Assembly (NCBI GenBank): GCA_964445985.1
Contig: CAYUMU010000083.1
Location: 1 to 29,328 of the forward strand
Direction: 5' to 3'
DNA from: an uncultured Pirellulales bacterium
GTDB lineage: Bacteria > Planctomycetota > Planctomycetia > Pirellulales > S012-138
Length of the DNA stretch: 29,328 nucleotides
In this document: one piece after another, positions 1-29,328 of the stretch
How positions within the stretch are numbered: position 1 is the first letter of the stretch
How the letters are laid out: the number at the start of each line of letters is the position of its first letter
Notes under the pieces: model-generated
The model's input: only the letters and a program-made list of their open reading frames with translations
The model's database searches: none
What the model was told of the DNA's origin: nothing
Made by a program: the position numbers and the translations under genes

Positions 1-47
1 CTTCGAGGCTGGGGAGGCCTTCGTAGGGGTCGGGGTCGTCGGCGAAT

Positions 48-126
48 AGTTCGGAGTGGGGAGTTCGGAGTGGGGGGTTCGGAGTTGAAGAGGGCGGATC
101 GGGGGCGTGTTATCGGGGCTGGGCCT
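48..126. repeat. Array of 7-nt units CGGAGTG/GGGAGTT/CGGAGTT (about 6 units) ending in CGGAGTTGAAGAGGG...GCTGGGCC. A related copy lies at 23758-23820.
   Basis: Read directly: cggagtg gggagtt cggagtg gggggtt cggagtt gaagagg ... gctgggcc. The 23758-23820 copy shares ttcggagtg, ggagttgaaga and gctgggcc in the same order. Confidence 0.6.
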
Positions 127-152
127 CGGTGTTGTGAATGCCTTATTTTTGC

Positions 153-211
153 AACCCGACGCGTTAGCGAGGGACGTTCGGGGGGGGACTCCCTCGCTAA
201 CGCGTCGGGTT
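153..211. repeat. Perfect hairpin / inverted repeat: 22-bp stem (153-174 pairs with 190-211) around a 15-nt G-rich loop. Second half of the composite element.
   Basis: acccgacgcgttagcgaggga is the exact reverse complement of tccctcgctaacgcgtcgggt. Non-coding context. Confidence 0.7.
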
Positions 212-224
212 ATGAATCCGTGGC
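181..224. repeat. About 44-nt segment (hairpin loop plus 3' arm plus tail) repeated at 25415-25459 with one mismatch.
   Basis: gggggggactccctcgctaacgcgtcgggttatgaatccgtggcg versus ccgggggactccctcgctaacgcgtcgggttatgaatccgcggcg. The two locations are in different reading-frame contexts and both intergenic. Confidence 0.7.
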
Positions 225-1067
225 GAAGGCTCATATTCCCCGCGAAAGGGACGCACCTGGAATCCGTTAGAGTCAGGAAAATTGAAAATTGGGGGAGGCC
301 CTTGCTGACGCTTCGGGTTGAAAGGGGAGGGATTCGCTCTCGCCGGGTTTTTGGGAATGCTTTGTCAGCCGGAGGGCTTGTTGGCAAGTGGTGCTTGAGG
401 CTGGGTAGGGATGTGGATTGTGATATGGTTTGTTGATAGGAATAACATGCCATAAAACCTAGGCACGACCCAATACATATTTTTTGCCGTTGGGCCATTT
501 TTTCTGAAATTGAGGCGAGCCGAACATGAACGTTCCGGCTTCTTTGGCAGCCGCCATCCGATCGGTGGGGCTGGGCGCGGACGGCCTTCGGCCGGTGGAA
601 GGCTTCAGCGACGCTTGAGGGCTGGTAGGCGCCTGCGTATTGAGATGGCCACGCACCGCGCCCTTCGCTGGGGCTCAGGGGGCGTGCCACACCATGCGGA
701 ATAGTGGTCGCGCATCCCTCGACGATGCCAGCCCACGCTAACCAATGCCACCGGGGATATGCCCCGTGGGCAACCCATTGCTGGCGATAGCCCGATTCTT
801 GTCTCGTTTGCGTACTGGCTCTGGCAAACCATCGAGGGTGCCGTTGCTTCGGCCAGGCATGTGGAACAGGGCCGTCGGCGTAGCATGGGTTTTTCTGGCG
901 AAACCCACTTCCGTGAGCTATTCTGCGGATAGCTCGAATGCGATCATCGCATGCGCATGTCTCTATTCTTGTCCGTGCCTTTCCCATTGTATCGACATCC
1001 GCTGGAACCGAGGGCGGCCCAACGAGCGCGCGCTCGTTGGCTTACCCTTACAAGGAGAAACCCCGTC

Positions 1068-2732
1068 GTGAGTCCTACCAACTGCAATTCTCGGAATTTT
1101 CGGCCGGTGCTGCTGGCGGGCGTTGCCCTGTTCAGCCTTGCCTTCGCTGCCCAGGGCAAAGCCCAAGAGCAACAGCCCAACATTCTGCTGATTGTGTCTG
1201 ACGACACGGGGTATGGCGACTTGGGGCCGTATGGCGGCGGCGAGGGACGCGGGATGCCTACGCCGGCCATTGATCGGTTGGCGGCCCAGGGGATGACGTT
1301 TTTCTCATTTTATGCCCAACCGAGTTGCACGCCGGGCCGCGCGGCCATTCAAACCGGCCGCATCCCCAATCGATCGGGCATGACCACGGTGGCTTTCCAG
1401 GGCCAGGGGGGCGGATTGCCGGCGGCGGAGTGGACCTTGGCTTCCGTGCTCAAAACGGCGGGCTACAAAACGTATTTCACCGGCAAGTGGCATCTGGGGG
1501 AATCGGACTACGCGCTCCCCAACGCGCAAGGTTACGACGTGATGGAGCACTGCTTGCTGTACCATCTCAACGCCTATACCTATGGGGATCCCAAGTGGTT
1601 CCCAGACATGAGCGACGAACTGCGGGCGATGTTCAACAAGGTGACCAAGGGGTCGCTATCGGGCAATGCCGGCGGCAAGGTGACCGAGGACTTCAAGGTG
1701 AATGGCGAGTACGTGGACACGCCCGACAAGGGCCTGGTGGGCATTCCCTTTTTGGACAAGTACGTGGAACAATCGGGCTTGAAGTTCTTGGAAGACGCCG
1801 CCAAGAACCCCGACCAGCCGTTCTTCATCAACATCAACTTCATGAAGGTGCATCAGCCGAACTTGCCGGCGCCGGAGTTCGTGCACAAGTCGATTTCCAA
1901 ATCCAAGTACGCCGATTCCGTGGTTGAGTTGGATACGCGGATTGGCAACGTGATGGAGAAACTCAAGTCGCTGGGCTTGGATAAGAACACGTTGGTGTTT
2001 TACACGACCGACAACGGCGCCTGGCAAGACGTGTATCCCGACGCCGGGTACACGCCGTTTCGCGGCACCAAAGGCACGGTTCGCGAAGGTGGGAACCGCG
2101 TTCCGGCCATCGCCGCGTGGCCGGGCAAAATCAAGGGGGGGGTGCGCAACCACGACATCCTCGGCGGGCTGGACCTGATGGCCACGTTTGCCGCCGTGGC
2201 CGGTATCAAGCTGCCCGAGAAAGATCGCGACGGAGAGCCGATCTACTTCGACAGCTACGACATGACGCCGGTGCTGCTGGGGACGGGCAAGTGCGACCGC
2301 AAATCTTGGTTTTTCTTTACCGAGAATGAGCTCACTCCCGGCGCCGCCCGCGTCAACCAGTTCAAGGCGGTCTTCAATCTGCGGGGCGACAACGGACAGG
2401 CGACCGGCGGATTGGCGGTCGATTCCAACCTGGGCTGGAAGGGGCCGGATAAATACGTGGCCACGGTTCCGCAGATTTTCGACCTGCTGCAAGATCCGCA
2501 AGAACGCTACGACCTGTTCATGAACAATTTCACGGAGCACACCTGGACGCTCGTGACATTCAACCAGGAAATCGCCGACCTGATGAAGACCTACATAAAA
2601 TACCCGCCGCGCAAGTTGCAGAGCGAGGTGTATACCGGGCCGATCACGATTTCGGAATATGAACGGTTCAAGGCGGTGCGAGACATGCTGGAGAAGAACG
2701 GCGTGAATATTCCGCTGCCGACCGGCAACTGA
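1068..2732 (+). CDS. Secreted formylglycine-dependent sulfatase (arylsulfatase family).
   Basis: C-x-P-x-R motif CTPGRAAIQTGR; metal-binding LLIVSDDTGYGDLG; internal GKWHLG. GTG at 1068 is preceded by AGGAGA with a 9-nt spacer and followed by a signal peptide (VSPTNCNSRNFRPVLLAGVALFSLAFAAQGKA). The ORF is open back to 951, but that extension has no RBS or signal-peptide logic. Confidence 0.85.
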   Translation: MSPTNCNSRNFRPVLLAGVALFSLAFAAQGKAQEQQPNILLIVSDDTGYGDLGPYGGGEGRGMPTPAIDRLAAQGMTFFSFYAQPSCTPGRAAIQTGRIPNRSGMTTVAFQGQGGGLPAAEWTLASVLKTAGYKTYFTGKWHLGESDYALPNAQGYDVMEHCLLYHLNAYTYGDPKWFPDMSDELRAMFNKVTKGSLSGNAGGKVTEDFKVNGEYVDTPDKGLVGIPFLDKYVEQSGLKFLEDAAKNPDQPFFININFMKVHQPNLPAPEFVHKSISKSKYADSVVELDTRIGNVMEKLKSLGLDKNTLVFYTTDNGAWQDVYPDAGYTPFRGTKGTVREGGNRVPAIAAWPGKIKGGVRNHDILGGLDLMATFAAVAGIKLPEKDRDGEPIYFDSYDMTPVLLGTGKCDRKSWFFFTENELTPGAARVNQFKAVFNLRGDNGQATGGLAVDSNLGWKGPDKYVATVPQIFDLLQDPQERYDLFMNNFTEHTWTLVTFNQEIADLMKTYIKYPPRKLQSEVYTGPITISEYERFKAVRDMLEKNGVNIPLPTGN

Positions 2733-2741
2733 GCCGGCCTT

Positions 2742-3704
2742 CTAAGGGAGATCGTAGGGCGTGCCGTCGCTACGCCCGGACATATAGAGCAGGGCTTCGG
2801 GCGCGGCATGGGTTTTCACGGCGACGACTCGGGCGTCGCCGTAGGCGAATTGGCTGATGCCAGGGTGCCAACTGCCAAAACGATAGAAGGCTTCGTCGGT
2901 GGTGGCGGCCGAGGCGTTGGTCACCAGCGGAGCGTCAGGCCGGGAGGCCAAGCCCAAGCCGGCGATTTTTGCTCCACCATTGGTACTGGTGGAGACAAAA
3001 GACGCTGAGTGGTAGGGGGCGTCTTCCAGGATCGAGCCGATTTTTGCTGGGTTGAGGTGCTTCTCCCCCACCAGCGCGGTGTAGGTCATCCCATCGGTGA
3101 CGCCGCCAATGGTCACCCGCGAACGAATCGCCGCCGCGGTGGTGACGGCGGCTGCTGGGTGAATGATGGCGCCGCCCATTTGACCACCGGAGGTCAGGGT
3201 GGCAAGGTTCCAACCGGAGAGAGCCGTTGCCAGGGCGGAAGGAACGGTGCTCGAAGTCACGCCCACGCAAACATAGTCGATCGCCTGTCCGCCGTAGGTG
3301 GTATGGCCGTTGAGACGGAAGCCGCGGGTGGGGCAGTGATAGAGTTCGGAGCGGGAGGCTCGCATCAAGGGCGAGTTGGTTACGCCGCTCGACGTGCTCT
3401 GAGCGAAATCCACGCGTTGAAAGGTGGCGTCGTTATCCATCACGGGCCACAGCATGGCCACCCAGCTCACCGGCGTGGCCCCGCCGGCCGCGCAGGGCGG
3501 AAGTTGTTCGCTGTTGCGATCCGCATAGAGCAGCATGCCGGTGGCATACTGCTTGAGATTGCTGGAGCAGTTCGCCCTGCGTGCCGATTCGCGCGCCGCC
3601 TGAATGGCGGGCAGCAGCATCGCGATGAGGATGCCGATAATGGCGATGACAACCAGCAACTCGACCAGAGTGAAAGCGTTGTTCCGGTAACGCGAACGAT
3701 ACAT
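2742..3704 (-). CDS. DUF1559-type protein with N-terminal prepilin-like (type II secretion pseudopilin) methylation/TM segment, typical of Planctomycetes.
   Basis: [52 protein letters not shown], then a Gly/Thr/Ala-rich body ending ...[12 protein letters not shown] at 3704 chosen so the prepilin segment is N-terminal; the ORF is open further upstream. Confidence 0.8.
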
Positions 3705-4258
3705 CGGATAGATCTCCAAGAGAACGATGGCTGACAAAAAAAGACAAGCAAGGGCCGCCAACCCCGCGGATTCCGTAAACGGAATGTCGAGGGGATCAGC
3801 TTTCGCTTGGTTGGGGATGGGCCGCAATCGGGTGGGGGTGGAATTCAAAGCAGGTTGCGAACGGCACGAGGTGAAAATCAGTGCCTGTGCCGAACGCAGT
3901 CACGAAGATAAGCAAGCTTCGTGCCAGTCGGGGTGATCGTGCGACACGCCAAGGCGAAGCGGGCATGGAGAGGACATCCAAGTCCCCACGCAATTCCTCG
4001 ATTTTTCGCCGATTTTGGGAAGGTAGGCCCCGGTTCGAGGCGAGCGCGGCGGCCCGCGGGCGATGAGGATTCGCGGCTGCCAAAGAGCGCCGGCTTGGAA
4101 CAGGTGCAACTTGTGTTGGCACCTGCTGCTTGTGAGCTGGGCAAGCGTGGTTGTTCGCGGGTTGGCTTGGCCTTGCCTGGGGGGGAAGCTGATGTTGATT
4201 GCAGGCGGCGATGGCTTCTTCGCCGCGGCTCGATCCGCCCAATGGGAACGCGCCGACT

Positions 4259-5719
4259 TTACCCCCCGCTGAATTGTTCGAAGTCGTCGTACAGGCGTTT
4301 GGGGGCGTCTTTGAAGCGGGTGAACTGCTGGAACCAGGCGAGGCGGACGTCGTCGATGGGGCCGTTGCGCTGCTTGGCGATGATGATATCGGCAATGCCG
4401 CGCAGATGTTGGTTGGCCGGGTCTTCCTTCTTTTCCTTGCTCATGTAGTACTCTTCGCGGTGAACGAACATCACCACGTCGGCATCCTGCTCGATGGCGC
4501 CCGATTCGCGGAGGTGGCTGAGGCGGGGGCGATTGTCTTTGGAGAGCTCCGCCAGGCGGTTGAGCTGGGCCAGGCAGATCACGGGAATTTTGAGTTCGCG
4601 GGCCATGGCCTTGAGGCGGCGGGCCATTTTGGCGACCTGCTCTTGCCGCGGATCGTTGGAATTGTCGGGCTCGATCAATTGCAGGTAGTCGATGATCAAG
4701 AGGGCCAGCGAGGCTTTGCGTTTGAGCCGGCGGGCGGCGGCGGCGATTTCCGTCACGGTGCGGCTGGGCGTGTCGTCGATGTAGAGCGGGGCGGTGCTCA
4801 GCTCGGCCGAGGCTTCGACCAGTTCGCGGCGATCGTCGTTGGAGAGGAAGCTGCTGCGGAACTTTTCGCCGGCAATTTCGCCTCGGGCGCAGAGCATGCG
4901 CTGGGCCAGCTCCATCCGCGACATTTCGAGGCTGACAAACAGGGTGGCCATTTTTTGATCGACGGCCACGTGTTCGGCGATGTTGGTGGCGAAGGCGGTT
5001 TTGCCCATGCTGGGCCGGGCGGCCAAGATCACCAGTTCGCCTGGGTGCAGTCCGCCGGTGAGCTCGTCGAGATCGGCAAAGCCGGAGGAGACGCCGGAGT
5101 GGTCGCCTTTGAGGCGTTGGTCGATCTTCAGAAAGGCTTCTTGCACGGCCACGTCGAGTTTGACGACGTCGCCGCTGGCGCGTTTGTCGTGCACGGCGAA
5201 GATTTTTTCTTCGGCCTTGCTCATCACGTGGCGGGAGTCGTCGCCGCTTTCGTAAACGTCGCGGATGATTTCGGTGGCGCTGAGGATGAGCGAGCGGAGC
5301 GTGGCTTTCTCGGCCACGATGCGGGCGTAGTATTCGGCGTTGGCGGCGGTGGGCACGCTTTGGGCCAGTTCGGCCAGGTAGGAAATGCCGCCGATGTCGT
5401 CCAGTTGCGCGGCGCCGCGGAGGCGGTCGAGCAGCAGGGTGGTATCGACGCGCTTGCCCTGTTCGTGGAGGGCGAAGATATGCTCGGCGATGACGCGATG
5501 GGCGTCGAGGTAAAAGTCGTCGGGGCGAAGGATCAGCGCCACCTCGTCGCAGAGGTCGGGCACCAGCATCAGGCTGCCGAGCACGCCCTGTTCGGCCTCC
5601 AGGCTTTGCGGGGGCAATCGCTGGAGCAAGTCGCTGCCAGTCGCGCGGCCGTCTTTACCGGCGTTGTCCCGGTGGCGGCTGTCGGGCCGAACCGATCCGT
5701 CGAAACGCGTTTTCGCCAT
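4259..5719 (-). CDS. dnaB: Replicative DNA helicase DnaB.
   Basis: N-terminal LEAEQGVLGSLML (DnaB N-domain); Walker A ARPSMGKTAFATNIAEH; RecA-like core ...LIIDYLQLI...; 486 aa with no intein-sized insertion. Confidence 0.92.
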   Translation of the reverse strand: MAKTRFDGSVRPDSRHRDNAGKDGRATGSDLLQRLPPQSLEAEQGVLGSLMLVPDLCDEVALILRPDDFYLDAHRVIAEHIFALHEQGKRVDTTLLLDRLRGAAQLDDIGGISYLAELAQSVPTAANAEYYARIVAEKATLRSLILSATEIIRDVYESGDDSRHVMSKAEEKIFAVHDKRASGDVVKLDVAVQEAFLKIDQRLKGDHSGVSSGFADLDELTGGLHPGELVILAARPSMGKTAFATNIAEHVAVDQKMATLFVSLEMSRMELAQRMLCARGEIAGEKFRSSFLSNDDRRELVEASAELSTAPLYIDDTPSRTVTEIAAAARRLKRKASLALLIIDYLQLIEPDNSNDPRQEQVAKMARRLKAMARELKIPVICLAQLNRLAELSKDNRPRLSHLRESGAIEQDADVVMFVHREEYYMSKEKKEDPANQHLRGIADIIIAKQRNGPIDDVRLAWFQQFTRFKDAPKRLYDDFEQFSGG

Positions 5720-6264
5720 GAGCTTTTGATTCGGTTTTGCGGGGAGAGCGGGGCTGGCGGAGCCATGTGGGTGCGAACGGAAATCGGCTCCAACATCCCC
5801 TTGATACTGTTCGGACGTTCCCCATTCTGGCAGTTTTTGGCAGGCGACTCCAGAGTGCGCGCCGCGGGATTTTAGGCCGGGGAGGGGGGTCTACTCCCCA
5901 GGCTGGCCCCGATAAGTTCTCTGCGAACTTGCGTTTGCCGGATGGTTGGAACCCCGTGGCTGGCTGTCAACTTTTTGGGACGCGGGTGTGCAAAACCTGA
6001 CGGCGAAGGGGTCTTGGCGGCTAGGACCGGGAGCGGAACACCCCCTCGGGTGGGGAGGGTGGCGGCCAGCAAATTGCAGCACGATTGAACTTTTCTGGTC
6101 GCAGGAATGACCCAAAATAGATGAGCCAAGCAACATTGCGATCGCTTTCCGTCGTTTGTGATGGTATTCAAGGCCGTTAAGTTATGGCATGCAAAGTGCT
6201 TGCGTACTACGGCGACCAGCAGCGCGCGTGAGGCGCACCGCGTTTTTCAGGAGTAGTGACCTCG

Positions 6265-7320
6265 ATGGCCCCATCTCGCTTACCGCGTCGAACCGTGCTG
6301 CAGGCATTGGCTGCTGGAACTTTAGGCACAGGCTACTGGATTTCGGGTGGGAGCCGGCCAGCCCAAGCGGCCATGGACCCCAAGGTGAAGGCCGCGGTGG
6401 AGCGGGGTTTGGACTGGGTTGCCAAAGCTCAGAACCGCGTGGGGCGGTGGGATGCTTCGAACCAGTACCGGGTGCCGATGACAGCCCTGGCTGGCGTGGC
6501 GCTGGCTTGCCAGGGTTCGACGACCACGCAAGGCAAATATGCCGAGCAGATTCGCCGGGCAACGGATTACTTGATTGCCCAATCGCGGTCGAATGGCCTG
6601 ATCGGCGAGATCAACGACCACCGCTACACCTACGGCCACGGCTTTTCGATGCTGTTTCTGTCGCAAGTGCTTGGTGAAGAAGAAGATATGCAGCGGCGGA
6701 AGCGGTTGACCGAAATTCTCACCAAGGCGGTCGATTTTTGCGTGAAGGCGCAAACGAACGCGGGCGGCTGGGGATATGTGAGCGCCAAAGACGGTGGCGG
6801 GTTCGACGAAGGGTCGACGACGGTGACCCAGGTTCAGGGATTACGCGGCTGTCGGAATGCCGGCATTCCGGTTCCCCGGGAATCGATTGAGAAGGCCATC
6901 AAATACATTCACAACTGCACGATGCCTGATGGGGGCGTTTGTTACAGTTCGCAAAGTCGCGGCGCCAGTCGCCCACCGATCACGGCCGCCGCGGTCGCCT
7001 GCCTGTTTAGTGCTGGCGAATACAAGAGCGACTACGTGAACAAGTTGCTCGACTACTGCAAACGCAACATTCACGACATTGAGAACCCTCGCGACGTATT
7101 TGGCCACTGGCATTACACTTACTACTACTACAGTCAGGCCGTCTACCGCATGCCGGGCAAAGATTGGATCCCCTACCGCGACAAGCTTTACCCTCGCCTG
7201 CTGCGGGAGCAAAGTTCTGAAGGTAACTGGAGCGGTGACATCGGGCCCATTTACGTGACCGCCCTGAACCTGACGATGCTGCAACTCGAGAACAGCTACC
7301 TGCCGATCTATCAGCGGTAA
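6265..7320 (+). CDS. Tat-exported prenyltransferase / squalene-oxidase-repeat (terpene-cyclase-like alpha-alpha toroid) protein.
   Basis: Twin-arginine leader SRLPRRTVLQALAAGTLG...AQAA. Repeated QxxxGxW-type motifs (NRVGRWDAS, NAGGWGYV, MPDGGVCYSS, SEGNWSGD). ATG 6265 is 11 nt after CAGGAG; GTG 6256 is an alternative start. Confidence 0.7.
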   Translation: MAPSRLPRRTVLQALAAGTLGTGYWISGGSRPAQAAMDPKVKAAVERGLDWVAKAQNRVGRWDASNQYRVPMTALAGVALACQGSTTTQGKYAEQIRRATDYLIAQSRSNGLIGEINDHRYTYGHGFSMLFLSQVLGEEEDMQRRKRLTEILTKAVDFCVKAQTNAGGWGYVSAKDGGGFDEGSTTVTQVQGLRGCRNAGIPVPRESIEKAIKYIHNCTMPDGGVCYSSQSRGASRPPITAAAVACLFSAGEYKSDYVNKLLDYCKRNIHDIENPRDVFGHWHYTYYYYSQAVYRMPGKDWIPYRDKLYPRLLREQSSEGNWSGDIGPIYVTALNLTMLQLENSYLPIYQR

Positions 7321-7327
7321 CCTGCTG

Positions 7328-7355
7328 GCGCAGATCAACTTAAGTTGATCTGCGC
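7328..7355. terminator. 28-bp perfect palindrome (gcgcagatcaactt|aagttgatctgcgc) 8 nt after the stop of the 6265-7320 gene. Candidate terminator hairpin or dimeric protein-binding site.
   Basis: Exact 14+14 palindrome read from the sequence. No T-tract follows it, so an intrinsic-terminator call is weak. Confidence 0.35.
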
Positions 7356-7639
7356 AGGGAGTTCCCCTCGCCGGCGGCTGCATGGCTGGGCCGGGAGTGG
7401 GATAGTAGCAGGTTTGCTTATCGAATTTGAAGCAGATTTCATACTGCCTTGTTGAACTTTCCCTCGCCTTGAGGACACCCATTTTACCGAGCAGGGTAGG
7501 CGGAAACGATTTCCCAACGCGGGGTCATCTTCTCTCCGCGGCCCGATCTCGCCCTCGACCTGGCGAGGAGTGGTGCGGATGGCCGCAGGCACTCGTTTAG
7601 AGCGGTGGCCGTGCCCTCCGGATTTTGGTGGGGATAACT

Positions 7640-7669
7640 TTGTGGGTTTCGGAGACAAACGGCTATAAT
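7640..7669 (+). promoter_or_regulatory. Sigma70-like promoter candidate (TTGTGG, 18 nt, TATAAT) upstream of the ECF sigma operon.
   Basis: ttgtgg at 7640-7645 and tataat at 7664-7669, about 110 nt upstream of the sigma-factor start. No canonical ECF-type GGAAC...CGT autoregulatory motif with correct spacing is seen. Confidence 0.25.
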
Positions 7670-7780
7670 AAACACCCAATACGTTGACCGGCCTTTTCGC
7701 CGCCACCGGATTACGCTGGCGGGCGTGCAGCATTGGCTGCCGAAGGACTTGGAGGCAGGCAACGTACGGGAGGAGCTGCC

Positions 7781-8341
7781 GTGACGATTGACGTGGACCA
7801 AGTAACACGCGAGCACTTTCCCCGCATTCATCGGGCCGCGCTGGTTCTCACGGGTAATCCCTGGGATGCCGACGACCTGGCTCAAGAAACGTTTTTGGTG
7901 CTGGCGGCGAAGGGTCACGAGTTTCAAGGACGCAGCAGCACCTACACCTACGTTTATGGCATTTTGTTGAATTTGGAACGCCGGCATCGGCGACGCTCGG
8001 GCATGCAAAAACGAAAGCTACGCGTACTGTGGGACAACGAGCCCCGGGAGCAATCGGTGCCCGCGGCCGAGACGGCGATTGAAGTGGCCGAGTGGAAAAA
8101 CAGTTTGTGGGCGGTGGTTGCCCGGCTGCCTGACGGCCAGCGTCAGGCATTGGTGTTGCGGTTCAGCGAGCATTTACGTTACGACGAGATTGCCGAAGTG
8201 CTGGGTTGCCCGGTGGGCACCGTGAAGTCGCGGATTTTCAATGGATTGACGGCTTTGCGAGAGCAGTTTGGCGCCGGCGACGCGAACGCGGCTGGCGACA
8301 TTCCCCGGCATGCTTGGGAGGATCTCACCCATGCCATTTAA
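7781..8341 (+). CDS. ECF-type RNA polymerase sigma-70 factor (sigma-24 family).
   Basis: Region 2 DADDLAQETFLVLAAKGHEFQGRSSTYTYVYGILLNLERRHRR; region 4 HTH QRQALVLRFSEHLRYDEIAEVLGCPVGTVKSRIFNGLTALRE. GTG 7781 preferred because GGGAGGAG (7768-7775) lies 5 nt upstream. TTG 7733 is an alternative start. Confidence 0.85.
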   Translation: MTIDVDQVTREHFPRIHRAALVLTGNPWDADDLAQETFLVLAAKGHEFQGRSSTYTYVYGILLNLERRHRRRSGMQKRKLRVLWDNEPREQSVPAAETAIEVAEWKNSLWAVVARLPDGQRQALVLRFSEHLRYDEIAEVLGCPVGTVKSRIFNGLTALREQFGAGDANAAGDIPRHAWEDLTHAI

Positions 8342-9131
8342 GCCCAAGTTAGTCTGTTTGGATTTCTCGACCGAGCACGGTGAGAACGAGTCAGCGAACG
8401 CGTTTGGAACTGATGCAGCGCGTGGCGCCCATGGCGATCGCCCCGAACCTACCTCGACCGACATGAACCTGTTTTTTGACGACGATCTGCTGGCCGATTT
8501 GCCGCCTGAGTTGCAGGCGTTCGCCTCGCAATTGAGTGACGAAGCGGATGGGCTGGTCGCGGCTTTTCCGGCGCGGGAAGTCCATTCCGCGCGGGTTGCC
8601 GGTGGAACGAATGGAATGCCGGTTGTTCTTGAAACATGTCTTTCTGAATCATCGCCCGAGTTTACGGTGGGCGGTTCGGGTGGCGTGACTGGTGAGGCTG
8701 GGGTTGGGGTTGGCGGCTGGCGTTGGCCGGGGCGACTGGCTCAGGTGGCCGCCATGATTGCGGTCCTGGCGGGGTTGAGCGCTCTGCCGCTGCAACGCGA
8801 TCATCGGGTGGCGAAAGAAGACGAAGTGGATCGGGAAAGCCAAGCGGGACGGGAAAGCCAAGCGGGCCGGGAAAGCCAAGTGGGCCGGGAAAGCCAAGTG
8901 GGCCGGGAAAGCCAGGTGGCGAGCATGGCCGAGCCAGCGGTGCCGCGGCCAGGGCGAGAGGCCCCATCGATTCAGGAAGTTGAACCAGTGGGGGCCGAAG
9001 CGGCGGTGATTGAGCCGGCAGGGTTATCGCCCACGGGGATGCCAGCCACCACGTTTGTTGAGTTATCGGGCGCGGAACAGGAAGCGTTGTTGGATTTGCT
9101 GAGCGAAACCGCGTCGATGGGATCGATTTAG
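8331..9131 (+). CDS. Putative single-pass membrane anti-sigma factor, translationally coupled to the ECF sigma gene and carrying (RESQ[AV]G)x5 repeats.
   Basis: ATG at 8331 overlaps the sigma stop (ATGCCATTTAA). One predicted TM segment (WRWPGRLAQVAAMIAVLAGLSALPL) sits between an acidic N-domain and a C-terminal repeat-containing domain. Gene order is sigma then partner. I recognise no zinc-finger anti-sigma motif. Confidence 0.5.
   Translation: MPFKPKLVCLDFSTEHGENESANAFGTDAARGAHGDRPEPTSTDMNLFFDDDLLADLPPELQAFASQLSDEADGLVAAFPAREVHSARVAGGTNGMPVVLETCLSESSPEFTVGGSGGVTGEAGVGVGGWRWPGRLAQVAAMIAVLAGLSALPLQRDHRVAKEDEVDRESQAGRESQAGRESQVGRESQVGRESQVASMAEPAVPRPGREAPSIQEVEPVGAEAAVIEPAGLSPTGMPATTFVELSGAEQEALLDLLSETASMGSI
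8832..8921 (+). repeat. Five tandem 18-bp units cgggaaagccaagcgggc (coding RESQAG/RESQVG), in frame inside the anti-sigma candidate.
   Basis: Direct reading; units differ only at A/V codon positions. Confidence 0.9.
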
Positions 9132-9175
9132 TCCGCAGGCGGGCCGACGTCGCACTCTCCCACCAGTCTGGACCC

Positions 9176-10666
9176 ATGACGAAGATGCGTAAAGTAACGC
9201 TGCTGGTGATGTTCTCGACTGCCTGCCTGGGCTGGGCAGGCGGTGTTGGGCTGCTGGGTGTTGGGCCGCTGGGTGGGGCGTTGCCGGGAACCGGGTTGTG
9301 GGCAGCGGAACCGGATTTATCGGGGTTGGATGTATCGAAACCGGAATCTGACCTGCCAGAATTGGCTCAATCAGCGCCTGTTCAATCAGCGCCTGTTCAA
9401 TCCCGTTCCGTGCCCTCGGATGCGAACCAGCTCAATGCCGAGCAGTTGGCTCGGCAACTTTCGGCTGCCACGGTAACCATTCGCGTGACCGTTCCGCCCG
9501 ACGCGGGCGTGACGGTTTGTTCGGGGGTATCGCTGGGCGATGGGTTCCTGGTGACGTACAGCAACCATCCGGGCAATGCCGAGTATCGATTGACATTGCC
9601 CGATGGCGCTCAGGCCCAGGCCGATGCCCGGGTGATTGATGTCTATTCGGGGCTGACCTTGCTGCAGTTGGCGGCCCAGCCGGCGGTTGAGGGGGGGGCG
9701 GCGAACCGCGAGCCGATCCAAGTCAAGAGTTTGACGCCGTGGGCGGAGCTTCCGGCCGCGGGCGCCACCATTCTCACGGCGGCCGCCGCGGGGCTCGAGC
9801 AACCGGTCGTGTCGCGAGGTATTTTGGGCGGGGCCGAACGCACGTTGAGCGGGACCGGCTTGCCGCCGCTGCTGCAGTGCGATGTGCGGACCACCGACAC
9901 CTCGAGCGGCGCGGCCCTGATTGATGAACGGGGACGGCTGGTGGGTATCGTGGCCGTGACCGCTCGGGAAGGTCGCAGCGGCGGTTGGACCTACGCCGTG
10001 CCTGCCAGCCATGTGCAGCGATTGCTGCGAGCCTATGCCCAAAAGCAAGCCGGCGACAATCGGCTGGTCATCCTGCGCCGCCAGCGCCCGATGCTGGGGC
10101 TCTCCATGGTTGCGGGCGAAGAGTCGGGCAGCGTGATCGTGGAGCGGCTCGAAGCGCAAGGGCCGGCCAAGAAATCGGGCGTGCTCCAGTCGGATGAGAT
10201 TCTGGAGGTCGACGGCCTCAAGGTGCGCAGTGTGTATCAGGTGGTGGCCCTGGTGATGAAAAAGCAGCCGGGCGACCGCATGGAATTCATGATTCGCCGC
10301 GGCGAGCGCACCGAAAAGATCGCCGTTACGCTGGAAGGCGGATCGGTGGTGGAGCCTTCGGAAGTGGTTCGCAATGGCGGCGAGTTGGCGGAGCAAAAGA
10401 TCACCGTGCGTCGCAGTGGCGATCAATACAATATTGATCGGCCCGTGATTCGCCAGTTGAACCAACCGGCCGAGGGGGACGATCCGCTGCCCTCGGCTCC
10501 CGCGCCGGCCGCGAATGCGGCGCAGTTGGCGTTGATTCAAGAGCAAGTCAAGCGGTTCGCCGCGTATATCGAAAAGCTGCGGGTCGATGTGCGCGACCGC
10601 GATGAGGAGTTGATGCAACTCCGCGCCGAGCTCGAAATGCTGCGAAAACAGCTCGAATCGCGATAG
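9176..10666 (+). CDS. Secreted HtrA/DegS-like trypsin-fold serine protease homologue with one PDZ domain and a C-terminal coiled coil.
   Basis: Signal peptide. Protease-fold motifs GDGFLVTYSNHPGN (His), DTSSGAAL (Ser). PDZ segment GLSMVAGEESGSVIVERLEAQGPAKKSGVLQSDEILEVDGLKVRS...GDRMEFMIRRG. C-terminal heptad-like LALIQEQVKRFAAYIEKLRVDVRDRDEELMQLRAELEMLRKQLE. The expected Asp position aligns to Gly (YSGLTLLQL), so the triad may be non-canonical. Confidence 0.6.
   Translation: MTKMRKVTLLVMFSTACLGWAGGVGLLGVGPLGGALPGTGLWAAEPDLSGLDVSKPESDLPELAQSAPVQSAPVQSRSVPSDANQLNAEQLARQLSAATVTIRVTVPPDAGVTVCSGVSLGDGFLVTYSNHPGNAEYRLTLPDGAQAQADARVIDVYSGLTLLQLAAQPAVEGGAANREPIQVKSLTPWAELPAAGATILTAAAAGLEQPVVSRGILGGAERTLSGTGLPPLLQCDVRTTDTSSGAALIDERGRLVGIVAVTAREGRSGGWTYAVPASHVQRLLRAYAQKQAGDNRLVILRRQRPMLGLSMVAGEESGSVIVERLEAQGPAKKSGVLQSDEILEVDGLKVRSVYQVVALVMKKQPGDRMEFMIRRGERTEKIAVTLEGGSVVEPSEVVRNGGELAEQKITVRRSGDQYNIDRPVIRQLNQPAEGDDPLPSAPAPAANAAQLALIQEQVKRFAAYIEKLRVDVRDRDEELMQLRAELEMLRKQLESR
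9367..9399 (+). repeat. Tandem 15-bp repeat tcaatcagcgcctgt (codes SAPVQ SAPVQ) in the protease N-terminal linker.
   Basis: Direct reading. Confidence 0.85.
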
Positions 10667-10669
10667 GTT

Positions 10670-10780
10670 TTCCACAACCTGATCGGCGATCCGGCTTATG
10701 CCGAGCAGGTTGCCAGATACCGCGGGCGGATGGCCGAGTGGATGAAGCAGACGGGTGCCCCCACGCCGACGAGCGAATGA
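10670..10780 (+). pseudogene. 37-codon relic of a sulfatase C-terminus (FHNLIGDPAYAEQVARYRGRMAEWMKQTGAPTPTSE*), 3 nt after and in frame with the stop of the protease gene.
   Basis: The translated motif x-NL-x-DP-x-YA...L...W-x-TGD/A is the characteristic last helix of arylsulfatases. There is no start codon and no upstream sulfatase body. Confidence 0.5.
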
Positions 10781-10832
10781 TGGCGCGGGTTTGCCGCGGC
10801 GTGCCGCTCATCTGGCCGCGGTCGGCGACCTG

Positions 10833-12188
10833 CTAGCGGGTAAACCAGATGAGGAGGGCGACGCCGACCAGCAGCACCGTTCCCACCGCGGCGGCAATGA
10901 GCCATAGTTGCCGCTGGTTCATGTTGTCTTGCTGCTCCAGGGCCTCGGCGACCTGTTCCATGTTGGGGTAGCGATCGGCCGGTTCTTTGGCGACCATTTT
11001 TTGAAACACCTGGTCCAGCCAGGCGGGCACGTCGGGGCGAATTTGCGAGAGGGAGGGGATCGGGCCGGTGCGATGGGCCATGAGTTTGTCGATCATGCCC
11101 TTTCCGGGGTAGGGAATCTGAGCGGTGAGCAGATGGAACATCACGCAGCCCAGGCTGTAGATATCGGCGCGGCCGTCGATGGAGCTGGCGTCGGTGGCCT
11201 GTTCGGGTGCGAGATAGTCGACGGTGCCGATCATTTGTCCGGGGCGAGTCAGGTCTTCGCCGTCGGCCATCGCGCCGTCGTCGTCGAGCTTGGCGAGAAT
11301 GAGGTTGGAAATCTTGATCTGCCCTCGATGGTTGACGATCAGATTTTCGGGTTTGACATTGCGATGATAGATGCCCTGGCCATGCAGATAGGCCAAGCCT
11401 TCGGCCGCGGAGCGGATGAACTCCACGACCGCTTCCACCGGCAACGGGCCGTGCTGTTGAATGATTTGCGCGAGGTCGGCGCCGCCCACGTATTCCATGG
11501 AGAGGAAGTGGATGTCGCCGTCTTCGCCCAGTTCGAACCCGGCCACGAGGTTGCTGTGCGACAGTTTGCGGGTGACTTTGAACTCGCGTTGAAATCGCTT
11601 GAGGACTTCGGTCTTGCTGGCGGCGGCCGGCTTGAGCAATTTGAGGGCGACGATGGCCCCGCTGCCGATGTGCCGCGCCTTGTAGACGGGGCCGGTCGAC
11701 GAACTGGCTGAACGCTCGAGCAGCTGATACTTGCCCACGCGCTTGCCGACGTTGCGGTCGCCCGTGGCGGCAGCGGTTTGGTTGGGGGCAGCGGTTTGGT
11801 TGGGGGCAGGGGGCTGGTTGGGGGCGGGGGCGGCTTTGCCAGCCACGGGCGCGGCGGGCAGGTTGGCCGCGGTTTCGGCTTGGGCCGCTTTGAGCATGGC
11901 TTCGAACGAGGCCTGGGCCGAGCGGAGGGCCGCATCGTAGGCCGCCTTGCGTCGGGCATCGCTCAGCCGGCTGTGGGCGAGCTGCAGTTCTTGCTGCAAA
12001 CGCATGGCCGCTTCGGCCTGGGGGCCGGTGGTATGGGGCCGAACGAGCGCCAGTCTGGATTGGGCGGCGCCGCGAATCACGGCCGGATCGGCCTCGAATC
12101 TTTTCAGGCCAAGCAGCACGTAGAGGTTGGGCGGCTGGTGGACGGGGTCGATGCCCAACCACTGCATGTACGGATCGAAAGGCTCCAT
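10833..12188 (-). CDS. Tail-anchored protein: degenerate J-like domain + protein-kinase-like domain that is a predicted pseudokinase (HRN and SNL in place of HRD and DFG) + C-terminal TM helix.
   Basis: Kinase fold: VALKLLKP (beta3 Lys present), YHRNVKPENLIV, IKISNLILAKL, TVDYLAPEQ. Codons checked on the DNA: cat cgc aat and tcc aac ctc. Gly loop degenerate (RSASSSTG). N-terminus PNLYVLLGL...RPHTTG...KAAYDAAL resembles a J domain lacking HPD. C-terminus LWLIAAAVGTVLLVGVALLIWFTR. ATG 12188 chosen; the ORF is open to 12614 without coding-like content. Confidence 0.7.
   Translation of the reverse strand: MEPFDPYMQWLGIDPVHQPPNLYVLLGLKRFEADPAVIRGAAQSRLALVRPHTTGPQAEAAMRLQQELQLAHSRLSDARRKAAYDAALRSAQASFEAMLKAAQAETAANLPAAPVAGKAAPAPNQPPAPNQTAAPNQTAAATGDRNVGKRVGKYQLLERSASSSTGPVYKARHIGSGAIVALKLLKPAAASKTEVLKRFQREFKVTRKLSHSNLVAGFELGEDGDIHFLSMEYVGGADLAQIIQQHGPLPVEAVVEFIRSAAEGLAYLHGQGIYHRNVKPENLIVNHRGQIKISNLILAKLDDDGAMADGEDLTRPGQMIGTVDYLAPEQATDASSIDGRADIYSLGCVMFHLLTAQIPYPGKGMIDKLMAHRTGPIPSLSQIRPDVPAWLDQVFQKMVAKEPADRYPNMEQVAEALEQQDNMNQRQLWLIAAAVGTVLLVGVALLIWFTR
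11770..11826 (-). repeat. About three tandem 18-bp units (coding APNQTA on the minus strand) in the linker of the pseudokinase gene.
   Basis: gcagcggtttggttgggg repeated; translation gives APNQPPAPNQTAAPNQTAA. Confidence 0.8.
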
Positions 12189-12686
12189 GGCGATACCCCC
12201 AGCCAGATGCATTCCAACAGGTCGGCGAATGCCTTTTATGCGAGGGGCAGAGCGATCGACGGTTGCGGAGGCGCGCCGCTGCAAGTTCGAACATGGTCCA
12301 CCCCCCGGCGGCGTGCCTTGATCGTAACAAGCCTGGCCCTGGTTTGCAGCAGGGAGTTTCGTGAAAGAGAGGAAGTCGTGGGATAGTTGGCGGATCGCGG
12401 GCTGCCCCCTTGCCGTGTGGCGTGTTCTGCATGCTTGCGCCAGTGGGCGTAAGCATGGCGCCCCGTGTGTAGCCGCGACCAGGCATTTCAGCGAATGCCG
12501 GCTGGCCGGCGCTTTACCTTGGCTGGCAACTGCTGTCACAATGGCAGCCAGGCCGGTCAAGCCTGGCGTGACGTGTCGGGAGAAGTCCCCACGGCAACGA
12601 ACGCGAACCGCCAACCGTTAAGCGGGAATCCGTGCCGGCCTCGCCCAACCCAAGACTCCCACCTGCTCCGCCTAGGAGAGCTGTGC

Positions 12687-15002
12687 ATGCGCGCGACCTT
12701 CGCTCTGTTTTTAGCTGCCGGGCTGCTGGCCAACATTCCTGGCCCATTGCCGCGGTGCTCGACACTCAATGCGGCGCCAATGGACGCCATTCCAGATGAA
12801 GGGGCCGTGGAAGCGCCGCCGGTGGAGGCAGCGAGCGTGCCGGGAGCCGGGCTGGACTTGGCCAGCGGGGTTTCTAGCCAGCCGCTTTCCGCGCAGCAAA
12901 TTGCGGCCCGATTTATGAAGTCGGTGGTGGTGATTACTTACACGGGCCGCGATGGGCAGCGGCAGGGGCTCGGCTCGGGTTTCATTGTTTCGCCCGATGG
13001 GCTGATCGCCACCAACCTGCACGTGATCGGCGAAGCGCGACCTATTCAGGTGCAGTTGGCCGATGGCAAACAGTACCAGGCCACGGAGGTGCTGGCTTCG
13101 GACGCGCAGCTTGATCTGGCCGTGGTGCGAATCGAGGCCAAGAACCTGGCGGCGCTGGAGCTGGGAGATTCTGACAAGCTGGCCAAAGGGCAAGACGTGG
13201 TCGCGCTCGGCAACCCTCAAGGCCTACGGCACAGCGTGGTGGCCGGGGTGGTTTCGGGCCGGCGGGAGATTGAAGGCAAGCCCATGATTCAGCTGGCCAT
13301 TCCCATCGAGCCGGGCAACAGCGGCGGGCCGCTGCTCGATTTGCATGGCCGCGTGCATGGGCTGCTGACGATGAAATCGCTGGTGACCGCCAACCTGGGT
13401 TTCGCGGTGGAGGTGAACGCGCTCAAGTCGCTGCTTGCCAAGCCCAACCCGGTTCCTATTGACCGTTGGCTCACCATTGGCACGCTCGACCCGGCCAAGT
13501 GGAGCGAAGCTAGCGGCGGTCGTTGGCGGCAACGGGCTGGTCGCATTCAGGTGGATGGCCTTGGCGATGGTTTCGGCGGGCGAAGCTTTTGTCTTTCCAA
13601 AGACGCGCCACCCGAGCGGCCGTTCGAACTGGCGGTGGAAGTCAAGCTGGATGACGAAGCGGGGGCGGCCGGCCTGGTGTTTGCCGCCGAAGACGAACTG
13701 CACTACGGCTTTTATCCTAGCGGCGGCAAGTTGCGGCTCACCCGCTTTGAAGGGCCCGACGTGCTGAGCTGGACGATTCTTTATGACCAGCGCAGCCCTC
13801 ACTACTTGCCCGGCGAGTGGAACTCGCTCAAGGTTCGCCTGGAGGATGAGCGGATGCTGTGTTACGTGAACGATCACCTGGTGGTGGAGACTCGTGATAA
13901 TCGTCTCAAAGGGCAGCATGTGGGCGTGGCAAAGTTCCGCGAAACCGCCGCCATGTTTCGCCATTTTCAGATAGGCAAGCAGGTCACCTCGCAAGGACCA
14001 TCGAAGGAGCTTGTGGAGCGAGTCAACGCCGCGGTGGCTACGATTCCCGCGCGGGGCGCGGTGGATCACCTGGTTCCCCAACTGAGCCCTATCGAGTCGC
14101 AAACCGCGGTGGCTTTACGGAATCGGGCTTTGGAGCTCGAACGGCAGGCCGCGCAGTTGCGCAAATTGGCGACCGACGTGCATCGGCAAAGCGTGTGCGA
14201 TGAACTGCACGCGACGCTCAGCCGCCCTGATGACCAGGTCGATTTGGCCAAGGCATCGCTGCTGGTTGCCCGGCTCGACAACGACGAAGTGGATGTGGCG
14301 GCCTATCTGCGCGATCTGGATCGGCGGGCTGAAGAAATTCGTCAGGTTCTGCCCAAAGATGCCGACGTGGCCGCGCGGCTGGCCGCGCTGAACAAGTATC
14401 TGTTTCAACAGAACGGTTTCCACGGGAGCCGCAATGATTACTATCACCGCTCGAATAGCTATCTGAACGAAGTTCTCGACGATCGCGAAGGGCTGCCGAT
14501 CACGCTGGCCGTGCTCTACATGGAGCTGGCGCAGCGGTTGGAGGTTCCGATTCAAGGCGTGGGGCTGCCGGGGCATTTTATTGTGAAGCACGCGCCCTCA
14601 AAGGGTAAGCCGCAACTGATTGATGTTTATGAAGGGGGCAAGCTGCTGACCGAGGGCGAAGCCAAGGCTCGCGTGAACGAGTACACCGGCTTGAACTGGA
14701 AAGACAGCTATCTGGATGGGGTTTCCAAGCAAGAGATCGTGGTGCGGATGATCCACAACCTGATGAACCTGGCCCGCGAGAAGCAGGACGCCGAGCAGAT
14801 GCTGGGCTATGTGGATGCCCTGATTGCGGTGCGGTCCAACGCAGAGGAAGAACGCTGGATGCGGGCCGTGCTGCGCTATCAAACGCAGCGTTTGAGCGGC
14901 GCGGCCGAAGACACGGCCTGGCTGCTGGAGCATCCGCTGCACGGGGTGAACGAAGAGCAAGTGCGGCGGCTACAGCGGCTGATTGAGGAGAGCCGGGAAT
15001 AG
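12687..15002 (+). CDS. Secreted tri-domain protein: canonical S1/HtrA-type serine protease + DUF1080 (LamG-like / 3-keto-disaccharide-hydrolase-like) + C-terminal transglutaminase-like/TPR (SirB1-type) domain.
   Basis: Signal peptide MRATFALFLAAGLLANIPG after GGAGAG RBS. Triad motifs ATNLHVI, DLAVVRI, GNSGGPL. DUF1080-like WNSLKVRLEDERMLCYVNDHLV. C-terminal ...NDYYHRSNSYLNEVLDDREGLPITLAVLYMELAQRLEVPIQGVGLPGHFIVKH followed by TPR-like helices. Confidence 0.75.
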   Translation: MRATFALFLAAGLLANIPGPLPRCSTLNAAPMDAIPDEGAVEAPPVEAASVPGAGLDLASGVSSQPLSAQQIAARFMKSVVVITYTGRDGQRQGLGSGFIVSPDGLIATNLHVIGEARPIQVQLADGKQYQATEVLASDAQLDLAVVRIEAKNLAALELGDSDKLAKGQDVVALGNPQGLRHSVVAGVVSGRREIEGKPMIQLAIPIEPGNSGGPLLDLHGRVHGLLTMKSLVTANLGFAVEVNALKSLLAKPNPVPIDRWLTIGTLDPAKWSEASGGRWRQRAGRIQVDGLGDGFGGRSFCLSKDAPPERPFELAVEVKLDDEAGAAGLVFAAEDELHYGFYPSGGKLRLTRFEGPDVLSWTILYDQRSPHYLPGEWNSLKVRLEDERMLCYVNDHLVVETRDNRLKGQHVGVAKFRETAAMFRHFQIGKQVTSQGPSKELVERVNAAVATIPARGAVDHLVPQLSPIESQTAVALRNRALELERQAAQLRKLATDVHRQSVCDELHATLSRPDDQVDLAKASLLVARLDNDEVDVAAYLRDLDRRAEEIRQVLPKDADVAARLAALNKYLFQQNGFHGSRNDYYHRSNSYLNEVLDDREGLPITLAVLYMELAQRLEVPIQGVGLPGHFIVKHAPSKGKPQLIDVYEGGKLLTEGEAKARVNEYTGLNWKDSYLDGVSKQEIVVRMIHNLMNLAREKQDAEQMLGYVDALIAVRSNAEEERWMRAVLRYQTQRLSGAAEDTAWLLEHPLHGVNEEQVRRLQRLIEESRE

Positions 15003-15099
15003 CCGCCCCGTCGCTGTGGGAAAATTCTACTCGCGCAGTTAGAAGTCAGCCATTTGGGCACATGCCGCCGGATTCCGTATTGGAGAGTGTCTGACGGGA

Positions 15100-17166
15100 T
15101 TGAATCAGGGCGGCAAAGCCTTCGATCATTGGAAGGATTTTGTTGGGCAGATGCCCGCTGGGCCTTGGCGAGGACAGGCCCGCGTCGCGATCATCGACTA
15201 TGCTCTAGAAGCCAACTTTGATTTCGCGGCCGCGACCGAGCAAGCGATTGAAGGAGCCGCCACCCTTGCGAAAGCGATTGAAGCCGAGGCTCAAGCGTCC
15301 TGGAACGAGGCGGCCCTGGACATCCACTTTCGCATGGGACTCATTTCGCTGGCGGATAGTCGTTACGACGCCGCCATCCAGGCATTTAACCAAATGGAGA
15401 AGAGCCTTGCTGAATCACCCAAGACAGCCACCACAATCGCGTCGGATCGAGGAACACTGATTGCGGGCCTCGAACGACTCAAGGAGGTTTCCGCGGGGAG
15501 AATCCCGCTATTGCCCGAGGAAGTTGCCCGAGAAGCAGACGCCCAAACCGCGACCGTGCTTTCCTACAGCGTCCTTAACCTGGCGATGCAGCGGTATGAG
15601 AATGCTCAGAGGATTGCGTCCCGAATCGGCGTGAAACTCGGCTCCGGTGCCCGTCGGTCGTTCGCGGCTTTTGTTGAAGCTCGGGCACACATTGGGCTGC
15701 TGACAAGCGGTCAGGCTACATCGATGGCCTCAGATAAGACAAGGGAATCGGAACGGCAAACACAGGTGCTGCGGTTACGGTCGTTGCTTCAGCAAAGTCT
15801 CCGCGACTTTCCGACCGGCTCTTGGCACGACGAAACGTTGAGGGCGTTTGCTCGATTCATCGAATATCGGGCGGAGGAGCGATTTGGCGCTCAGGCAGAA
15901 TCCAAGGACCAGAATCGATCCCCGCAATCTCAGGCTAAGGCCTTGCTGGGAGCGCGAGGCGAGGCTTTGCCCTACTGGCTGCAAATTGTTGAGCGCCATC
16001 CCAAGAGTCCCCGATCAGAAGAGGCCATGTATCGTGCTGGACTTCTGCTGTGCGAGGCGCTTCAGGTGGAGTACGACAATGCTTCAAATCGCCGAGCCGA
16101 AGAGGCCGGTGCCCTCTTCAACCGCTTGATGGACGAGTACCCAAATAGCGTCCACGCAGGCGACATCTTCGTTCATCAGATCGACATTGCGTTGGAGTGG
16201 ACCTTCGAACTGGAAAAAGCCGCGAAACTGGCTCGTCGGGGTGTTCAATGGGCCAGTTCTCAAGATGTCAAAGTCATTGCGAAAGCCGACGGGGGCTTGG
16301 ATCCGGCGGCCGACGCCCTGGCGGCTGATGTCATCAAAGCCTCCAATGCGCGTTTGCCTGCCTGGGCACAGTCAGCCAACCCCGAAGCGAATAGCTTGCT
16401 CGATGACATGTATAATCTTTACCTGAGGGCGGGAATCCTGGCCTACCTCGAGGAAGACTATGAGGAGGCCGCACGCCACTTCGAATCTGCGGGACCGGCC
16501 AGGCCGGTTGAAGGAATGCAAGCCAATTTCGACCTGCAAAAGGTGGGGCTGTTCATCCTCTCCAACTCCATCAAGCGTAAGCAAGTCGCCTGGTACCCGG
16601 AGGCCATAGCCCACGCGAAATCCGACCAACTGAAACTCGCGATCAAACTGGCAGATACCTACCTGCACGCACAGCGTCCTGAAAAGGCACAGGCAATCTA
16701 CGAGCGTCTACTTAGTTCATCCTCTCCTACCGGGCGCCCCGACAAAGCCGTTGAAAGTTATTGTAGTATGCAATTGGCCCTGGCATGTTCTAATCAGGAT
16801 CTCGACTACGACAAGTCGAAAGCCATCTACGATCGCTTTTATCAAAAAGACTATGCGGTGTTCCCCTGGGCGGCGGATGCCATCATGCGATTATCCGTGC
16901 TGGAGTTTAACACGACACAGGATCCCAGGCGATCCATTAGTCACTATCAACACATCTTAAAACTTTATCCGAATCATCCAGATGCCGAGCGTGCGCTCTA
17001 TTTCCTCGTGCTCGATGCTGTAGCGATTGGTGATGAGCGAATGGCTGAATCGGCGAGTAAACTGTTCGAGGAAAGATATCCGCGCAGCGGTTGGAGAAAT
17101 CATGTTCACGAGGTGTTGAGGAACAATGTGCCAAACACTGAAGGGCGAGAAAAGGAGCAAGATTGA
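15100..17166 (+). CDS. Tetratricopeptide-repeat (TPR) protein, no evident signal peptide. Start uncertain: TTG 15100 or ATG 15151.
   Basis: 688-aa ORF with many Ala/Leu-rich helical repeats with W/Y at TPR positions. Its stop overlaps the next gene's start (TGATG). GC content drops through this gene. Confidence 0.6.
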   Translation: MNQGGKAFDHWKDFVGQMPAGPWRGQARVAIIDYALEANFDFAAATEQAIEGAATLAKAIEAEAQASWNEAALDIHFRMGLISLADSRYDAAIQAFNQMEKSLAESPKTATTIASDRGTLIAGLERLKEVSAGRIPLLPEEVAREADAQTATVLSYSVLNLAMQRYENAQRIASRIGVKLGSGARRSFAAFVEARAHIGLLTSGQATSMASDKTRESERQTQVLRLRSLLQQSLRDFPTGSWHDETLRAFARFIEYRAEERFGAQAESKDQNRSPQSQAKALLGARGEALPYWLQIVERHPKSPRSEEAMYRAGLLLCEALQVEYDNASNRRAEEAGALFNRLMDEYPNSVHAGDIFVHQIDIALEWTFELEKAAKLARRGVQWASSQDVKVIAKADGGLDPAADALAADVIKASNARLPAWAQSANPEANSLLDDMYNLYLRAGILAYLEEDYEEAARHFESAGPARPVEGMQANFDLQKVGLFILSNSIKRKQVAWYPEAIAHAKSDQLKLAIKLADTYLHAQRPEKAQAIYERLLSSSSPTGRPDKAVESYCSMQLALACSNQDLDYDKSKAIYDRFYQKDYAVFPWAADAIMRLSVLEFNTTQDPRRSISHYQHILKLYPNHPDAERALYFLVLDAVAIGDERMAESASKLFEERYPRSGWRNHVHEVLRNNVPNTEGREKEQD

Positions 17167-18647
17167 TGACTACTGTGTTTCAACGCTGGATTCTGCTGGC
17201 CCTTGCAACCCAAGTGATGACGTCGACCTGTGCCGATTGCACCGCCGCGGAGAGCGTCGACGAGCTCGGCGGAGCCAGAGGTCAGTACGCTTCTTTGGAT
17301 GCTGCCCCAGATCACCTGACGACCTACAAAGACGGTAAGACGCTACGGGTCACGGGCGGTTCTGCCGCTCCATTCTACACTTTTGATCAGGGCAAAGTCC
17401 GACTTACAGGCAAAGAGGGTTCCACGGCCACATTTTCAGGTAGATCTACGGGTTGGGGATGTATGTATACGGTCTACGGAGTGTATGAGGGAGGCTTTGG
17501 AGAATTTGCTCCTGAGCGCCTTATTGCTCGTTGGGAGAATCGTTTCGAGGATGCTGATGAACCCCGAATTGTGCTTATTGTTAACGAGCCTGGTCCTAGC
17601 GACGACATTGTGCTTCTGGGAGAAAACGGAGGTGAACTCCGGCTTAGCATCTTTGGGTTTCCGGGGGCCGTAGATGTGAGTTTGTCGGTAGCACCTCAGG
17701 GAAAGCTGGCCAGTTTTCCGGAATCCGTTATGGTAAGCTATGGTTCGGCAACAAGCGTCGTACTAAATGGACAAGCGGGTGGTCAAGTGACAATCACGGC
17801 AACCGCCACGATCAATAACGAAGAGGTCTCTGCGTCCATCAATGCAAGAATAGTCGGGTATCGTCCGTCAATTAATCCTGAAGACGACTTCGCTCAGCGA
17901 AGCCACCAGAAACTCGGTGTGGGTGAAACGGGCACCTTAGGGGTTGATCCTGCGCCAGGAACCGATATCGGTGAACTCACACTGACATGGACCATTGCCG
18001 CCGGCAATGGCCTATCACTTGCAAACGTCCATGAAACCAATGGCACGGCTGATTTCACGGCGGGGAATGTCGCAGGCGAGGCCACCATTGTTTTGGCTGA
18101 CTCACTCGGCAATGAATTCAGTACGACGGTACATGTAATCGAGCCAACTGCAGTGGTCCAGGAAATGTTTCGGCACGGAAAACAGTCGGGTGCGGGTATA
18201 GCTCACCAGATGAGGGCATACATGGACCTTTTTTCCTATCTGCGGCCAGCAGATGTCAGTTTTTGGAAAATCCAGGTGATTGAAGATGAATGCCCTGCCA
18301 TTGGAACAGGCAGCCAATTGAATGCAACCAACAACCCTGACGATGACCATGCTCGGTGGAACCACTGGGTTGATGTGGGCAAGGGGGATTCTTCAAAAGG
18401 CTGCTTAGTTTTGGGCCCCGGGATAGTTTCTAGTGACCCAATTAAGTATTACGATCAAGCTGGACTCTTGATAGACACTAACTACGTTGAGCCCGGAGCA
18501 TTGATGTGGAATATCCCTTGGCTTTACAAGATCGGCAATATTCAAGACAGGCAGTTCGCAACGGCAACTCAAATTTTCACATTCCTTGGCGATAGGGTCA
18601 GGGTGTTTAAGCAAGGGGTGCAAGTCGAAAAAGGCCCCCCCTGGTAG
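17166..18647 (+). CDS. Secreted protein with a bacterial Ig-like (Big_2-type) domain and a C-terminal domain of unknown function.
   Basis: Signal peptide MTTVFQRWILLALATQVMTSTCA. Big_2-like segment GVDPAPGTDIGELTLTWTIAAGNGLSLANVHETNGTADFTAGNVAGEATIVLADSLGNEFSTTVHVIE. Translationally coupled to the TPR gene. GC about 50 %. Confidence 0.6.
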   Translation: MTTVFQRWILLALATQVMTSTCADCTAAESVDELGGARGQYASLDAAPDHLTTYKDGKTLRVTGGSAAPFYTFDQGKVRLTGKEGSTATFSGRSTGWGCMYTVYGVYEGGFGEFAPERLIARWENRFEDADEPRIVLIVNEPGPSDDIVLLGENGGELRLSIFGFPGAVDVSLSVAPQGKLASFPESVMVSYGSATSVVLNGQAGGQVTITATATINNEEVSASINARIVGYRPSINPEDDFAQRSHQKLGVGETGTLGVDPAPGTDIGELTLTWTIAAGNGLSLANVHETNGTADFTAGNVAGEATIVLADSLGNEFSTTVHVIEPTAVVQEMFRHGKQSGAGIAHQMRAYMDLFSYLRPADVSFWKIQVIEDECPAIGTGSQLNATNNPDDDHARWNHWVDVGKGDSSKGCLVLGPGIVSSDPIKYYDQAGLLIDTNYVEPGALMWNIPWLYKIGNIQDRQFATATQIFTFLGDRVRVFKQGVQVEKGPPW

Positions 18648-18961
18648 AGTTGCTCCGGTTGTTGATCAAGGGCGACAACATCGAGACCGCGGCCGAAACT
18701 CGTTAAATCGTTGAGGTGCCAAAGCGACGTAATCGTGTATTTCGGTAGAATTGTAGCGGCTGCGCCTAGGAATTCACAACGACAAATCGCGAAGCCCCTA
18801 GAGTATGGAACCTAAGCTGTAGTCCTGCCGACCACTTAAGCGGAAACTACAGTTAGTTGCACAAAGTCAAAACCGGATGGCCCTTCCTTCGGAAGAGGTC
18901 GGCAAGAGGTCCGGCGATCCGCCCCTGTTGGGTTGGGCAACTTTTAATGAGGCTCTGGAAG

Positions 18962-21928
18962 ATGGCAACCTGTAGAGTAATGCTGCGGCTGTTTATGGTC
19001 GTGATTGGCAGTTCAAATTGTGTCGCTCGTTGCGAGGAGGCATTAAGTGACCATTCCTTGGTTTCCAGTCAGCTTGAGAAGATTGATGAATTAATTGAAG
19101 CGGGGGACGCGAATGCTGTCATCGGTGCTATTGCTGAACTGGAGGCAAGGCTTGACTTGCCAGAGAAACAGTATTTAGAACGTGCTCGTCTGGTGAAAAT
19201 GTATTTGCAGAAAATAATGTGGTCGCCCGTCGCAAAGCTGGACACCGTCAATATTGCGGCCGCGAAACTTGCTCTTCACGCATTGCGAACGGCTACTTTC
19301 AATAGTTTGGCAGATGGAGATCTCTTGGAGCAACACCTGGAAATCGTGCTTGTTCACCTGCCACGGACTAGTTTGAATCGTCACGAATTGGCCATGGCCT
19401 CATTGCAAGTATGGAATGGATTGGAAGTCGCAACGGTGAATGCAGATACGGAATTAAAGTCGTTTGTAGTGCTGGACGTGCCAGTCCCTGGACCGGAGTT
19501 CAAAGGTCGGTTTTTTTGGGGAATGAAACCGGACGCAATTAAGGATTCGGAATTTAGAGACCGCTACGTGGCATATCTGCAAAACCAAGCTCAGTACAGT
19601 GTATTGCTGGCGAAGTATCGTCATCTCACAATACTTCGCGACCGCTACATCAAGCGTCTGAAGGAGGTACTCAAGGTAGCTTATCCAGATGATGAAGCCG
19701 GTCACGCGAAGGGTCTCGCGACGATCGAAGAGCATATTTCTAATCCGGAGGTGCGGAGCGACTTACTGAGAATCGTTCGCAGGCTCGACGCGGAAGTTCC
19801 TGCAGATCGCATAAAGGTGCAAGCCGACATAAAGTGGATTCCCGCTAGAGATCCTACGACGGGGCCAATCAACACGCTGACTCTCTCCGTGCCCGCGCGT
19901 AAGGATGCGGTGATCGTACGCGGGCGATTTCGCTCTCAGTTCTTACCGGTTATTGAGGCGATCGCTAATGAGTTCCCCTCTGGCGATAAACTGCAAATTG
20001 CGTATGATGACCATTCTTCGCTCGGTTGGTTCTGCGATCCAACGGCCCCTTTCGACGTGCTGGTCCACGAAGGCAGGCTCACTGCGCACGACCAACGCTC
20101 GCTAAGCCGTAGTTTCCCACCGGATTCGCGGCAGCCTGAGGTGGTACTCGTTGGACAGCGTCGAGTGTATGTGGTTGTCCACAAAAGTAATCCGATATCC
20201 TCGCTGTCGTTGGTTGGAATGGGCAAGATCCTGGGAGCAGCAAAGGAGGGTTCTAACTGGTCAGAATTCGGTGGCGGAAGAATTCCAATTCGTTGTTATG
20301 GACCTCTCGATGGGACCTGGCCTCGTTCTTTTGTGAGGCAAAGGTGCATGAACTCTTGGCGAGACACCGAACAGCCCGGCATCCGCCAGCAGCAAATCGA
20401 AAATTATCGCGATGATATTGTCCCGTGCGCCGACGGAAAGGAAGTGATTTCGAAAGTTCGGGCAGATCGCAACGCAATGGGCTTCTTCGCCTGGGACGAA
20501 CAACTTAACGAGGAGGACTTCGCCTCAGTCAAGATCCTCTCAATCGCAGATGAGGCTGCAGGTCCGCCGGTAAGGCCGTCGATTGTTCCAGAGATCGAAC
20601 AATTTTATCCGCTGGCGGAATCCGTCACCCTGTACGCTCACCCCTCCGCGCCGCTCCAGGCCCATCTGTTTTGCGAATTCGCAGCGGGGCCAGAAGCCGC
20701 CAAGATTGCGAGACAAATGGGTTTGTGGACGCCGATCGATGTGGAACAACGACTGAGTGCCCAGCGCCTAGAAGATGCCAAGGCTGGTCTCGGCGAATCA
20801 ATCAGCGTTCTTGGCTTGGTCAGTAGCGAGAAGCTTGCTCGCGACCTGGCGCTGGAATACGTCGAAGCGAGCGAGGTTGTACAGCTAAACTTTCAAAGAT
20901 CCTCGTCGGAAGTTTCGGCTATCGAGCGTTATTTATCGGGGTCGGCGGATCTGCTGATTTTGGAACGAGAGCCACCAAGTTCATTGCTGGAGTTCTTCGA
21001 TGAGCATAAGCGGTGTGCTTTAGGTCAGACAGCTCTGGGCGTCATCGTACATCCCGAACTTCCTGCCGATTCCTTTTCTCTGGATGACCTTCAGATTATC
21101 TGCCGTCGACAGATCAAAAAATGGCCCGGAGGCTCGCCGATCACGGGATATGGACTTCCCTTCAGCGAACCCGTTATGCAAATCTATCAGCAACACTTGG
21201 CACCGCCTCCAGGTGCCGGAACGGGTTCGCTCCGACTCACGGCCCATCCCAGCACGATCCAAGTGATGGCCGCGGTGGCGCGCGATCCCGCAGGCATTGG
21301 ATTTGTGGACCTTTACGATTTGCCCCAGGATCACGCCTCGGTAAGGCTGCTTGGGATCGTTCTCGACAAGGACACAGTAGTGCAGCCGGCACCGGGATTT
21401 GTACCGGAGAACTATCCCCTCGTGAACCACTACGTGTTATACGAATCCCCGACAGCGGGAGAAGCCGCCAAGAAAATGGCGGCCTGGCTGGCCGAGCATC
21501 CCTGCGAAGAGGTGCTTAAGCAGCATCACCTGATTGCACCCTTACGACCAGAAGCCACCACTACCGGGCCACTACCAGAAGCATTGGCCGTTGCGGCATC
21601 GAACCCGAACCCCGAAAACCTTGTTGAGCAAAAGACAACCGTGCGTCGCATGTTCGAACTCTCAGAAGGCTCCGCAGCAACTTCCGGTGCTGGTTCGCAT
21701 GGTCAAGATGTATGGACTCCATCGGATGCGTCGGCAGAGGGCACCGGGAATTCATCCACAGACGCGACACGATCAAGCAATGGGGATTCAAGCGTGCTTG
21801 TGGGTTTTCAAATGCCGCCGAATGAGCTCTTGTGGGCGATTGGTGGATCGTTTGCTTTATCGGTGGTTTTCATTTTCCTGGGCAGTCGCAAGTCCAAAAT
21901 CCGCGCACTGAGAGATCGCCGTTCTTAG
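18962..21928 (+). CDS. Roughly 990-aa C-terminally membrane-anchored protein with two PstS/SphX-like (PBP_like_2, phosphate-binding-protein fold) domains. Start uncertain among 18857, 18947 and 18962.
   Basis: Signal-like N-terminus MATCRVMLRLFMVVIGSSNCVA. Domain 1: VYVVVHKSNPISSLSLVGMGKILGAAKEGSNWSEFGGGRIPIRCYGPLDGTW. Domain 2: LGVIVHPELPADSFSLDDLQIICRRQIKKWPGGSPITGYGLPFSEP...VDLYD. C-terminal Ser/Thr-rich segment then TM helix LWAIGGSFALSVVFIFLGSRKSKIR. AT-rich third-codon positions, unlike the rest of the window. Confidence 0.6.
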   Translation: MATCRVMLRLFMVVIGSSNCVARCEEALSDHSLVSSQLEKIDELIEAGDANAVIGAIAELEARLDLPEKQYLERARLVKMYLQKIMWSPVAKLDTVNIAAAKLALHALRTATFNSLADGDLLEQHLEIVLVHLPRTSLNRHELAMASLQVWNGLEVATVNADTELKSFVVLDVPVPGPEFKGRFFWGMKPDAIKDSEFRDRYVAYLQNQAQYSVLLAKYRHLTILRDRYIKRLKEVLKVAYPDDEAGHAKGLATIEEHISNPEVRSDLLRIVRRLDAEVPADRIKVQADIKWIPARDPTTGPINTLTLSVPARKDAVIVRGRFRSQFLPVIEAIANEFPSGDKLQIAYDDHSSLGWFCDPTAPFDVLVHEGRLTAHDQRSLSRSFPPDSRQPEVVLVGQRRVYVVVHKSNPISSLSLVGMGKILGAAKEGSNWSEFGGGRIPIRCYGPLDGTWPRSFVRQRCMNSWRDTEQPGIRQQQIENYRDDIVPCADGKEVISKVRADRNAMGFFAWDEQLNEEDFASVKILSIADEAAGPPVRPSIVPEIEQFYPLAESVTLYAHPSAPLQAHLFCEFAAGPEAAKIARQMGLWTPIDVEQRLSAQRLEDAKAGLGESISVLGLVSSEKLARDLALEYVEASEVVQLNFQRSSSEVSAIERYLSGSADLLILEREPPSSLLEFFDEHKRCALGQTALGVIVHPELPADSFSLDDLQIICRRQIKKWPGGSPITGYGLPFSEPVMQIYQQHLAPPPGAGTGSLRLTAHPSTIQVMAAVARDPAGIGFVDLYDLPQDHASVRLLGIVLDKDTVVQPAPGFVPENYPLVNHYVLYESPTAGEAAKKMAAWLAEHPCEEVLKQHHLIAPLRPEATTTGPLPEALAVAASNPNPENLVEQKTTVRRMFELSEGSAATSGAGSHGQDVWTPSDASAEGTGNSSTDATRSSNGDSSVLVGFQMPPNELLWAIGGSFALSVVFIFLGSRKSKIRALRDRRS

Positions 21929-22020
21929 GCACTTGGCCTGTTGTTGCCGCGGACTGTCACTTGATGCACCATATAGTAAACCGGCGAATGGTGGCCCGGG
22001 GTACACTTGCGGCGGATTCT

Positions 22021-22049
22021 GAAAAAAGAGGCCATCAACAGCGCGTTGA
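22021..22049 (-). terminator. Weak intrinsic-terminator candidate for the HEAT-repeat gene (short hairpin tcaac...gttga followed by T6 on the minus strand).
   Basis: On the minus strand: stop at 22054-22056, hairpin at 22049-22035, T-run at 22028-22021. Stem only about 5 bp. Confidence 0.25.
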
Positions 22050-22053
22050 GAGA

Positions 22054-22731
22054 TTACTTCCAGCCAAACAAGCGTTCGGCGATTGAGCGTTCTTTTTGCG
22101 GCAGGTCGCTGCCGCGGGCCACTTCGGCCCAAACCTTGGCGTCGCGCGCGTAGTATTTGCCCGTGGCGATTTCGAGGGAATCGATGGTGGAATCGACGAT
22201 GGCCGGGTTGGGGTCGTCGAGGGCGATGGCCAGGGCGGTTACGGCCTCGGGGGTTTTGAGGTTGCCTAGCCCTCGGATGGCGGCCATGCGCACGGCCAGG
22301 TCTTTTTCGCTTTCGACCACGCGGGCCAAAGCGCGGGTGTTATCGGTCCCGCCCTGGGCCGAGAGGCCCTTCACGGCCACGAGGCGAACGTATTCGTCTT
22401 CGTCGCTGATCGCTGCCTGCAGCACCTTGGCCCCGGTGGGCGAAGGCAGCACTTCCAGGGCTTGCACGATGTGGGTGCGGAGGATGGGGTCTTTGGTTTC
22501 GCGAATTTCGGTGGCCAGTTGTTGGGCGAGCTTCTCTTTTTCTTCGGCCGGTTTGCGGCGGCCCGACGCAGCCAGTTTCTGGTAGCGTTCGATCTTTTCG
22601 TGGGGCAGCTCAAAGTCGGCCACGTCTTGCTTCTCCCAGAACAAAACGCCGGGCGGCACGCCAGCCGATCGACAACCGGCGGCTGCGAGTAGCAGGCCCA
22701 ACATCAGGTGGTGGAGAATAGTACGTGGCAT
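22054..22731 (-). CDS. Lipoprotein with PBS-lyase/HEAT-like repeats.
   Basis: Lipobox MPRTILHHLMLGLLLAAAGC. Repeats IVQALEVL..., YVRLVAVKGLSAQGG, DLAVRMAAIRGLGNLKTPEAVTALAIALDDPNPAIVDSTIDSLE. ATG 22731 chosen for the signal peptide; the ORF is open to 22953. Confidence 0.7.
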   Translation of the reverse strand: MPRTILHHLMLGLLLAAAGCRSAGVPPGVLFWEKQDVADFELPHEKIERYQKLAASGRRKPAEEKEKLAQQLATEIRETKDPILRTHIVQALEVLPSPTGAKVLQAAISDEDEYVRLVAVKGLSAQGGTDNTRALARVVESEKDLAVRMAAIRGLGNLKTPEAVTALAIALDDPNPAIVDSTIDSLEIATGKYYARDAKVWAEVARGSDLPQKERSIAERLFGWK

Positions 22732-23203
22732 ACGCTCGAGTAGGTCTCGTACAAAGGCGAATAAGAACGGAGCGATTCGACTGAGGACCGGGAAAGGCGG
22801 CGGAGAGTAGCAAAGGACTTGGATCGGAACCAGACGGCTTTTGGCCGCGCGAACCAACTTTTGTTCAATTCTCCAGTGGCGCCAGATCGATGCCCGCCAT
22901 TGAGGTGTGCTAGCGGCGAAGTCGCCGCCAGGGGGAAGTCGCCCCCCGCACATTCCAAGCTTGGGCAGTCTCAGCCGAATACCCTATCGGGACACGGGGC
23001 GCGCGAACTTCAGGAAGGATTGGCAAAGCTTGACGATTCTTCCTTCTTGGGGAGCAGCCAACGGTTGTGCTATCATGCAATCGGTGCGCGGAAGCTTGCC
23101 GGATCGGCGAGCCCGCCCATCCACGTCGATCGTTCTGAGATACCGGCCGGACACGGCGAGCCACGTTCCGACGCCCCCCCTAACTTTGCCTGGGAGTTTT
23201 CGT

Positions 23204-23719
23204 ATGCCCGACCCGATAGAACATCTCGAAAACCGTCCCTGGCTGGAGCGGATCCTCGGCCATATTCCCGGCTTCTCTGGCTACCTGCAGCGCGAGCGCC
23301 GCCGCGAGGCCGACGCCCTGCAACGCAACTTTCTGGCAGACCGCTTGCAGCGTTCGAAGCGGGCCATCGACACGGTGACTCGGGAACTGACAGCCCGGGG
23401 GATGATCGACCTGCTGGGCGATTTCGACCGGCTCCGGGGCCAACTCGATAAACTCATGGCGCAAATCCGCGGGGCCATGCACGGTTACAGCGGGTTTTTT
23501 GACCTGGTGCAGATCGATGAGAAGGCGCTCGACCGCGTGTACGAGCACGACGCCGACATGCTCGACCGCGTGGAAGAGCTGGCCGAAATGATCGAAGACC
23601 TGCCGCGGGAACGCGACCCGGCGGAGATTGCCGGCCGCGTGCAAAAGTGCCGCGAGCAGGCCGACGAGGTCGAACGGGTGTTTGCCATGAGGGCAGAAAT
23701 CCTCCAAGGCCTAGACTAA
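23204..23719 (+). CDS. 171-aa coiled-coil-rich, acidic hypothetical protein immediately upstream of the SPFH gene.
   Basis: ATG 23204 with GGGAG 8 nt upstream. Heptad-like LQRNFLADRLQRSKRAIDTVTRELTARG and C-terminal EELAEMIEDLPRERDPAEIAGRVQKCREQADEVERV. No recognisable catalytic motif. The ORF is open to 22907, but that extension overlaps the divergent promoter region. Confidence 0.5.
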   Translation: MPDPIEHLENRPWLERILGHIPGFSGYLQRERRREADALQRNFLADRLQRSKRAIDTVTRELTARGMIDLLGDFDRLRGQLDKLMAQIRGAMHGYSGFFDLVQIDEKALDRVYEHDADMLDRVEELAEMIEDLPRERDPAEIAGRVQKCREQADEVERVFAMRAEILQGLD

Positions 23720-23757
23720 CGTCAGCCCCAGTCACCAGCTACCAACCGAATGAGAAA

Positions 23758-23820
23758 AGTGCGGAGTGCGGAATTCGGAGTGCGGAGTTGAAGACGGGAA
23801 TCGTTTGTTGGTGCTGGGCC
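23758..23820. repeat. Second copy of the CGGAGTG-heptad element (cggagtg cggaatt cggagtg cggagtt gaagacggg...gctgggcc), 114 nt upstream of the SPFH gene start.
   Basis: Aligned by eye with 48-126. The downstream spacer also shares ttgcaa and cccgac(g/a)cg with 145-162. Confidence 0.55.
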
Positions 23821-23933
23821 GCTTTGGATTGCAAATTGAGCATGGGAGTAAGACTGCCAACGACCCGACACGAACTACCAACCCCCAGCAACCAGCCACT
23901 AGCAACCAGCCCCCCCCAACCAGGATCTACGCC

Positions 23934-25352
23934 ATGGGCCTTCGCTTGGAAGTCATTCAATACTTTGACAACACGAACAACTCGCTGGTGCATCGCATTC
24001 CGCCTGAAGGCTCGGCCGACATCAAGTACGGGGCCCAGCTGATTGTGCAGGAGACCCAAGAAGCGGTGTTCTTCCGCGACGGCAAGGCCATGGATAAGTT
24101 TGGGCCGGGCCGCTACACGCTGACGACGATGAACGTGCCGATCCTCACGCGGATTCTCACGATTCCCTGGCAAAAGTCGCCGTTTCAGGCGCAGGTGTAT
24201 TACATCGGGAAGCAAACCTTCCTCGACCAGAAATGGGGAACGCGCCAGCCGATTGCCTTCCGCGACAACGATTTTGGGATCGTGCGGCTCCGCAGCTTTG
24301 GCAAGTACTCGTTTCGCGTGGTCGATAGCACGGTGCTGCTGAACACGCTGGTCGGCACGCAGGGGAAATACACCACCGACGACATCACCAGCTTTTTGCG
24401 CGATATGATCGTCAGCCGGATGACCGACCTGCTGGGCACGCTGGGCATCAGCATGCTCGATTTGCCCAGCCGGTACGATGAGGTCGGCTCGGCGACGCGT
24501 GCCAAGGTTTCCGAGGAGTTCGCCAAGTACGGCCTGGAACTGGTCGACTTTTTTATCAACGCGATTACTCCTCCGGAAGAGGTCCAAAAGGCCATCGACC
24601 AGCGGAGCAGCATGGGCGCGATTGGCAATCTGAATGCGTTCATGCAGTACCAGGCGGCGCAAAGCATGGCGAAAATGGCCGAACGCGGCGGGGATGGCGG
24701 GGCCATGGGAATGGGCATGGGCGCCGGTTTCGGGATGATGGTGCCTGGCATGATGCGCGACGCCATGGCCAACCAGGCCGGCTATGGCCAAGGGGGTTAT
24801 CCGCAAGCGGGTCAACCATCGCAGCAGCCGGCTCCGCCCCAGCCATCGCAGCCCACTGCCAGCAGGCCGCAGCGGGTGCAGCCGCCTGGCGGCTCCAGCG
24901 ATATGTTCGCCGACCTGGCCGGCAGTCCCGCCGCAGCCGCTCCCGGCAATCCCCGCGACATGGTCCGCACCATTGCGGAATCGGCCGGATACCGCCTGGC
25001 GGCTTCGGGCAATGCGATGGACATTACCGTGCCCATCGGGACCATGCGCAAGCAGGTGGTGCACGTGGAGTTCGGCGGCAGCGACGACGAAGGGCACGAG
25101 ATCATTCGCTTCCACTCCATTTGTGGGCCGGCCAACGAGCGGAACGCGATGCAGTTGCTTCGCTACAACACCAAGATGGTCCACGGCGCGTTCGCCGCGG
25201 TGCAACAAGGCCAAGAAGAAAAGATCGCCATCCAGGCCAACCTGCTCACCGAAACGGCCGACCCGCTCGAAGTCAGCCGCACGTTGGCGGCGGTTGCGTG
25301 GCAAGCGGATCGGGTGGAGGAGAAACTGCTGGGTGGGCAGGATCAGTATTAG
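23934..25352 (+). CDS. SPFH/band-7 (stomatin/prohibitin-family) domain protein with a Gly/Met/Pro/Gln low-complexity linker and a C-terminal alpha/beta domain, possibly YbjN / T3SS-chaperone-like.
   Basis: N-terminal region matches bacterial SPFH proteins without an N-terminal TM ([39 protein letters not shown]...; later [31 protein letters not shown]). Linker [23 protein letters not shown]...[15 protein letters not shown]. The C-terminal about 130 aa ([19 protein letters not shown]...[16 protein letters not shown]...) is assigned only by pattern resemblance. ATG 23934 chosen; the upstream in-frame stretch is C-rich low complexity. Confidence 0.65.
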
Positions 25353-25414
25353 TGTCCCTTTCGCGTGGAAAGCAGCGGGCGCGAAACTCTTTTGCTCCCT
25401 TCTCCCCCGGAGTA

Positions 25415-25459
25415 CCGGGGGACTCCCTCGCTAACGCGTCGGGTTATGAATCCGCGGCG
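25415..25459. repeat. Second copy of the hairpin 3'-half element, 63 nt downstream of the SPFH gene stop.
   Basis: 38/39 identity to 187-224. The 5' arm of the hairpin is absent here; only a small local ccccgg/ccgggg inverted repeat precedes it. Confidence 0.65.
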
Positions 25460-25545
25460 GATACGAACTCGCGGCTTTCATCGGCCCGGAAGCGTACCGA
25501 ATTACGGAGAGCTATTCTCCGCCTGTCTTATAAAGGAAACCGCTT

Positions 25546-26337
25546 GTGTCTGAACCCGAACTGAAGGCCCGGCTCGATTTGGCCTTGACCGCAGCCCACG
25601 CGGCGGGCGAGATCACGCTGCGTTACTTCCAGCGCGACAACTTTGAAGTGGAGTGGAAGCAGGACGCCTCGCCGGTGACCGTGGCCGACAAGGAGTCGGA
25701 AAAGTACCTCAGGGCCCAGATCGCCGCCAACTTCCCCGAAGATGGAATTCTAGGCGAAGAGTTCGGCGAACAGCCGGGAACCTCGGGCTATCGTTGGATT
25801 CTCGACCCGATCGATGGCACCAAGTCGTTCATCCACGGCGTGCCGCTGTATGGCACGCTGATTGGCATTGAGCGGGGCGACCGCTGCCCGATCGGCGTGA
25901 TTCACATGCCGGCCCTGAACCAGCGGGTTTATGCCATGCAAGGCGGCGGGGCCTGGTTTCAAGATGGGAATAGCCCCGCCGTTCCTGCCCGCGTGAGCCA
26001 AACGGCCGAGTTGAGCAAAGCTTTGTTTCTCACGTCCGAGGTAGAAGGCTTCAATAAGGTCGGCCGGTTCGAGGCATTCACGGCTTTGCAGGCCGCGGCC
26101 GGGCTAACCCGCACCTGGGGCGATTGCTACGGATACCTGCTGGTAGCCACGGGCCGCGCCGGGGCGATGGTCGATCCCCGCATGAGCGTATGGGACGCGG
26201 CCAGCATGCAGCCCATCCTGGAAGAAGCCGGCGGCACGTTCACCGACTGGGAGGGGAAGCCGACCATTCACTCGGGCAACGGCGTGGCGACCAATGGGTT
26301 GCTGCTGGAGCAGGTGTTGAAGCATACAAGGTGTTGA
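25546..26337 (+). CDS. Inositol-monophosphatase-family phosphatase (IMPase / histidinol-phosphatase HisN-like).
   Basis: WILDPIDGTKSFIHGVPLYGTLIGIE and WDAASMQPILEEAGG motifs. GTG start 8 nt after AAAGGAAA. Confidence 0.85.
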   Translation: MSEPELKARLDLALTAAHAAGEITLRYFQRDNFEVEWKQDASPVTVADKESEKYLRAQIAANFPEDGILGEEFGEQPGTSGYRWILDPIDGTKSFIHGVPLYGTLIGIERGDRCPIGVIHMPALNQRVYAMQGGGAWFQDGNSPAVPARVSQTAELSKALFLTSEVEGFNKVGRFEAFTALQAAAGLTRTWGDCYGYLLVATGRAGAMVDPRMSVWDAASMQPILEEAGGTFTDWEGKPTIHSGNGVATNGLLLEQVLKHTRC

Positions 26338-26357
26338 AGCATACAAGGGGGCAATGA

Positions 26358-26696
26358 ATGGGATCTAACTCCAGGCTACACGTCTGCGGGCTTGTGATCT
26401 TTCTCGCTGGCGTACTCGCGGTGGCGCCGCACAACGAGGCGTGTGCGCACGAAGACCAGCCCAGGTATTTTCATTGGATTGGTTTTGGCAGTCTTCCGAC
26501 GCAAATGGAGGACATCGTGGAGCATATCCACGTCGAGGCCTGGTCACGCGGCTTGATCAAATACCCGCCCAAAATCGAGCGCCAGTTCCAAGAGATCAAA
26601 CAGTTGATCTTGGAAACGATCGTCTTCACCCACGATTGGATGATTGAGCCGCAGCCGGCGCCAAGACCCAAGAATCAGTGTGGCGAATCCCACTGA
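26358..26696 (+). CDS. Small secreted hypothetical protein (112 aa).
   Basis: Signal peptide MGSNSRLHVCGLVIFLAGVLAVAPHNEA. AAGGGGGC about 8 nt upstream. No recognisable domain. Confidence 0.4.
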   Translation: MGSNSRLHVCGLVIFLAGVLAVAPHNEACAHEDQPRYFHWIGFGSLPTQMEDIVEHIHVEAWSRGLIKYPPKIERQFQEIKQLILETIVFTHDWMIEPQPAPRPKNQCGESH

Positions 26697-26871
26697 GCTA
26701 GAGGCGCATTCAAGCCCGGCGAGCTCCCACTCGCGGCCACGGTGGATTGACGGCCCTTAAGCATTCAAGGAATCCCTTACCATCCATTCGGTGCAAACAA
26801 TGAAACTTGCCAGGTTCTGGAAAATAGAGCATCCCGCAGTCGTGCTTTCGCTTCTGATAGCCGGACCCCGT

Positions 26872-27423
26872 TTATTGTCCACCCAACACCGCCCGTACCA
26901 CGCGGGCAATATTGCGGGCGTCGTCGATGCCGCGATGTGGCGTGCCTTCGAACGTGAGCTTCAGACGCTTTAAAGCCTGGCCGAGGCCGAAGCGTTTGCG
27001 CACGCCTTGGGCCTGGGAGAAGGCGGCTTTCACGTTCAAATGGCCGGGTGGAAAGGGGTAGGCCACGCCGTGAAACTCGCAGTCTTGCAGGAACTGCTTG
27101 CGATCGTAGTCGCCCCACGAGGCGAAGCAGATGTCGTAGGGGGCGAACCAAGCGCGGAAGGACTCGATGGCGGGAGCAAAGAGCGGCGCGTCATCGACCT
27201 GGCTTTGCGTGATGCTCGTCAACTCGGTGCAAAACGGCGTGAGTATGCGATGCCGCACCGGCCGGATGAAGGTTTGGAACTCGTCTTCGATTTCCAAACT
27301 GCGGGCGTTCTGCCGCACGGCCCCGATCTCGATGATCTCCATTTCGGTGGGCGGAAAGCTGCCATCGTTGGTACAGGTGGCTTCAAGATCGACAATCAGG
27401 TAGTGGGCGTTGGGAATGCGCAT
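26872..27423 (-). CDS. DEDDh-family 3'-5' exonuclease (ERI-1 / DnaQ-like fold).
   Basis: Exo I YLIVDLEATC; Exo II FASWGDYDRKQF; Exo III H-x4-D in HRGIDDARNIARV. Confidence 0.8.
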   Translation of the reverse strand: MRIPNAHYLIVDLEATCTNDGSFPPTEMEIIEIGAVRQNARSLEIEDEFQTFIRPVRHRILTPFCTELTSITQSQVDDAPLFAPAIESFRAWFAPYDICFASWGDYDRKQFLQDCEFHGVAYPFPPGHLNVKAAFSQAQGVRKRFGLGQALKRLKLTFEGTPHRGIDDARNIARVVRAVLGGQ

Positions 27424-27495
27424 GGTTACAAACTGGCTTGATTAAAGCCCAAGTGCCTTTTGGAACCCATGAAGAATAACTTTCGGGCATCGTCG

Positions 27496-27537
27496 CCTTT
27501 CGCTCCGCGAAAGGATTTGCTTTCGCGGAGCGAAAGC
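27496..27537. terminator. Two adjacent 19-bp palindromes that are reverse complements of each other (cctttcgctccgcgaaagg / gctttcgcggagcgaaagc), followed on the plus strand by ttttgttttt. Candidate terminator between the duplicated-domain gene and the exonuclease gene.
   Basis: Direct reading. The structure can fold as two hairpins or as one long hairpin. The T-tract is on the plus-strand side, whereas the flanking genes are on the minus strand. Confidence 0.35.
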
Positions 27538-27619
27538 CGACTTTGTTTTTCGTGCAATCCCTTCGCTTGGCGACAGAGGGTACGCCCACGGTCACAGGCA
27601 AAGCCGATGAGGCCGACTG

Positions 27620-28678
27620 CTATTCAGGAACTACGCCCGAACCGGGTTGTTTTTGCGTGGAATAGGTTTGGAGAATCGCGGCCAGCGACTTGAAGGACTC
27701 AGCCGAGATATCGCCCTGCAATGACTGTCGATCCCAGTCGAAAATGACTTCGTGGCAGCCAAAGCAAATGAGCATGCGGTACTGCCGCTGGTCGCGTTGC
27801 CACACCAGGAGCCAATCGGGGTGAAAGCCGCCGCAGAACTTGGGGTGGTAGGGGGTAAAGCTGGCCGAGGCCGTGCAAAGGTCGAACAGTTTGGGGAAGT
27901 CGGCGGCCGAAGGTTCGATGGCCGGGCGATAGAACGTGTATCCCCGAAGTTTGAAGCGTGGCCGGCGCACTGGGGGTGTCGCTGGCTGCCACCGGTTAGG
28001 GCGCGGGAGCCCTTCGAATAGTTGCAGCGATTCGGCATGAAAGATGGTTTGCAGCAGCGGATCCCGCTGGGAAGCAAAGCGGGCTTCCTCGGCTTTCTCT
28101 TCCGCTTGAGACGGCGGACGCTGCCTGCCGTATTTCGCCAGCCAATACTTCAGGTCGCCAGCGGCATGGGGGGCGAAGTCGGTCCAGAGTCCGCTCGTAG
28201 GGCCATGGATTTGCGCCTCCTGGCACCCCAAGCAAACCAGCACCTGGTATACGGCATCGCCGTTCTTCCAAGTGAGACACCAATCGGGGTGAAAGCCGCC
28301 GCAGAACTTGGAGCCGCTGTAGGGTTGAAACGATCGTGCTTGCGAGCAAAGGCGGCGGAGATTCCGCTTCTCGGCTAGCTTGACTTCGAGGGGCGCGCGG
28401 TAGAAGTGGAAGCCGTGAATCTGGATGGTTTCTTTTTGCTGAAGTTCTTGCTCAAGCAGTTCAGGTTCCCAGCGCGGATGCGGCAGGCCTTCGTGGAGCG
28501 TGAGCGCTTCGCAGTTGCGGATTGCCCGCATGAAGGGGTCGATGGATTGCTCAAAGTGCTCGCGGGTATCGGGCTGGGAGCCAGCGAGATTTGGCGGGCT
28601 ATCGTTCGCCGACAAGGCTCCAGCGGCGGCGAGCAACATCAGGAGCAAGTACGTTGCGTATCGTGCGGCGTTTACCAT
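27620..28678 (-). CDS. Secreted protein made of two tandem copies of a roughly 150-aa module carrying the motif LC-x2-A-x-SF-x-PY-x3-KFCGGFHPDW-x-L-x-W-x6-Y-x2-L-x-C-x-GC-x-E. No function recognised.
   Basis: Signal peptide MVNAARYATYLLLMLLAAAGALSA. Copy 1 ...FQPYSGSKFCGGFHPDWCLTWKNGDAVYQVLVCLGCQEA. Copy 2 ...FTPYHPKFCGGFHPDWLLVWQRDQRQYRMLICFGCHEV. Each copy also starts with EGLP-x-P-x-W. ATG 28678 chosen; the ORF is open to 28714. Confidence 0.6.
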   Translation of the reverse strand: MVNAARYATYLLLMLLAAAGALSANDSPPNLAGSQPDTREHFEQSIDPFMRAIRNCEALTLHEGLPHPRWEPELLEQELQQKETIQIHGFHFYRAPLEVKLAEKRNLRRLCSQARSFQPYSGSKFCGGFHPDWCLTWKNGDAVYQVLVCLGCQEAQIHGPTSGLWTDFAPHAAGDLKYWLAKYGRQRPPSQAEEKAEEARFASQRDPLLQTIFHAESLQLFEGLPRPNRWQPATPPVRRPRFKLRGYTFYRPAIEPSAADFPKLFDLCTASASFTPYHPKFCGGFHPDWLLVWQRDQRQYRMLICFGCHEVIFDWDRQSLQGDISAESFKSLAAILQTYSTQKQPGSGVVPE

Positions 28679-28763
28679 GTACTTGCCCTTCGTTCTAAAG
28701 CGGACCTGAATCAATCATTTCCCGATTTCCACGAAGGCCAATCTAGTCGTCATTTCTGCTTAA

Positions 28764-28817
28764 GCGGGAATTTAGATGCACGGCGCCCGCGAACTGGATT
28801 CCCGCCGTCGCGGGAAT
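28764..28817. repeat. Three copies of the octamer GCGGGAAT, two direct and one inverted, forming an 8-bp stem hairpin attcccgc-cgtc-gcgggaat. Lies between the HicB-like gene stop and the duplicated-domain gene start.
   Basis: Direct reading. Could be a terminator, an operator or both. Confidence 0.4.
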
Positions 28818-28822
28818 AACGA

Positions 28823-29056
28823 TTAAAGATAGATCGGTTCTTCCATGTCCATTTGCCCATCCGAAATCAGAGGGTCTGGTAATGGCCAGGGTTCATCTAC
28901 TTGAATGTAAGCCTCGGCGACGTCGATCAGGGCAATCGCCAGTAATTCTCGGGCCTCTGGAAGCGAGTCCGCGCAGGTAATCGCCGCGGGGAAGTCGAGT
29001 ACCTGAGCGTGGACGCCGCCTTCCACGAACTTGAAACCGGCTTTGTATTGCAACAT
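28823..29056 (-). CDS. Small HicB-like (UPF0150-type) protein, the antitoxin fold of HicAB type II TA systems. No cognate HicA toxin gene is evident in the window.
   Basis: MLQYKAGFKFVEGGVHAQVLDFPAAITCADSLPEARELLAIALIDVAEAYIQVDEPWPLPDP fits the Y...E.G.Y.A.VPDLPG..T.G.T.EEA...L.EAL...E.....G.P.P consensus. ATG 29056 chosen; the ORF is open to GTG 29092. Confidence 0.45.
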   Translation of the reverse strand: MLQYKAGFKFVEGGVHAQVLDFPAAITCADSLPEARELLAIALIDVAEAYIQVDEPWPLPDPLISDGQMDMEEPIYL

Positions 29057-29328
29057 CGAAGTGGCCCCCAGCAACATGAAGGAAGAAGTCACCCCAGCAT
29101 ATTCTAGCCAGTGGTTGGCCTATTCGAACCATTCTTCGGCGCGAGAACCGCAATCGACGCGGGGTGGCAGAGCAACGGTCCACGGGCACTGGCATTGGGG
29201 GGGCGGCGGGTGCCGGCAGTACTGGATACCGGCAGCGCCACCCAGCCGAAGCAAGTATCCTAAAAGATCACCCGTAACCGTTCACGCTTAGCGAAGCCAA
29301 AACAGATGAGTCTCTTTATTTCCGGCAG

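Follow-up and report, generated by a model that had tools for sequence, protein, structure and literature searches.

Two unrelated classes of short repeat, a perfect hairpin and an array of heptads, lie adjacent to each other at the start of the window (the whole 29,328-nt stretch of DNA from an uncultured Pirellulales bacterium that was analyzed here), and parts of both recur around an SPFH/Band-7 gene. The repeats are real. The explanation that best accounts for these observations jointly, and which we regard as highly probable, is that a Y1 transposase-linked, REP/REPIN-like hairpin and an unrelated class of heptad array sit side by side, and that the SPFH gene is an ancestral resident of its locus. 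This reading removes a false lead, in that neither a gene cassette nor a split mobile element surrounds the SPFH gene.

Repeats in the window

The hairpin occupies positions 153–211 (all features are given on the + strand) and consists of a 5′ arm at 153–174 (AACCCGACGCGTTAGCGAGGGA), a 15-nt loop at 175–189 and a 3′ arm at 190–211 (TCCCTCGCTAACGCGTCGGGTT). As noted in the first-pass annotation, the stem is perfect: the 22-nt arms (AACCCGAMGCGTNAGCGAGG and its complement) are 100% complementary over 22 bp, with a predicted DNA folding energy of −30.2 kcal/mol (z = −8.7). The arm is laid out as AAC-CCGA-CGCGTNAGCGAGG, and the CCGA “foot” tetranucleotide is found at 156–159. The earlier observation that loop and 3′ arm recur downstream of the SPFH gene also held, as 183–225 and 25417–25459 were identical at 42/43 positions across the loop end (the 3′ part of the loop, GGGGGACT, is common to both), the 3′ arm (25424–25445 in the second copy) and the 3′ flank. 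This flank (212–225; ATGAATCCGTGGCG) marks a subfamily within the source genome. The copy at 25417–25459 starts 72 nt past the SPFH stop and is abutted by a small 8-bp G+C-rich hairpin (25403–25422; TCCCCCGG-AGTA-CCGGGGGA) with no T-run after it. Matches to the 22-mer arm were confined to three arm positions in the window, with 0 matches in shuffled sequences. A fourth arm, absent from the list in the first-pass annotation, was seen at 300–319 (CCTTGCTGACGCTTCGGGTT); it is partnerless, carries 3 mismatches, is 63% identical over 43 nt and showed no structure on folding. 25417–25459 is a solo REP-like copy; the arm at 300–319 is solo as well, but older and more diverged. An Rfam search of the whole window returned no match at gathering thresholds and, at a relaxed E-value, nothing but chance microRNA matches on the hairpin; a tRNA/tmRNA search of the window found none.

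Heptad array copy 1 (45–94) is composed of AATAGTT (partial), CGGAGTG (52–58), GGGAGTT, CGGAGTG (66–72), GGGGGTT and CGGAGTT (80–86), followed by the junction GAAGAGGG. It begins 2 nt past a TAG (47–49) that closes a frame open from the contig end, and it has no secondary structure (z = 0.4). Six CGGAGTG-type heptads had been reported here; the array itself was confirmed by Tandem Repeats Finder (TRF; period 7/14 at 48–86), while the units comprise three canonical CGGAGTK, two GGGRGTT and one partial heptad. The contig starts within repeats. Copy 2 (23755–23797) contains AAAAGTG (partial), CGGAGTG, CGGAATT, CGGAGTG and CGGAGTT, ending in the junction GAAGACGG, with a TRF period of 7 at 23758–23788. 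Its first full CGGAGTG (23762) begins 42 nt beyond the stop codon (23717–23719) of the preceding gene, and the block ends 136 nt ahead of the SPFH start. The recurrence of the heptads upstream of the SPFH gene was well supported by alignment of 44–101 with 23754–23803, which scored 48 at about 80% identity, while no shuffle scored above 23. The CGGAGTTGAAGA junction is present in both arrays, as is, with weaker conservation, the GCTGGGCC block; the weakly conserved tail of copy 1 (105–125; CGTGTTATCGGGGCTGGGCC) matches that of copy 2 (23801–23820; CGTTTGTTGGTGCTGGGCC) with an alignment score of 18, a value equaled or exceeded in 4/300 shuffles. The two arrays are therefore true homologues, duplicates of one unit of about 80 nt. 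An assembly artefact was rejected for the window repeats, which are 80–98% identical and lie within unique sequence, and whose common 43-nt block is short.

The first-pass annotation had joined array and hairpin into one composite element, “empty” at the contig start and “filled” by the SPFH gene further along, with a diverged trace of the 5′ arm near 23868. A related possibility, which we consider unlikely, is that array and hairpin (about 44–225) form a mobile or duplicating unit of the source genome, of which a decayed composite lies upstream of the SPFH gene and a separate solo copy downstream. The order of the parts is the same in both places, and the spacing is similar (junction to arm, 61 nt in copy 1; junction to “trace”, 67 nt in copy 2); these similar distances leave some room for a genome-specific unit of array plus hairpin. 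The window arrays are also truly homologous, non-repetitive tail included, and copied blocks can exceed the hairpin elsewhere, as in one Pirellula MAG where blocks of about 150 nt are common to the copies. The putative trace (23862–23872; GACCCGACACG), however, is an 11-mer with 2 mismatches to the arm, and the window held 18 such matches versus 15.6 expected by chance, so it is not part of the element. No alignment was obtained between 126–152 and 23821–23861, or past the 11-mer. Given a trace at chance level and nothing further that aligns, a 5′ arm cannot credibly be assigned to the “filled” copy. Furthermore, among 123 copies of the arm family in other genomes, 2 lay ≤50 nt from a heptad array versus 3.3 expected, i.e. 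arrays were no nearer to arms than to random intergenic positions, and a search for CGGAGTTGAAGA-N50-80-AACCCGACGCG in 241 million JGI metagenome records produced one match. That single match was attributed to chance, falling in coding-like G+C-rich DNA with no hairpin.

The arm family and its probable Y1 transposase

The exact 20-nt arm core was found in >112 genome stretches, all of them from Planctomycetota (Pirellulaceae, Planctomycetaceae, Gemmataceae, Lacipirellulaceae and others), and in 1 viral contig only. Several arm copies were present per MAG. About two thirds of the family were hairpins (89/133), mostly with loops of 12–25 nt, and about one third were solo arms (42/133; 42–44 among the 125–133 copies examined). 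Nearly all copies were intergenic (119/125), and their distribution among convergent, divergent and tandem gene contexts was near baseline (n = 125). Arm positions 8 and 13 varied without compensatory change, and the flank after GGGTT differed among copies (ATGA, ACCA, TCCA, GTGA). A single arm contains at most a 2–3-bp internal stem (CGC-GTNA-GCG), the outer pair of which is not conserved, and forms no stable hairpin alone. A literature search with the arm sequence string returned irrelevant primer matches only.

A 176-aa ORF lies between the arms at one locus (L008); it matched Pfam Y1_Tnp at 27.6 bits against a cut-off of 23 and has 1081 homologues, many of them labelled “REP element-mobilizing transposase RayT” by JGI. 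The first-pass idea of an element able to bracket a gene is thus correct as far as the bracketing goes, with the difference that the gene is a Y1 transposase and not SPFH. The same arms were present on both sides of a 156–176 aa HUH/Y1 transposase gene in 9/9 loci examined (L008; L120, L121 and L125 of Crateriforma conspicua; MAG loci L122–L124, L126 and L127), the 5′-type arm upstream and the 3′-type arm downstream. All 22 of 22 proteins gave a Y1_Tnp match, and N85, H86, H88, Y146 and Q151 (the NHxH and Y...Q motifs) were invariant in these 22 and in 40 aligned homologues; further invariant residues were seen from position 4–25 on (DPIAFFLT..YGTWLPGD.RGW). An AlphaFold model of the protein (pLDDT 79) was used for a fold search, in which the top 30 PDB matches comprised the IS200, ISDra2 and IS608 TnpA proteins and the E. 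coli RAYT 4ER8, while sequence searches of the PDB with a single Y1 protein and with a profile gave no match. Scores against the NCBIfam models REP_Tyr_transpos (RAYT; 15.8 bits) and transpos_IS200 (22.1 bits) were below their cut-offs of 80 and 55, respectively. A Y1 gene was present in just 1/124 arm-rich planctomycete loci. The description of an IS200/IS605 insertion sequence does not fit, given the missed IS200 equivalog cut-off and this scarcity of the gene. Many of the Y1 homologues are located on contigs of about 1 kb. No Y1 gene was found on the 29-kb contig itself, and the linkage of hairpin and transposase in the source genome is therefore inferred from other genomes.

The hairpin at 153–211 is accordingly interpreted as a non-autonomous REP/REPIN-like element. 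A clade of HUH single-tyrosine (Y1, IS200-like) transposases from planctomycetes probably recognizes its arms as end sequences, and the genes of these enzymes are themselves enclosed by such arms. To judge from the mechanisms of IS200/IS605 TnpA and the RAYTs, the Y1 enzyme probably binds to single-stranded DNA in which the arm or hairpin has folded, the replication fork being the most likely place, and might then cut beside the arm, possibly at the CCGA foot, so that the element would be moved or copied to new intergenic sites. Copies presumably decay later to solo arms. On this model 25417–25459 would be a recent solo of the hairpin's within-genome subfamily and 300–319 an older one, and the SPFH locus would have gained the array upstream and the solo arm downstream within the source lineage.

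Whereas a REP sequence is usually restricted to one species or genus, this arm is common to several orders, a degree of conservation far beyond the usual; near-invariant over several planctomycete orders, it would rank among the REP-like sequences with the deepest conservation reported so far. Judged from sequence comparison, this conservation would suggest either a very old vertical co-inheritance with the transposase or an added host function, the latter being possible given how far the arm exceeds usual REPs in conservation. Co-option of the hairpin (possibly with the array) by the host as a gene-end signal, as a transcript 3′ stabilizer or terminator, or as a site for a DNA-structuring protein seems to us quite unlikely as the main explanation. 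Roles of this kind have been proposed for E. coli REP/BIME elements and would account for an arm so strongly conserved. Both window copies are downstream of co-directional genes, the stem is very stable, the 20-mer is held fixed across orders, and convergent spacers are slightly enriched (21% of copies vs 15% of spacer length). However, there is no T-run after the hairpin, divergent spacers hold their expected share (16% of copies vs 17% of spacers), and solo arms between co-directional genes show no strand preference, with 10 on the strand of the genes and 9 on the opposite strand. The sequence is also fixed, yet two stem positions are uncompensated, whereas a terminator requires structure and not a fixed sequence. 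An intrinsic terminator was consequently discarded, as the scan detected no terminator-like site at 1–1000 or at the solo arm and the solos lack strand bias; so was a structured small RNA, in view of the uncompensated positions and the same lack of bias. Consensus scans gave no support to a sigma-70 promoter. The promoter/operator-plus-terminator pair raised in the first-pass annotation thus finds no support in consensus scans or in the gene context of the arm family. Movement by a Y1 transposase remains our preferred origin for the hairpin.

The SPFH/Band-7 gene (23934–25352; 472 aa; Pfam Band_7_1, E = 4e-66) is a resident core gene and not cargo. Its protein has 4828 homologues at E ≤ 1e-30, and the order HEAT gene/small gene/SPFH is conserved in three relatives (L113, L114 and L117) with neither array nor arm on either side of SPFH. 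The downstream gene differs, being an IMPase here and an FBPase or NTP-transferase in the relatives, and the solo copy at 25417–25459 sits where the gene order varies. A Pfam scan of 7 window ORFs revealed no integrase. That SPFH is cargo, inserted into or mobilized between the halves of a composite element, is extremely improbable: the arm family can bracket a gene (L008), and an array and a 3′ arm do lie upstream and downstream of SPFH, but this widespread gene keeps its synteny without the repeats, a credible 5′ arm is missing, the array block has diverged from copy 1 much more than the arm block has (identities of about 80% and 98%, respectively), a 57-nt portion of the “empty” copy (126–182, the whole 5′ arm included) has no counterpart at the SPFH locus, and the gene between the arms is a Y1 transposase in all nine loci. 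An integron cassette with attC sites was also rejected, based on the synteny of SPFH in relatives, on an arm fixed in sequence and not just conserved in structure, and on flanks after GGGTT that do not fit GTTRRRY. The “empty” versus “filled” reading is contradicted, since solo arms are numerous where paired halves had been proposed and SPFH synteny is kept in relatives that have no flanking elements. The remaining suggestion of the first-pass annotation, a repeat family unrelated to SPFH, was right about the lack of relationship, although there are two separate families and not one composite.

Heptad arrays in chromosomes and phages

The CGGARTK arrays are a class separate from the hairpin and occur in planctomycete chromosomes and in many tailed phages. 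The motif (CGGARTK)3-5 was recovered from >120 viral (phage-contig) stretches representing 105 independent contexts, and the contigs that bear it are from real phages, encoding terminase, portal and MuA/MuB-like proteins. A similar array was found in one planctomycete chromosome locus (L006), and period 7 was the commonest intergenic tandem period in planctomycete loci (18/49 arrays). In 31 of the 105 viral contexts the array begins ≤16 nt past the stop codon of an ORF of ≥80 codons on its own strand, compared to 7.3% for positions chosen at random within these loci (p about 1e-11), a control drawn from whole loci and not from intergenic DNA only; part of the effect may stem from the short gene spacers of phages. 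Antisense arrays after a stop numbered 9, equal to the control level. The distance to the preceding stop had a median of about 14 nt, while the distance to the next start was broad, with a median of about 126 nt.

No protein family was recurrently encoded beside the phage arrays, the best being terminase in 6/82 locus groups. One MuA-like protein of an array phage (a single sample) has named relatives in Bryobacteraceae and Acidobacteriaceae, so that arrays probably occur outside the planctomycetes as well. BLAST of the heptad array against GenBank phages and plasmids, with the low-complexity filter on, gave no match, and a literature search with the heptad string yielded one irrelevant match and no description in the searchable literature. 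Our best guess, offered with low confidence, is that a sequence-specific protein would bind to these arrays, either in the transcript or in one strand of the DNA. We tentatively raise the possibility that (CGGARTK)3-5 arrays are an undescribed strand-specific gene-end signal common to planctomycete chromosomes and many unrelated tailed phages, in which case a putative protein-binding array on the transcript or on single-stranded DNA directly after stop codons would be the most likely form. A single 7-nt unit found in phages and bacteria with positional and strand bias represents a modest side lead.

Relation to known repeats and transposases

The cyanobacterial STRR heptamers are comparable heptamer repeats. 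Sets of the TAACTGA heptamer have been described from Beggiatoaceae, Cyanobacteria and Bacteroidetes (MacGregor 2015, PMC4679880). Like these and STRR, the arrays consist of 2–6 head-to-tail 7-nt units, are intergenic, occupy many sites in unrelated lineages and so far lack an assigned function; unlike them, the unit is CGGARTK, and it is carried by planctomycete chromosomes and by tailed phages of diverse kinds. In addition, TAACTGA sets are placed immediately before start codons (PMC4679880); CGGARTK arrays on the sense strand tend instead to begin shortly after stops.

With REP/REPIN-RAYT systems the hairpin family shares short intergenic palindromic repeats, arranged as inverted doublets and decayed singlets, that flank a Y1 gene; the enzyme probably moves the repeats in trans, and the modelled fold matches 4ER8. 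Examples of such systems are E. coli REP/BIME with TnpA-REP (PDB 4ER8) and, reportedly, the Pseudomonas REPINs of Bertels and Rainey from 2011. The family differs from them in having no 5′ GT[AG]G tag and no GTAG at the stem foot, in a single arm that lacks a stable hairpin, in Y1 proteins that do not reach the RAYT model cut-off, and in an arm conserved across orders and not specific to a species or genus. The consensus of AACCCGAMGCGTNAGCGAGG and its complement can be used to mask a repeat common in planctomycete intergenic DNA, which probably yields spurious ORFs and probably breaks MAG assemblies.

In TIRtrons (or TIRYTs), Y1 genes lie between long terminal inverted repeats, further copies of which are scattered singly, as dimers or in clusters, and Rhodopirellula baltica is singled out for its many such genes and flanking repeats (Di Nocera, De Gregorio, Rocco 2013, BMC Genomics 14:522; PMC3733652). 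Our Y1 genes likewise lie between inverted repeats that occur dispersed; the R. baltica GTAG-20/21 repeats given in PMC3733652 are other sequences than the arm. The accessible portions of the supplements of PMC3733652 and PMC6006769 contain no matching sequences.

The closest correspondence is with class 3 TnpA-Y1. In Quentin, Siguier, Chandler and Fichant 2018 (BMC Genomics 19:475; PMC6006769), this class is defined from 24 proteins, mainly from Planctomycetes, with NHVH and YV[VI][AENY]EQ (Y----Q) motifs and a 155-aa profile, and on either side of its genes are atypical structures that have a CnGA foot and can reach high copy numbers. The Y1 proteins studied here have NH(V/L/M/I)H, a conserved W, Y----Q and an extended conserved N-terminus, and their genes are flanked by arms that contain CCGA (vs the CnGA foot) and that are dispersed in multiple copies. 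By these features the proteins match class 3 TnpA-Y1, a REPtron-like group, a match of described features and not of sequence identity in arms or proteins. Since the same arms flank the Y1 gene in all nine loci in which that gene was examined and the features of that protein match class 3 TnpA-Y1, the hairpin is a REP/REPIN-like element, a newcomer to a known class of elements. A concrete and very widely conserved motif is now tied to the little-studied class 3 Y1 transposases, so that binding and cleavage experiments are easy to design. Compared to the class 3 description, the arm reported here is near-invariant over several families, mostly forms 20–22-bp hairpins and is solo in about one third of its copies.

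A dispersed arm family and its Y1 transposase gene

The arm of the hairpin at the start of the window belongs to a dispersed, intergenic motif that occurs mainly as inverted doublets and flanks a Y1/HUH transposase gene. In the species-representative genome collection, more than 112 stretches contained an exact match to its 20-nt core, CCTCGCTAACGCGTCGGGTT; among the matches listed, all were from Planctomycetota, covering several families and often with multiple copies per MAG, and only one viral contig carried the exact core. Repeats of this kind probably break short-read assemblies, so that copy numbers in MAGs are likely too low. A partner arm lay upstream in 89 of 133 copies, and 42 of the 133 were solo (i.e. 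unpaired) arms. Loops were 12–25 nt for most hairpins, with a maximum of ∼120 nt. Genes called simply by codon usage left 119 of 125 elements intergenic, and their distribution among convergent, divergent and tandem spacers (18/14/53) was roughly proportional to the baseline (75/77/309). Among solo arms between co-directional genes, 10 were on the same strand as the genes and 9 on the other, a split without strand preference. No Rfam model covers the element.

Among partner arms, 18 of 20 positions were conserved in at least 84% of copies, and mostly in >90%; position 13 was free and position 8 followed the order C>A>T>G. Strong conservation of the arm sequence across planctomycete orders is the unusual feature of the hairpin. 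Positions 8 and 13 were also frequently unpaired with the opposite arm, which argues for an arm that would be read by sequence-specific recognition rather than selected for pairing alone. Two further forms were observed. A variant partner, GCGCAACTTCAAAA-CGCGTTAGCGAGG, in which the outer 5'-arm half AACCCGA is swapped for CTTCAAAA, recurs at nine comparison loci (L005, L010, L039, L080, L094, L097, L102, L106 and L125) and looks like a separate sub-element with only the inner arm half in common. The Pirellula MAG CAYMXM01 carries inverted arms ∼120 nt apart, with ∼70 nt of inner sequence conserved between copies (L036 2209–2370, L054 370–530, L085 7062–7223, and other loci), apparently a longer MITE-like unit built on arms of the family.

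At locus L008, a 176-aa ORF that matches Pfam Y1_Tnp (IS200-like) above the cut-off lies between a 5'-type and a 3'-type arm spaced 550 nt apart. This ORF had 1081 homologues at E≤1e-5, many of them on ∼1 kb contigs and many named 'REP element-mobilizing transposase RayT' by JGI. Eight further Y1 loci, three from Crateriforma conspicua assemblies and five from other MAG assemblies, were compared, and all eight had the same arm motif on both sides of the gene. Distances from arm to gene were mostly ≤∼130 nt (up to ∼300 nt in L127), and the flanks took the form of single arms, hairpins or tandem arm arrays (periods of 43, 76 and 83 nt); orientation was constant, with the 5'-type arm upstream and the 3'-type arm downstream. 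The Y1 proteins have invariant NHxH and Y...Q motifs, and 22 of 22 matched Y1_Tnp. Their scores against the NCBIfam models of IS200 TnpA and RAYT were in each case under the cut-off. The top 30 PDB fold matches to an AlphaFold model (pLDDT 79) comprised IS200, ISDra2 and IS608 TnpA, and E. coli RAYT (4ER8). Arms were also amplified in tandem, beside Y1 genes or elsewhere, as 10 copies with a period of 43 nt and as 76-, 83- and 127-nt units (L122 9474–9882, L125 2671–2950, L127 3510–3770, L006 5209–5482); these resemble REP clusters known from other families. In L123 (14242–16468), a second, distinct Y1_Tnp gene lies 4 kb away from the one flanked by arms and adjoins a large serine recombinase.

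Heptad arrays as a second repeat class

Tandem-repeat detection confirmed the heptad arrays at 45–94 and 23755–23797 (copies 1 and 2) as real. The recurrence upstream of SPFH described in the first-pass annotation was borne out by an alignment score of 48 between 44–101 and 23754–23803, versus a shuffle maximum of 23, and homology extends outside the repeat unit through a weaker common block that ends in GCTGGGCC. The arrays had no secondary structure. Period 7 was the top intergenic tandem period at the planctomycete loci, with many differing units. The CGGARTK unit forms similar arrays in a planctomycete chromosome (L006 3911–4087) and, unexpectedly, in IMG/VR contigs (more than 120 stretches, L129–L248; G+C 41–70%), where typically 3–5 units follow a partial unit, AATG or AGTG. 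Several arrays can lie on one contig, 15 of 135 arrays have an inverted array nearby, and an L146 phage array shares the terminal junction of copy 2, ...CGGAATTGAAGAC. Terminase, portal and MuA/MuB-like proteins identify the contigs as genuine tailed phages; these sort into 82 unrelated groups, across which no protein family recurred beside the arrays.

After removal of related contexts, 105 remained for an analysis of array position relative to ORFs of ≥80 codons. In 31 of these, or 30%, the array started ≤16 nt after a same-strand stop, compared with 7.3% of random positions (p∼1e-11), an effect of uncertain size because the control positions were random and not restricted to intergenic sequence. 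Antisense arrays within this distance (9) equaled the control level. Copy 1, on the sense strand, begins 2 nt after a TAG that ends a frame entering at the edge of the contig; the first CGGA of copy 2, also sense, lies 42 nt past a stop. Our best guess, at low confidence, is that CGGARTK arrays are putative protein-binding arrays read on one strand, as RNA or single-stranded DNA. A search by sequence string found no description of them in the literature; the TAACTGA heptamer sets described from Beggiatoaceae, Cyanobacteria and Bacteroidetes come closest, and these too have no known function (MacGregor 2015, PMC4679880).

The arrays are independent of the hairpin family. A repeat family unrelated to the SPFH gene had been suggested previously; the lack of relation to the gene stood, with two families in place of one. 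That array and hairpin form a unit specific to the source genome is improbable: of 123 arm-family copies in other genomes, 2 had a period-7 array within 50 nt and 5 within 200 nt, versus 3.3 and 7.1 for random intergenic positions, and a scan of the metagenome collection gave no recurrence of the composite pattern. Of the two classes, the arrays pose the more open question.

Several other repeats were observed. A 14-nt (2 x 7) array, ACCAGCC/CCCAGCA x 3.4, occupies the spacer directly before the SPFH start codon (23877–23923), and at L045 (1096–1141) CCCAGCC x 6 begins 12 nt past an arm-family hairpin. On the minus strand of L006 (3840–4160), a repeated unit of ∼140 nt joins a CGGAATK-type heptad array to a conserved box, CGTGGGAAAACG, and a 20-nt palindrome without mismatches, TTCTGGAAATATTTCCAGAA. 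The 18-nt tandem repeats at 8824–8919 (5.3 copies) and 11765–11831 (3.4 copies) and the exact 32-nt direct repeat at 27812–27843 and 28280–28311 (468 nt apart) have no relation to hairpin or heptad arrays; the first and last lie within called genes and 11765–11831 spans two uncertain gene calls.

Repeats around the SPFH gene

The window spans a whole contig, 29,328 bp long, of an NCBI MAG. Its gene content fits a planctomycete and includes a sulfatase gene (951–2732; window gene calls and Pfam), a minus-strand HEAT-repeat protein gene that precedes a small gene and the SPFH/Band-7 protein gene (23934–25352), and an inositol monophosphatase gene (25546–26337). The contig start falls within a repeat-rich stretch (1–230). 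The hairpin at 153–211 has the perfect stem first described, with fully complementary 22-bp arms (153–174 and 190–211) and a 15-nt loop, and as single-stranded DNA folds at −30.2 kcal/mol (z = −8.7). Its loop and 3' arm do recur downstream of SPFH: 183–225, which spans the end of the loop, the 3' arm and a 14-nt flank, is repeated at 25417–25459 with 42 of 43 positions identical. Because this identity covers loop and flank bases that vary in the family, it marks the two copies as recently derived from a common source in this genome. Another solo arm at 300–319, the third copy, is diverged. Both hairpin-family copies adjoin 12-base pieces, CGCGAAAGGGAC and its complement GTCCCTTTCGCG (241–252 and 25354–25365), akin to a half-motif of a second palindromic repeat at 27492–27541 (22-nt arms 95% complementary, 6-nt loop). 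Each arm of that palindrome carries CTTTCGC-NNN-GCGAAAG, a motif also present at three other planctomycete loci (L022 5815, L026 5967, L044 1603), and it is probably a further REP-like family.

While the observations of the first-pass annotation were largely right, its headline interpretation, an 'empty' composite at 48–224 and a 'filled' one bracketing SPFH, was wrong. SPFH homologues numbered 4828 at E≤1e-30, and the three closest relatives (85%, 78%, and 91% over half length) all had the HEAT (minus strand), small gene and SPFH order of the window; the gene following SPFH varied from genome to genome. Spacers before (122–204 nt) and after SPFH in these relatives contained no heptad array or arm; SPFH is therefore a resident gene, around which array and arm were added in the source lineage. 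Identity to copy 1 was unequal (∼80% for the array flank versus 98% for the arm flank), and 57 nt of the 'empty' copy, including the whole 5' arm, had no counterpart near SPFH. The supposed 5'-arm trace at 23862–23872 is an 11-mer with two mismatches, for which the window holds 18 matches versus 15.6 expected by chance, and the alignment goes no further. Scans gave no support for a promoter/operator-plus-terminator pair: neither scanned region of the window had promoter-like sites, hairpin and solo arm had no terminator-like sites, and the three terminator-like matches in 23600–25700 lie away from the solo arm and equal the shuffle expectation.

Comparison with known transposase systems

By analogy with IS200/IS605 TnpA and RAYTs, a Y1 enzyme would bind the folded end on single-stranded DNA and its catalytic tyrosine would cut beside it; the short element could thus be moved or copied in trans, and loss of one arm would turn doublets into immobile solos. 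The 29,328-bp contig itself carries no Y1 gene. Class 3 TnpA-Y1 proteins, found mainly in Planctomycetes and Acidobacteria, are described by NHVH and Y----Q motifs and a 155-aa profile (Quentin et al. 2018, PMC6006769). The arm-flanked Y1 proteins fit this class by its described features, and CCGA is present within the arm. In Rhodopirellula baltica, Di Nocera et al. (2013, PMC3733652) had earlier noted many genes for tyrosine transposases that are flanked by matching repeats. The hairpin belongs to a known kind of element, the REP-like sequences partnered with class 3 Y1 transposases.

Follow-up and report, generated by a model that had tools for sequence, protein, structure and literature searches.

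In Pseudomonas, an HtrA gene is linked to an ECF operon in algU-mucABCD, and MucD is an active protease. RseA of Mycobacterium tuberculosis is a soluble class I anti-sigma factor, and CnrX is a metal-binding helical protein that contacts the anti-sigma factor of its system. Linkage between HtrA and ECF genes, which the initial annotation of the locus described here had set against the E. coli arrangement with DegS encoded away from rpoE, is not unusual per se: in M. tuberculosis, sigE is followed by an rseA-htrA-tatB operon, and HtrA is an essential serine protease (PMC10027907). Further precedent is offered by the DegS and RseB logic and by the anti-sigma domain classes, of which class II has a very short cytoplasmic sigma-binding segment (PMC8103513), and by MamO, a repurposed HtrA pseudoprotease (PMC4794232).

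We analysed a stretch of 29,328 nt from an uncultured Pirellulales bacterium, referred to below as the window. Three genes on its plus strand, at 7781-8341, 8331-9131, and 9176-10666, encode an ECF sigma factor, a membrane partner, and an HtrA-fold protein called pseudo-HtrA here; all three positions reproduced those annotated initially. The trio is a signalling cassette conserved across Pirellulales planctomycetes. Homologues on unrelated contigs (for example, L001, L004, and L005) showed the identical order with differing flanking genes. In a sample of 47 loci from species-representative genomes, a sigma orthologue (51-84% identical) was located upstream on the same strand in 44 of the 44 loci that could be evaluated, meaning those whose upstream DNA spanned 700 nt or more. 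Our overall reading, to which we assign a probability of roughly 0.55, is that of an envelope-signalling module in which a non-catalytic PDZ protein would act as a sensor or guard on the tail of the membrane partner.

The first gene (7781..8341, +; GTG start at 7781, TAA stop at 8339-8341) encodes an ECF (group 4) sigma factor of 186 aa, as first annotated. Pfam identified Sigma70_r2 (E 1.3e-10) and Sigma70_r4_2 (E 2.3e-15), the TIGR02937 sigma70-ECF model scored 79.7 bits (cut-off, 42.9), and orthologues supported the assignment. The nearest solved sigma factors were SigE of M. tuberculosis (closest, E 1.2e-17) and, next, AlgU, with SigW and RpoE also among them.

The region upstream of 7781 had been pointed out as the place to look for the target promoter of this sigma group, and a recurrent ECF-type motif, TGAACYTT-N13-GGCACYAAC, was found upstream of the sigma gene in the family. 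On the sigma strand, a strict regular expression matched 20 of the 47 loci (opposite strand, 0; shuffle mean, 0.34), and a relaxed one matched 23. The candidate autoregulatory promoter in the window, TGAACTTT-N13-GGACACCCAT (7453..7482, +), was the sole match to this motif there and lies about 90 nt farther upstream than in the closest relatives. Because it carries three mismatches, and because 15% of whole-window shuffles contained at least one match, its assignment as the ECF-type promoter of the sigma operon is tentative. Closer to the gene, a housekeeping-type promoter-like element (7640..7669, +) consists of TTGTGG, an 18-nt spacer, and TATAAT, with the -10 hexamer at 7664-7669; it was not called by a stricter sigma-70 consensus scan. 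Of 42 non-redundant loci, about 33 had a TAnAAT or TAnACT box following G(G)C/T at 47-131 nt before the sigma start, and CGGCTATA.T was invariant across the four closest loci. Given this conserved -10 box, a large share of module expression may be constitutive.

The second gene (8331..9131, +) encodes a protein of 266 aa from an uncharacterised family, a putative anti-sigma factor; a profile search (E<=1e-3) retrieved 621 representative clusters, with lengths of 140-250 aa throughout. Its ATG at 8331 lies inside ATGCCATTTAA, so that the two reading frames share 11 nt at the sigma stop codon. This overlap, from which translational coupling of the partner to the sigma factor had been proposed, was confirmed, and its pattern (ATGnnnnnTRR) recurred in 37 of the 47 loci. 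The extreme N-terminus, MPFKPKLV in the window (8331..8354, +), is conserved, and residue counts over 174 family members, together with a family alignment, gave the consensus M-[PR]-F-[DE]-P-[KR]-L-I, of which just the initial 3-4 codons are constrained by overlapping the sigma gene. A second conserved element is a cytoplasmic amphipathic helix, LPPELQAFASQLSDEADGLVAAFPA (8499..8573, +), whose residues L68 and L75 never vary and whose Y/F79-P80 pair is nearly invariant. AlphaFold2 (AF2) predicted it at residues 59-78 with a pLDDT of 84-90, as the sole confident cytoplasmic helix of a monomer model that was poor as a whole (pLDDT 59.5), and we propose that it may bind the sigma factor. The single-pass topology given at the outset agrees with one AF2 helix over the hydrophobic segment GRLAQVAAMIAVLAGLSA (residues 134-151; 8730..8783, +), which is preceded on its N-terminal side by Arg-rich residues in the family alignment.

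Searches of Pfam, NCBIfam, and PDB profiles gave no hit of any kind for the partner and hence recognised no anti-sigma domain of any class, and the HxxxCxxC motif was absent. For this reason, the putative anti-sigma role, which had been proposed initially, is argued here from synteny, coupling, and topology. The same null result favors an explanation in which the sigma factor is real but otherwise controlled and both downstream products are no more than co-expressed cargo or members of its regulon. The partner would then be a small membrane protein without an anti-sigma function, and pseudo-HtrA would work in the periplasm as a holdase or chaperone; chaperone activity is known from DegP as well. 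In addition, htrA/degP genes classically belong to RpoE-type regulons (PMC8103513), the rseA-htrA-tatB linkage in M. tuberculosis is still functionally unexplained (PMC10027907), and the cytoplasmic part of some partners is very short, with about 25 residues before the YPA motif in L041. We nevertheless consider this explanation unlikely: the 11-nt overlap and the strict synteny count against it, the conserved cytoplasmic elements of the partner lie well past the overlapping codons, as is typical of sigma/anti-sigma pairs, and a generic chaperone is not expected to be the constant companion of a protein with an invariant C-terminal tripeptide.

Between the membrane helix and the C-terminus of the partner lies an 18-bp in-frame tandem repeat in a variable extracytoplasmic linker (8824..8919, +; Tandem Repeats Finder: 5.3 copies, 92% matches, score 150). 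Read in frame at 8832-8921, it encodes RESQAG, RESQAG, RESQVG, RESQVG, and RESQVA. The initial annotation had placed the repeats correctly in the extracytoplasmic part, which lies C-terminal to the membrane helix, but had counted five exact RESQ(A/V)G units where there are only four, the fifth ending in Ala. The repeat was missing in the nearest relative (57% identical) and was found neither in P0121 nor in any other orthologue. Other lineages carry unrelated repeats, namely TVPN x6 in the linker of L019 and, in L033, LISSGK x4 beyond the membrane helix and QESRS x6 towards the N-terminus; similar in-frame linker repeats also occur in neighbouring genes of the window. The RESQ repeat is a recent, lineage-specific expansion in a length-tolerant linker, outside the mechanism.

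The third gene (9176..10666, +) encodes a secreted HtrA-fold pseudoprotease of 496 aa that carries a single PDZ domain and, at its C-terminal end, a coiled coil; with the alternative start at 9185, the product has 493 aa and corresponds to the database protein P0001. The architecture initially assigned to it, a secreted trypsin fold with a PDZ domain and a coiled coil, was recovered throughout. Trypsin_2 and PDZ_2 were above the Pfam cut-offs, the N-terminus was hydrophobic in the window protein and in 108 of 120 homologues, and the AF2 model (mean pLDDT 80.6) had its best Foldseek matches in DegP, DegS, DegQ, AlgW, and MucD (E ~1e-20). The conserved C-terminal helix of 50 residues (10511..10660, +; residues 443-492, pLDDT 90-97 in AF2) is predicted to form the coiled coil and has conserved heptad-like positions at L451, I462, and L486.

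The catalytic triad of the trypsin-fold domain (9437..10054, +) is degenerate. Triad positions were mapped by hhalign against a canonical HtrA domain in the window (12882-13454) and by profile alignment against the solved DegP-like structure 7xs0, and both alignments placed Asn at the His position (9563-9565), Gly at the Asp position (9650-9652), and Ser at the Ser position (9905-9907). The Gly had been noticed before, with the suspicion of an inactive or sensor homologue, which the family bears out; the loss of His had been missed, and a His one residue after the Asn is unconserved in the family. Among the counts listed for 120 homologues, the His column contained no His, the Asp column read G110/S6/R2/H2, and the Ser column read S80/T9/C9/P8/A5/N4 (67% Ser), with G also occurring. 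Judged by these columns, the third protein is a family-wide pseudoprotease that, given the loss of both His and Asp, cannot be a His-Asp-Ser protease; the Ser equivalent kept in the window protein could conceivably support a non-canonical hydrolytic activity. Despite the triad loss, mean column conservation of the domain was 0.60-0.69, which argues for a retained binding function.

These counts bear directly on a possible DegS-like role of the third protein, in which it would be an active site-1 protease and would cut the partner once stress peptides bind to its own PDZ domain. The HtrA fold with a single PDZ domain, the place of DegS among the best structural matches, the linkage to the sigma/partner pair, the Ser equivalent in the window protein, and the nearly invariant adjoining residue S240 would all suit such an enzyme. 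However, among the counts for the 120 homologues, neither His nor Asp was present in its column, a third of the homologues replace the Ser with T, C, P, A, N, or G, the alignments to canonical and solved HtrAs agree on the triad positions, and the NCBIfam DegS and DegP models scored 55-75 bits against cut-offs above 400. With His and Asp lost family-wide and Ser at just 67%, a site-1 protease is unsupported; this reading is largely refuted by the sequence and is highly improbable.

The PDZ domain (10067..10354, +; PDZ_2, E 4.4e-12) has an intact carboxylate-binding loop, R-P-M-L-G-L (10085-10102), which aligned with the R-G-Y-L-G-V loop of 7xs0. R301 and P302 were each conserved in 118 of 120 homologues and G305 in all 120, so that the loop pattern R-P-x-hydrophobic-G-hydrophobic held in 118-120 of them, and the domain is predicted to be competent. 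Since the catalytic residues are lost while the PDZ domain is intact, the third protein probably senses rather than cuts.

A possible ligand is found in the partner itself, where a conserved extracytoplasmic helix (LSGAEQEALLDLL) and the tail ...MGSI-COOH occupy 9057..9131 (+); AF2 modelled the helix at residues 247-262 with a pLDDT of 77-86. The C-terminal tripeptide of 147 family representatives had [ILV] first (144), S (129) or A (14) second, and F/I last (141), so that each position of [ILV]-[SA]-[FI] was matched in ~96-98%, and the tail lay 13 residues past the helix motif in 122. The window partner ends in G-S-I, with a Gly at -2 that was seen in just 1 of the 147. An extreme C-terminus conserved at a fixed register is expected of a ligand read through its free carboxylate, and the tail, [ILV]-S-[FI]-COOH, which resembles the C-terminus of an outer-membrane protein, may serve as a PDZ ligand.

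The tail could also be read elsewhere. The PDZ domain of RseP depends on a hydrophobic residue at the C-terminus that DegS cleavage leaves on RseA, and non-polar C-termini are what tail-specific proteases recognise; both preferences favor a partner that is an anti-sigma factor whose tail is read by an unlinked PDZ protease (RseP-type site-2 or Prc/Ctp). Pseudo-HtrA would then be an adaptor or regulator, for example by co-oligomerising with a paralogous HtrA that is active, and would not bind the tail itself. Degenerate HtrA domains are known to serve in pure oligomerisation (plant DEG7, PMC3194040) or to activate a paralogue (MamO with MamE, PMC4794232), and an HtrA-like gene with a canonical triad lies nearby in the window (12465-15002). 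That gene, however, is outside the module and is absent near L001, L004, and L005, and the simplest candidate for reading the tail is the co-encoded PDZ domain, with its intact and nearly invariant loop; we regard an unlinked reader as quite improbable.

Under the preferred reading, in which pseudo-HtrA guards the tail, the three genes would be co-transcribed, and the partner would be made in step with the sigma factor by virtue of the stop/start overlap. With its N-terminus inside and its C-terminus outside, the partner most likely uses its short cytoplasmic part to hold the sigma factor at the membrane, the holding elements being the MPF(D/E)PKLI N-terminus and the one amphipathic helix; sequestration in this manner would make it an anti-sigma factor outside class I. 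On the other side of the membrane, its free C-terminus would dock in the PDZ domain of pseudo-HtrA, which would oligomerise through its coiled coil and play an RseB- or CnrX-like role with the peptide-reading domain of DegS. An envelope signal would displace or remodel this complex and lead to inactivation of the partner, probably by unlinked proteases, and the freed sigma factor would drive its own operon from TGAACYTT-N13-GGCACYAAC, among other targets.

Compared with known systems, the module resembles that of E. coli in its ECF sigma factor and single-pass membrane anti-sigma factor (putative here), as in RpoE/RseA, in a periplasmic accessory protein encoded within the operon, as with RseB, and in an HtrA-fold, single-PDZ protein like DegS, which reads C-terminal peptides (PMC8103513). 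In contrast to these, the partner lacks a class I anti-sigma domain, the operon itself encodes the HtrA-fold protein, which, having neither His nor Asp, is incapable of site-1 cleavage, and the conserved C-terminal peptide is on the partner itself rather than on outer-membrane proteins. Whereas HtrA of M. tuberculosis and MucD are active proteases, the HtrA-fold protein here is a pseudoprotease, and whereas RseA of M. tuberculosis is soluble, the partner is membrane-bound and has no class I signature. The order of sigma, anti-sigma, and HtrA-family genes is the same in M. tuberculosis, although sigE and rseA are not co-transcribed there (PMC10027907) and the genes of the module overlap. MamO and plant DEG7 likewise combine a trypsin/HtrA fold and a degenerate triad with a selected non-catalytic role (PMC4794232, PMC3194040). 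MamO differs in being a metal-binding protein with a fused transporter domain and in its task, the activation of MamE during magnetosome formation, whereas the present family retains its PDZ domain, has a coiled coil in addition, and belongs to an ECF sigma module. Pseudo-HtrA scored just 13 bits with the NCBIfam model of MamO. In layout, the module is similar to CnrH/CnrY/CnrX, with an ECF sigma factor, a small single-pass anti-sigma factor (putative here; class II in CnrY) whose cytoplasmic sigma-binding segment is very short, and a periplasmic sensor, but its periplasmic protein, unlike CnrX, is of the HtrA/PDZ type.

On this complete contig (29,328 bp, approximately 60% G+C), whose relatives were all found among the Pirellulales/Planctomycetia, three genes lie on one strand between 7781 and 10666. 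The first (7781-8341, +) has a GTG start and encodes a sigma factor of 186 amino acids with Sigma70_r2 and Sigma70_r4_2 domains. The second (8331-9131, +) encodes a partner protein of 266 amino acids, and its ATG lies within ATGCCATTTAA, giving an 11-nt overlap with the sigma stop. The third (9176-10666, +) encodes an HtrA-like protein of 496 amino acids with Trypsin_2 and PDZ_2 domains above cut-offs; its database version, P0001, starts at 9185. When homologues of the third protein were located on long, unrelated contigs, the same cassette was observed, consisting of a sigma factor of about 186 amino acids, an overlapping protein without Pfam match (144-188 amino acids), and the Trypsin/PDZ protein, while the genes flanking it were wholly different. 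Scanning one genome per species yielded 47 loci, which belonged to Pirellulales/Planctomycetia MAGs and to the isolate genome Anatilimnocola sp. NA78, a cultured carrier whose locus, L044, lies at 7,587,238-7,598,278 of NZ_CP187419.1. An orthologous sigma factor gene, with 51-84% identity at the protein level, was detected by tblastn upstream on the same strand in 44 of the 44 loci with enough upstream DNA, the remaining three being truncated. The translational coupling read from the window was also retained, the 11-nt ATG...stop overlap being present in 37/47 loci. The HtrA-like protein was less conserved than the sigma factor (35-72% identity), and the partner had diverged much faster than either of them. 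The three genes together form a conserved module.

Two neighboring genes were considered as additional members and rejected because neither was found beside the module in L004 or L005, two related loci from other genomes. One is the gene for a second HtrA-like protein (12465-15002, +). The other is a Ser/Thr protein kinase gene (10833-12269, -) that converges on the module and whose product has a J-domain-like look at its N-terminus (MEPFDPYMQWLGIDP...NLYVLLGL). In the closest relatives, L001 and L002, the module likewise has a large kinase beside it, but this one is encoded on the same strand and includes an FGE-sulfatase domain; none is present in L004 or L005. Farther along the contig, the stretch 16001-21000 had a G+C content of 0.50-0.55 compared to approximately 0.60-0.65 elsewhere; it spans the genes 15100-17166 (TPR), 17163-18647 (no Pfam match), and 18857-21928 (1023 amino acids, PBP_like_2), and may represent DNA of foreign origin or of distinct composition.

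The initial annotation had called the first gene product an ECF sigma factor, and profile scores place it in this group (group 4) of the sigma-70 family: Sigma70_r2 and Sigma70_r4_2 were above their Pfam cut-offs, Sigma70_ECF scored 22.9 (cut-off 21.1), and the general ECF model TIGR02937 scored 79.7 (cut-off 42.9). None of the named ECF equivalogs (RpoE, SigE, SigW, and the Rhodopirellula/Verrucomicrobium subfamily) exceeded its NCBIfam cut-off; the best match was TIGR02983 (SigE family; 107.6 bits, cut-off 141.55), and TIGR02939 (RpoE; 64.2, cut-off 236) and TIGR02989 (51.6, cut-off 124.55) were likewise below theirs. The closest solved structures were Mycobacterium tuberculosis SigE, AlgU, SigW, and RpoE. 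In the main text of the ECF classification by Casas-Pastor (2021), no planctomycete group linked to a protease or a PDZ domain is mentioned, and the literature examined contained no account of the module or of such a group.

A sigma-70 consensus scan of 7250-10950 returned no promoter and no convincing terminator, and the two promoter elements described here emerged only from the comparison across loci. In about 33 of 42 loci, the sigma start is preceded at a distance of 47-131 nt by a housekeeping-type -10 box with the sequence G(G)CTAnAAT; in the window it corresponds to TATAAT at 7664-7669 (+), which is invariant among the closest relatives. Upstream of this box, the ECF-type motif TGAACYTT-N13-GGCACYAAC recurred in 20/47 loci under a strict pattern, with 0 matches on the opposite strand and a mean of 0.34 in shuffled sequences, and in 23/47 under a relaxed one. 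The initial annotation had proposed a search for the target promoter motif upstream of 7781; the assignment of the recurrent motif in the window contig is tentative, because the best match (7453-7482, +) has three mismatches. The transcription unit probably begins at a strong hairpin (7328-7355; -25.3 kcal/mol for 7321-7362) that is located 3' of the upstream gene. The hairpin is a perfect palindrome with 12-bp arms, GCGCAGATCAAC-TTAA-GTTGATCTGCGC, with no T-run, lying just past the stop of a prenyltransferase/SQHop-cyclase-like gene (6256-7320), and probably serves to terminate transcription or to bind a protein.

The third protein had been described as a secreted trypsin-fold protein with a PDZ domain and a C-terminal coiled coil, and its HtrA/S1C architecture, in which one or more PDZ domains follow a chymotrypsin fold, was observed with several methods. 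Pfam scores were 35.1 for Trypsin_2 (cut-off 27.6) and 46.6 for PDZ_2 (cut-off 27). The AlphaFold2 model, built from a 40-sequence alignment, had a mean pLDDT of 80.6, with a core above 90, and featured two β-barrels, the PDZ domain, and a 50-residue C-terminal helix. Foldseek matched this model to DegP, DegS, DegQ, AlgW, and MucD with E values of about 1e-20, and the family profile matched the PDB with an E value of 1e-33. The catalytic positions were mapped by aligning the profile to a canonical HtrA domain from the same window (encoded at 12882-13454) and, independently, to the solved DegP-like structure 7xs0, and both alignments agreed. The position of the catalytic His (codon 9563-9565) is occupied by Asn in the window protein and by Ser, Asn, Gly, Thr, Ala, Arg, and others in 120 homologues, with no His among the counts listed; a His encoded at 9566-9568 lies one position off and is common to only five homologues. 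The position of the catalytic Asp (codon 9650-9652) is Gly in the window protein, as had been noticed from the sequence, and G110, S6, R2, and H2 in the 120 homologues, with no Asp. Only at the position of the catalytic Ser (codon 9905-9907) does the window protein retain the expected residue, which is found in 67% of the homologues (S80, T9, C9, P8, A5, N4, and others).

The profile alignments therefore revealed no His-Asp-Ser triad of S1C peptidases in the window protein or in the 120 homologues. The trypsin-fold domain is nevertheless the best conserved part of the protein (column conservation 0.60-0.69), which implies a retained non-catalytic function. The earlier suspicion of an inactive or sensor homologue agrees with these data, and the reading of the third protein as a pseudoprotease throughout the family is well supported by the alignments. 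An active DegS-like site-1 protease, the other role that had been suggested, would fit the fold but contradicts the triad data. For DegS, an active protease anchored in the inner membrane whose PDZ domain responds to OMP C-termini, the model TIGR02038 gave 54.9 bits against a cut-off of 422.95. The names that these proteins carry in databases ("S1C family serine protease", "serine protease Do", or "DegS") are probably wrong as to activity. The PDZ domain, for its part, has an intact carboxylate-binding loop and is predicted to bind peptides. The loop R-P-M-L-G-L (10085-10102) fits the pattern R/K-x-x-hydrophobic-G-hydrophobic, aligns with R-G-Y-L-G-V of 7xs0, and is conserved as R-P-x-hydrophobic-G-hydrophobic (R and P each in 118/120 homologues, G in 120/120). 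A hydrophobic N-terminus consistent with export was present in 108/120 homologues, and Ala-rich sites resembling signal-peptide cleavage sites followed it in relatives.

The second HtrA-like protein of the window, encoded at 12465-15002 (+), has 845 amino acids and a canonical triad context (TNLHV, DLAVV, and GNSGG). Its architecture is unusual: it has no PDZ domain, and the protease domain is fused to a 3-keto-disaccharide-hydrolase-like domain and to a C-terminal Transglut_core2 + TPR (SirB1-like) module.

The window partner has no Pfam or NCBIfam match, and a word-indexed homology search with this protein alone returned a single relative. The family surfaced only through the orthologues from syntenic loci followed by a profile search; run exhaustively, this search recovered 621 representative clusters, 416 of them at E ≤ 1e-10, all of which consist of small proteins matched over their whole length. 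In the alignment of the orthologues from the syntenic loci, the first residues are conserved as M-[PR]-F-[DE]-P-[KR]-L-I. Four further parts can be distinguished: an amphipathic helix (LPxDLAxLAxQLxxDAxxLAxxYPA), a transmembrane helix with Arg residues before it, a linker whose length varies, and a C-terminal helix (LSGPExEALLDLWE) that leads into a short tail. The AlphaFold2 monomer was of low confidence (pLDDT 59.5) and consisted of three helices (residues 59-78, 134-151, and 247-262) in an otherwise disordered chain, with no fold usable for structure search. Residues 134-151 form its only hydrophobic helix, and the single-pass topology proposed earlier, with the repeat beyond the helix, was reproduced.

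The anti-sigma domain signature that the initial annotation would lead one to expect was not found with Pfam, NCBIfam, or a PDB profile search. Class I anti-sigma factors (ASDI; zf-HC2, RskA, and RsdA type) are recognized, by Pfam or by structure, from an N-terminal bundle of 3-4 helices and about 70-90 amino acids, often with HxxxCxxC; the partner has no HxxxCxxC motif, and AlphaFold2 predicted a single confident cytoplasmic helix. Among 36 family members, no anti-sigma Pfam family reached a credible E value, the nearest being one RsiG-like match (E 0.23), and the family profile matched no anti-sigma structure in the PDB. Weak matches of some members to DUF3040 and DotU (best E 0.002-0.003) were rejected as reflecting helix and transmembrane composition, not homology. 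In size, the combination of a short N-terminal motif and a single helix is consistent with class II/III anti-sigma factors (CnrY, NepR, and RsbN), which are defined structurally in complex as a short helical segment wrapping the sigma factor; no homology to them was detected. This lack of any signature would suit a possible alternative in which the downstream genes are co-expressed cargo with no anti-sigma role. By its context, namely the overlap with the sigma gene, the strict synteny, and the single-pass topology of the AlphaFold2 model, the partner is a putative anti-sigma factor in the functional sense, a protein that would bind and inhibit its cognate sigma factor. It represents a large unannotated family of membrane partners (~620 clusters) devoid of every known anti-sigma signature.

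The repeat in the extracytoplasmic linker of the partner, an 18-bp tandem unit at 8824-8919 (5.3 copies, 92% matches, score 150), encodes RESQAG, RESQAG, RESQVG, RESQVG, and RESQVA. Of the five exact RESQ(A/V)G units reported initially, four stand, and the fifth ends in Ala. The repeat lies downstream of the hydrophobic helix, in the variable linker, and was not found in any other partner orthologue aligned; in P0121, the nearest relative (57% identity), its place is taken by a short unrelated stretch. Scans of metagenome contigs with the exact pattern and with the partner protein returned no second copy of the species, and no copy-number variants of the kind that would mark a slippage-driven contingency locus. 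Other lineages have their own tandem repeats, namely TVPN x6 in the periplasmic linker of the L019 partner (2740-3405 of that locus), QESRS x6 in L033, and ELVPA x2 in L037. The L033 partner (2967-3902), whose sequence has a masked N run, carries QESRS on the cytoplasmic side and additionally LISSGK x4 past the membrane helix. In the window, in-frame repeats also occur in the N-terminal region of the pseudoprotease (9242-9275 and 9367-9402; 15-bp units encoding GVGLL and QSAPV) and in the Ser/Thr kinase gene (11765-11831, -; 18-bp units encoding PNQTAA), in both cases within disordered segments, which suggests that linker repeat expansion is a general tendency in this genome. Since RESQ is absent from relatives and other repeats occupy similar linkers, it is a recent expansion in a length-tolerant spacer that reflects this general tendency and not a specific feature of the signaling system. 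At the contig start, a 14-bp tandem repeat, AGTTCGGAGTGGGG x2.7 (95% matches), is found at 48-85.

The tail of the partner was nearly invariant. Among 147 representatives, 144 had I, L, or V at position -2, 129 had S and 14 had A at position -1, and 141 had F or I as the last residue; in 122, the tail lay exactly 13 residues past the helix motif. In a divergent subgroup (L011, L016, and L025), in which the sigma factor is only 51-53% identical and its ORF is about 150 nt longer, the partner ends in ...LEGIADLEQPGFALGI or ...GFELEI, compared to the usual ...LS[IF]; this tail is still hydrophobic, with Gly or Glu at -1. PDZ domains read the last 3-4 residues of proteins, and the PDZ domain of DegS binds OMP C-termini (PMC8103513). 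A free C-terminus that is conserved and hydrophobic at 0 and -2 is the kind of ligand that PDZ domains bind, and the sole PDZ domain encoded alongside the partner is in the next gene. The conservation itself suggests a simple ligand-receptor pair, and docking of the tail onto the pseudo-HtrA is plausible on these grounds. Mutual information between the last residue and the PDZ columns in 31 locus pairs pointed to the most variable columns and was driven by phylogeny. A rival reading would have the tail recognized by another PDZ protease, while the pseudo-HtrA would be an adaptor that serves an active paralogue, in the way that MamO serves MamE (PMC4794232); the intact loop of the PDZ domain encoded in the adjacent gene favors direct docking.

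The best-supported reading is a module of sigma factor, membrane anti-sigma factor, and periplasmic sensor in which a dead HtrA is the sensor. The partner would hold the sigma factor through its short cytoplasmic segment, and the PDZ domain of an oligomeric pseudoprotease would receive the periplasmic tail of the partner. Once a signal disturbed this complex, the partner would be inactivated, possibly by proteolysis, and would release the sigma factor, which may then act in positive autoregulation. A more specific version of this sensor reading is rather doubtful, with roughly three chances in ten: the module would sense the envelope by competition, with no site-1 protease of its own, the PDZ domain of the dead HtrA clamping and thereby shielding the OMP-like tail [ILV]-S-[FI]-COOH. 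Free C-termini of unassembled envelope proteins would displace the tail, and the exposed anti-sigma factor would pass to general tail-reading proteases or RseP, freeing the sigma factor. If this were true, DegS-type peptide sensing would have been turned into a non-enzymatic guard, and the partner, with an N-terminal peptide and one helix, would represent a new anti-sigma class widespread in Pirellulales. Taken together, what the initial annotation had observed was confirmed, and its interpretation is partly supported.

Signaling in bacteria relies to a large extent on ECF sigma systems, which are very numerous in planctomycetes. The order sigma, anti-sigma, HtrA is that of Pseudomonas algU-mucABCD, and the HtrA proteins of this system and of the M. 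tuberculosis sigE system are active enzymes. In M. tuberculosis, sigE is followed by the rseA-htrA-tatB operon, in the same gene order as the module, and the meaning of this linkage was described as unclear (PMC10027907). Linkage between HtrA and an ECF sigma factor is therefore not novel in itself, the order being known in these two organisms. The pseudoprotease is a second, independent case after MamO of an HtrA protein repurposed non-catalytically. Functionally, the periplasmic accessory proteins RseB and CnrX are nearer to it, though its scaffold is that of DegS (PMC8103513). Since the S1C catalytic residues and the class I anti-sigma features are both absent, we regard the module as a variant of the ECF sigma/anti-sigma/sensor kind and not as a system homologous to DegS or RseA.

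Follow-up and report, generated by a model that had tools for sequence, protein, structure and literature searches.

A sulfatase pseudogene fragment in the spacer between an HtrA-like protease gene and a convergent pseudokinase gene

Introduction

In the window analyzed here (the whole stretch of 29,328 nt, which is an entire contig of a metagenome-assembled genome and the single contig of P0001), a short open frame resembling the end of a sulfatase begins directly 3' of the stop codon of an HtrA/DegP-like protease gene, in the frame of the protease. This arrangement raises the question of what the segment is and how it came to lie there. It could be a chance likeness, an artifact of assembly, a tail or other element in use, or the debris of a lost gene. 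With a probability of roughly 0.88, these 111 nt are the non-functional 3'-end remnant of a formylglycine-dependent (S1, SGSH/S1_8-like) sulfatase gene, left by a lineage-specific deletion or rearrangement. The features of the locus are listed in Table 1.

Table 1. Features at and around the sulfatase relic, in positions of the window
Feature	Position	Strand	Description
Intact sulfatase	951-2732	+	PF00884 and Sulfatase_C-type tail; ~8 kb upstream of the relic
HtrA/DegP-like serine protease	9176..10666	+	Pfam Trypsin_2 and PDZ; C-terminal coiled coil; TAG stop at 10664-10666
Sulfatase 3'-end relic	10667..10777	+	37 sense codons, VFHNLIGDPAYAEQVARYRGRMAEWMKQTGAPTPTSE; based on homology searches and ungapped alignment
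TGA closing the relic frame	10778..10780	+	Based on frame reading and comparison with the ends of relatives
Spacer from relic stop to kinase stop	10781..10832	.	52 nt, GC-rich, no recognizable feature
Ser/Thr-kinase-like gene	10833..12212	-	Pfam Pkinase, E 2.7e-41; gene call of 459 aa; J-domain-like N-terminus, C-terminal membrane anchor

Results

The Relic Frame

The relic opens with GTT (V) at 10667-10669, continues with TTC (F) from 10670, and has GAA at 10775-10777 as its last sense codon. Counted from 10670, where the first-pass annotation had placed its beginning, the frame holds 36 sense codons and a stop; counted from 10667, it holds 37 sense codons. Re-reading of the sequence returned the coordinates, the frame and the peptide of that annotation exactly. 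There is no internal stop codon. Of the 37 residues, residue 22 is the first Met, and there is no earlier start codon. The GC contents at the three codon positions are 0.62, 0.51 and 0.78, which is gene-like in a sample of only 37 codons. The gene-like GC and the open frame are compatible with a fairly young remnant, and would be compatible with some use as well.

Convincing sulfatase homology runs from ~10667 to 10762 (through ...QTGAP). The TGA that closes the frame may be the original stop codon of the sulfatase gene, though related sulfatases extend at least 18 residues beyond the match (18-51 in most).

Homology to Sulfatase C-Termini

The peptide was searched with phmmer against all PDB chain sequences and, in an index-free search of the 37 residues, against 1.84e9 representative proteins; these two are the only unbiased searches with the relic. 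The PDB search gave just two matches with E < 10, each to a sulfatase-family protein and each at the corresponding place near the C-terminus (2w8s, residues 496-520 of 543; 4upl, residues 490-520 of 569). The search of the representative proteins gave a single match below E 1e-3. This protein, P0121, matched the relic with E 3.8e-4 for the whole library, 35.7 bits and 48% identity. It is an 89-residue fragment with the C-terminus ...EELYDLRADPSCLHDLAGDPSRAEVLATQRSRLRSWMEQTGDP, and covers positions 107-151 of the 154 positions of Pfam SGSH_C. Sixteen of its 18 solved-structure matches are sulfatase-family proteins, and all 16 were aligned near their C-termini.

Further relatives were collected by a motif scan of one genome per species (185,579 species), using the relic and P0121 as seeds, and the loci were confirmed by tblastn. 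The scan yielded 16 genomic loci related to the relic, with 36-59% identity. Open frames of 482-625 residues were found at 13 of them, the remaining three being short or reaching a contig end. The match lies 18-51 residues upstream of the stop in 14 of the 16 loci. Both PF00884 Sulfatase and SGSH_C were detected in all ten relatives scanned, and the best solved structures for the full-length relatives were SGSH (4mhx) and S1_8A sulfatases. Each of the 16 segments gives an ungapped alignment with the relic over EELYDLxxDPxC[LF]HNL[IA]GDPxxAE..LR..L..WMxQTGDP, with the first residue of the relic at the 'C' position. The phmmer matches and these alignments agree with the first-pass annotation, which had assigned the peptide to the last conserved helix of sulfatases.

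The relic scored up to 42.4 bits against these sulfatases, while 500 shuffles of the peptide gave a mean of 17.0 (sd 1.7, maximum 24.3); as the relatives from the genome scan were chosen by their similarity to the relic, tblastn and shuffle-test scores are biased upward. Background matches in ~65 kb of unrelated loci did not exceed 19 bits, whereas the sulfatases gave 30-45 bits.

Given the shortness of the peptide and two empty searches, one might suspect that intergenic DNA resembles a sulfatase motif here by chance alone. The Pfam scan of the 37 residues found nothing at E <= 10, the peptide being too short for the SGSH_C model. The word-index homologue search with a 43-aa query was also empty, which is a limit of the method and is evidence neither for nor against homology. 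However, the one significant match among 1.84e9 proteins is a sulfatase end, both PDB matches are sulfatase-family C-termini, every one of the 16 sulfatase segments aligns gap-free, and unrelated loci score far below the sulfatases. Chance likeness is effectively refuted because of the two phmmer results. Judged by these sequence comparisons, 10667-10777 is genuine sulfatase C-terminal homology, well above chance.

The best relative shows 59% identity over 27 residues (58% over 31) and belongs to a different phylum. Neither a parent nor a nearly identical sulfatase turned up; the best identities in the genome scan were 53-59%, and two metagenome scans gave none closer. In the metagenome scan, exact relic motifs returned nothing, and looser motifs returned three loci, none above 55% identity.

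Absence of the Sulfatase Body

The C-terminal subdomain of these sulfatases ends in the conserved helix (the end of SGSH_C). Its last ~32 conserved residues are present in the relic, and no more. The whole window (29 kb) was searched by tblastn, using 16 sulfatase ORFs as queries, 14 of them full-length and 2 partial. Matches were obtained to the relic (E 1e-7 to 4e-3) and to the intact sulfatase in Table 1, and nowhere else. No 5' sulfatase fragment was found in the window, including the region upstream of the protease module (5720-6255) and the region beyond the kinase-like gene. The earlier statement that no sulfatase body lies upstream is thus confirmed. No catalytic-domain sequence (PF00884, Cys/Ser-x-Pro-x-Arg formylglycine motif) was found for the relic, and it does not have the complete ORF with a start codon and the usual export signal that a sulfatase gene has. 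The relic shows significant homology to one part of a known family, as is seen in pseudogene fragments.

The possibility that the relic is a copy of the intact sulfatase was rejected. The two show no similarity, and the intact sulfatase is from another subfamily, with a different C-terminal type (Sulfatase_C). Some tblastn alignments run upstream, across the stop codon, into the coiled coil of the protease ('EELMQL' against sulfatase 'EELYDL'). Extension of the homology into the protease was also rejected: it takes a 10-residue gap and crosses the stop, and the residues are native to the protease and conserved in its orthologues.

Native Ends of Both Neighbors

The protease orthologues P0002-P0004 show 70-73% identity to the protease. 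They have the coiled coil in common and stop no more than one codon from the same position. The C-termini compared are ...LRKQVGK* and ...LRKQLESR*, and DNA similarity ceases at the stop. Since the stops agree so closely, the TAG is, by this comparison, native and no product of rearrangement. On the other side of the relic, the C-terminus of the kinase-like protein, ...LIWFTR*, and its membrane anchor are kept to the last residues in orthologues, indicating that this 3' end is native too. Because both flanking 3' ends are native, the relic lies in a spacer between two intact genes. The gap between the two convergent stops is 166 nt, of which the relic takes 111 nt, or 114 nt with the TGA.

A single TAG-to-sense change would append 37 residues to the protease, as the first-pass annotation had pointed out. 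In this respect, the locus is similar to C-terminal extensions created by stop loss or readthrough. The frame shared with the protease, which stays open for 37 codons, could be taken as a sign of a functional element: a readthrough or suppression tail, a small independent peptide, or, at the RNA level, a structure or terminator serving the two convergent genes. RNA folding of the spacer is also weakly better than that of shuffled sequences (z -2.4 and -2.2). It is extremely unlikely that such an element exists. The in-frame position has a one-in-three chance of occurring by itself. The orthologous proteases stop at the same point, the DNA downstream of them is unrelated, and no extension conserved in frame is seen 3' of their stops. 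There is no start codon ahead of Met22. There is no terminator-like site in the spacer, and the Rfam scan of the region gave no match. In contrast to a true stop-loss or readthrough extension, the TAG is intact in both assemblies that carry the locus, the orthologues have no tail, and there is no sign of readthrough. No evidence of function was found for the relic, and we infer that it has none. A more specific proposal, that the sulfatase helix is not inert but is occasionally appended to the protease by readthrough or suppression, or is about to be captured as its new tail, is hardly more probable. If true, it would be a live case of a protein acquiring a segment from a dead adjoining gene.

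Synteny and the Junction

The closest available relatives are only ~70% identical at the protein level. In these, a large kinase/FGE-domain gene of the same orientation comes after the protease module, where neither a sulfatase nor the kinase-like gene of Table 1 is present. More distant relatives have the sigma/anti-sigma/protease trio with yet other neighbors. Downstream of the kinase orthologues (51-64% identical), thioredoxin-like, SDR and destabilase genes are found in three of four cases, and the fourth neighborhood is different. An intact sulfatase, which the first-pass annotation had proposed to look for at the orthologous position, was seen beside neither the protease module nor the kinase in six protease or kinase relatives. 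Relic-like DNA downstream of the protease was likewise absent from L001-L006, as for a pseudogene fragment missing at the corresponding position in relatives.

Compared with every relative available, synteny thus breaks both to the left and to the right of the relic. As the relic is missing from these relatives, and no sulfatase adjoins their module or kinase gene, the rearrangement is, as far as these genomes are compared, specific to this lineage. Deletion, translocation and insertion all fit, and the piece that moved may lie on either side.

The contig comes from a metagenome assembly and the join coincides with a gene end, as would be the case if a piece ending at the protease stop had been misjoined to a piece starting inside a sulfatase gene. 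Such a chimera is very unlikely. The independent Logan assembly L029 (run SRR16798009) shows 100% identity over 8885-12601, a stretch that takes in the end of the protease gene, the relic and the kinase-like gene, though a single set of reads may underlie both assemblies. The junction has no repeat to mislead an assembler and shows no break in GC content.

Discussion

Origin of the Relic

The relic is most similar to SGSH/SulfAtlas S1_8-like sulfatases (PF00884 and PF16347 SGSH_C; human N-sulphoglucosamine sulphohydrolase 4mhx, S1_8A 9bb9), aligning gap-free to C[LF]HNL[IA]GDPxxAE...LR..L..WMxQTGDP near their C-terminus. Unlike them, it keeps only ~32-37 of ~480-625 residues, and the catalytic domain, the formylglycine motif, the signal peptide and the start codon are missing. 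Sulfatase genes are very numerous in Planctomycetes and other PVC bacteria, with 110 in Rhodopirellula baltica as an example (PMC6388578). Because the lineage is so rich in sulfatase genes, a sulfatase is the most expected source of gene debris here.

A lineage-specific deletion or rearrangement would have taken out ~450-550 upstream codons of a sulfatase gene, with its left endpoint at the protease stop codon or within a few bases of it. The fragment left behind would now make up most of the 166-nt spacer between the HtrA-like protease gene (+) and the kinase-like gene (-). It would be inert: it lacks its own start codon and a catalytic domain, and the native TAG shuts it off from the protease. 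Its persistence is probably due to the closeness of the two neighboring 3' ends, one of which would be damaged by any further deletion.

The first-pass annotation had suggested a different history, in which the sigma/anti-sigma/protease block or the pseudokinase gene was inserted into a former sulfatase locus. The interpretation of that annotation is partly upheld: a relic of a sulfatase without its body is present, but the insertion has no positive support. With breakpoints on both sides of the relic, either neighbor could have moved. If either had been inserted into a sulfatase gene, the relic would be the 3' half of that gene, but no 5' half is found elsewhere in the window. The module, which includes a prenyltransferase-like gene, is ancestral in relatives, where it is conserved together with the 70-73% identical proteases and the same ends, and is not a recent insert. 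Neither candidate insert is bordered by repeats, target-site duplications or mobile-element genes, and the flanking-repeat scan of the region found nothing. Insertion of the module or of the kinase gene is therefore considered unlikely, and the remnant of a sulfatase gene lost by deletion or rearrangement is the preferred reading.

Bacterial pseudogene fragments are remnants of genes in intergenic DNA, produced by deletion or rearrangement. The relic shares their features: partial homology to a family, loss of the rest, absence in relatives and a position in a spacer bounded by genes. Its one oddity is the left breakpoint, which falls at the stop codon of a neighbor, in frame. As a pseudogene fragment, the relic is genuine but ordinary: it is one more case of a known kind and has little import beyond the locus. 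It marks a lineage-specific breakpoint between the conserved ECF-sigma/anti-sigma/protease module and the conserved pseudokinase gene, and adds one small data point on the turnover of sulfatase genes in a sulfatase-rich lineage. For annotation, 10667-10780 should be labeled a sulfatase pseudogene fragment, not a small ORF and not a part of the protease.

The Neighboring Genes

The protease gene is the last of a four-gene module (6256-10666, +), which consists of a prenyltransferase/SQHop-cyclase-like gene, an ECF sigma factor gene, a putative anti-sigma factor gene, the product of which has no Pfam match, and the HtrA-like protease gene. The four genes are kept in the closest relatives, L001 and L004, and their flanks are always different. 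The sigma/anti-sigma/protease trio is also present in the more distant L035 and L036, again with different flanks. A scan of the genome collection with the protease found no relative.

The protease ORF encodes 496 aa, and the gene call on record starts at Met4. The orthologues have 425-427 residues. The difference in length is due to a ~70-residue N-terminal insertion after the signal peptide (residues ~25-95; ~9240-9450, +), which contains a short SAPVQ-SAPVQ repeat and is absent from the orthologues.

The start of the kinase-like gene is more likely at 12188 (MEPFDP...), judged by the orthologues. The protein does not have either catalytic aspartate, showing HRN for HRD and I-S-N-L for DFG. 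This pattern (HRN and A/S-N-L) is kept by each of the four close orthologues (51-64% identical), while a more distant canonical kinase retains HRD. The protein thus belongs to a conserved pseudokinase family. Its J-like N-terminus is suggested by a weak DnaJ match (E 0.018).

The window's own kinase-like protein (10836-12200, -) was absent from the matches of the homologue search, the best of which is 55% identical. The product of L029 1949-3328 has no Pfam entry in the Logan gene table, despite the strong Pkinase match obtained here (Table 1). The missing records for this protein are probably a database gap and not a matter of biology.

In the linker between the J-like and kinase domains, an 18-nt tandem unit occurs as three overlapping copies (11765-11830). 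The repeats encode APNQ(P/T)(P/A), and this stretch is mostly missing in the orthologues.

Follow-up and report, generated by a model that had tools for sequence, protein, structure and literature searches.

A block of three genes at positions 15100 to 21928 of the window, the whole 29,328-nt contig from an uncultured Pirellulales bacterium that was analysed, is best explained as one copy of a conserved, uncharacterised Planctomycetota envelope cassette whose role includes ligand sensing and signalling, an explanation that we put forward tentatively. It starts from established features, namely the anatomy of the block, its homology and synteny, a gene fusion, the loss of PstS motifs and the pattern of base composition. 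Most likely, the cassette does not import phosphate but has a sensing or binding role in the cell envelope. The features discussed below are located in Table 1.

Table 1. Features of the cassette and of its candidate partner in the window.
Feature	Position	Strand	Basis
Ser/Thr kinase with N-terminal degenerate J-domain and C-terminal TM anchor; candidate partner, inferred only	10833..12188	-	Pkinase 141 bits
Left junction, break point of the ancestral TPR gene	15003..15054	.	homology, in-frame stop, end of preceding gene
TPR protein, 5'-truncated, 688 aa	15100..17166	+	TTG 15100 start; ATG at 15151
SD-like aaaaggag, then TGATG stop/start overlap	17150..17168	+	read from sequence
Secreted all-beta protein of Ig-like domains, 493 aa; variable position 2 gene	17166..18647	+	
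Intergenic gap, 314 nt, GC minimum	18648..18961	.	
Giant protein aa 1-28, hydrophobic N-terminus, probable signal peptide	18962..19045	+	MATCRVMLRLFMVVIGSSNCVARC
All-alpha N-domain, aa 29-275, separate position 3 gene in relatives	19046..19786	+	BLASTP, alignment, model
Fusion linker, aa 276-305	19787..19876	+	pLDDT <50; aligned to mature N-termini of stand-alone double-PBP proteins
PBP lobe 1, aa 306-608, type II periplasmic-binding fold, strongly diverged	19877..20785	+	pLDDT >90; BLAST internal repeat
PBP lobe 2, aa 609-864, PBP_like_2	20786..21553	+	Pfam, PDB profile search
Disordered stalk, Ser/Thr/Gly/Asn-rich, aa 865-953	21554..21820	+	pLDDT 32-39
C-terminal TM helix aa 954-975, 13-aa basic tail, stop codon	21821..21928	+	hydropathy scan, AF2 helix

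The gene order TPR, X, Y, double PBP recurs in eight loci (the window, L001, L004, L005/6, L013, L016, L019 and L020), one of which comes from a Phycisphaerae MAG. The two ends of the cassette are conserved, with 30-39 % identity for the TPR protein and 29-45 % for the double-PBP protein; positions 2 and 3 are variable, position 3 being occupied by the N-domain family here and by ankyrin or other types elsewhere. All four proteins carry signal peptides in relatives, and the closest relatives are only 45-47 % identical. The double-PBP gene is also found without the TPR and Ig-like genes in L008, L017 and L018, and in L018 it adjoins IS66 copies, with a GC3 of 0.73 against 0.85-0.89 in the host. 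BLASTP rejected the idea that the neighbours in L008, of 641 and 512 aa, are the TPR and Ig-like genes in permuted order. An exhaustive phmmer search with the giant protein yielded 406 representatives, and a word-index homologue search with the giant protein or with a 20-sequence alignment returned the query alone. Scanning 185,579 species genomes for the middle protein gave a single match, the Phycisphaerae MAG, and a metagenome scan gave four loci.

At the left edge of the block, in-frame homology to aa 224-260 of the full-length TPR proteins of L013 and L016 begins at 15055, downstream of an in-frame TAG (15040-15042) and of the end of the preceding gene at 15002. Residue 1 of the window TPR protein matches approximately aa 240-270 of homologues that measure 925-960 aa and carry signal peptides; the first ~240 codons, signal peptide included, are missing from the window gene. 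This 5' truncation indicates that a rearrangement occurred at the left edge and, since the protein lacks a signal peptide, the protein may fail to reach its partners; this copy of the cassette may be partly disabled. What is left of it is a TPR protein, as the earlier note had proposed from the sequence, with TPR_6 (50.6 bits) and YfiO (32.5 bits) both above the Pfam cut-offs. A BamD (YfiO) or CpoB (YbgF) lipoprotein was rejected, as the BamD/YbgF models of NCBIfam score far below their cut-offs (TIGR03302, 41.5 bits against 81.4; TIGR02795, 41.8 against 90.1), as does PRK10803 (33.3 bits against 383), and only the generic TPR_6 and YfiO models pass. The overlap between the TPR stop and the next start, also proposed earlier, is there in the sequence: aaaaggag lies at 17150-17157 and the stop TGA at 17164-17166 overlaps the ATG at 17166-17168. 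The corresponding genes of L001, L004 and L005 likewise overlap, by one or four bases, and the TPR and position 2 genes are probably translationally coupled.

The product of the position 2 gene is Ig-like by predicted fold only: the model shows an Ig-like beta-sandwich, and its best fold matches are the S-layer proteins SbsB and Sap and the adhesins invasin, intimin and FdeC. The Big_2 label that it had been given has no support at the sequence level, since Big_2 (PF02368) matched none of the five family members (the window protein and four homologues) at E<=5. At E<=1, no Pfam family matches the 493-aa window protein, and the best Pfam matches within the family, each in one member, are Cohesin (0.0026), Invasin_D3 (0.31) and Big_1 (3.2). 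In the gap that follows this gene, neither an Rfam family nor a promoter-like site on the + strand was detected.

The giant gene starts at ATG 18962, giving 988 aa, rather than at TTG 18857 (1023-aa ORF). Its first 28 residues are a probable signal peptide, and the stand-alone homologues carry signal peptides. The long N-terminal region that had been noted as unassigned is indeed present, and homology identifies it as the third cassette gene, fused here to the fourth. In L001 and L006, residues 187-272 of the giant protein match a protein encoded separately upstream, and residues 287-860 match the double-PBP protein of the same locus; in BLASTP searches, the N-domain matches the 313-aa protein of L001 and the 167-aa protein of L006. 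Further stand-alone relatives are P0124, P0130 and P0155, and P0037 represents a second, independent fusion of the N-domain with the double PBP. The linker stands in place of the stop codon, intergenic spacer and signal peptide of the downstream gene. The AF2 model of the N-domain is helical (pLDDT 70-90), and no Pfam or PDB relative was found for it; matches to designed PPR proteins were discarded as summed weak helical-repeat scores, no single stretch being significant. An assembly artefact was ruled out for the fused ORF and the right junction by an independent Logan contig that is identical over window positions 18290-23791, a span that does not include the left junction at ~15.0 kb. As a gene fusion, the giant protein predicts an interaction between two proteins that are encoded separately elsewhere.

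Downstream of the linker, the two PstS-like lobes in tandem that the earlier note had described were recovered. PF12849 (PBP_like_2) matches the second lobe (aa 647-879 in the numbering of the 1023-aa ORF) at 31.2 bits, above its cut-off of 27; lobe 1 of the window protein gave only a weak SBP_bac_11 match, and in relatives PBP_like_2 matches two stretches, covering both lobes, with 59-135 bits. Both lobes are modelled with pLDDT >90 (80.6 over the whole giant protein), and their best PDB fold matches in Foldseek are PstS structures, with EvgS and transferrin as additional tandem-lobe matches. In a PDB sequence profile search, lobe 2 matched 1twy (1e-17) and 4jwo (2e-15). A 39-nt DNA repeat, with its copies 768 nt apart, lies at equivalent helices of the two lobes.

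The binding residues of S-type PstS form a Thr/Asp/Arg triad (PMC13614923), and we looked for a Thr/Ser after beta-1, a Ser after beta-2, and an Arg with Ser-Gly-Thr in domain II. These conserved anion-binding residues are absent from both lobes. Where PstS has GSTS, GSxG and R...SGT, lobe 1 has GRFRS, DHSS and YGPLDGT, and lobe 2 has GLVS, SSS and LPFSEPV. In the HMMER alignment to 1twy, GSTS, GVGSTAG and TREASSGT stand opposite d-l-k-g, ksesree and Glkasdpv. The change is family-wide: TREASSGT lies opposite G-L-x-x-x-D-P-A, with the D in 36 and the P in 46 of 66 relatives, placing Asp-Pro at the anion-binding Ser-Gly position of PstS. Judged from these alignments, both lobes have lost the phosphate-binding residues of PstS. 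As had been claimed, no permease or ATPase lies nearby: neither pstC, pstA or pstB nor any other ABC permease or ATPase gene was found in the 29-kb window, and such genes are also missing beside the homologues in L001, L005/6, L008, L013, L015, L016, L017, L019 and L020. L018 again has no pstCAB; the one transport system there is an iron system, FecCD, which is unrelated and lies on the opposite strand.

The C-terminal TM tether proposed earlier is also confirmed. The helix is kept in the closest clade, in 23 of 150 representatives, and P0007-P0010 and P0018 have low-complexity linkers equivalent to the stalk. None of the NCBIfam sorting-signal models (PEP-CTERM and others) match the C-terminus, which we thus treat as a plain TM anchor.

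The GC valley over the block is real. Composition is not uniform in quantitative 1-kb windows, in which GC falls from ~0.61-0.65 to 0.50 at 18.5-20 kb and is back up by 22 kb; the lowest-GC 6.8-kb interval starts at 15251, and the cut in the TPR gene coincides with the onset of the fall. The figures of 50 % and 63 % given by the earlier note are right as extremes and wrong as means (0.539 in 15100-21928 against 0.611 in the rest of the window). GC3 is 0.604 in the TPR gene (z -2.8), 0.512 in the middle gene (z -4.8) and 0.552 in the giant gene (z -3.9), compared with 0.727 +/- 0.045 in the 15 flanking genes, and GC1 and GC2 are unchanged, so that the shift is synonymous. Third positions are thus depleted in GC, as claimed, but the codons named as examples do not drive the effect, their fractions in the block being close to those of the flanks (AAA, 0.45 against 0.39; GAA, 0.54 against 0.50; ATT, 0.42 against 0.46). 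The GC-normalised dinucleotide signature deviates more (delta* 69.9) than any same-size segment of the rest (maximum 53.2). By GC3 z and delta*, the composition is atypical for the host, as in genomic islands.

Marks of mobility are missing: we found no tRNA in the window, no integrase or transposase Pfam domain in the neighbouring ORFs and no repeats flanking the block, and the flanking tRNA or integrase that the earlier note had called for does not lie within the window. No Rfam family matched in the window, and promoter- and terminator-like sites were not more frequent than in shuffles. PADLOC gave no match in the window either; a defence system is therefore not indicated. All eight homologous cassettes have the GC3 valley, with its lowest part over genes 2 and 3; their hosts have a background GC3 of ~0.7 to 0.9, and the absolute level of the valley tracks each host's GC. 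Because the valley occurs whatever the GC of the host, it is a property of the cassette and not proof of a recent transfer here; the same shape in every cassette, at a level that follows the host, argues against recent arrival from a single donor. Horizontal acquisition, which had been suggested, agrees with the atypical composition and the rearranged left edge, and is opposed by the missing mobility marks and the valley common to all eight cassettes; it is a possible, not an established, origin of the block. More generally, gene clusters can keep a local GC valley from host to host, and such a valley is, alone, weak evidence for recent transfer.

A possible link to the cytoplasm comes from a J-like domain. 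The gene after the double-PBP gene begins FDPYHVWLGI in L008, L013 and L016, and the product of that gene in L013 shares 43 % identity over 91 aa (E 8e-20) with the N-terminus of the window kinase (MEPFDPYMQWLGI...). Against the DnaJ model, the N-terminal domain of the kinase reaches E 0.0013, below the cut-off; it holds the one copy of the J-like motif in the window. Fusions occur in both orders, 2xPBP-TM-J-like in P0046 and P0043 and J-like-TM-2xPBP in P0100, whose J-like domain is above the Pfam DnaJ cut-off. In the window, L001, L015, L018 and L019, the double-PBP gene has no J-like partner beside it: here, the kinase lies 2.8 kb upstream of the cassette on the opposite strand, with another gene between, and genomes of this kind may have many J-like domains. 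The shared domain nevertheless suggests the kinase as a candidate partner of the double PBP.

We thus propose that the ancestral cassette encoded four exported proteins: a TPR scaffold of ~930 aa, an Ig-like protein, a helical or repeat protein and a double S-type-PstS-like Venus-flytrap protein. In the closest clade, the fourth would be held on the cytoplasmic membrane by the disordered stalk, the single TM helix and a short basic tail; the window copy would derive from this arrangement by fusion of genes 3 and 4 and by loss of the first ~240 codons of the TPR gene. As the phosphate-binding residues are gone, the lobes may have another ligand in the periplasm or may bind a partner protein there. 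Ligand sensing would then lead to signalling across the membrane with a kinase as partner, occupancy of the lobes being relayed by the lone TM helix to proteins in the cytoplasm that carry a degenerate J-domain, and the tail-anchored Ser/Thr kinase would be the candidate receiver in this genome. As the chain carries no kinase domains and has a 13-residue cytoplasmic part, any output must use a separate protein. Spelled out in full, the cassette would be an undescribed Planctomycetota trans-envelope signalling system, in which a PstS-derived, no longer phosphate-binding, tethered tandem-flytrap receptor with TPR, Ig-like and helical-repeat partners reports periplasmic ligand occupancy to HPD-less J-domain proteins, among them tail-anchored kinases such as that of the window, so that a receptor kinase would in effect be split over two single-pass membrane proteins; in this complete form the proposal is unlikely. 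Against the sensing and signalling proposal as a whole we count the short tail, the occurrence of the double-PBP gene without the TPR and Ig-like genes and the J-like partner that is often not adjacent. Moreover, no annotated homologue assigns it a function, and our search of the literature on PBP_like_2 or PstS-like proteins in Planctomycetes returned nothing relevant to the double-PBP family.

The earlier note had favoured sensing or adhesion over uptake, and the replaced loops, the missing pstCAB, the TM tether and the J-like coupling in relatives support this indirectly. Adhesion taken by itself, that is, a purely structural or adhesive envelope assembly of protein-protein or surface scaffolds, such as a periplasmic or surface lattice, with no sensing or signalling, is possible, if somewhat unlikely. 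It would account for the S-layer and adhesin folds matched by the Ig-like protein and for the variability and low GC of the middle genes, which would be expected if their products are exposed and evolve fast, and it agrees with the degenerate ligand loops, the short cytoplasmic tail and the many cassettes that have no J-like partner. Yet a purely external scaffold does not readily explain why the double PBP is fused, across a TM helix and in either order, to a cytoplasmic J-like domain, and the two flytrap lobes are conserved and have confident folds. A membrane-tethered phosphate scavenger, whose two PstS domains pass phosphate to a PstCAB encoded elsewhere, is highly improbable: although PBP_like_2 scores above the Pfam cut-off and the best matches in both sequence and fold are PstS proteins, among them the PstS-like 4jwo of Planctomyces limnophilus, the PstS loops are replaced in both lobes, Asp-Pro takes the Ser-Gly site family-wide, and neither the window nor any related neighbourhood contains pstCAB.

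The truncated TPR gene and the fusion could instead be scars of rearrangement in an island that arrived by horizontal transfer and is now decaying, with the cassette no longer a working unit in this genome. The GC3 deviations and the dinucleotide outlier would fit such a history, as would the TPR cut at the point where GC begins to drop, the L018 copy beside IS66 with its lowered GC3 and the rarity of the cassette among the species genomes scanned. We consider it improbable, given that the window shows no tRNA, integrase, transposase or flanking repeats, that three ORFs are intact over 6.8 kb, that the valley has the same shape in all eight cassettes at a level tracking host GC, and that the closest relatives are as distant as they are.

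Planctomycetota possess unusually large sets of Ser/Thr kinases and of uncharacterised envelope proteins, and few sensory inputs are known. If our sensing and signalling proposal is true, the TPR scaffold, the variable partners (Ig-like and helical), the double flytrap on its tether and the cytoplasmic J-like domain are a defined, recurrent set of parts by which a periplasmic signal would reach cytoplasmic kinases in Planctomycetota. The cassette would also show clearly how a binding protein of a transport system can be reused after loss of its ligand site. If the signalling reading is wrong, what is left is a moderately interesting cluster of uncharacterised envelope genes.

Several known systems resemble parts of the cassette. 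The window TPR protein has the TPR_6 and YfiO repeat type in common with the periplasmic TPR proteins BamD/YfiO and CpoB/YbgF. The position 2 protein has Ig-like beta-sandwich domains, as do the bacterial proteins invasin and intimin, but gives no Big_1 or Big_2 HMM match and lacks an outer-membrane beta-barrel anchor. With S-type PstS and PBP_like_2 proteins (V. cholerae 1twy, C. perfringens PBP-1 4q8r, Synechocystis Sll0540 9l8j, SphX and P. limnophilus 4jwo), the lobes share the type II periplasmic-binding fold; by contrast, the window protein has two tandem lobes instead of one, a fused helical domain and a C-terminal TM tether, its Thr/Ser, Arg and SGT positions are replaced, and it has no pstCAB neighbours. 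Transferrin and lactoferrin likewise carry, in one chain, two PBP-type lobes that arose by tandem duplication, and transferrin 6wb6 aligned over 711 columns, with low TM-scores of 0.16-0.23 and no sequence similarity; unlike the window protein, they are eukaryotic, soluble and bind iron and carbonate.

The sensor kinases BvgS and EvgS are built, as is the window protein, of tandem periplasmic PBP-type lobes followed by a TM helix, and the periplasmic domain of EvgS (9ilw) aligns with the giant-protein model over 623 columns in Foldseek. The flytraps of BvgS sense rather than transport. Their lobes are of the amino-acid-binding type, whereas those of the window protein are of the PstS type, and the window chain has no PAS, HisKA/HATPase or receiver domain and only 13 cytoplasmic residues. 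In the GlnH-GlnX-PknG system of Corynebacterium and Mycobacterium, mentioned in PMC11032199, an extracytoplasmic binding protein signals to a Ser/Thr kinase by way of a membrane protein. The window showed no four-helix transducer like GlnX, its kinase lacks a TPR domain, and its TPR repeats are on a chain of their own, in an exported protein. The proposed link between the double PBP and the kinase is the shared J-like domain only. GlnH-GlnX-PknG sets a precedent for a sensing solute-binding protein that works with a Ser/Thr kinase, and the window places a binding-protein fold and a membrane-anchored Ser/Thr kinase within 7 kb of each other.

The lower-GC stretch of the window, hereafter the block, proved to be a conserved cassette of exported proteins. 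A word-index search with the giant double-PBP protein, which is rich in low-complexity sequence, misleadingly returned the query alone; exhaustive phmmer yielded 406 cluster representatives, including 107 with E<=1e-30, with relatives at 30-47 % identity. Most representatives (570-790 aa) match residues 300-870 only and are stand-alone double-PBP proteins with PBP_like_2 twice. Eight loci (the window, L001, L004, L005/6, L013, L016, L019 and L020) share one gene order: TPR first, then two variable proteins (positions 2 and 3), and double PBP last. The two outer genes are the conserved ones. At position 2, six loci carry related proteins; position 3 belongs to the N-domain family (the all-alpha domain of the giant protein) in four, encodes ankyrin repeats in L013 and unrelated proteins in L016, L019 and L020. 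L008, L017 and L018 have the double-PBP gene but neither the TPR nor the Ig-like gene. Helical-repeat partners seem to recur: HEAT repeats lie directly upstream of the double-PBP gene in L017, HEAT_2 is fused in the homologue P0120, and the ankyrin-repeat protein of L013 sits at the same place.

Coordinates of features in the window, the giant protein (aa) and related loci
Feature	Position	Strand	Remark
ECF sigma factor gene	7733-8341	+	overlaps the 287-aa ORF
287-aa ORF	8268-9131	+	no Pfam match; possible anti-sigma factor
Trypsin-PDZ protease gene	9176-10666	+	3' of the sigma-factor/ORF pair
Ser/Thr kinase	10833-12188	-	ORF 10833-12614 is ~140 codons too long at its 5' end; real start ~12188
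Large fusion protein	12465-15002	+	immediately 5' to the truncated TPR gene; HtrA-like trypsin, DUF1080 (3-keto-disaccharide hydrolase-like), Transglut_core2, TPR_9 (SirB1-like)
TAG ending TPR homology	15040		38 nt past end of preceding gene
In-frame TPR homology reaches	15055		upstream of first TPR start codon
Block	15100-21928
TPR stop TGA	17164-17166
Gene 2 start ATG	17166-17168		aaaaggag nine bases upstream
Identity to independent Logan assembly	18290-23791
Giant gene start ATG	18962		988 aa
39-nt direct repeat	20667-20705 and 21435-21473		74 % identity; spaced exactly 768 nt (256 codons)
HEAT-repeat gene	22054-22953	-	convergent with giant gene
Hydrophobic N-terminus	aa 1-28
All-alpha N-domain (AF2)	aa 29-275
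Linker (AF2)	aa 276-305		low confidence
PBP lobe 1	aa 306-608		pLDDT >90
PBP lobe 2	aa 609-864		pLDDT >90
Stalk	aa 865-953		disordered, Ser/Thr/Gly/Asn-rich
TM helix	aa 954-975
Basic tail	aa 976-988		13 residues
Signalling-rich neighbourhood	L001:5847-12112	-	opposite strand after cassette; two response regulators with HD-type domains (HD_5, HDOD/HD), CBS protein, PAS histidine kinase, SBP_bac_11 protein; not conserved in other loci
Y1 transposase gene (IS200-like)	L010:408-1103		~1 kb 5' of a fragment of a further double-PBP homologue
HEAT repeats	L017:3-2072
P0010 locus	L018:12661-17818		363-kb contig

The earlier note had described a fall in GC from about 63 % to about 50 %. The valley is real, 1-kb windows dropping from ~0.61-0.65 to 0.50 at 18.5-20 kb and recovering to 0.61 by 22 kb, but the means are 0.539 within the block and 0.611 in the remainder. 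Codon-position analysis likewise showed that the block is not uniform with the rest of the window: GC1 and GC2 are the same as in the flanks and the shift is confined to third positions (GC3). AAA, GAA and ATT, the codons named in the earlier note, are used nearly equally in block and flanks. The GC-normalised dinucleotide distance of the block is 69.9, against <=53.2 for equal-size pieces of the remaining window.

GC3 of cassette genes and their flanks
Locus	TPR	Gene 2	Gene 3	Double PBP	Flanks
Window	0.604	0.512	0.552 (one giant gene)		0.727 +/- 0.045, minimum 0.646 (n=15 genes)
L001 (Phycisphaerae MAG)	0.64	0.48	0.54	0.60	0.57-0.71
L004	0.72	0.64	0.62
L005/6	0.84	0.68	0.62	0.80	0.89
L013	0.74	0.61	0.57	0.73	0.83
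L016	0.64	0.51	0.54	0.55
L019	0.65	0.56	0.58	0.58	0.66-0.73
L020	0.75/0.68	0.69/0.64	0.62	0.69	0.74-0.76

This valley is common to every cassette and not peculiar to this genome, genes 2 and 3 being lowest and TPR and double PBP intermediate. The level of GC3 follows each host while the shape stays constant, which fits a cluster with a weakly adapted or often exchanged variable centre and does not fit a single recent import. Such a pattern would parallel that of surface-polysaccharide loci. Horizontal acquisition, as previously suggested, retains the atypical composition in its favour, but the same valley recurs in every cassette, and no tRNA, integrase or flanking repeats were found in the window. 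For this particular copy, a decaying foreign island is possible. In L018, two copies of an IS66-family element (TnpB_IS66 and DDE transposase) and an rve_3 fragment come after the double-PBP homologue P0010 (GC3 0.73, amid neighbours at 0.85-0.89).

The first block protein is a TPR protein, as first read: TPR_6 and YfiO-type repeats pass Pfam cut-offs, while the NCBIfam BamD and YbgF/CpoB cut-offs are failed by a wide margin. Full-length homologues have 925-960 residues and start with a signal peptide. Residue 1 of the window protein aligns to about residue 240-270 of these, and in-frame homology extends upstream of its start codon, indicating that the 5' part, including the signal peptide, has been lost. 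The break coincides with the onset of the GC fall. This left junction is known from one assembly and lies outside the cover of the independent one, so that a chimeric assembly join may underlie the truncation.

The TGATG overlap between the TPR stop and the next start was confirmed, whereas the assignment of the second protein to Big_2 was not supported. The protein matches no Pfam family and none of its four homologues matches Big_2; its AF2 model is all-beta and resembles Ig-like strings (S-layer SbsB and Sap, invasin, intimin, FdeC), making it Ig-like by predicted fold.

The two PBP-like domains proposed for the giant protein (AF2 mean pLDDT 80.6) withstood profile searches: lobe 2 passes the Pfam PBP_like_2 cut-off, the family profile matches PstS structures (best 1e-17), and PstS proteins rank first in Foldseek, which also matched tandem-lobe EvgS and transferrin. 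The proposed C-terminal TM tether is also present and is a feature of the closest clade (23/150 representatives). BLASTP pairs aa 187-272 with gene 3 of L001 and L006, which is separate there, and aa 287-860 with gene 4, so that the giant protein is these two genes fused into one. Its N-terminal region, formerly called unassigned, corresponds to the third cassette gene. P0037 is a second fusion, and three proteins of ~300 aa match only residues 23-283 (phmmer). The copies of the 39-nt repeat lie over the corresponding C-terminal helix of each lobe and may be a DNA-level trace of internal lobe duplication, or chance.

Phosphate binding in S-type PstS proteins relies on Thr/Ser loops together with an Asp-Arg-Thr triad (PMC13614923). 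In a profile alignment to 1twy, the positions matched to the segments GSTS, GVGSTAG and TREASSGT are acidic or not conserved. Placed on AF2 secondary structure, the loops read GRFRS, DHSS and YGPLDGT in lobe 1 and GLVS, SSS and LPFSEPV in lobe 2, where among 66 relatives Asp (in 36) and Pro (in 46) stand in place of Ser-Gly. Both lobes are thus PstS-derived but devoid of the PstS binding residues. The PstS fold is present, the binding site and transporter context are not: as anticipated from the window, no pstCAB lies near any copy of the gene, here or in the related loci. Phosphate scavenging is therefore unlikely.

The double PBP is recurrently associated with a cytoplasmic J-like (DnaJ-type) domain. 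The gene 3' of the double-PBP gene in L008, L013 and L016 starts FDPYHVWLGIPP...YRLLG...FE.D..VI; in L013 there is a 4-nt overlap between it and the double-PBP stop, and in L008 its J-like domain leads into a TM helix and then a helical part in the periplasm. P0046 (encoded in L020, with a full cassette upstream) and P0043 read double PBP-TM-J-like domain, and P0100 the reverse, J-like domain-TM-double PBP. The P0100 domain scores above the Pfam threshold for DnaJ, the other copies being degenerate and without HPD. L001, L015, L017, L018 and L019 do not carry the motif. Its sole copy in the window forms the start of the Ser/Thr kinase and shares 43 % identity with the L013 neighbour over 91 residues (E 8e-20). 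The layout of this kinase is unusual: a degenerate J-domain (FDPYMQWLGI...; DnaJ model E 0.0013) is joined by a linker rich in Ala and Pro to the kinase domain, and the last 25 residues form a TM helix.

The window, a complete contig of 29,328 bp in an NCBI assembly, looks planctomycetal from its gene content: a DUF1559/N-methyl protein, a sulfatase, the ECF sigma factor, the Ser/Thr kinase and the trypsin-DUF1080-transglutaminase fusion. With sigma factor, protease, kinase and HtrA-like fusion, the stretch 5' of the cassette is rich in genes for envelope stress and signalling. We conclude that a PstS-fold protein most likely serves a non-transport role inside an uncharacterised cassette. The lobes might bind a ligand other than phosphate, or a partner, and their state would be relayed across the membrane, with the tail-anchored kinase as a possible receiver in the window. 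For such a role, BvgS/EvgS with their tandem flytraps and the pathway GlnH-GlnX-PknG are mechanistically closest; the giant protein is not of the BvgS/EvgS type, as only 13 residues follow its TM helix, and no GlnX-like protein was found. A structural or adhesive assembly without signalling is the chief alternative.

Follow-up and report, generated by a model that had tools for sequence, protein, structure and literature searches.

What does an SPFH protein that carries no membrane anchor do, and with which partner does it act? The question is raised by a pair of genes in a 29,328-nt stretch of DNA from an uncultured Pirellulales bacterium (the whole stretch is called the window here), where a small acidic protein of 171 residues, referred to below as cc171, is encoded upstream of a 472-residue SPFH protein. 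To our knowledge, no branch of the SPFH superfamily is understood as poorly as the soluble proteins, and the only one of these we know to have been studied is Bacillus subtilis YdjI (SamI), which we take to be a PF13421 match. The route of YdjI/SamI to the membrane and its coupling to PspA are still unclear. On balance, we favor reading the window pair as a module of the YdjI/SamI (Band_7_1) kind, in which two genes specify a cytoplasmic scaffold peripheral to the membrane. This would place it among the SPFH systems that are linked to PspA-type maintenance of the envelope and membrane under stress. The features to which the argument refers, in window coordinates, are these:

22054 to 22953, minus strand: divergent gene for a HEAT-repeat protein (HEAT_2, E 1e-15) with a lipobox-like signal peptide (LLLAAAGC).
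23204 to 23719, plus strand: cc171 gene, an open reading frame from the ATG at 23204 to a stop at 23719, 171 aa.
23720 to 23933, no strand: cc171-SPFH intergenic spacer of 214 nt, holding a GGAGTG-rich 14-nt repeat (23758-23797) and CCAnC-rich repeats (23864-23911).
23934 to 25352, plus strand: SPFH gene, from the ATG at 23934 to a stop at 25352, 472 aa, with a Band_7_1 domain, a Gly/Met-rich motif, a disordered linker and a CesT/YbjN-like domain.
24015 to 24620, plus strand: SPFH domain of the Band_7_1 subfamily, residues 28-229, very strongly conserved in a profile of 120 homologues.
24693 to 24755, plus strand: Gly/Met-rich uncharged motif, residues 254-274, near-invariant in the same conservation profile of 120 homologues.
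24756 to 24944, plus strand: Gly/Gln/Pro/Ala-rich linker, residues 275-337, variable, weakly conserved and indel-rich across homologues.
24945 to 25334, plus strand: C-terminal CesT/Tir/YbjN-like (secretion-chaperone-like) alpha/beta domain, residues ~338-467, ~130 aa.
25417 to 25459, no strand: repeat copy downstream of the SPFH gene, 98% identical to the right arm of a palindromic intergenic repeat at 183-225.

Both open reading frames are genuine genes. A longer SPFH frame starting at a GTG at 23766 is unsupported, because the alignment with homologues begins at the Met encoded at 23934. The spacer between the two genes varies from 15 to 621 nt in related loci, and at the 214 nt found here the pair is no more than a candidate for co-transcription. 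A promoter and terminator scan of this spacer returned no terminator-like or sigma-70-like site (nothing above shuffle expectation), no Rfam family was matched in it or elsewhere, and a test of 55 upstream regions for enriched 7-mers yielded no convincing conserved motif, just TATGATG in 12 of the 55. The neighbors of the pair in the window are the HEAT lipoprotein gene and a gene of the IMPase family; there is no NfeD match among the neighbors of the SPFH gene, as the initial annotation had stated.

The larger protein is a Band_7_1 SPFH protein without a membrane anchor. PF13421 is matched at E 4e-66 (223.1 bits, against a cut-off of 24) over positions 8-210 of the 211 in the model, and PF01145 at 52 bits, which bears out the original assignment to the SPFH/band-7 proteins; the hflK model reaches 13.3 bits against a cut-off of 159.4, and a sequence search of solved structures gave no PDB match at E<=0.1. 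The N-terminal anchor reported as lacking is indeed absent, with no transmembrane-like window anywhere in the protein (the Kyte-Doolittle 19-residue mean peaks at 1.09). Relatives number in the thousands, the best 120 being 447-490 aa long and 61-100% identical to the window protein; across 80 Pirellulales genome loci the identity is 55-85%, the kind of conservation usual in housekeeping genes. The Gly/Met-rich motif that follows the SPFH domain (Kyte-Doolittle 19-residue mean 1.03) is common to the relatives that end in a zinc ribbon, with AGMGMGAGVGMGAAM found in two of them (L081 and L082), and may be a membrane-contact segment. The low-complexity region first described as rich in Gly, Met, Gln and Pro has that character, residues 251-335 containing 18 Gly, 13 Ala, 12 Pro, 10 Gln and 9 Met.

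At the C-terminus the initial annotation saw a YbjN-like domain, and the domain is CesT/YbjN-like, falling in no other well-characterized family. Its scores of 15.9 bits against YbjN (PF10722) and 20.1 bits against CesT_Tir_1 (PF22550) lie below the gathering cut-off of 22 and the cut-off of 27, respectively, and 26 of 29 homologues match CesT_Tir_1 weakly (best E 5e-5). Its best structural match is BacA (DUF2170); the window protein has no sequence-level match to DUF2170 (PF09938) and none to the zinc-ribbon Pfam families. The fold is alpha/beta with a single conserved Cys and many invariant residues, among them RKQ, SxCGP, HGAFA and AWQAD. A zinc ribbon is present in the Band_7_1 relatives encoded beside cc171 genes in five other loci (L081-L083, L085 and L087). 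The Armatimonadota-type partners are 327-332 aa long, have a Zn_Ribbon domain and share the Gly/Met motif of the window protein, and the planctomycete-type partners are 430-472 aa long and carry the CesT-like domain. The two types share one layout, namely an SPFH domain, the conserved Gly/Met motif, a flexible linker and a C-terminal adaptor. The CesT/Tir/YbjN-fold domain sits where the relatives have their zinc ribbon and, in our reading, has replaced it as a docking module.

Such a domain might also be a YbjN-type stress or regulatory module, or a ligand sensor, in a protein concerned mainly with signaling (c-di-AMP or transcription control, for example), with cc171 acting as its regulator and not as a scaffold subunit. 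The YbjN-family proteins YbjN, AmyR and DR1245 have been linked to stress regulation (PMC10948618), loss of SamI in B. subtilis results in constitutive stress signaling (bioRxiv 10.64898/2026.02.06.704340), the invariant residues listed above could mark a specific site, and a diadenylate-cyclase (DAC) gene lies ~2 kb upstream in 28 of the 80 Pirellulales loci and also in L084 and L086. However, the DAC gene is absent from the window and from the non-planctomycete modules, the SPFH protein contains no DNA-binding or enzymatic domain, and the generic docking role, argued from the exchange of zinc ribbon and CesT-like domain, is favored over signaling. We consider a primarily signaling function unlikely, if still worth keeping in mind.

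For the scaffold reading, which we prefer, much depends on the nature of the smaller protein. cc171 is acidic, as had been noted (net charge -9 overall and -11 in residues 101-171), but the coiled coil attributed to it did not survive modeling: the AF2 model (pLDDT 79) places helices at 24-64, 68-101, 106-131 and 139-167 and predicts that four long helices pack into a compact bundle rather than forming a classical coiled coil. There is no transmembrane segment (the Kyte-Doolittle 19-residue mean peaks at 0.59), and the conserved motifs are [IV]PGFxGY..E.RR..D (residues ~21-37) and GYSGFFD (~94-100). Close homologues number 333, at ~169 aa, and the family extends to 1611 clusters at E<=1e-3 in a representative library clustered at 50% identity. 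Pfam has no family for cc171; in NCBIfam, NF047596 (LIMLP_15305, Leptospira) is matched over its full length at E 1.9e-14 (53.9 bits), as it is by all ten distant relatives tested (E 9e-7 to 7e-19). LIMLP_15305 is similar in size to cc171 and its relatives (159-181 aa), but they score 29-68 bits, far under the equivalog cut-off of 210, and no function has been described for the Leptospira proteins. cc171 is a homologue of the LIMLP_15305 family and not its equivalog.

A helical protein beside an SPFH gene could also be a very divergent membrane remodeler of the PspA/ESCRT-III kind, in which case the pair would be a minimal PspA-YdjI system with the SPFH protein recruiting cc171 polymers to damaged membrane. 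The PF04012 and Snf7 models, however, match 0 of 35 family members, the hhalign probability is 0.66%, and a profile search of PDB sequences gave cc171 no match to PspA or Vipp1; on these results we reject PspA homology of cc171. We regard the divergent-remodeler explanation as quite improbable.

A ground for treating the pair as one module is its persistence. In 57 of the 80 Pirellulales loci the gene just upstream of the SPFH gene, and co-oriented with it, is cc171; for distant cc171 relatives the next gene was a Band_7_1 gene in 8 of 8 look-ups; and among 26 informative loci from metagenomes, scanned with an alignment of closer cc171 relatives, Band_7_1 adjoins a cc171 relative in 22. The co-occurrence with the upstream gene on which the original proposal turned is thus well borne out. 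In Armatimonadota and other lineages the adjacency is retained while all other neighbors differ. Two fusion proteins join cc171 to further partners, one to DUF4178 (P0369) and one to a zinc ribbon and linker (P0314). cc171 belongs to a large helical family whose genes directly precede Band_7_1 genes in Planctomycetota, Armatimonadota and other metagenomic lineages, irrespective of which C-terminal adaptor is present in the SPFH protein. The remaining 23 Pirellulales loci (2 of them truncated upstream) lack cc171 beside the SPFH gene; they form several small clades scattered over the SPFH tree and contain no cc171-like substitute, their upstream ORFs being unrelated or spurious, so that cc171 is not strictly required in cis. 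These 23 loci, together with the long spacer of the window, speak for mere lineage synteny with no functional coupling, but the retention of the pair amid different neighbors and the fusions that tie cc171 to the zinc-ribbon/linker module and DUF4178 already disfavor that explanation, which we judge very unlikely.

How, then, does the coupled module that we favor relate to described systems? PspA has been linked genomically to band-7 proteins, to CesT/Tir-like proteins (YjfI/DUF2170) and to DUF4178, and in PSP systems the association of band-7 and CesT/Tir-like proteins has been noted at the level of the operon (PMC11237479). BacA (DUF2170) is reported to interact with the PspA-like BacB (PMC10948618). 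One of the closest counterparts is YdjI/SamI itself, from the pspA-ydjGHI (pspA-samGHI) operon of B. subtilis; the layout of the protein matches that of the five zinc-ribbon Band_7_1 relatives named above (PMC8581546). Its operon comprises pspA, ydjG (zinc ribbon, NTF2-like domain, TM), ydjH (TPM) and ydjI, whereas no pspA was detected near the window pair; YdjI ends in a zinc ribbon where the window protein has its CesT/YbjN-fold domain, and cc171, the conserved neighbor of the window module, is not described for B. subtilis. Among the cc171-linked zinc-ribbon loci, L087 also carries a PspA gene, the operon running from a cc171-DUF4178 fusion through PspA_IM30 (179 bits) to a Band_7_1 gene with a zinc ribbon. 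This operon and one DUF4178 neighbor in L112 suggest a link of the cc171 module to PspA; a scan of the window and the 80 Pirellulales loci (0.9 Mb in total) with a low-sensitivity two-sequence HMM found no PspA-like ORF.

Other known systems also come close but differ. In the E. coli yjf and P. aeruginosa bac operons, YjfI/BacA (DUF2170), YjfJ/BacB (PspA family) and a flotillin-like band-7 protein are encoded by separate genes and the flotillin is TM-anchored, whereas in the window a soluble Band_7_1 protein carries the CesT-like domain in its own chain and no PspA gene is adjacent. Members of the YbjN family (E. coli YbjN, Erwinia AmyR, Deinococcus DR1245 and Tll0839) are stand-alone proteins, not fused to SPFH domains. 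The NfeD-coupled stomatins and flotillins (QmcA-YbbJ, YqiK-YqiJ, FloA/FloT) and HflK/C belong to the same SPFH superfamily, and the window protein probably forms oligomers as they do, but it has neither an NfeD partner nor a link to FtsH. The claim that this is not a described type of SPFH operon is therefore right in part: we could find no description in the literature of an SPFH-CesT-like fusion in a single polypeptide or of the cc171 partner family, whereas the Band_7_1 subfamily and the operon-level association of band-7 and CesT-like proteins have been reported.

Genomic context suggests both a function for the scaffold module and a physical interaction between its two proteins. We envision a ring or cage of SPFH domains that would lie against the inner face of the cytoplasmic membrane and touch it by way of the Gly/Met segment, the conserved motif near the N-terminus of cc171, or both. 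cc171 would bind a conserved part of its partner (the SPFH domain, the helix that follows it or the Gly/Met segment) and control its oligomerization or membrane docking. The tethered CesT/YbjN-like domains might then act as dimeric peptide-binding adaptors that catch a client or receptor, and would then give the protein its own internal counterpart of YjfI/BacA, which is the CesT-like protein that partners members of the PspA family. Possible clients are an ESCRT-III/PspA-like protein from another locus and a partner specific to planctomycetes.

A broader proposal, which we advance tentatively as possible but short of probable, is that the cc171 family is an unrecognized, cross-phylum, dedicated subunit of soluble Band_7_1 assemblies, the two forming a joint membrane-maintenance machine that can work whether or not a PspA gene lies next to theirs. 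Swappable C-terminal adaptors would set the client or receptor, and the fused CesT-like domain of Planctomycetota would be an adaptor of the YjfI/BacA type for an ESCRT-III-like or lineage-specific membrane-remodeling client. The locus offers three handles: a family of small helical proteins, widespread as partners of Band_7_1 proteins; a modular C-terminal adaptor that is either a zinc ribbon or CesT/YbjN-like; and, through the DUF4178 fusion and the L087 operon, a contextual bridge between Band_7_1, cc171, DUF4178, CesT-like domains and PspA. If these suggestions hold, the pair would be a simple two-protein system for studying how anchor-less SPFH scaffolds assemble on membranes, and a clue to the handling of membrane stress in Planctomycetota, whose cell envelope is unusual.

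Two local features of the window remain to be placed. The repeat halves that had been thought to flank the two-gene module bracket the SPFH gene alone, one copy lying in the spacer and the other downstream; none has a copy in 84 related loci, and they are short, genome-specific intergenic elements. That they mark the insertion of a mobile anti-phage defense, toxin-antitoxin-like or secretion-chaperone system is highly implausible: some conflict systems do contain SPFH and chaperone-like folds and short repeats do lie on either side of the SPFH gene, but PADLOC gave no meaningful match (the sole one being HORMA, at 15 bits), no T3SS families were found among the window ORFs scanned, the repeats enclose one gene of the two and are missing from the related loci, and the pair is syntenic with its HEAT neighbor across Pirellulales and its SPFH protein conserved in a housekeeping-like manner. 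The HEAT gene occurs in 46 of the 80 Pirellulales loci, mostly upstream and on the opposite strand, and in L086 as well; it is missing from the Armatimonadota-type modules, is a syntenic neighbor in Planctomycetota only, and probably lies outside the core module.

Two same-strand open reading frames fill exactly the interval, 23204–25352, in which the initial annotation had placed a two-gene module of a coiled-coil protein and an SPFH fusion protein.

Genes of the pair and their conserved neighbour
23204–23719, + strand: gene for cc171, an acidic helical protein (ATG 23204 to stop 23719; ORF of 171 aa)
23934–25352, + strand: gene for the SPFH protein (ATG 23934 to stop 25352; ORF of 472 aa)
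22054–22953, − strand: gene for a HEAT-repeat protein, putatively a lipoprotein, divergent from the pair and syntenic in 46 of 80 Pirellulales loci

Both members of the pair are real genes, separated by a 214-nt spacer. Relatives of the 472-aa protein number in the thousands; the best 120 are 447–490 aa long and 61–100% identical, and their named sources are all Planctomycetota (Pirellulales, Thermoguttaceae, Planctomycetaceae). Close cc171 relatives number 333, mostly of about 169 aa. A longer SPFH ORF starting at GTG 23766 was rejected as mechanical; homologues start aligning at Met 23934. We regard the domain assignments and the gene pair as near certain.

Residues 28–229 of the SPFH protein score 223 bits against Band_7_1 (PF13421), a soluble SPFH subfamily, and 52 bits against the generic Band_7 model. 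The protein has no transmembrane segment, its highest 19-residue Kyte-Doolittle mean being 1.09. Across 120 homologues, the SPFH domain and the helix that follows it are very strongly conserved, an uncharged Gly/Met-rich motif at residues 254–274 is almost invariant, and the Gly/Ala/Pro/Gln-rich stretch extending to about residue 335 is variable, with many indels. Over the last 150 residues, all Pfam matches fall below threshold (CesT_Tir_1, 20.1 bits where 27 are required; YbjN, 15.9 where 22 are required), and such matches recur among homologues (CesT_Tir_1 in 26 of 29, YbjN in 12, TY-Chap1 in 4). Structurally, this C-terminal domain best matches DUF2170/BacA (8q8o; score 12.4), followed by Tll0839 of the YbjN family and VecA of the CesT family (11.7 each), DR_1245 (10.6), AmyR of the YbjN family (10.1), and SicP, SycH, ExsC, SigE and other type III secretion chaperones (8.6–10.5). 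Thus, the earlier description of a YbjN or type III-chaperone-like domain was right as to fold; by sequence the domain belongs to no specific curated family, both YbjN and CesT_Tir_1 falling below their cut-offs.

The pairing was surveyed in 80 Pirellulales genome loci in which a homologue of the SPFH protein is encoded at full length. The cc171 gene lies directly upstream on the same strand in 57 of these, with spacers of 15–621 nt. Of the other 23, two are truncated upstream; in the remainder the ORFs found upstream are either unrelated or spurious. Since the loci without cc171 form several small clades scattered over the SPFH tree, repeated loss or relocation of cc171 is suggested. No conserved downstream neighbour of the SPFH gene was found in the 80 loci. 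The mechanical ORF of the HEAT-repeat gene reaches a lipobox-like signal peptide (LLLAAAGC) after some 75 codons; its true start is therefore probably the internal Met, and the product would be an exported lipoprotein whose gene runs divergently from the cytoplasmic module.

The decisive evidence for treating cc171 and the SPFH gene as a module is that the pairing holds beyond Pirellulales, across phyla. In all eight look-ups of distant cc171 relatives with usable contigs, the gene directly after the relative, in the same orientation, is a Band_7_1 gene; so it is in 22 of 26 metagenome loci that extend 300 nt or more downstream. The predicted co-occurrence of the upstream gene is therefore borne out. 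In planctomycete-type contigs the SPFH partner has 430–444 aa and a CesT-like domain; in Armatimonadota-named loci and two related metagenomic contigs it has 327–332 aa and ends in a zinc ribbon. The zinc-ribbon partners at loci L081 and L082 share the Gly/Met motif with the SPFH protein of the window. Thus, cc171 and the Band_7_1 SPFH domain form the conserved core, which is combined with interchangeable C-terminal adaptors.

The cc171 protein carries a net charge of −9, with the acidity mostly in residues 101–171, and has no transmembrane segment by Kyte-Doolittle analysis. When 1.84 billion cluster representatives were searched with a cc171 profile, 1611 clusters matched at E≤1e-3, of which 1021 reached E≤1e-10; lengths of 160–185 aa predominate among the best 150. 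Two motifs are strongly conserved: the N-terminal region has [IV]PGFxGY..E.RR..D, and GYSGFFD falls between helices 2 and 3. The sole curated match is to NCBIfam NF047596 (the LIMLP_15305 family of Leptospira), over the full length with E 1.9e-14; its 54 bits are far under the equivalog cut-off of 210. A very divergent relative (28% identity) occurs at 3995–4441 of a low-GC contig, L119, surrounded by membrane proteins with terminal zinc ribbons and with no SPFH gene in the contig.

Fusions and gene neighbours connect the cc171 family with systems that involve PspA. In P0369, cc171 is continuous with DUF4178 (PF13785, E 2e-16); in P0314, from a 1-kb JGI contig, the N-terminus bears a zinc ribbon and then a Pro/Thr/Gln-rich linker ahead of cc171, an accessory module otherwise C-terminal in the SPFH partner. 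The L087 contig has a one-strand operon (702–4039) of P0369, PspA_IM30 (179 bits) and Band_7_1 with a double zinc ribbon, and locus L112 has a stand-alone DUF4178 gene (4907–5347) after cc171 and lacks an SPFH gene within 4 kb. Within Planctomycetota, a search of the window and the 80 loci (0.9 Mb) with a low-sensitivity HMM turned up no PspA-like ORF. PspA is genomically linked with band-7, CesT/Tir-like (YjfI/DUF2170) and DUF4178 proteins (Ravi et al., PMC11237479, section 19). YdjG/YdjH bring the soluble SPFH protein YdjI/SamI of Bacillus subtilis to the membrane; it binds PspA, whose membrane foci require it (PMC8581546; bioRxiv 10.64898/2026.02.06.704340). BacA, the closest structural counterpart of the window's C-terminal domain, is encoded in a PSP-like operon, and its interaction with the PspA-like BacB has been reported (PMC10948618).

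What the data establish are the domain identities, the lack of an anchor, the gene pairing across phyla, the exchange of adaptors and the contextual tie to PspA and DUF4178; the mechanism built on them is inferred. We lean slightly towards a peripheral-membrane SPFH scaffold with a cc171 partner and CesT/YbjN-like docking. SPFH domains would oligomerise on the cytoplasmic membrane face, as with other SPFH proteins, and membrane contact may be made by the Gly/Met segment, the cc171 N-terminal motif or both. We suggest that cc171 binds the SPFH part common to the zinc-ribbon and CesT types, regulating assembly or docking, and that the flexibly tethered CesT/YbjN-like domains are adaptors that bind peptides of a client or receptor, so that the protein would contain its own equivalent of YjfI/BacA.

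Rather unlikely is a module that acts mainly as a YbjN-type signalling or regulatory device, possibly linked to c-di-AMP. Many Planctomycetota loci carry a diadenylate-cyclase (DAC/DacZ_P) gene some 2 kb upstream of the pair, on the far side of the HEAT lipoprotein gene: 28 of the 80 loci, among them L031 (3248–4303, − strand), as well as L084 (1034–1963) and L086 (1–911). The window has no such gene; a c-di-AMP tie is possible. That cc171 is a cryptic PspA/ESCRT-III protein is clearly improbable: none of 35 members has a Pfam match, a profile search of PDB sequences gave only coiled-coil noise, hhalign against an approximate E. coli PspA query gave a probability of 0.66%, and cc171 and PspA stand side by side in L087. 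Coincidental adjacency is very improbable given the cross-phylum linkage and the cc171 fusions. A defence, toxin-antitoxin or secretion module is barely credible, with no meaningful PADLOC match, a housekeeping-type conservation pattern and no type III secretion genes nearby.

An SPFH subfamily of "soluble, linker, C-terminal adaptor" design and operon-level association of band-7 with CesT-like proteins are already known, and the soluble subfamilies SPFH8 and SPFH9 were called "undocumented" (Hinderhofer 2009). Literature searches found no published description of an SPFH and CesT/YbjN-like fusion in one protein, of the cc171 family as a conserved Band_7_1 partner, or of fusion or operon links of cc171 to DUF4178 and PspA; DUF4178 surfaced only in the PSP paper, and a PF13421 search returned nothing relevant. 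The cc171–Band_7_1 pairing is a solid comparative-genomics lead open to testing and no categorical surprise.

The module had also been described as flanked by repeat halves.

Intergenic repeats
41–94: GGAGTG-rich 14-nt tandem motif, again at 23758–23797 (80% identity)
155–225: palindrome with 22-bp stem AACCCGACGCGTTAGCGAGGGA...TCCCTCGCTAACGCGTCGGGTT, right arm again at 25417–25459 (98% identity)

The repeats exist, but they bracket the SPFH gene only, the 23758–23797 copy sitting within the cc171–SPFH spacer. No copies occur in 84 related loci, and we regard them as genome-specific intergenic repeats.

Elsewhere the window encodes what is usual for Pirellulales, namely a sulfatase, a DUF1559/N-methyl protein, trypsin-PDZ proteases and TPR proteins. 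A 17-nt perfect tandem duplication, two copies of AGGTGTTGAAGCATACA at 26312–26345, spans the stop codon of an inositol-monophosphatase-family gene (25546–26337) and probably changes the C-terminus of its product. An ORF with no Pfam match (27620–28714, − strand) contains a 32-nt perfect direct repeat (27812–27843 and 28280–28311, 468 nt apart), which suggests a recent internal domain duplication. Arrays of 18-nt tandem repeats within ORFs, at 8799–8919 (five overlapping copies) and 11765–11830 (three), would encode short peptide repeats.
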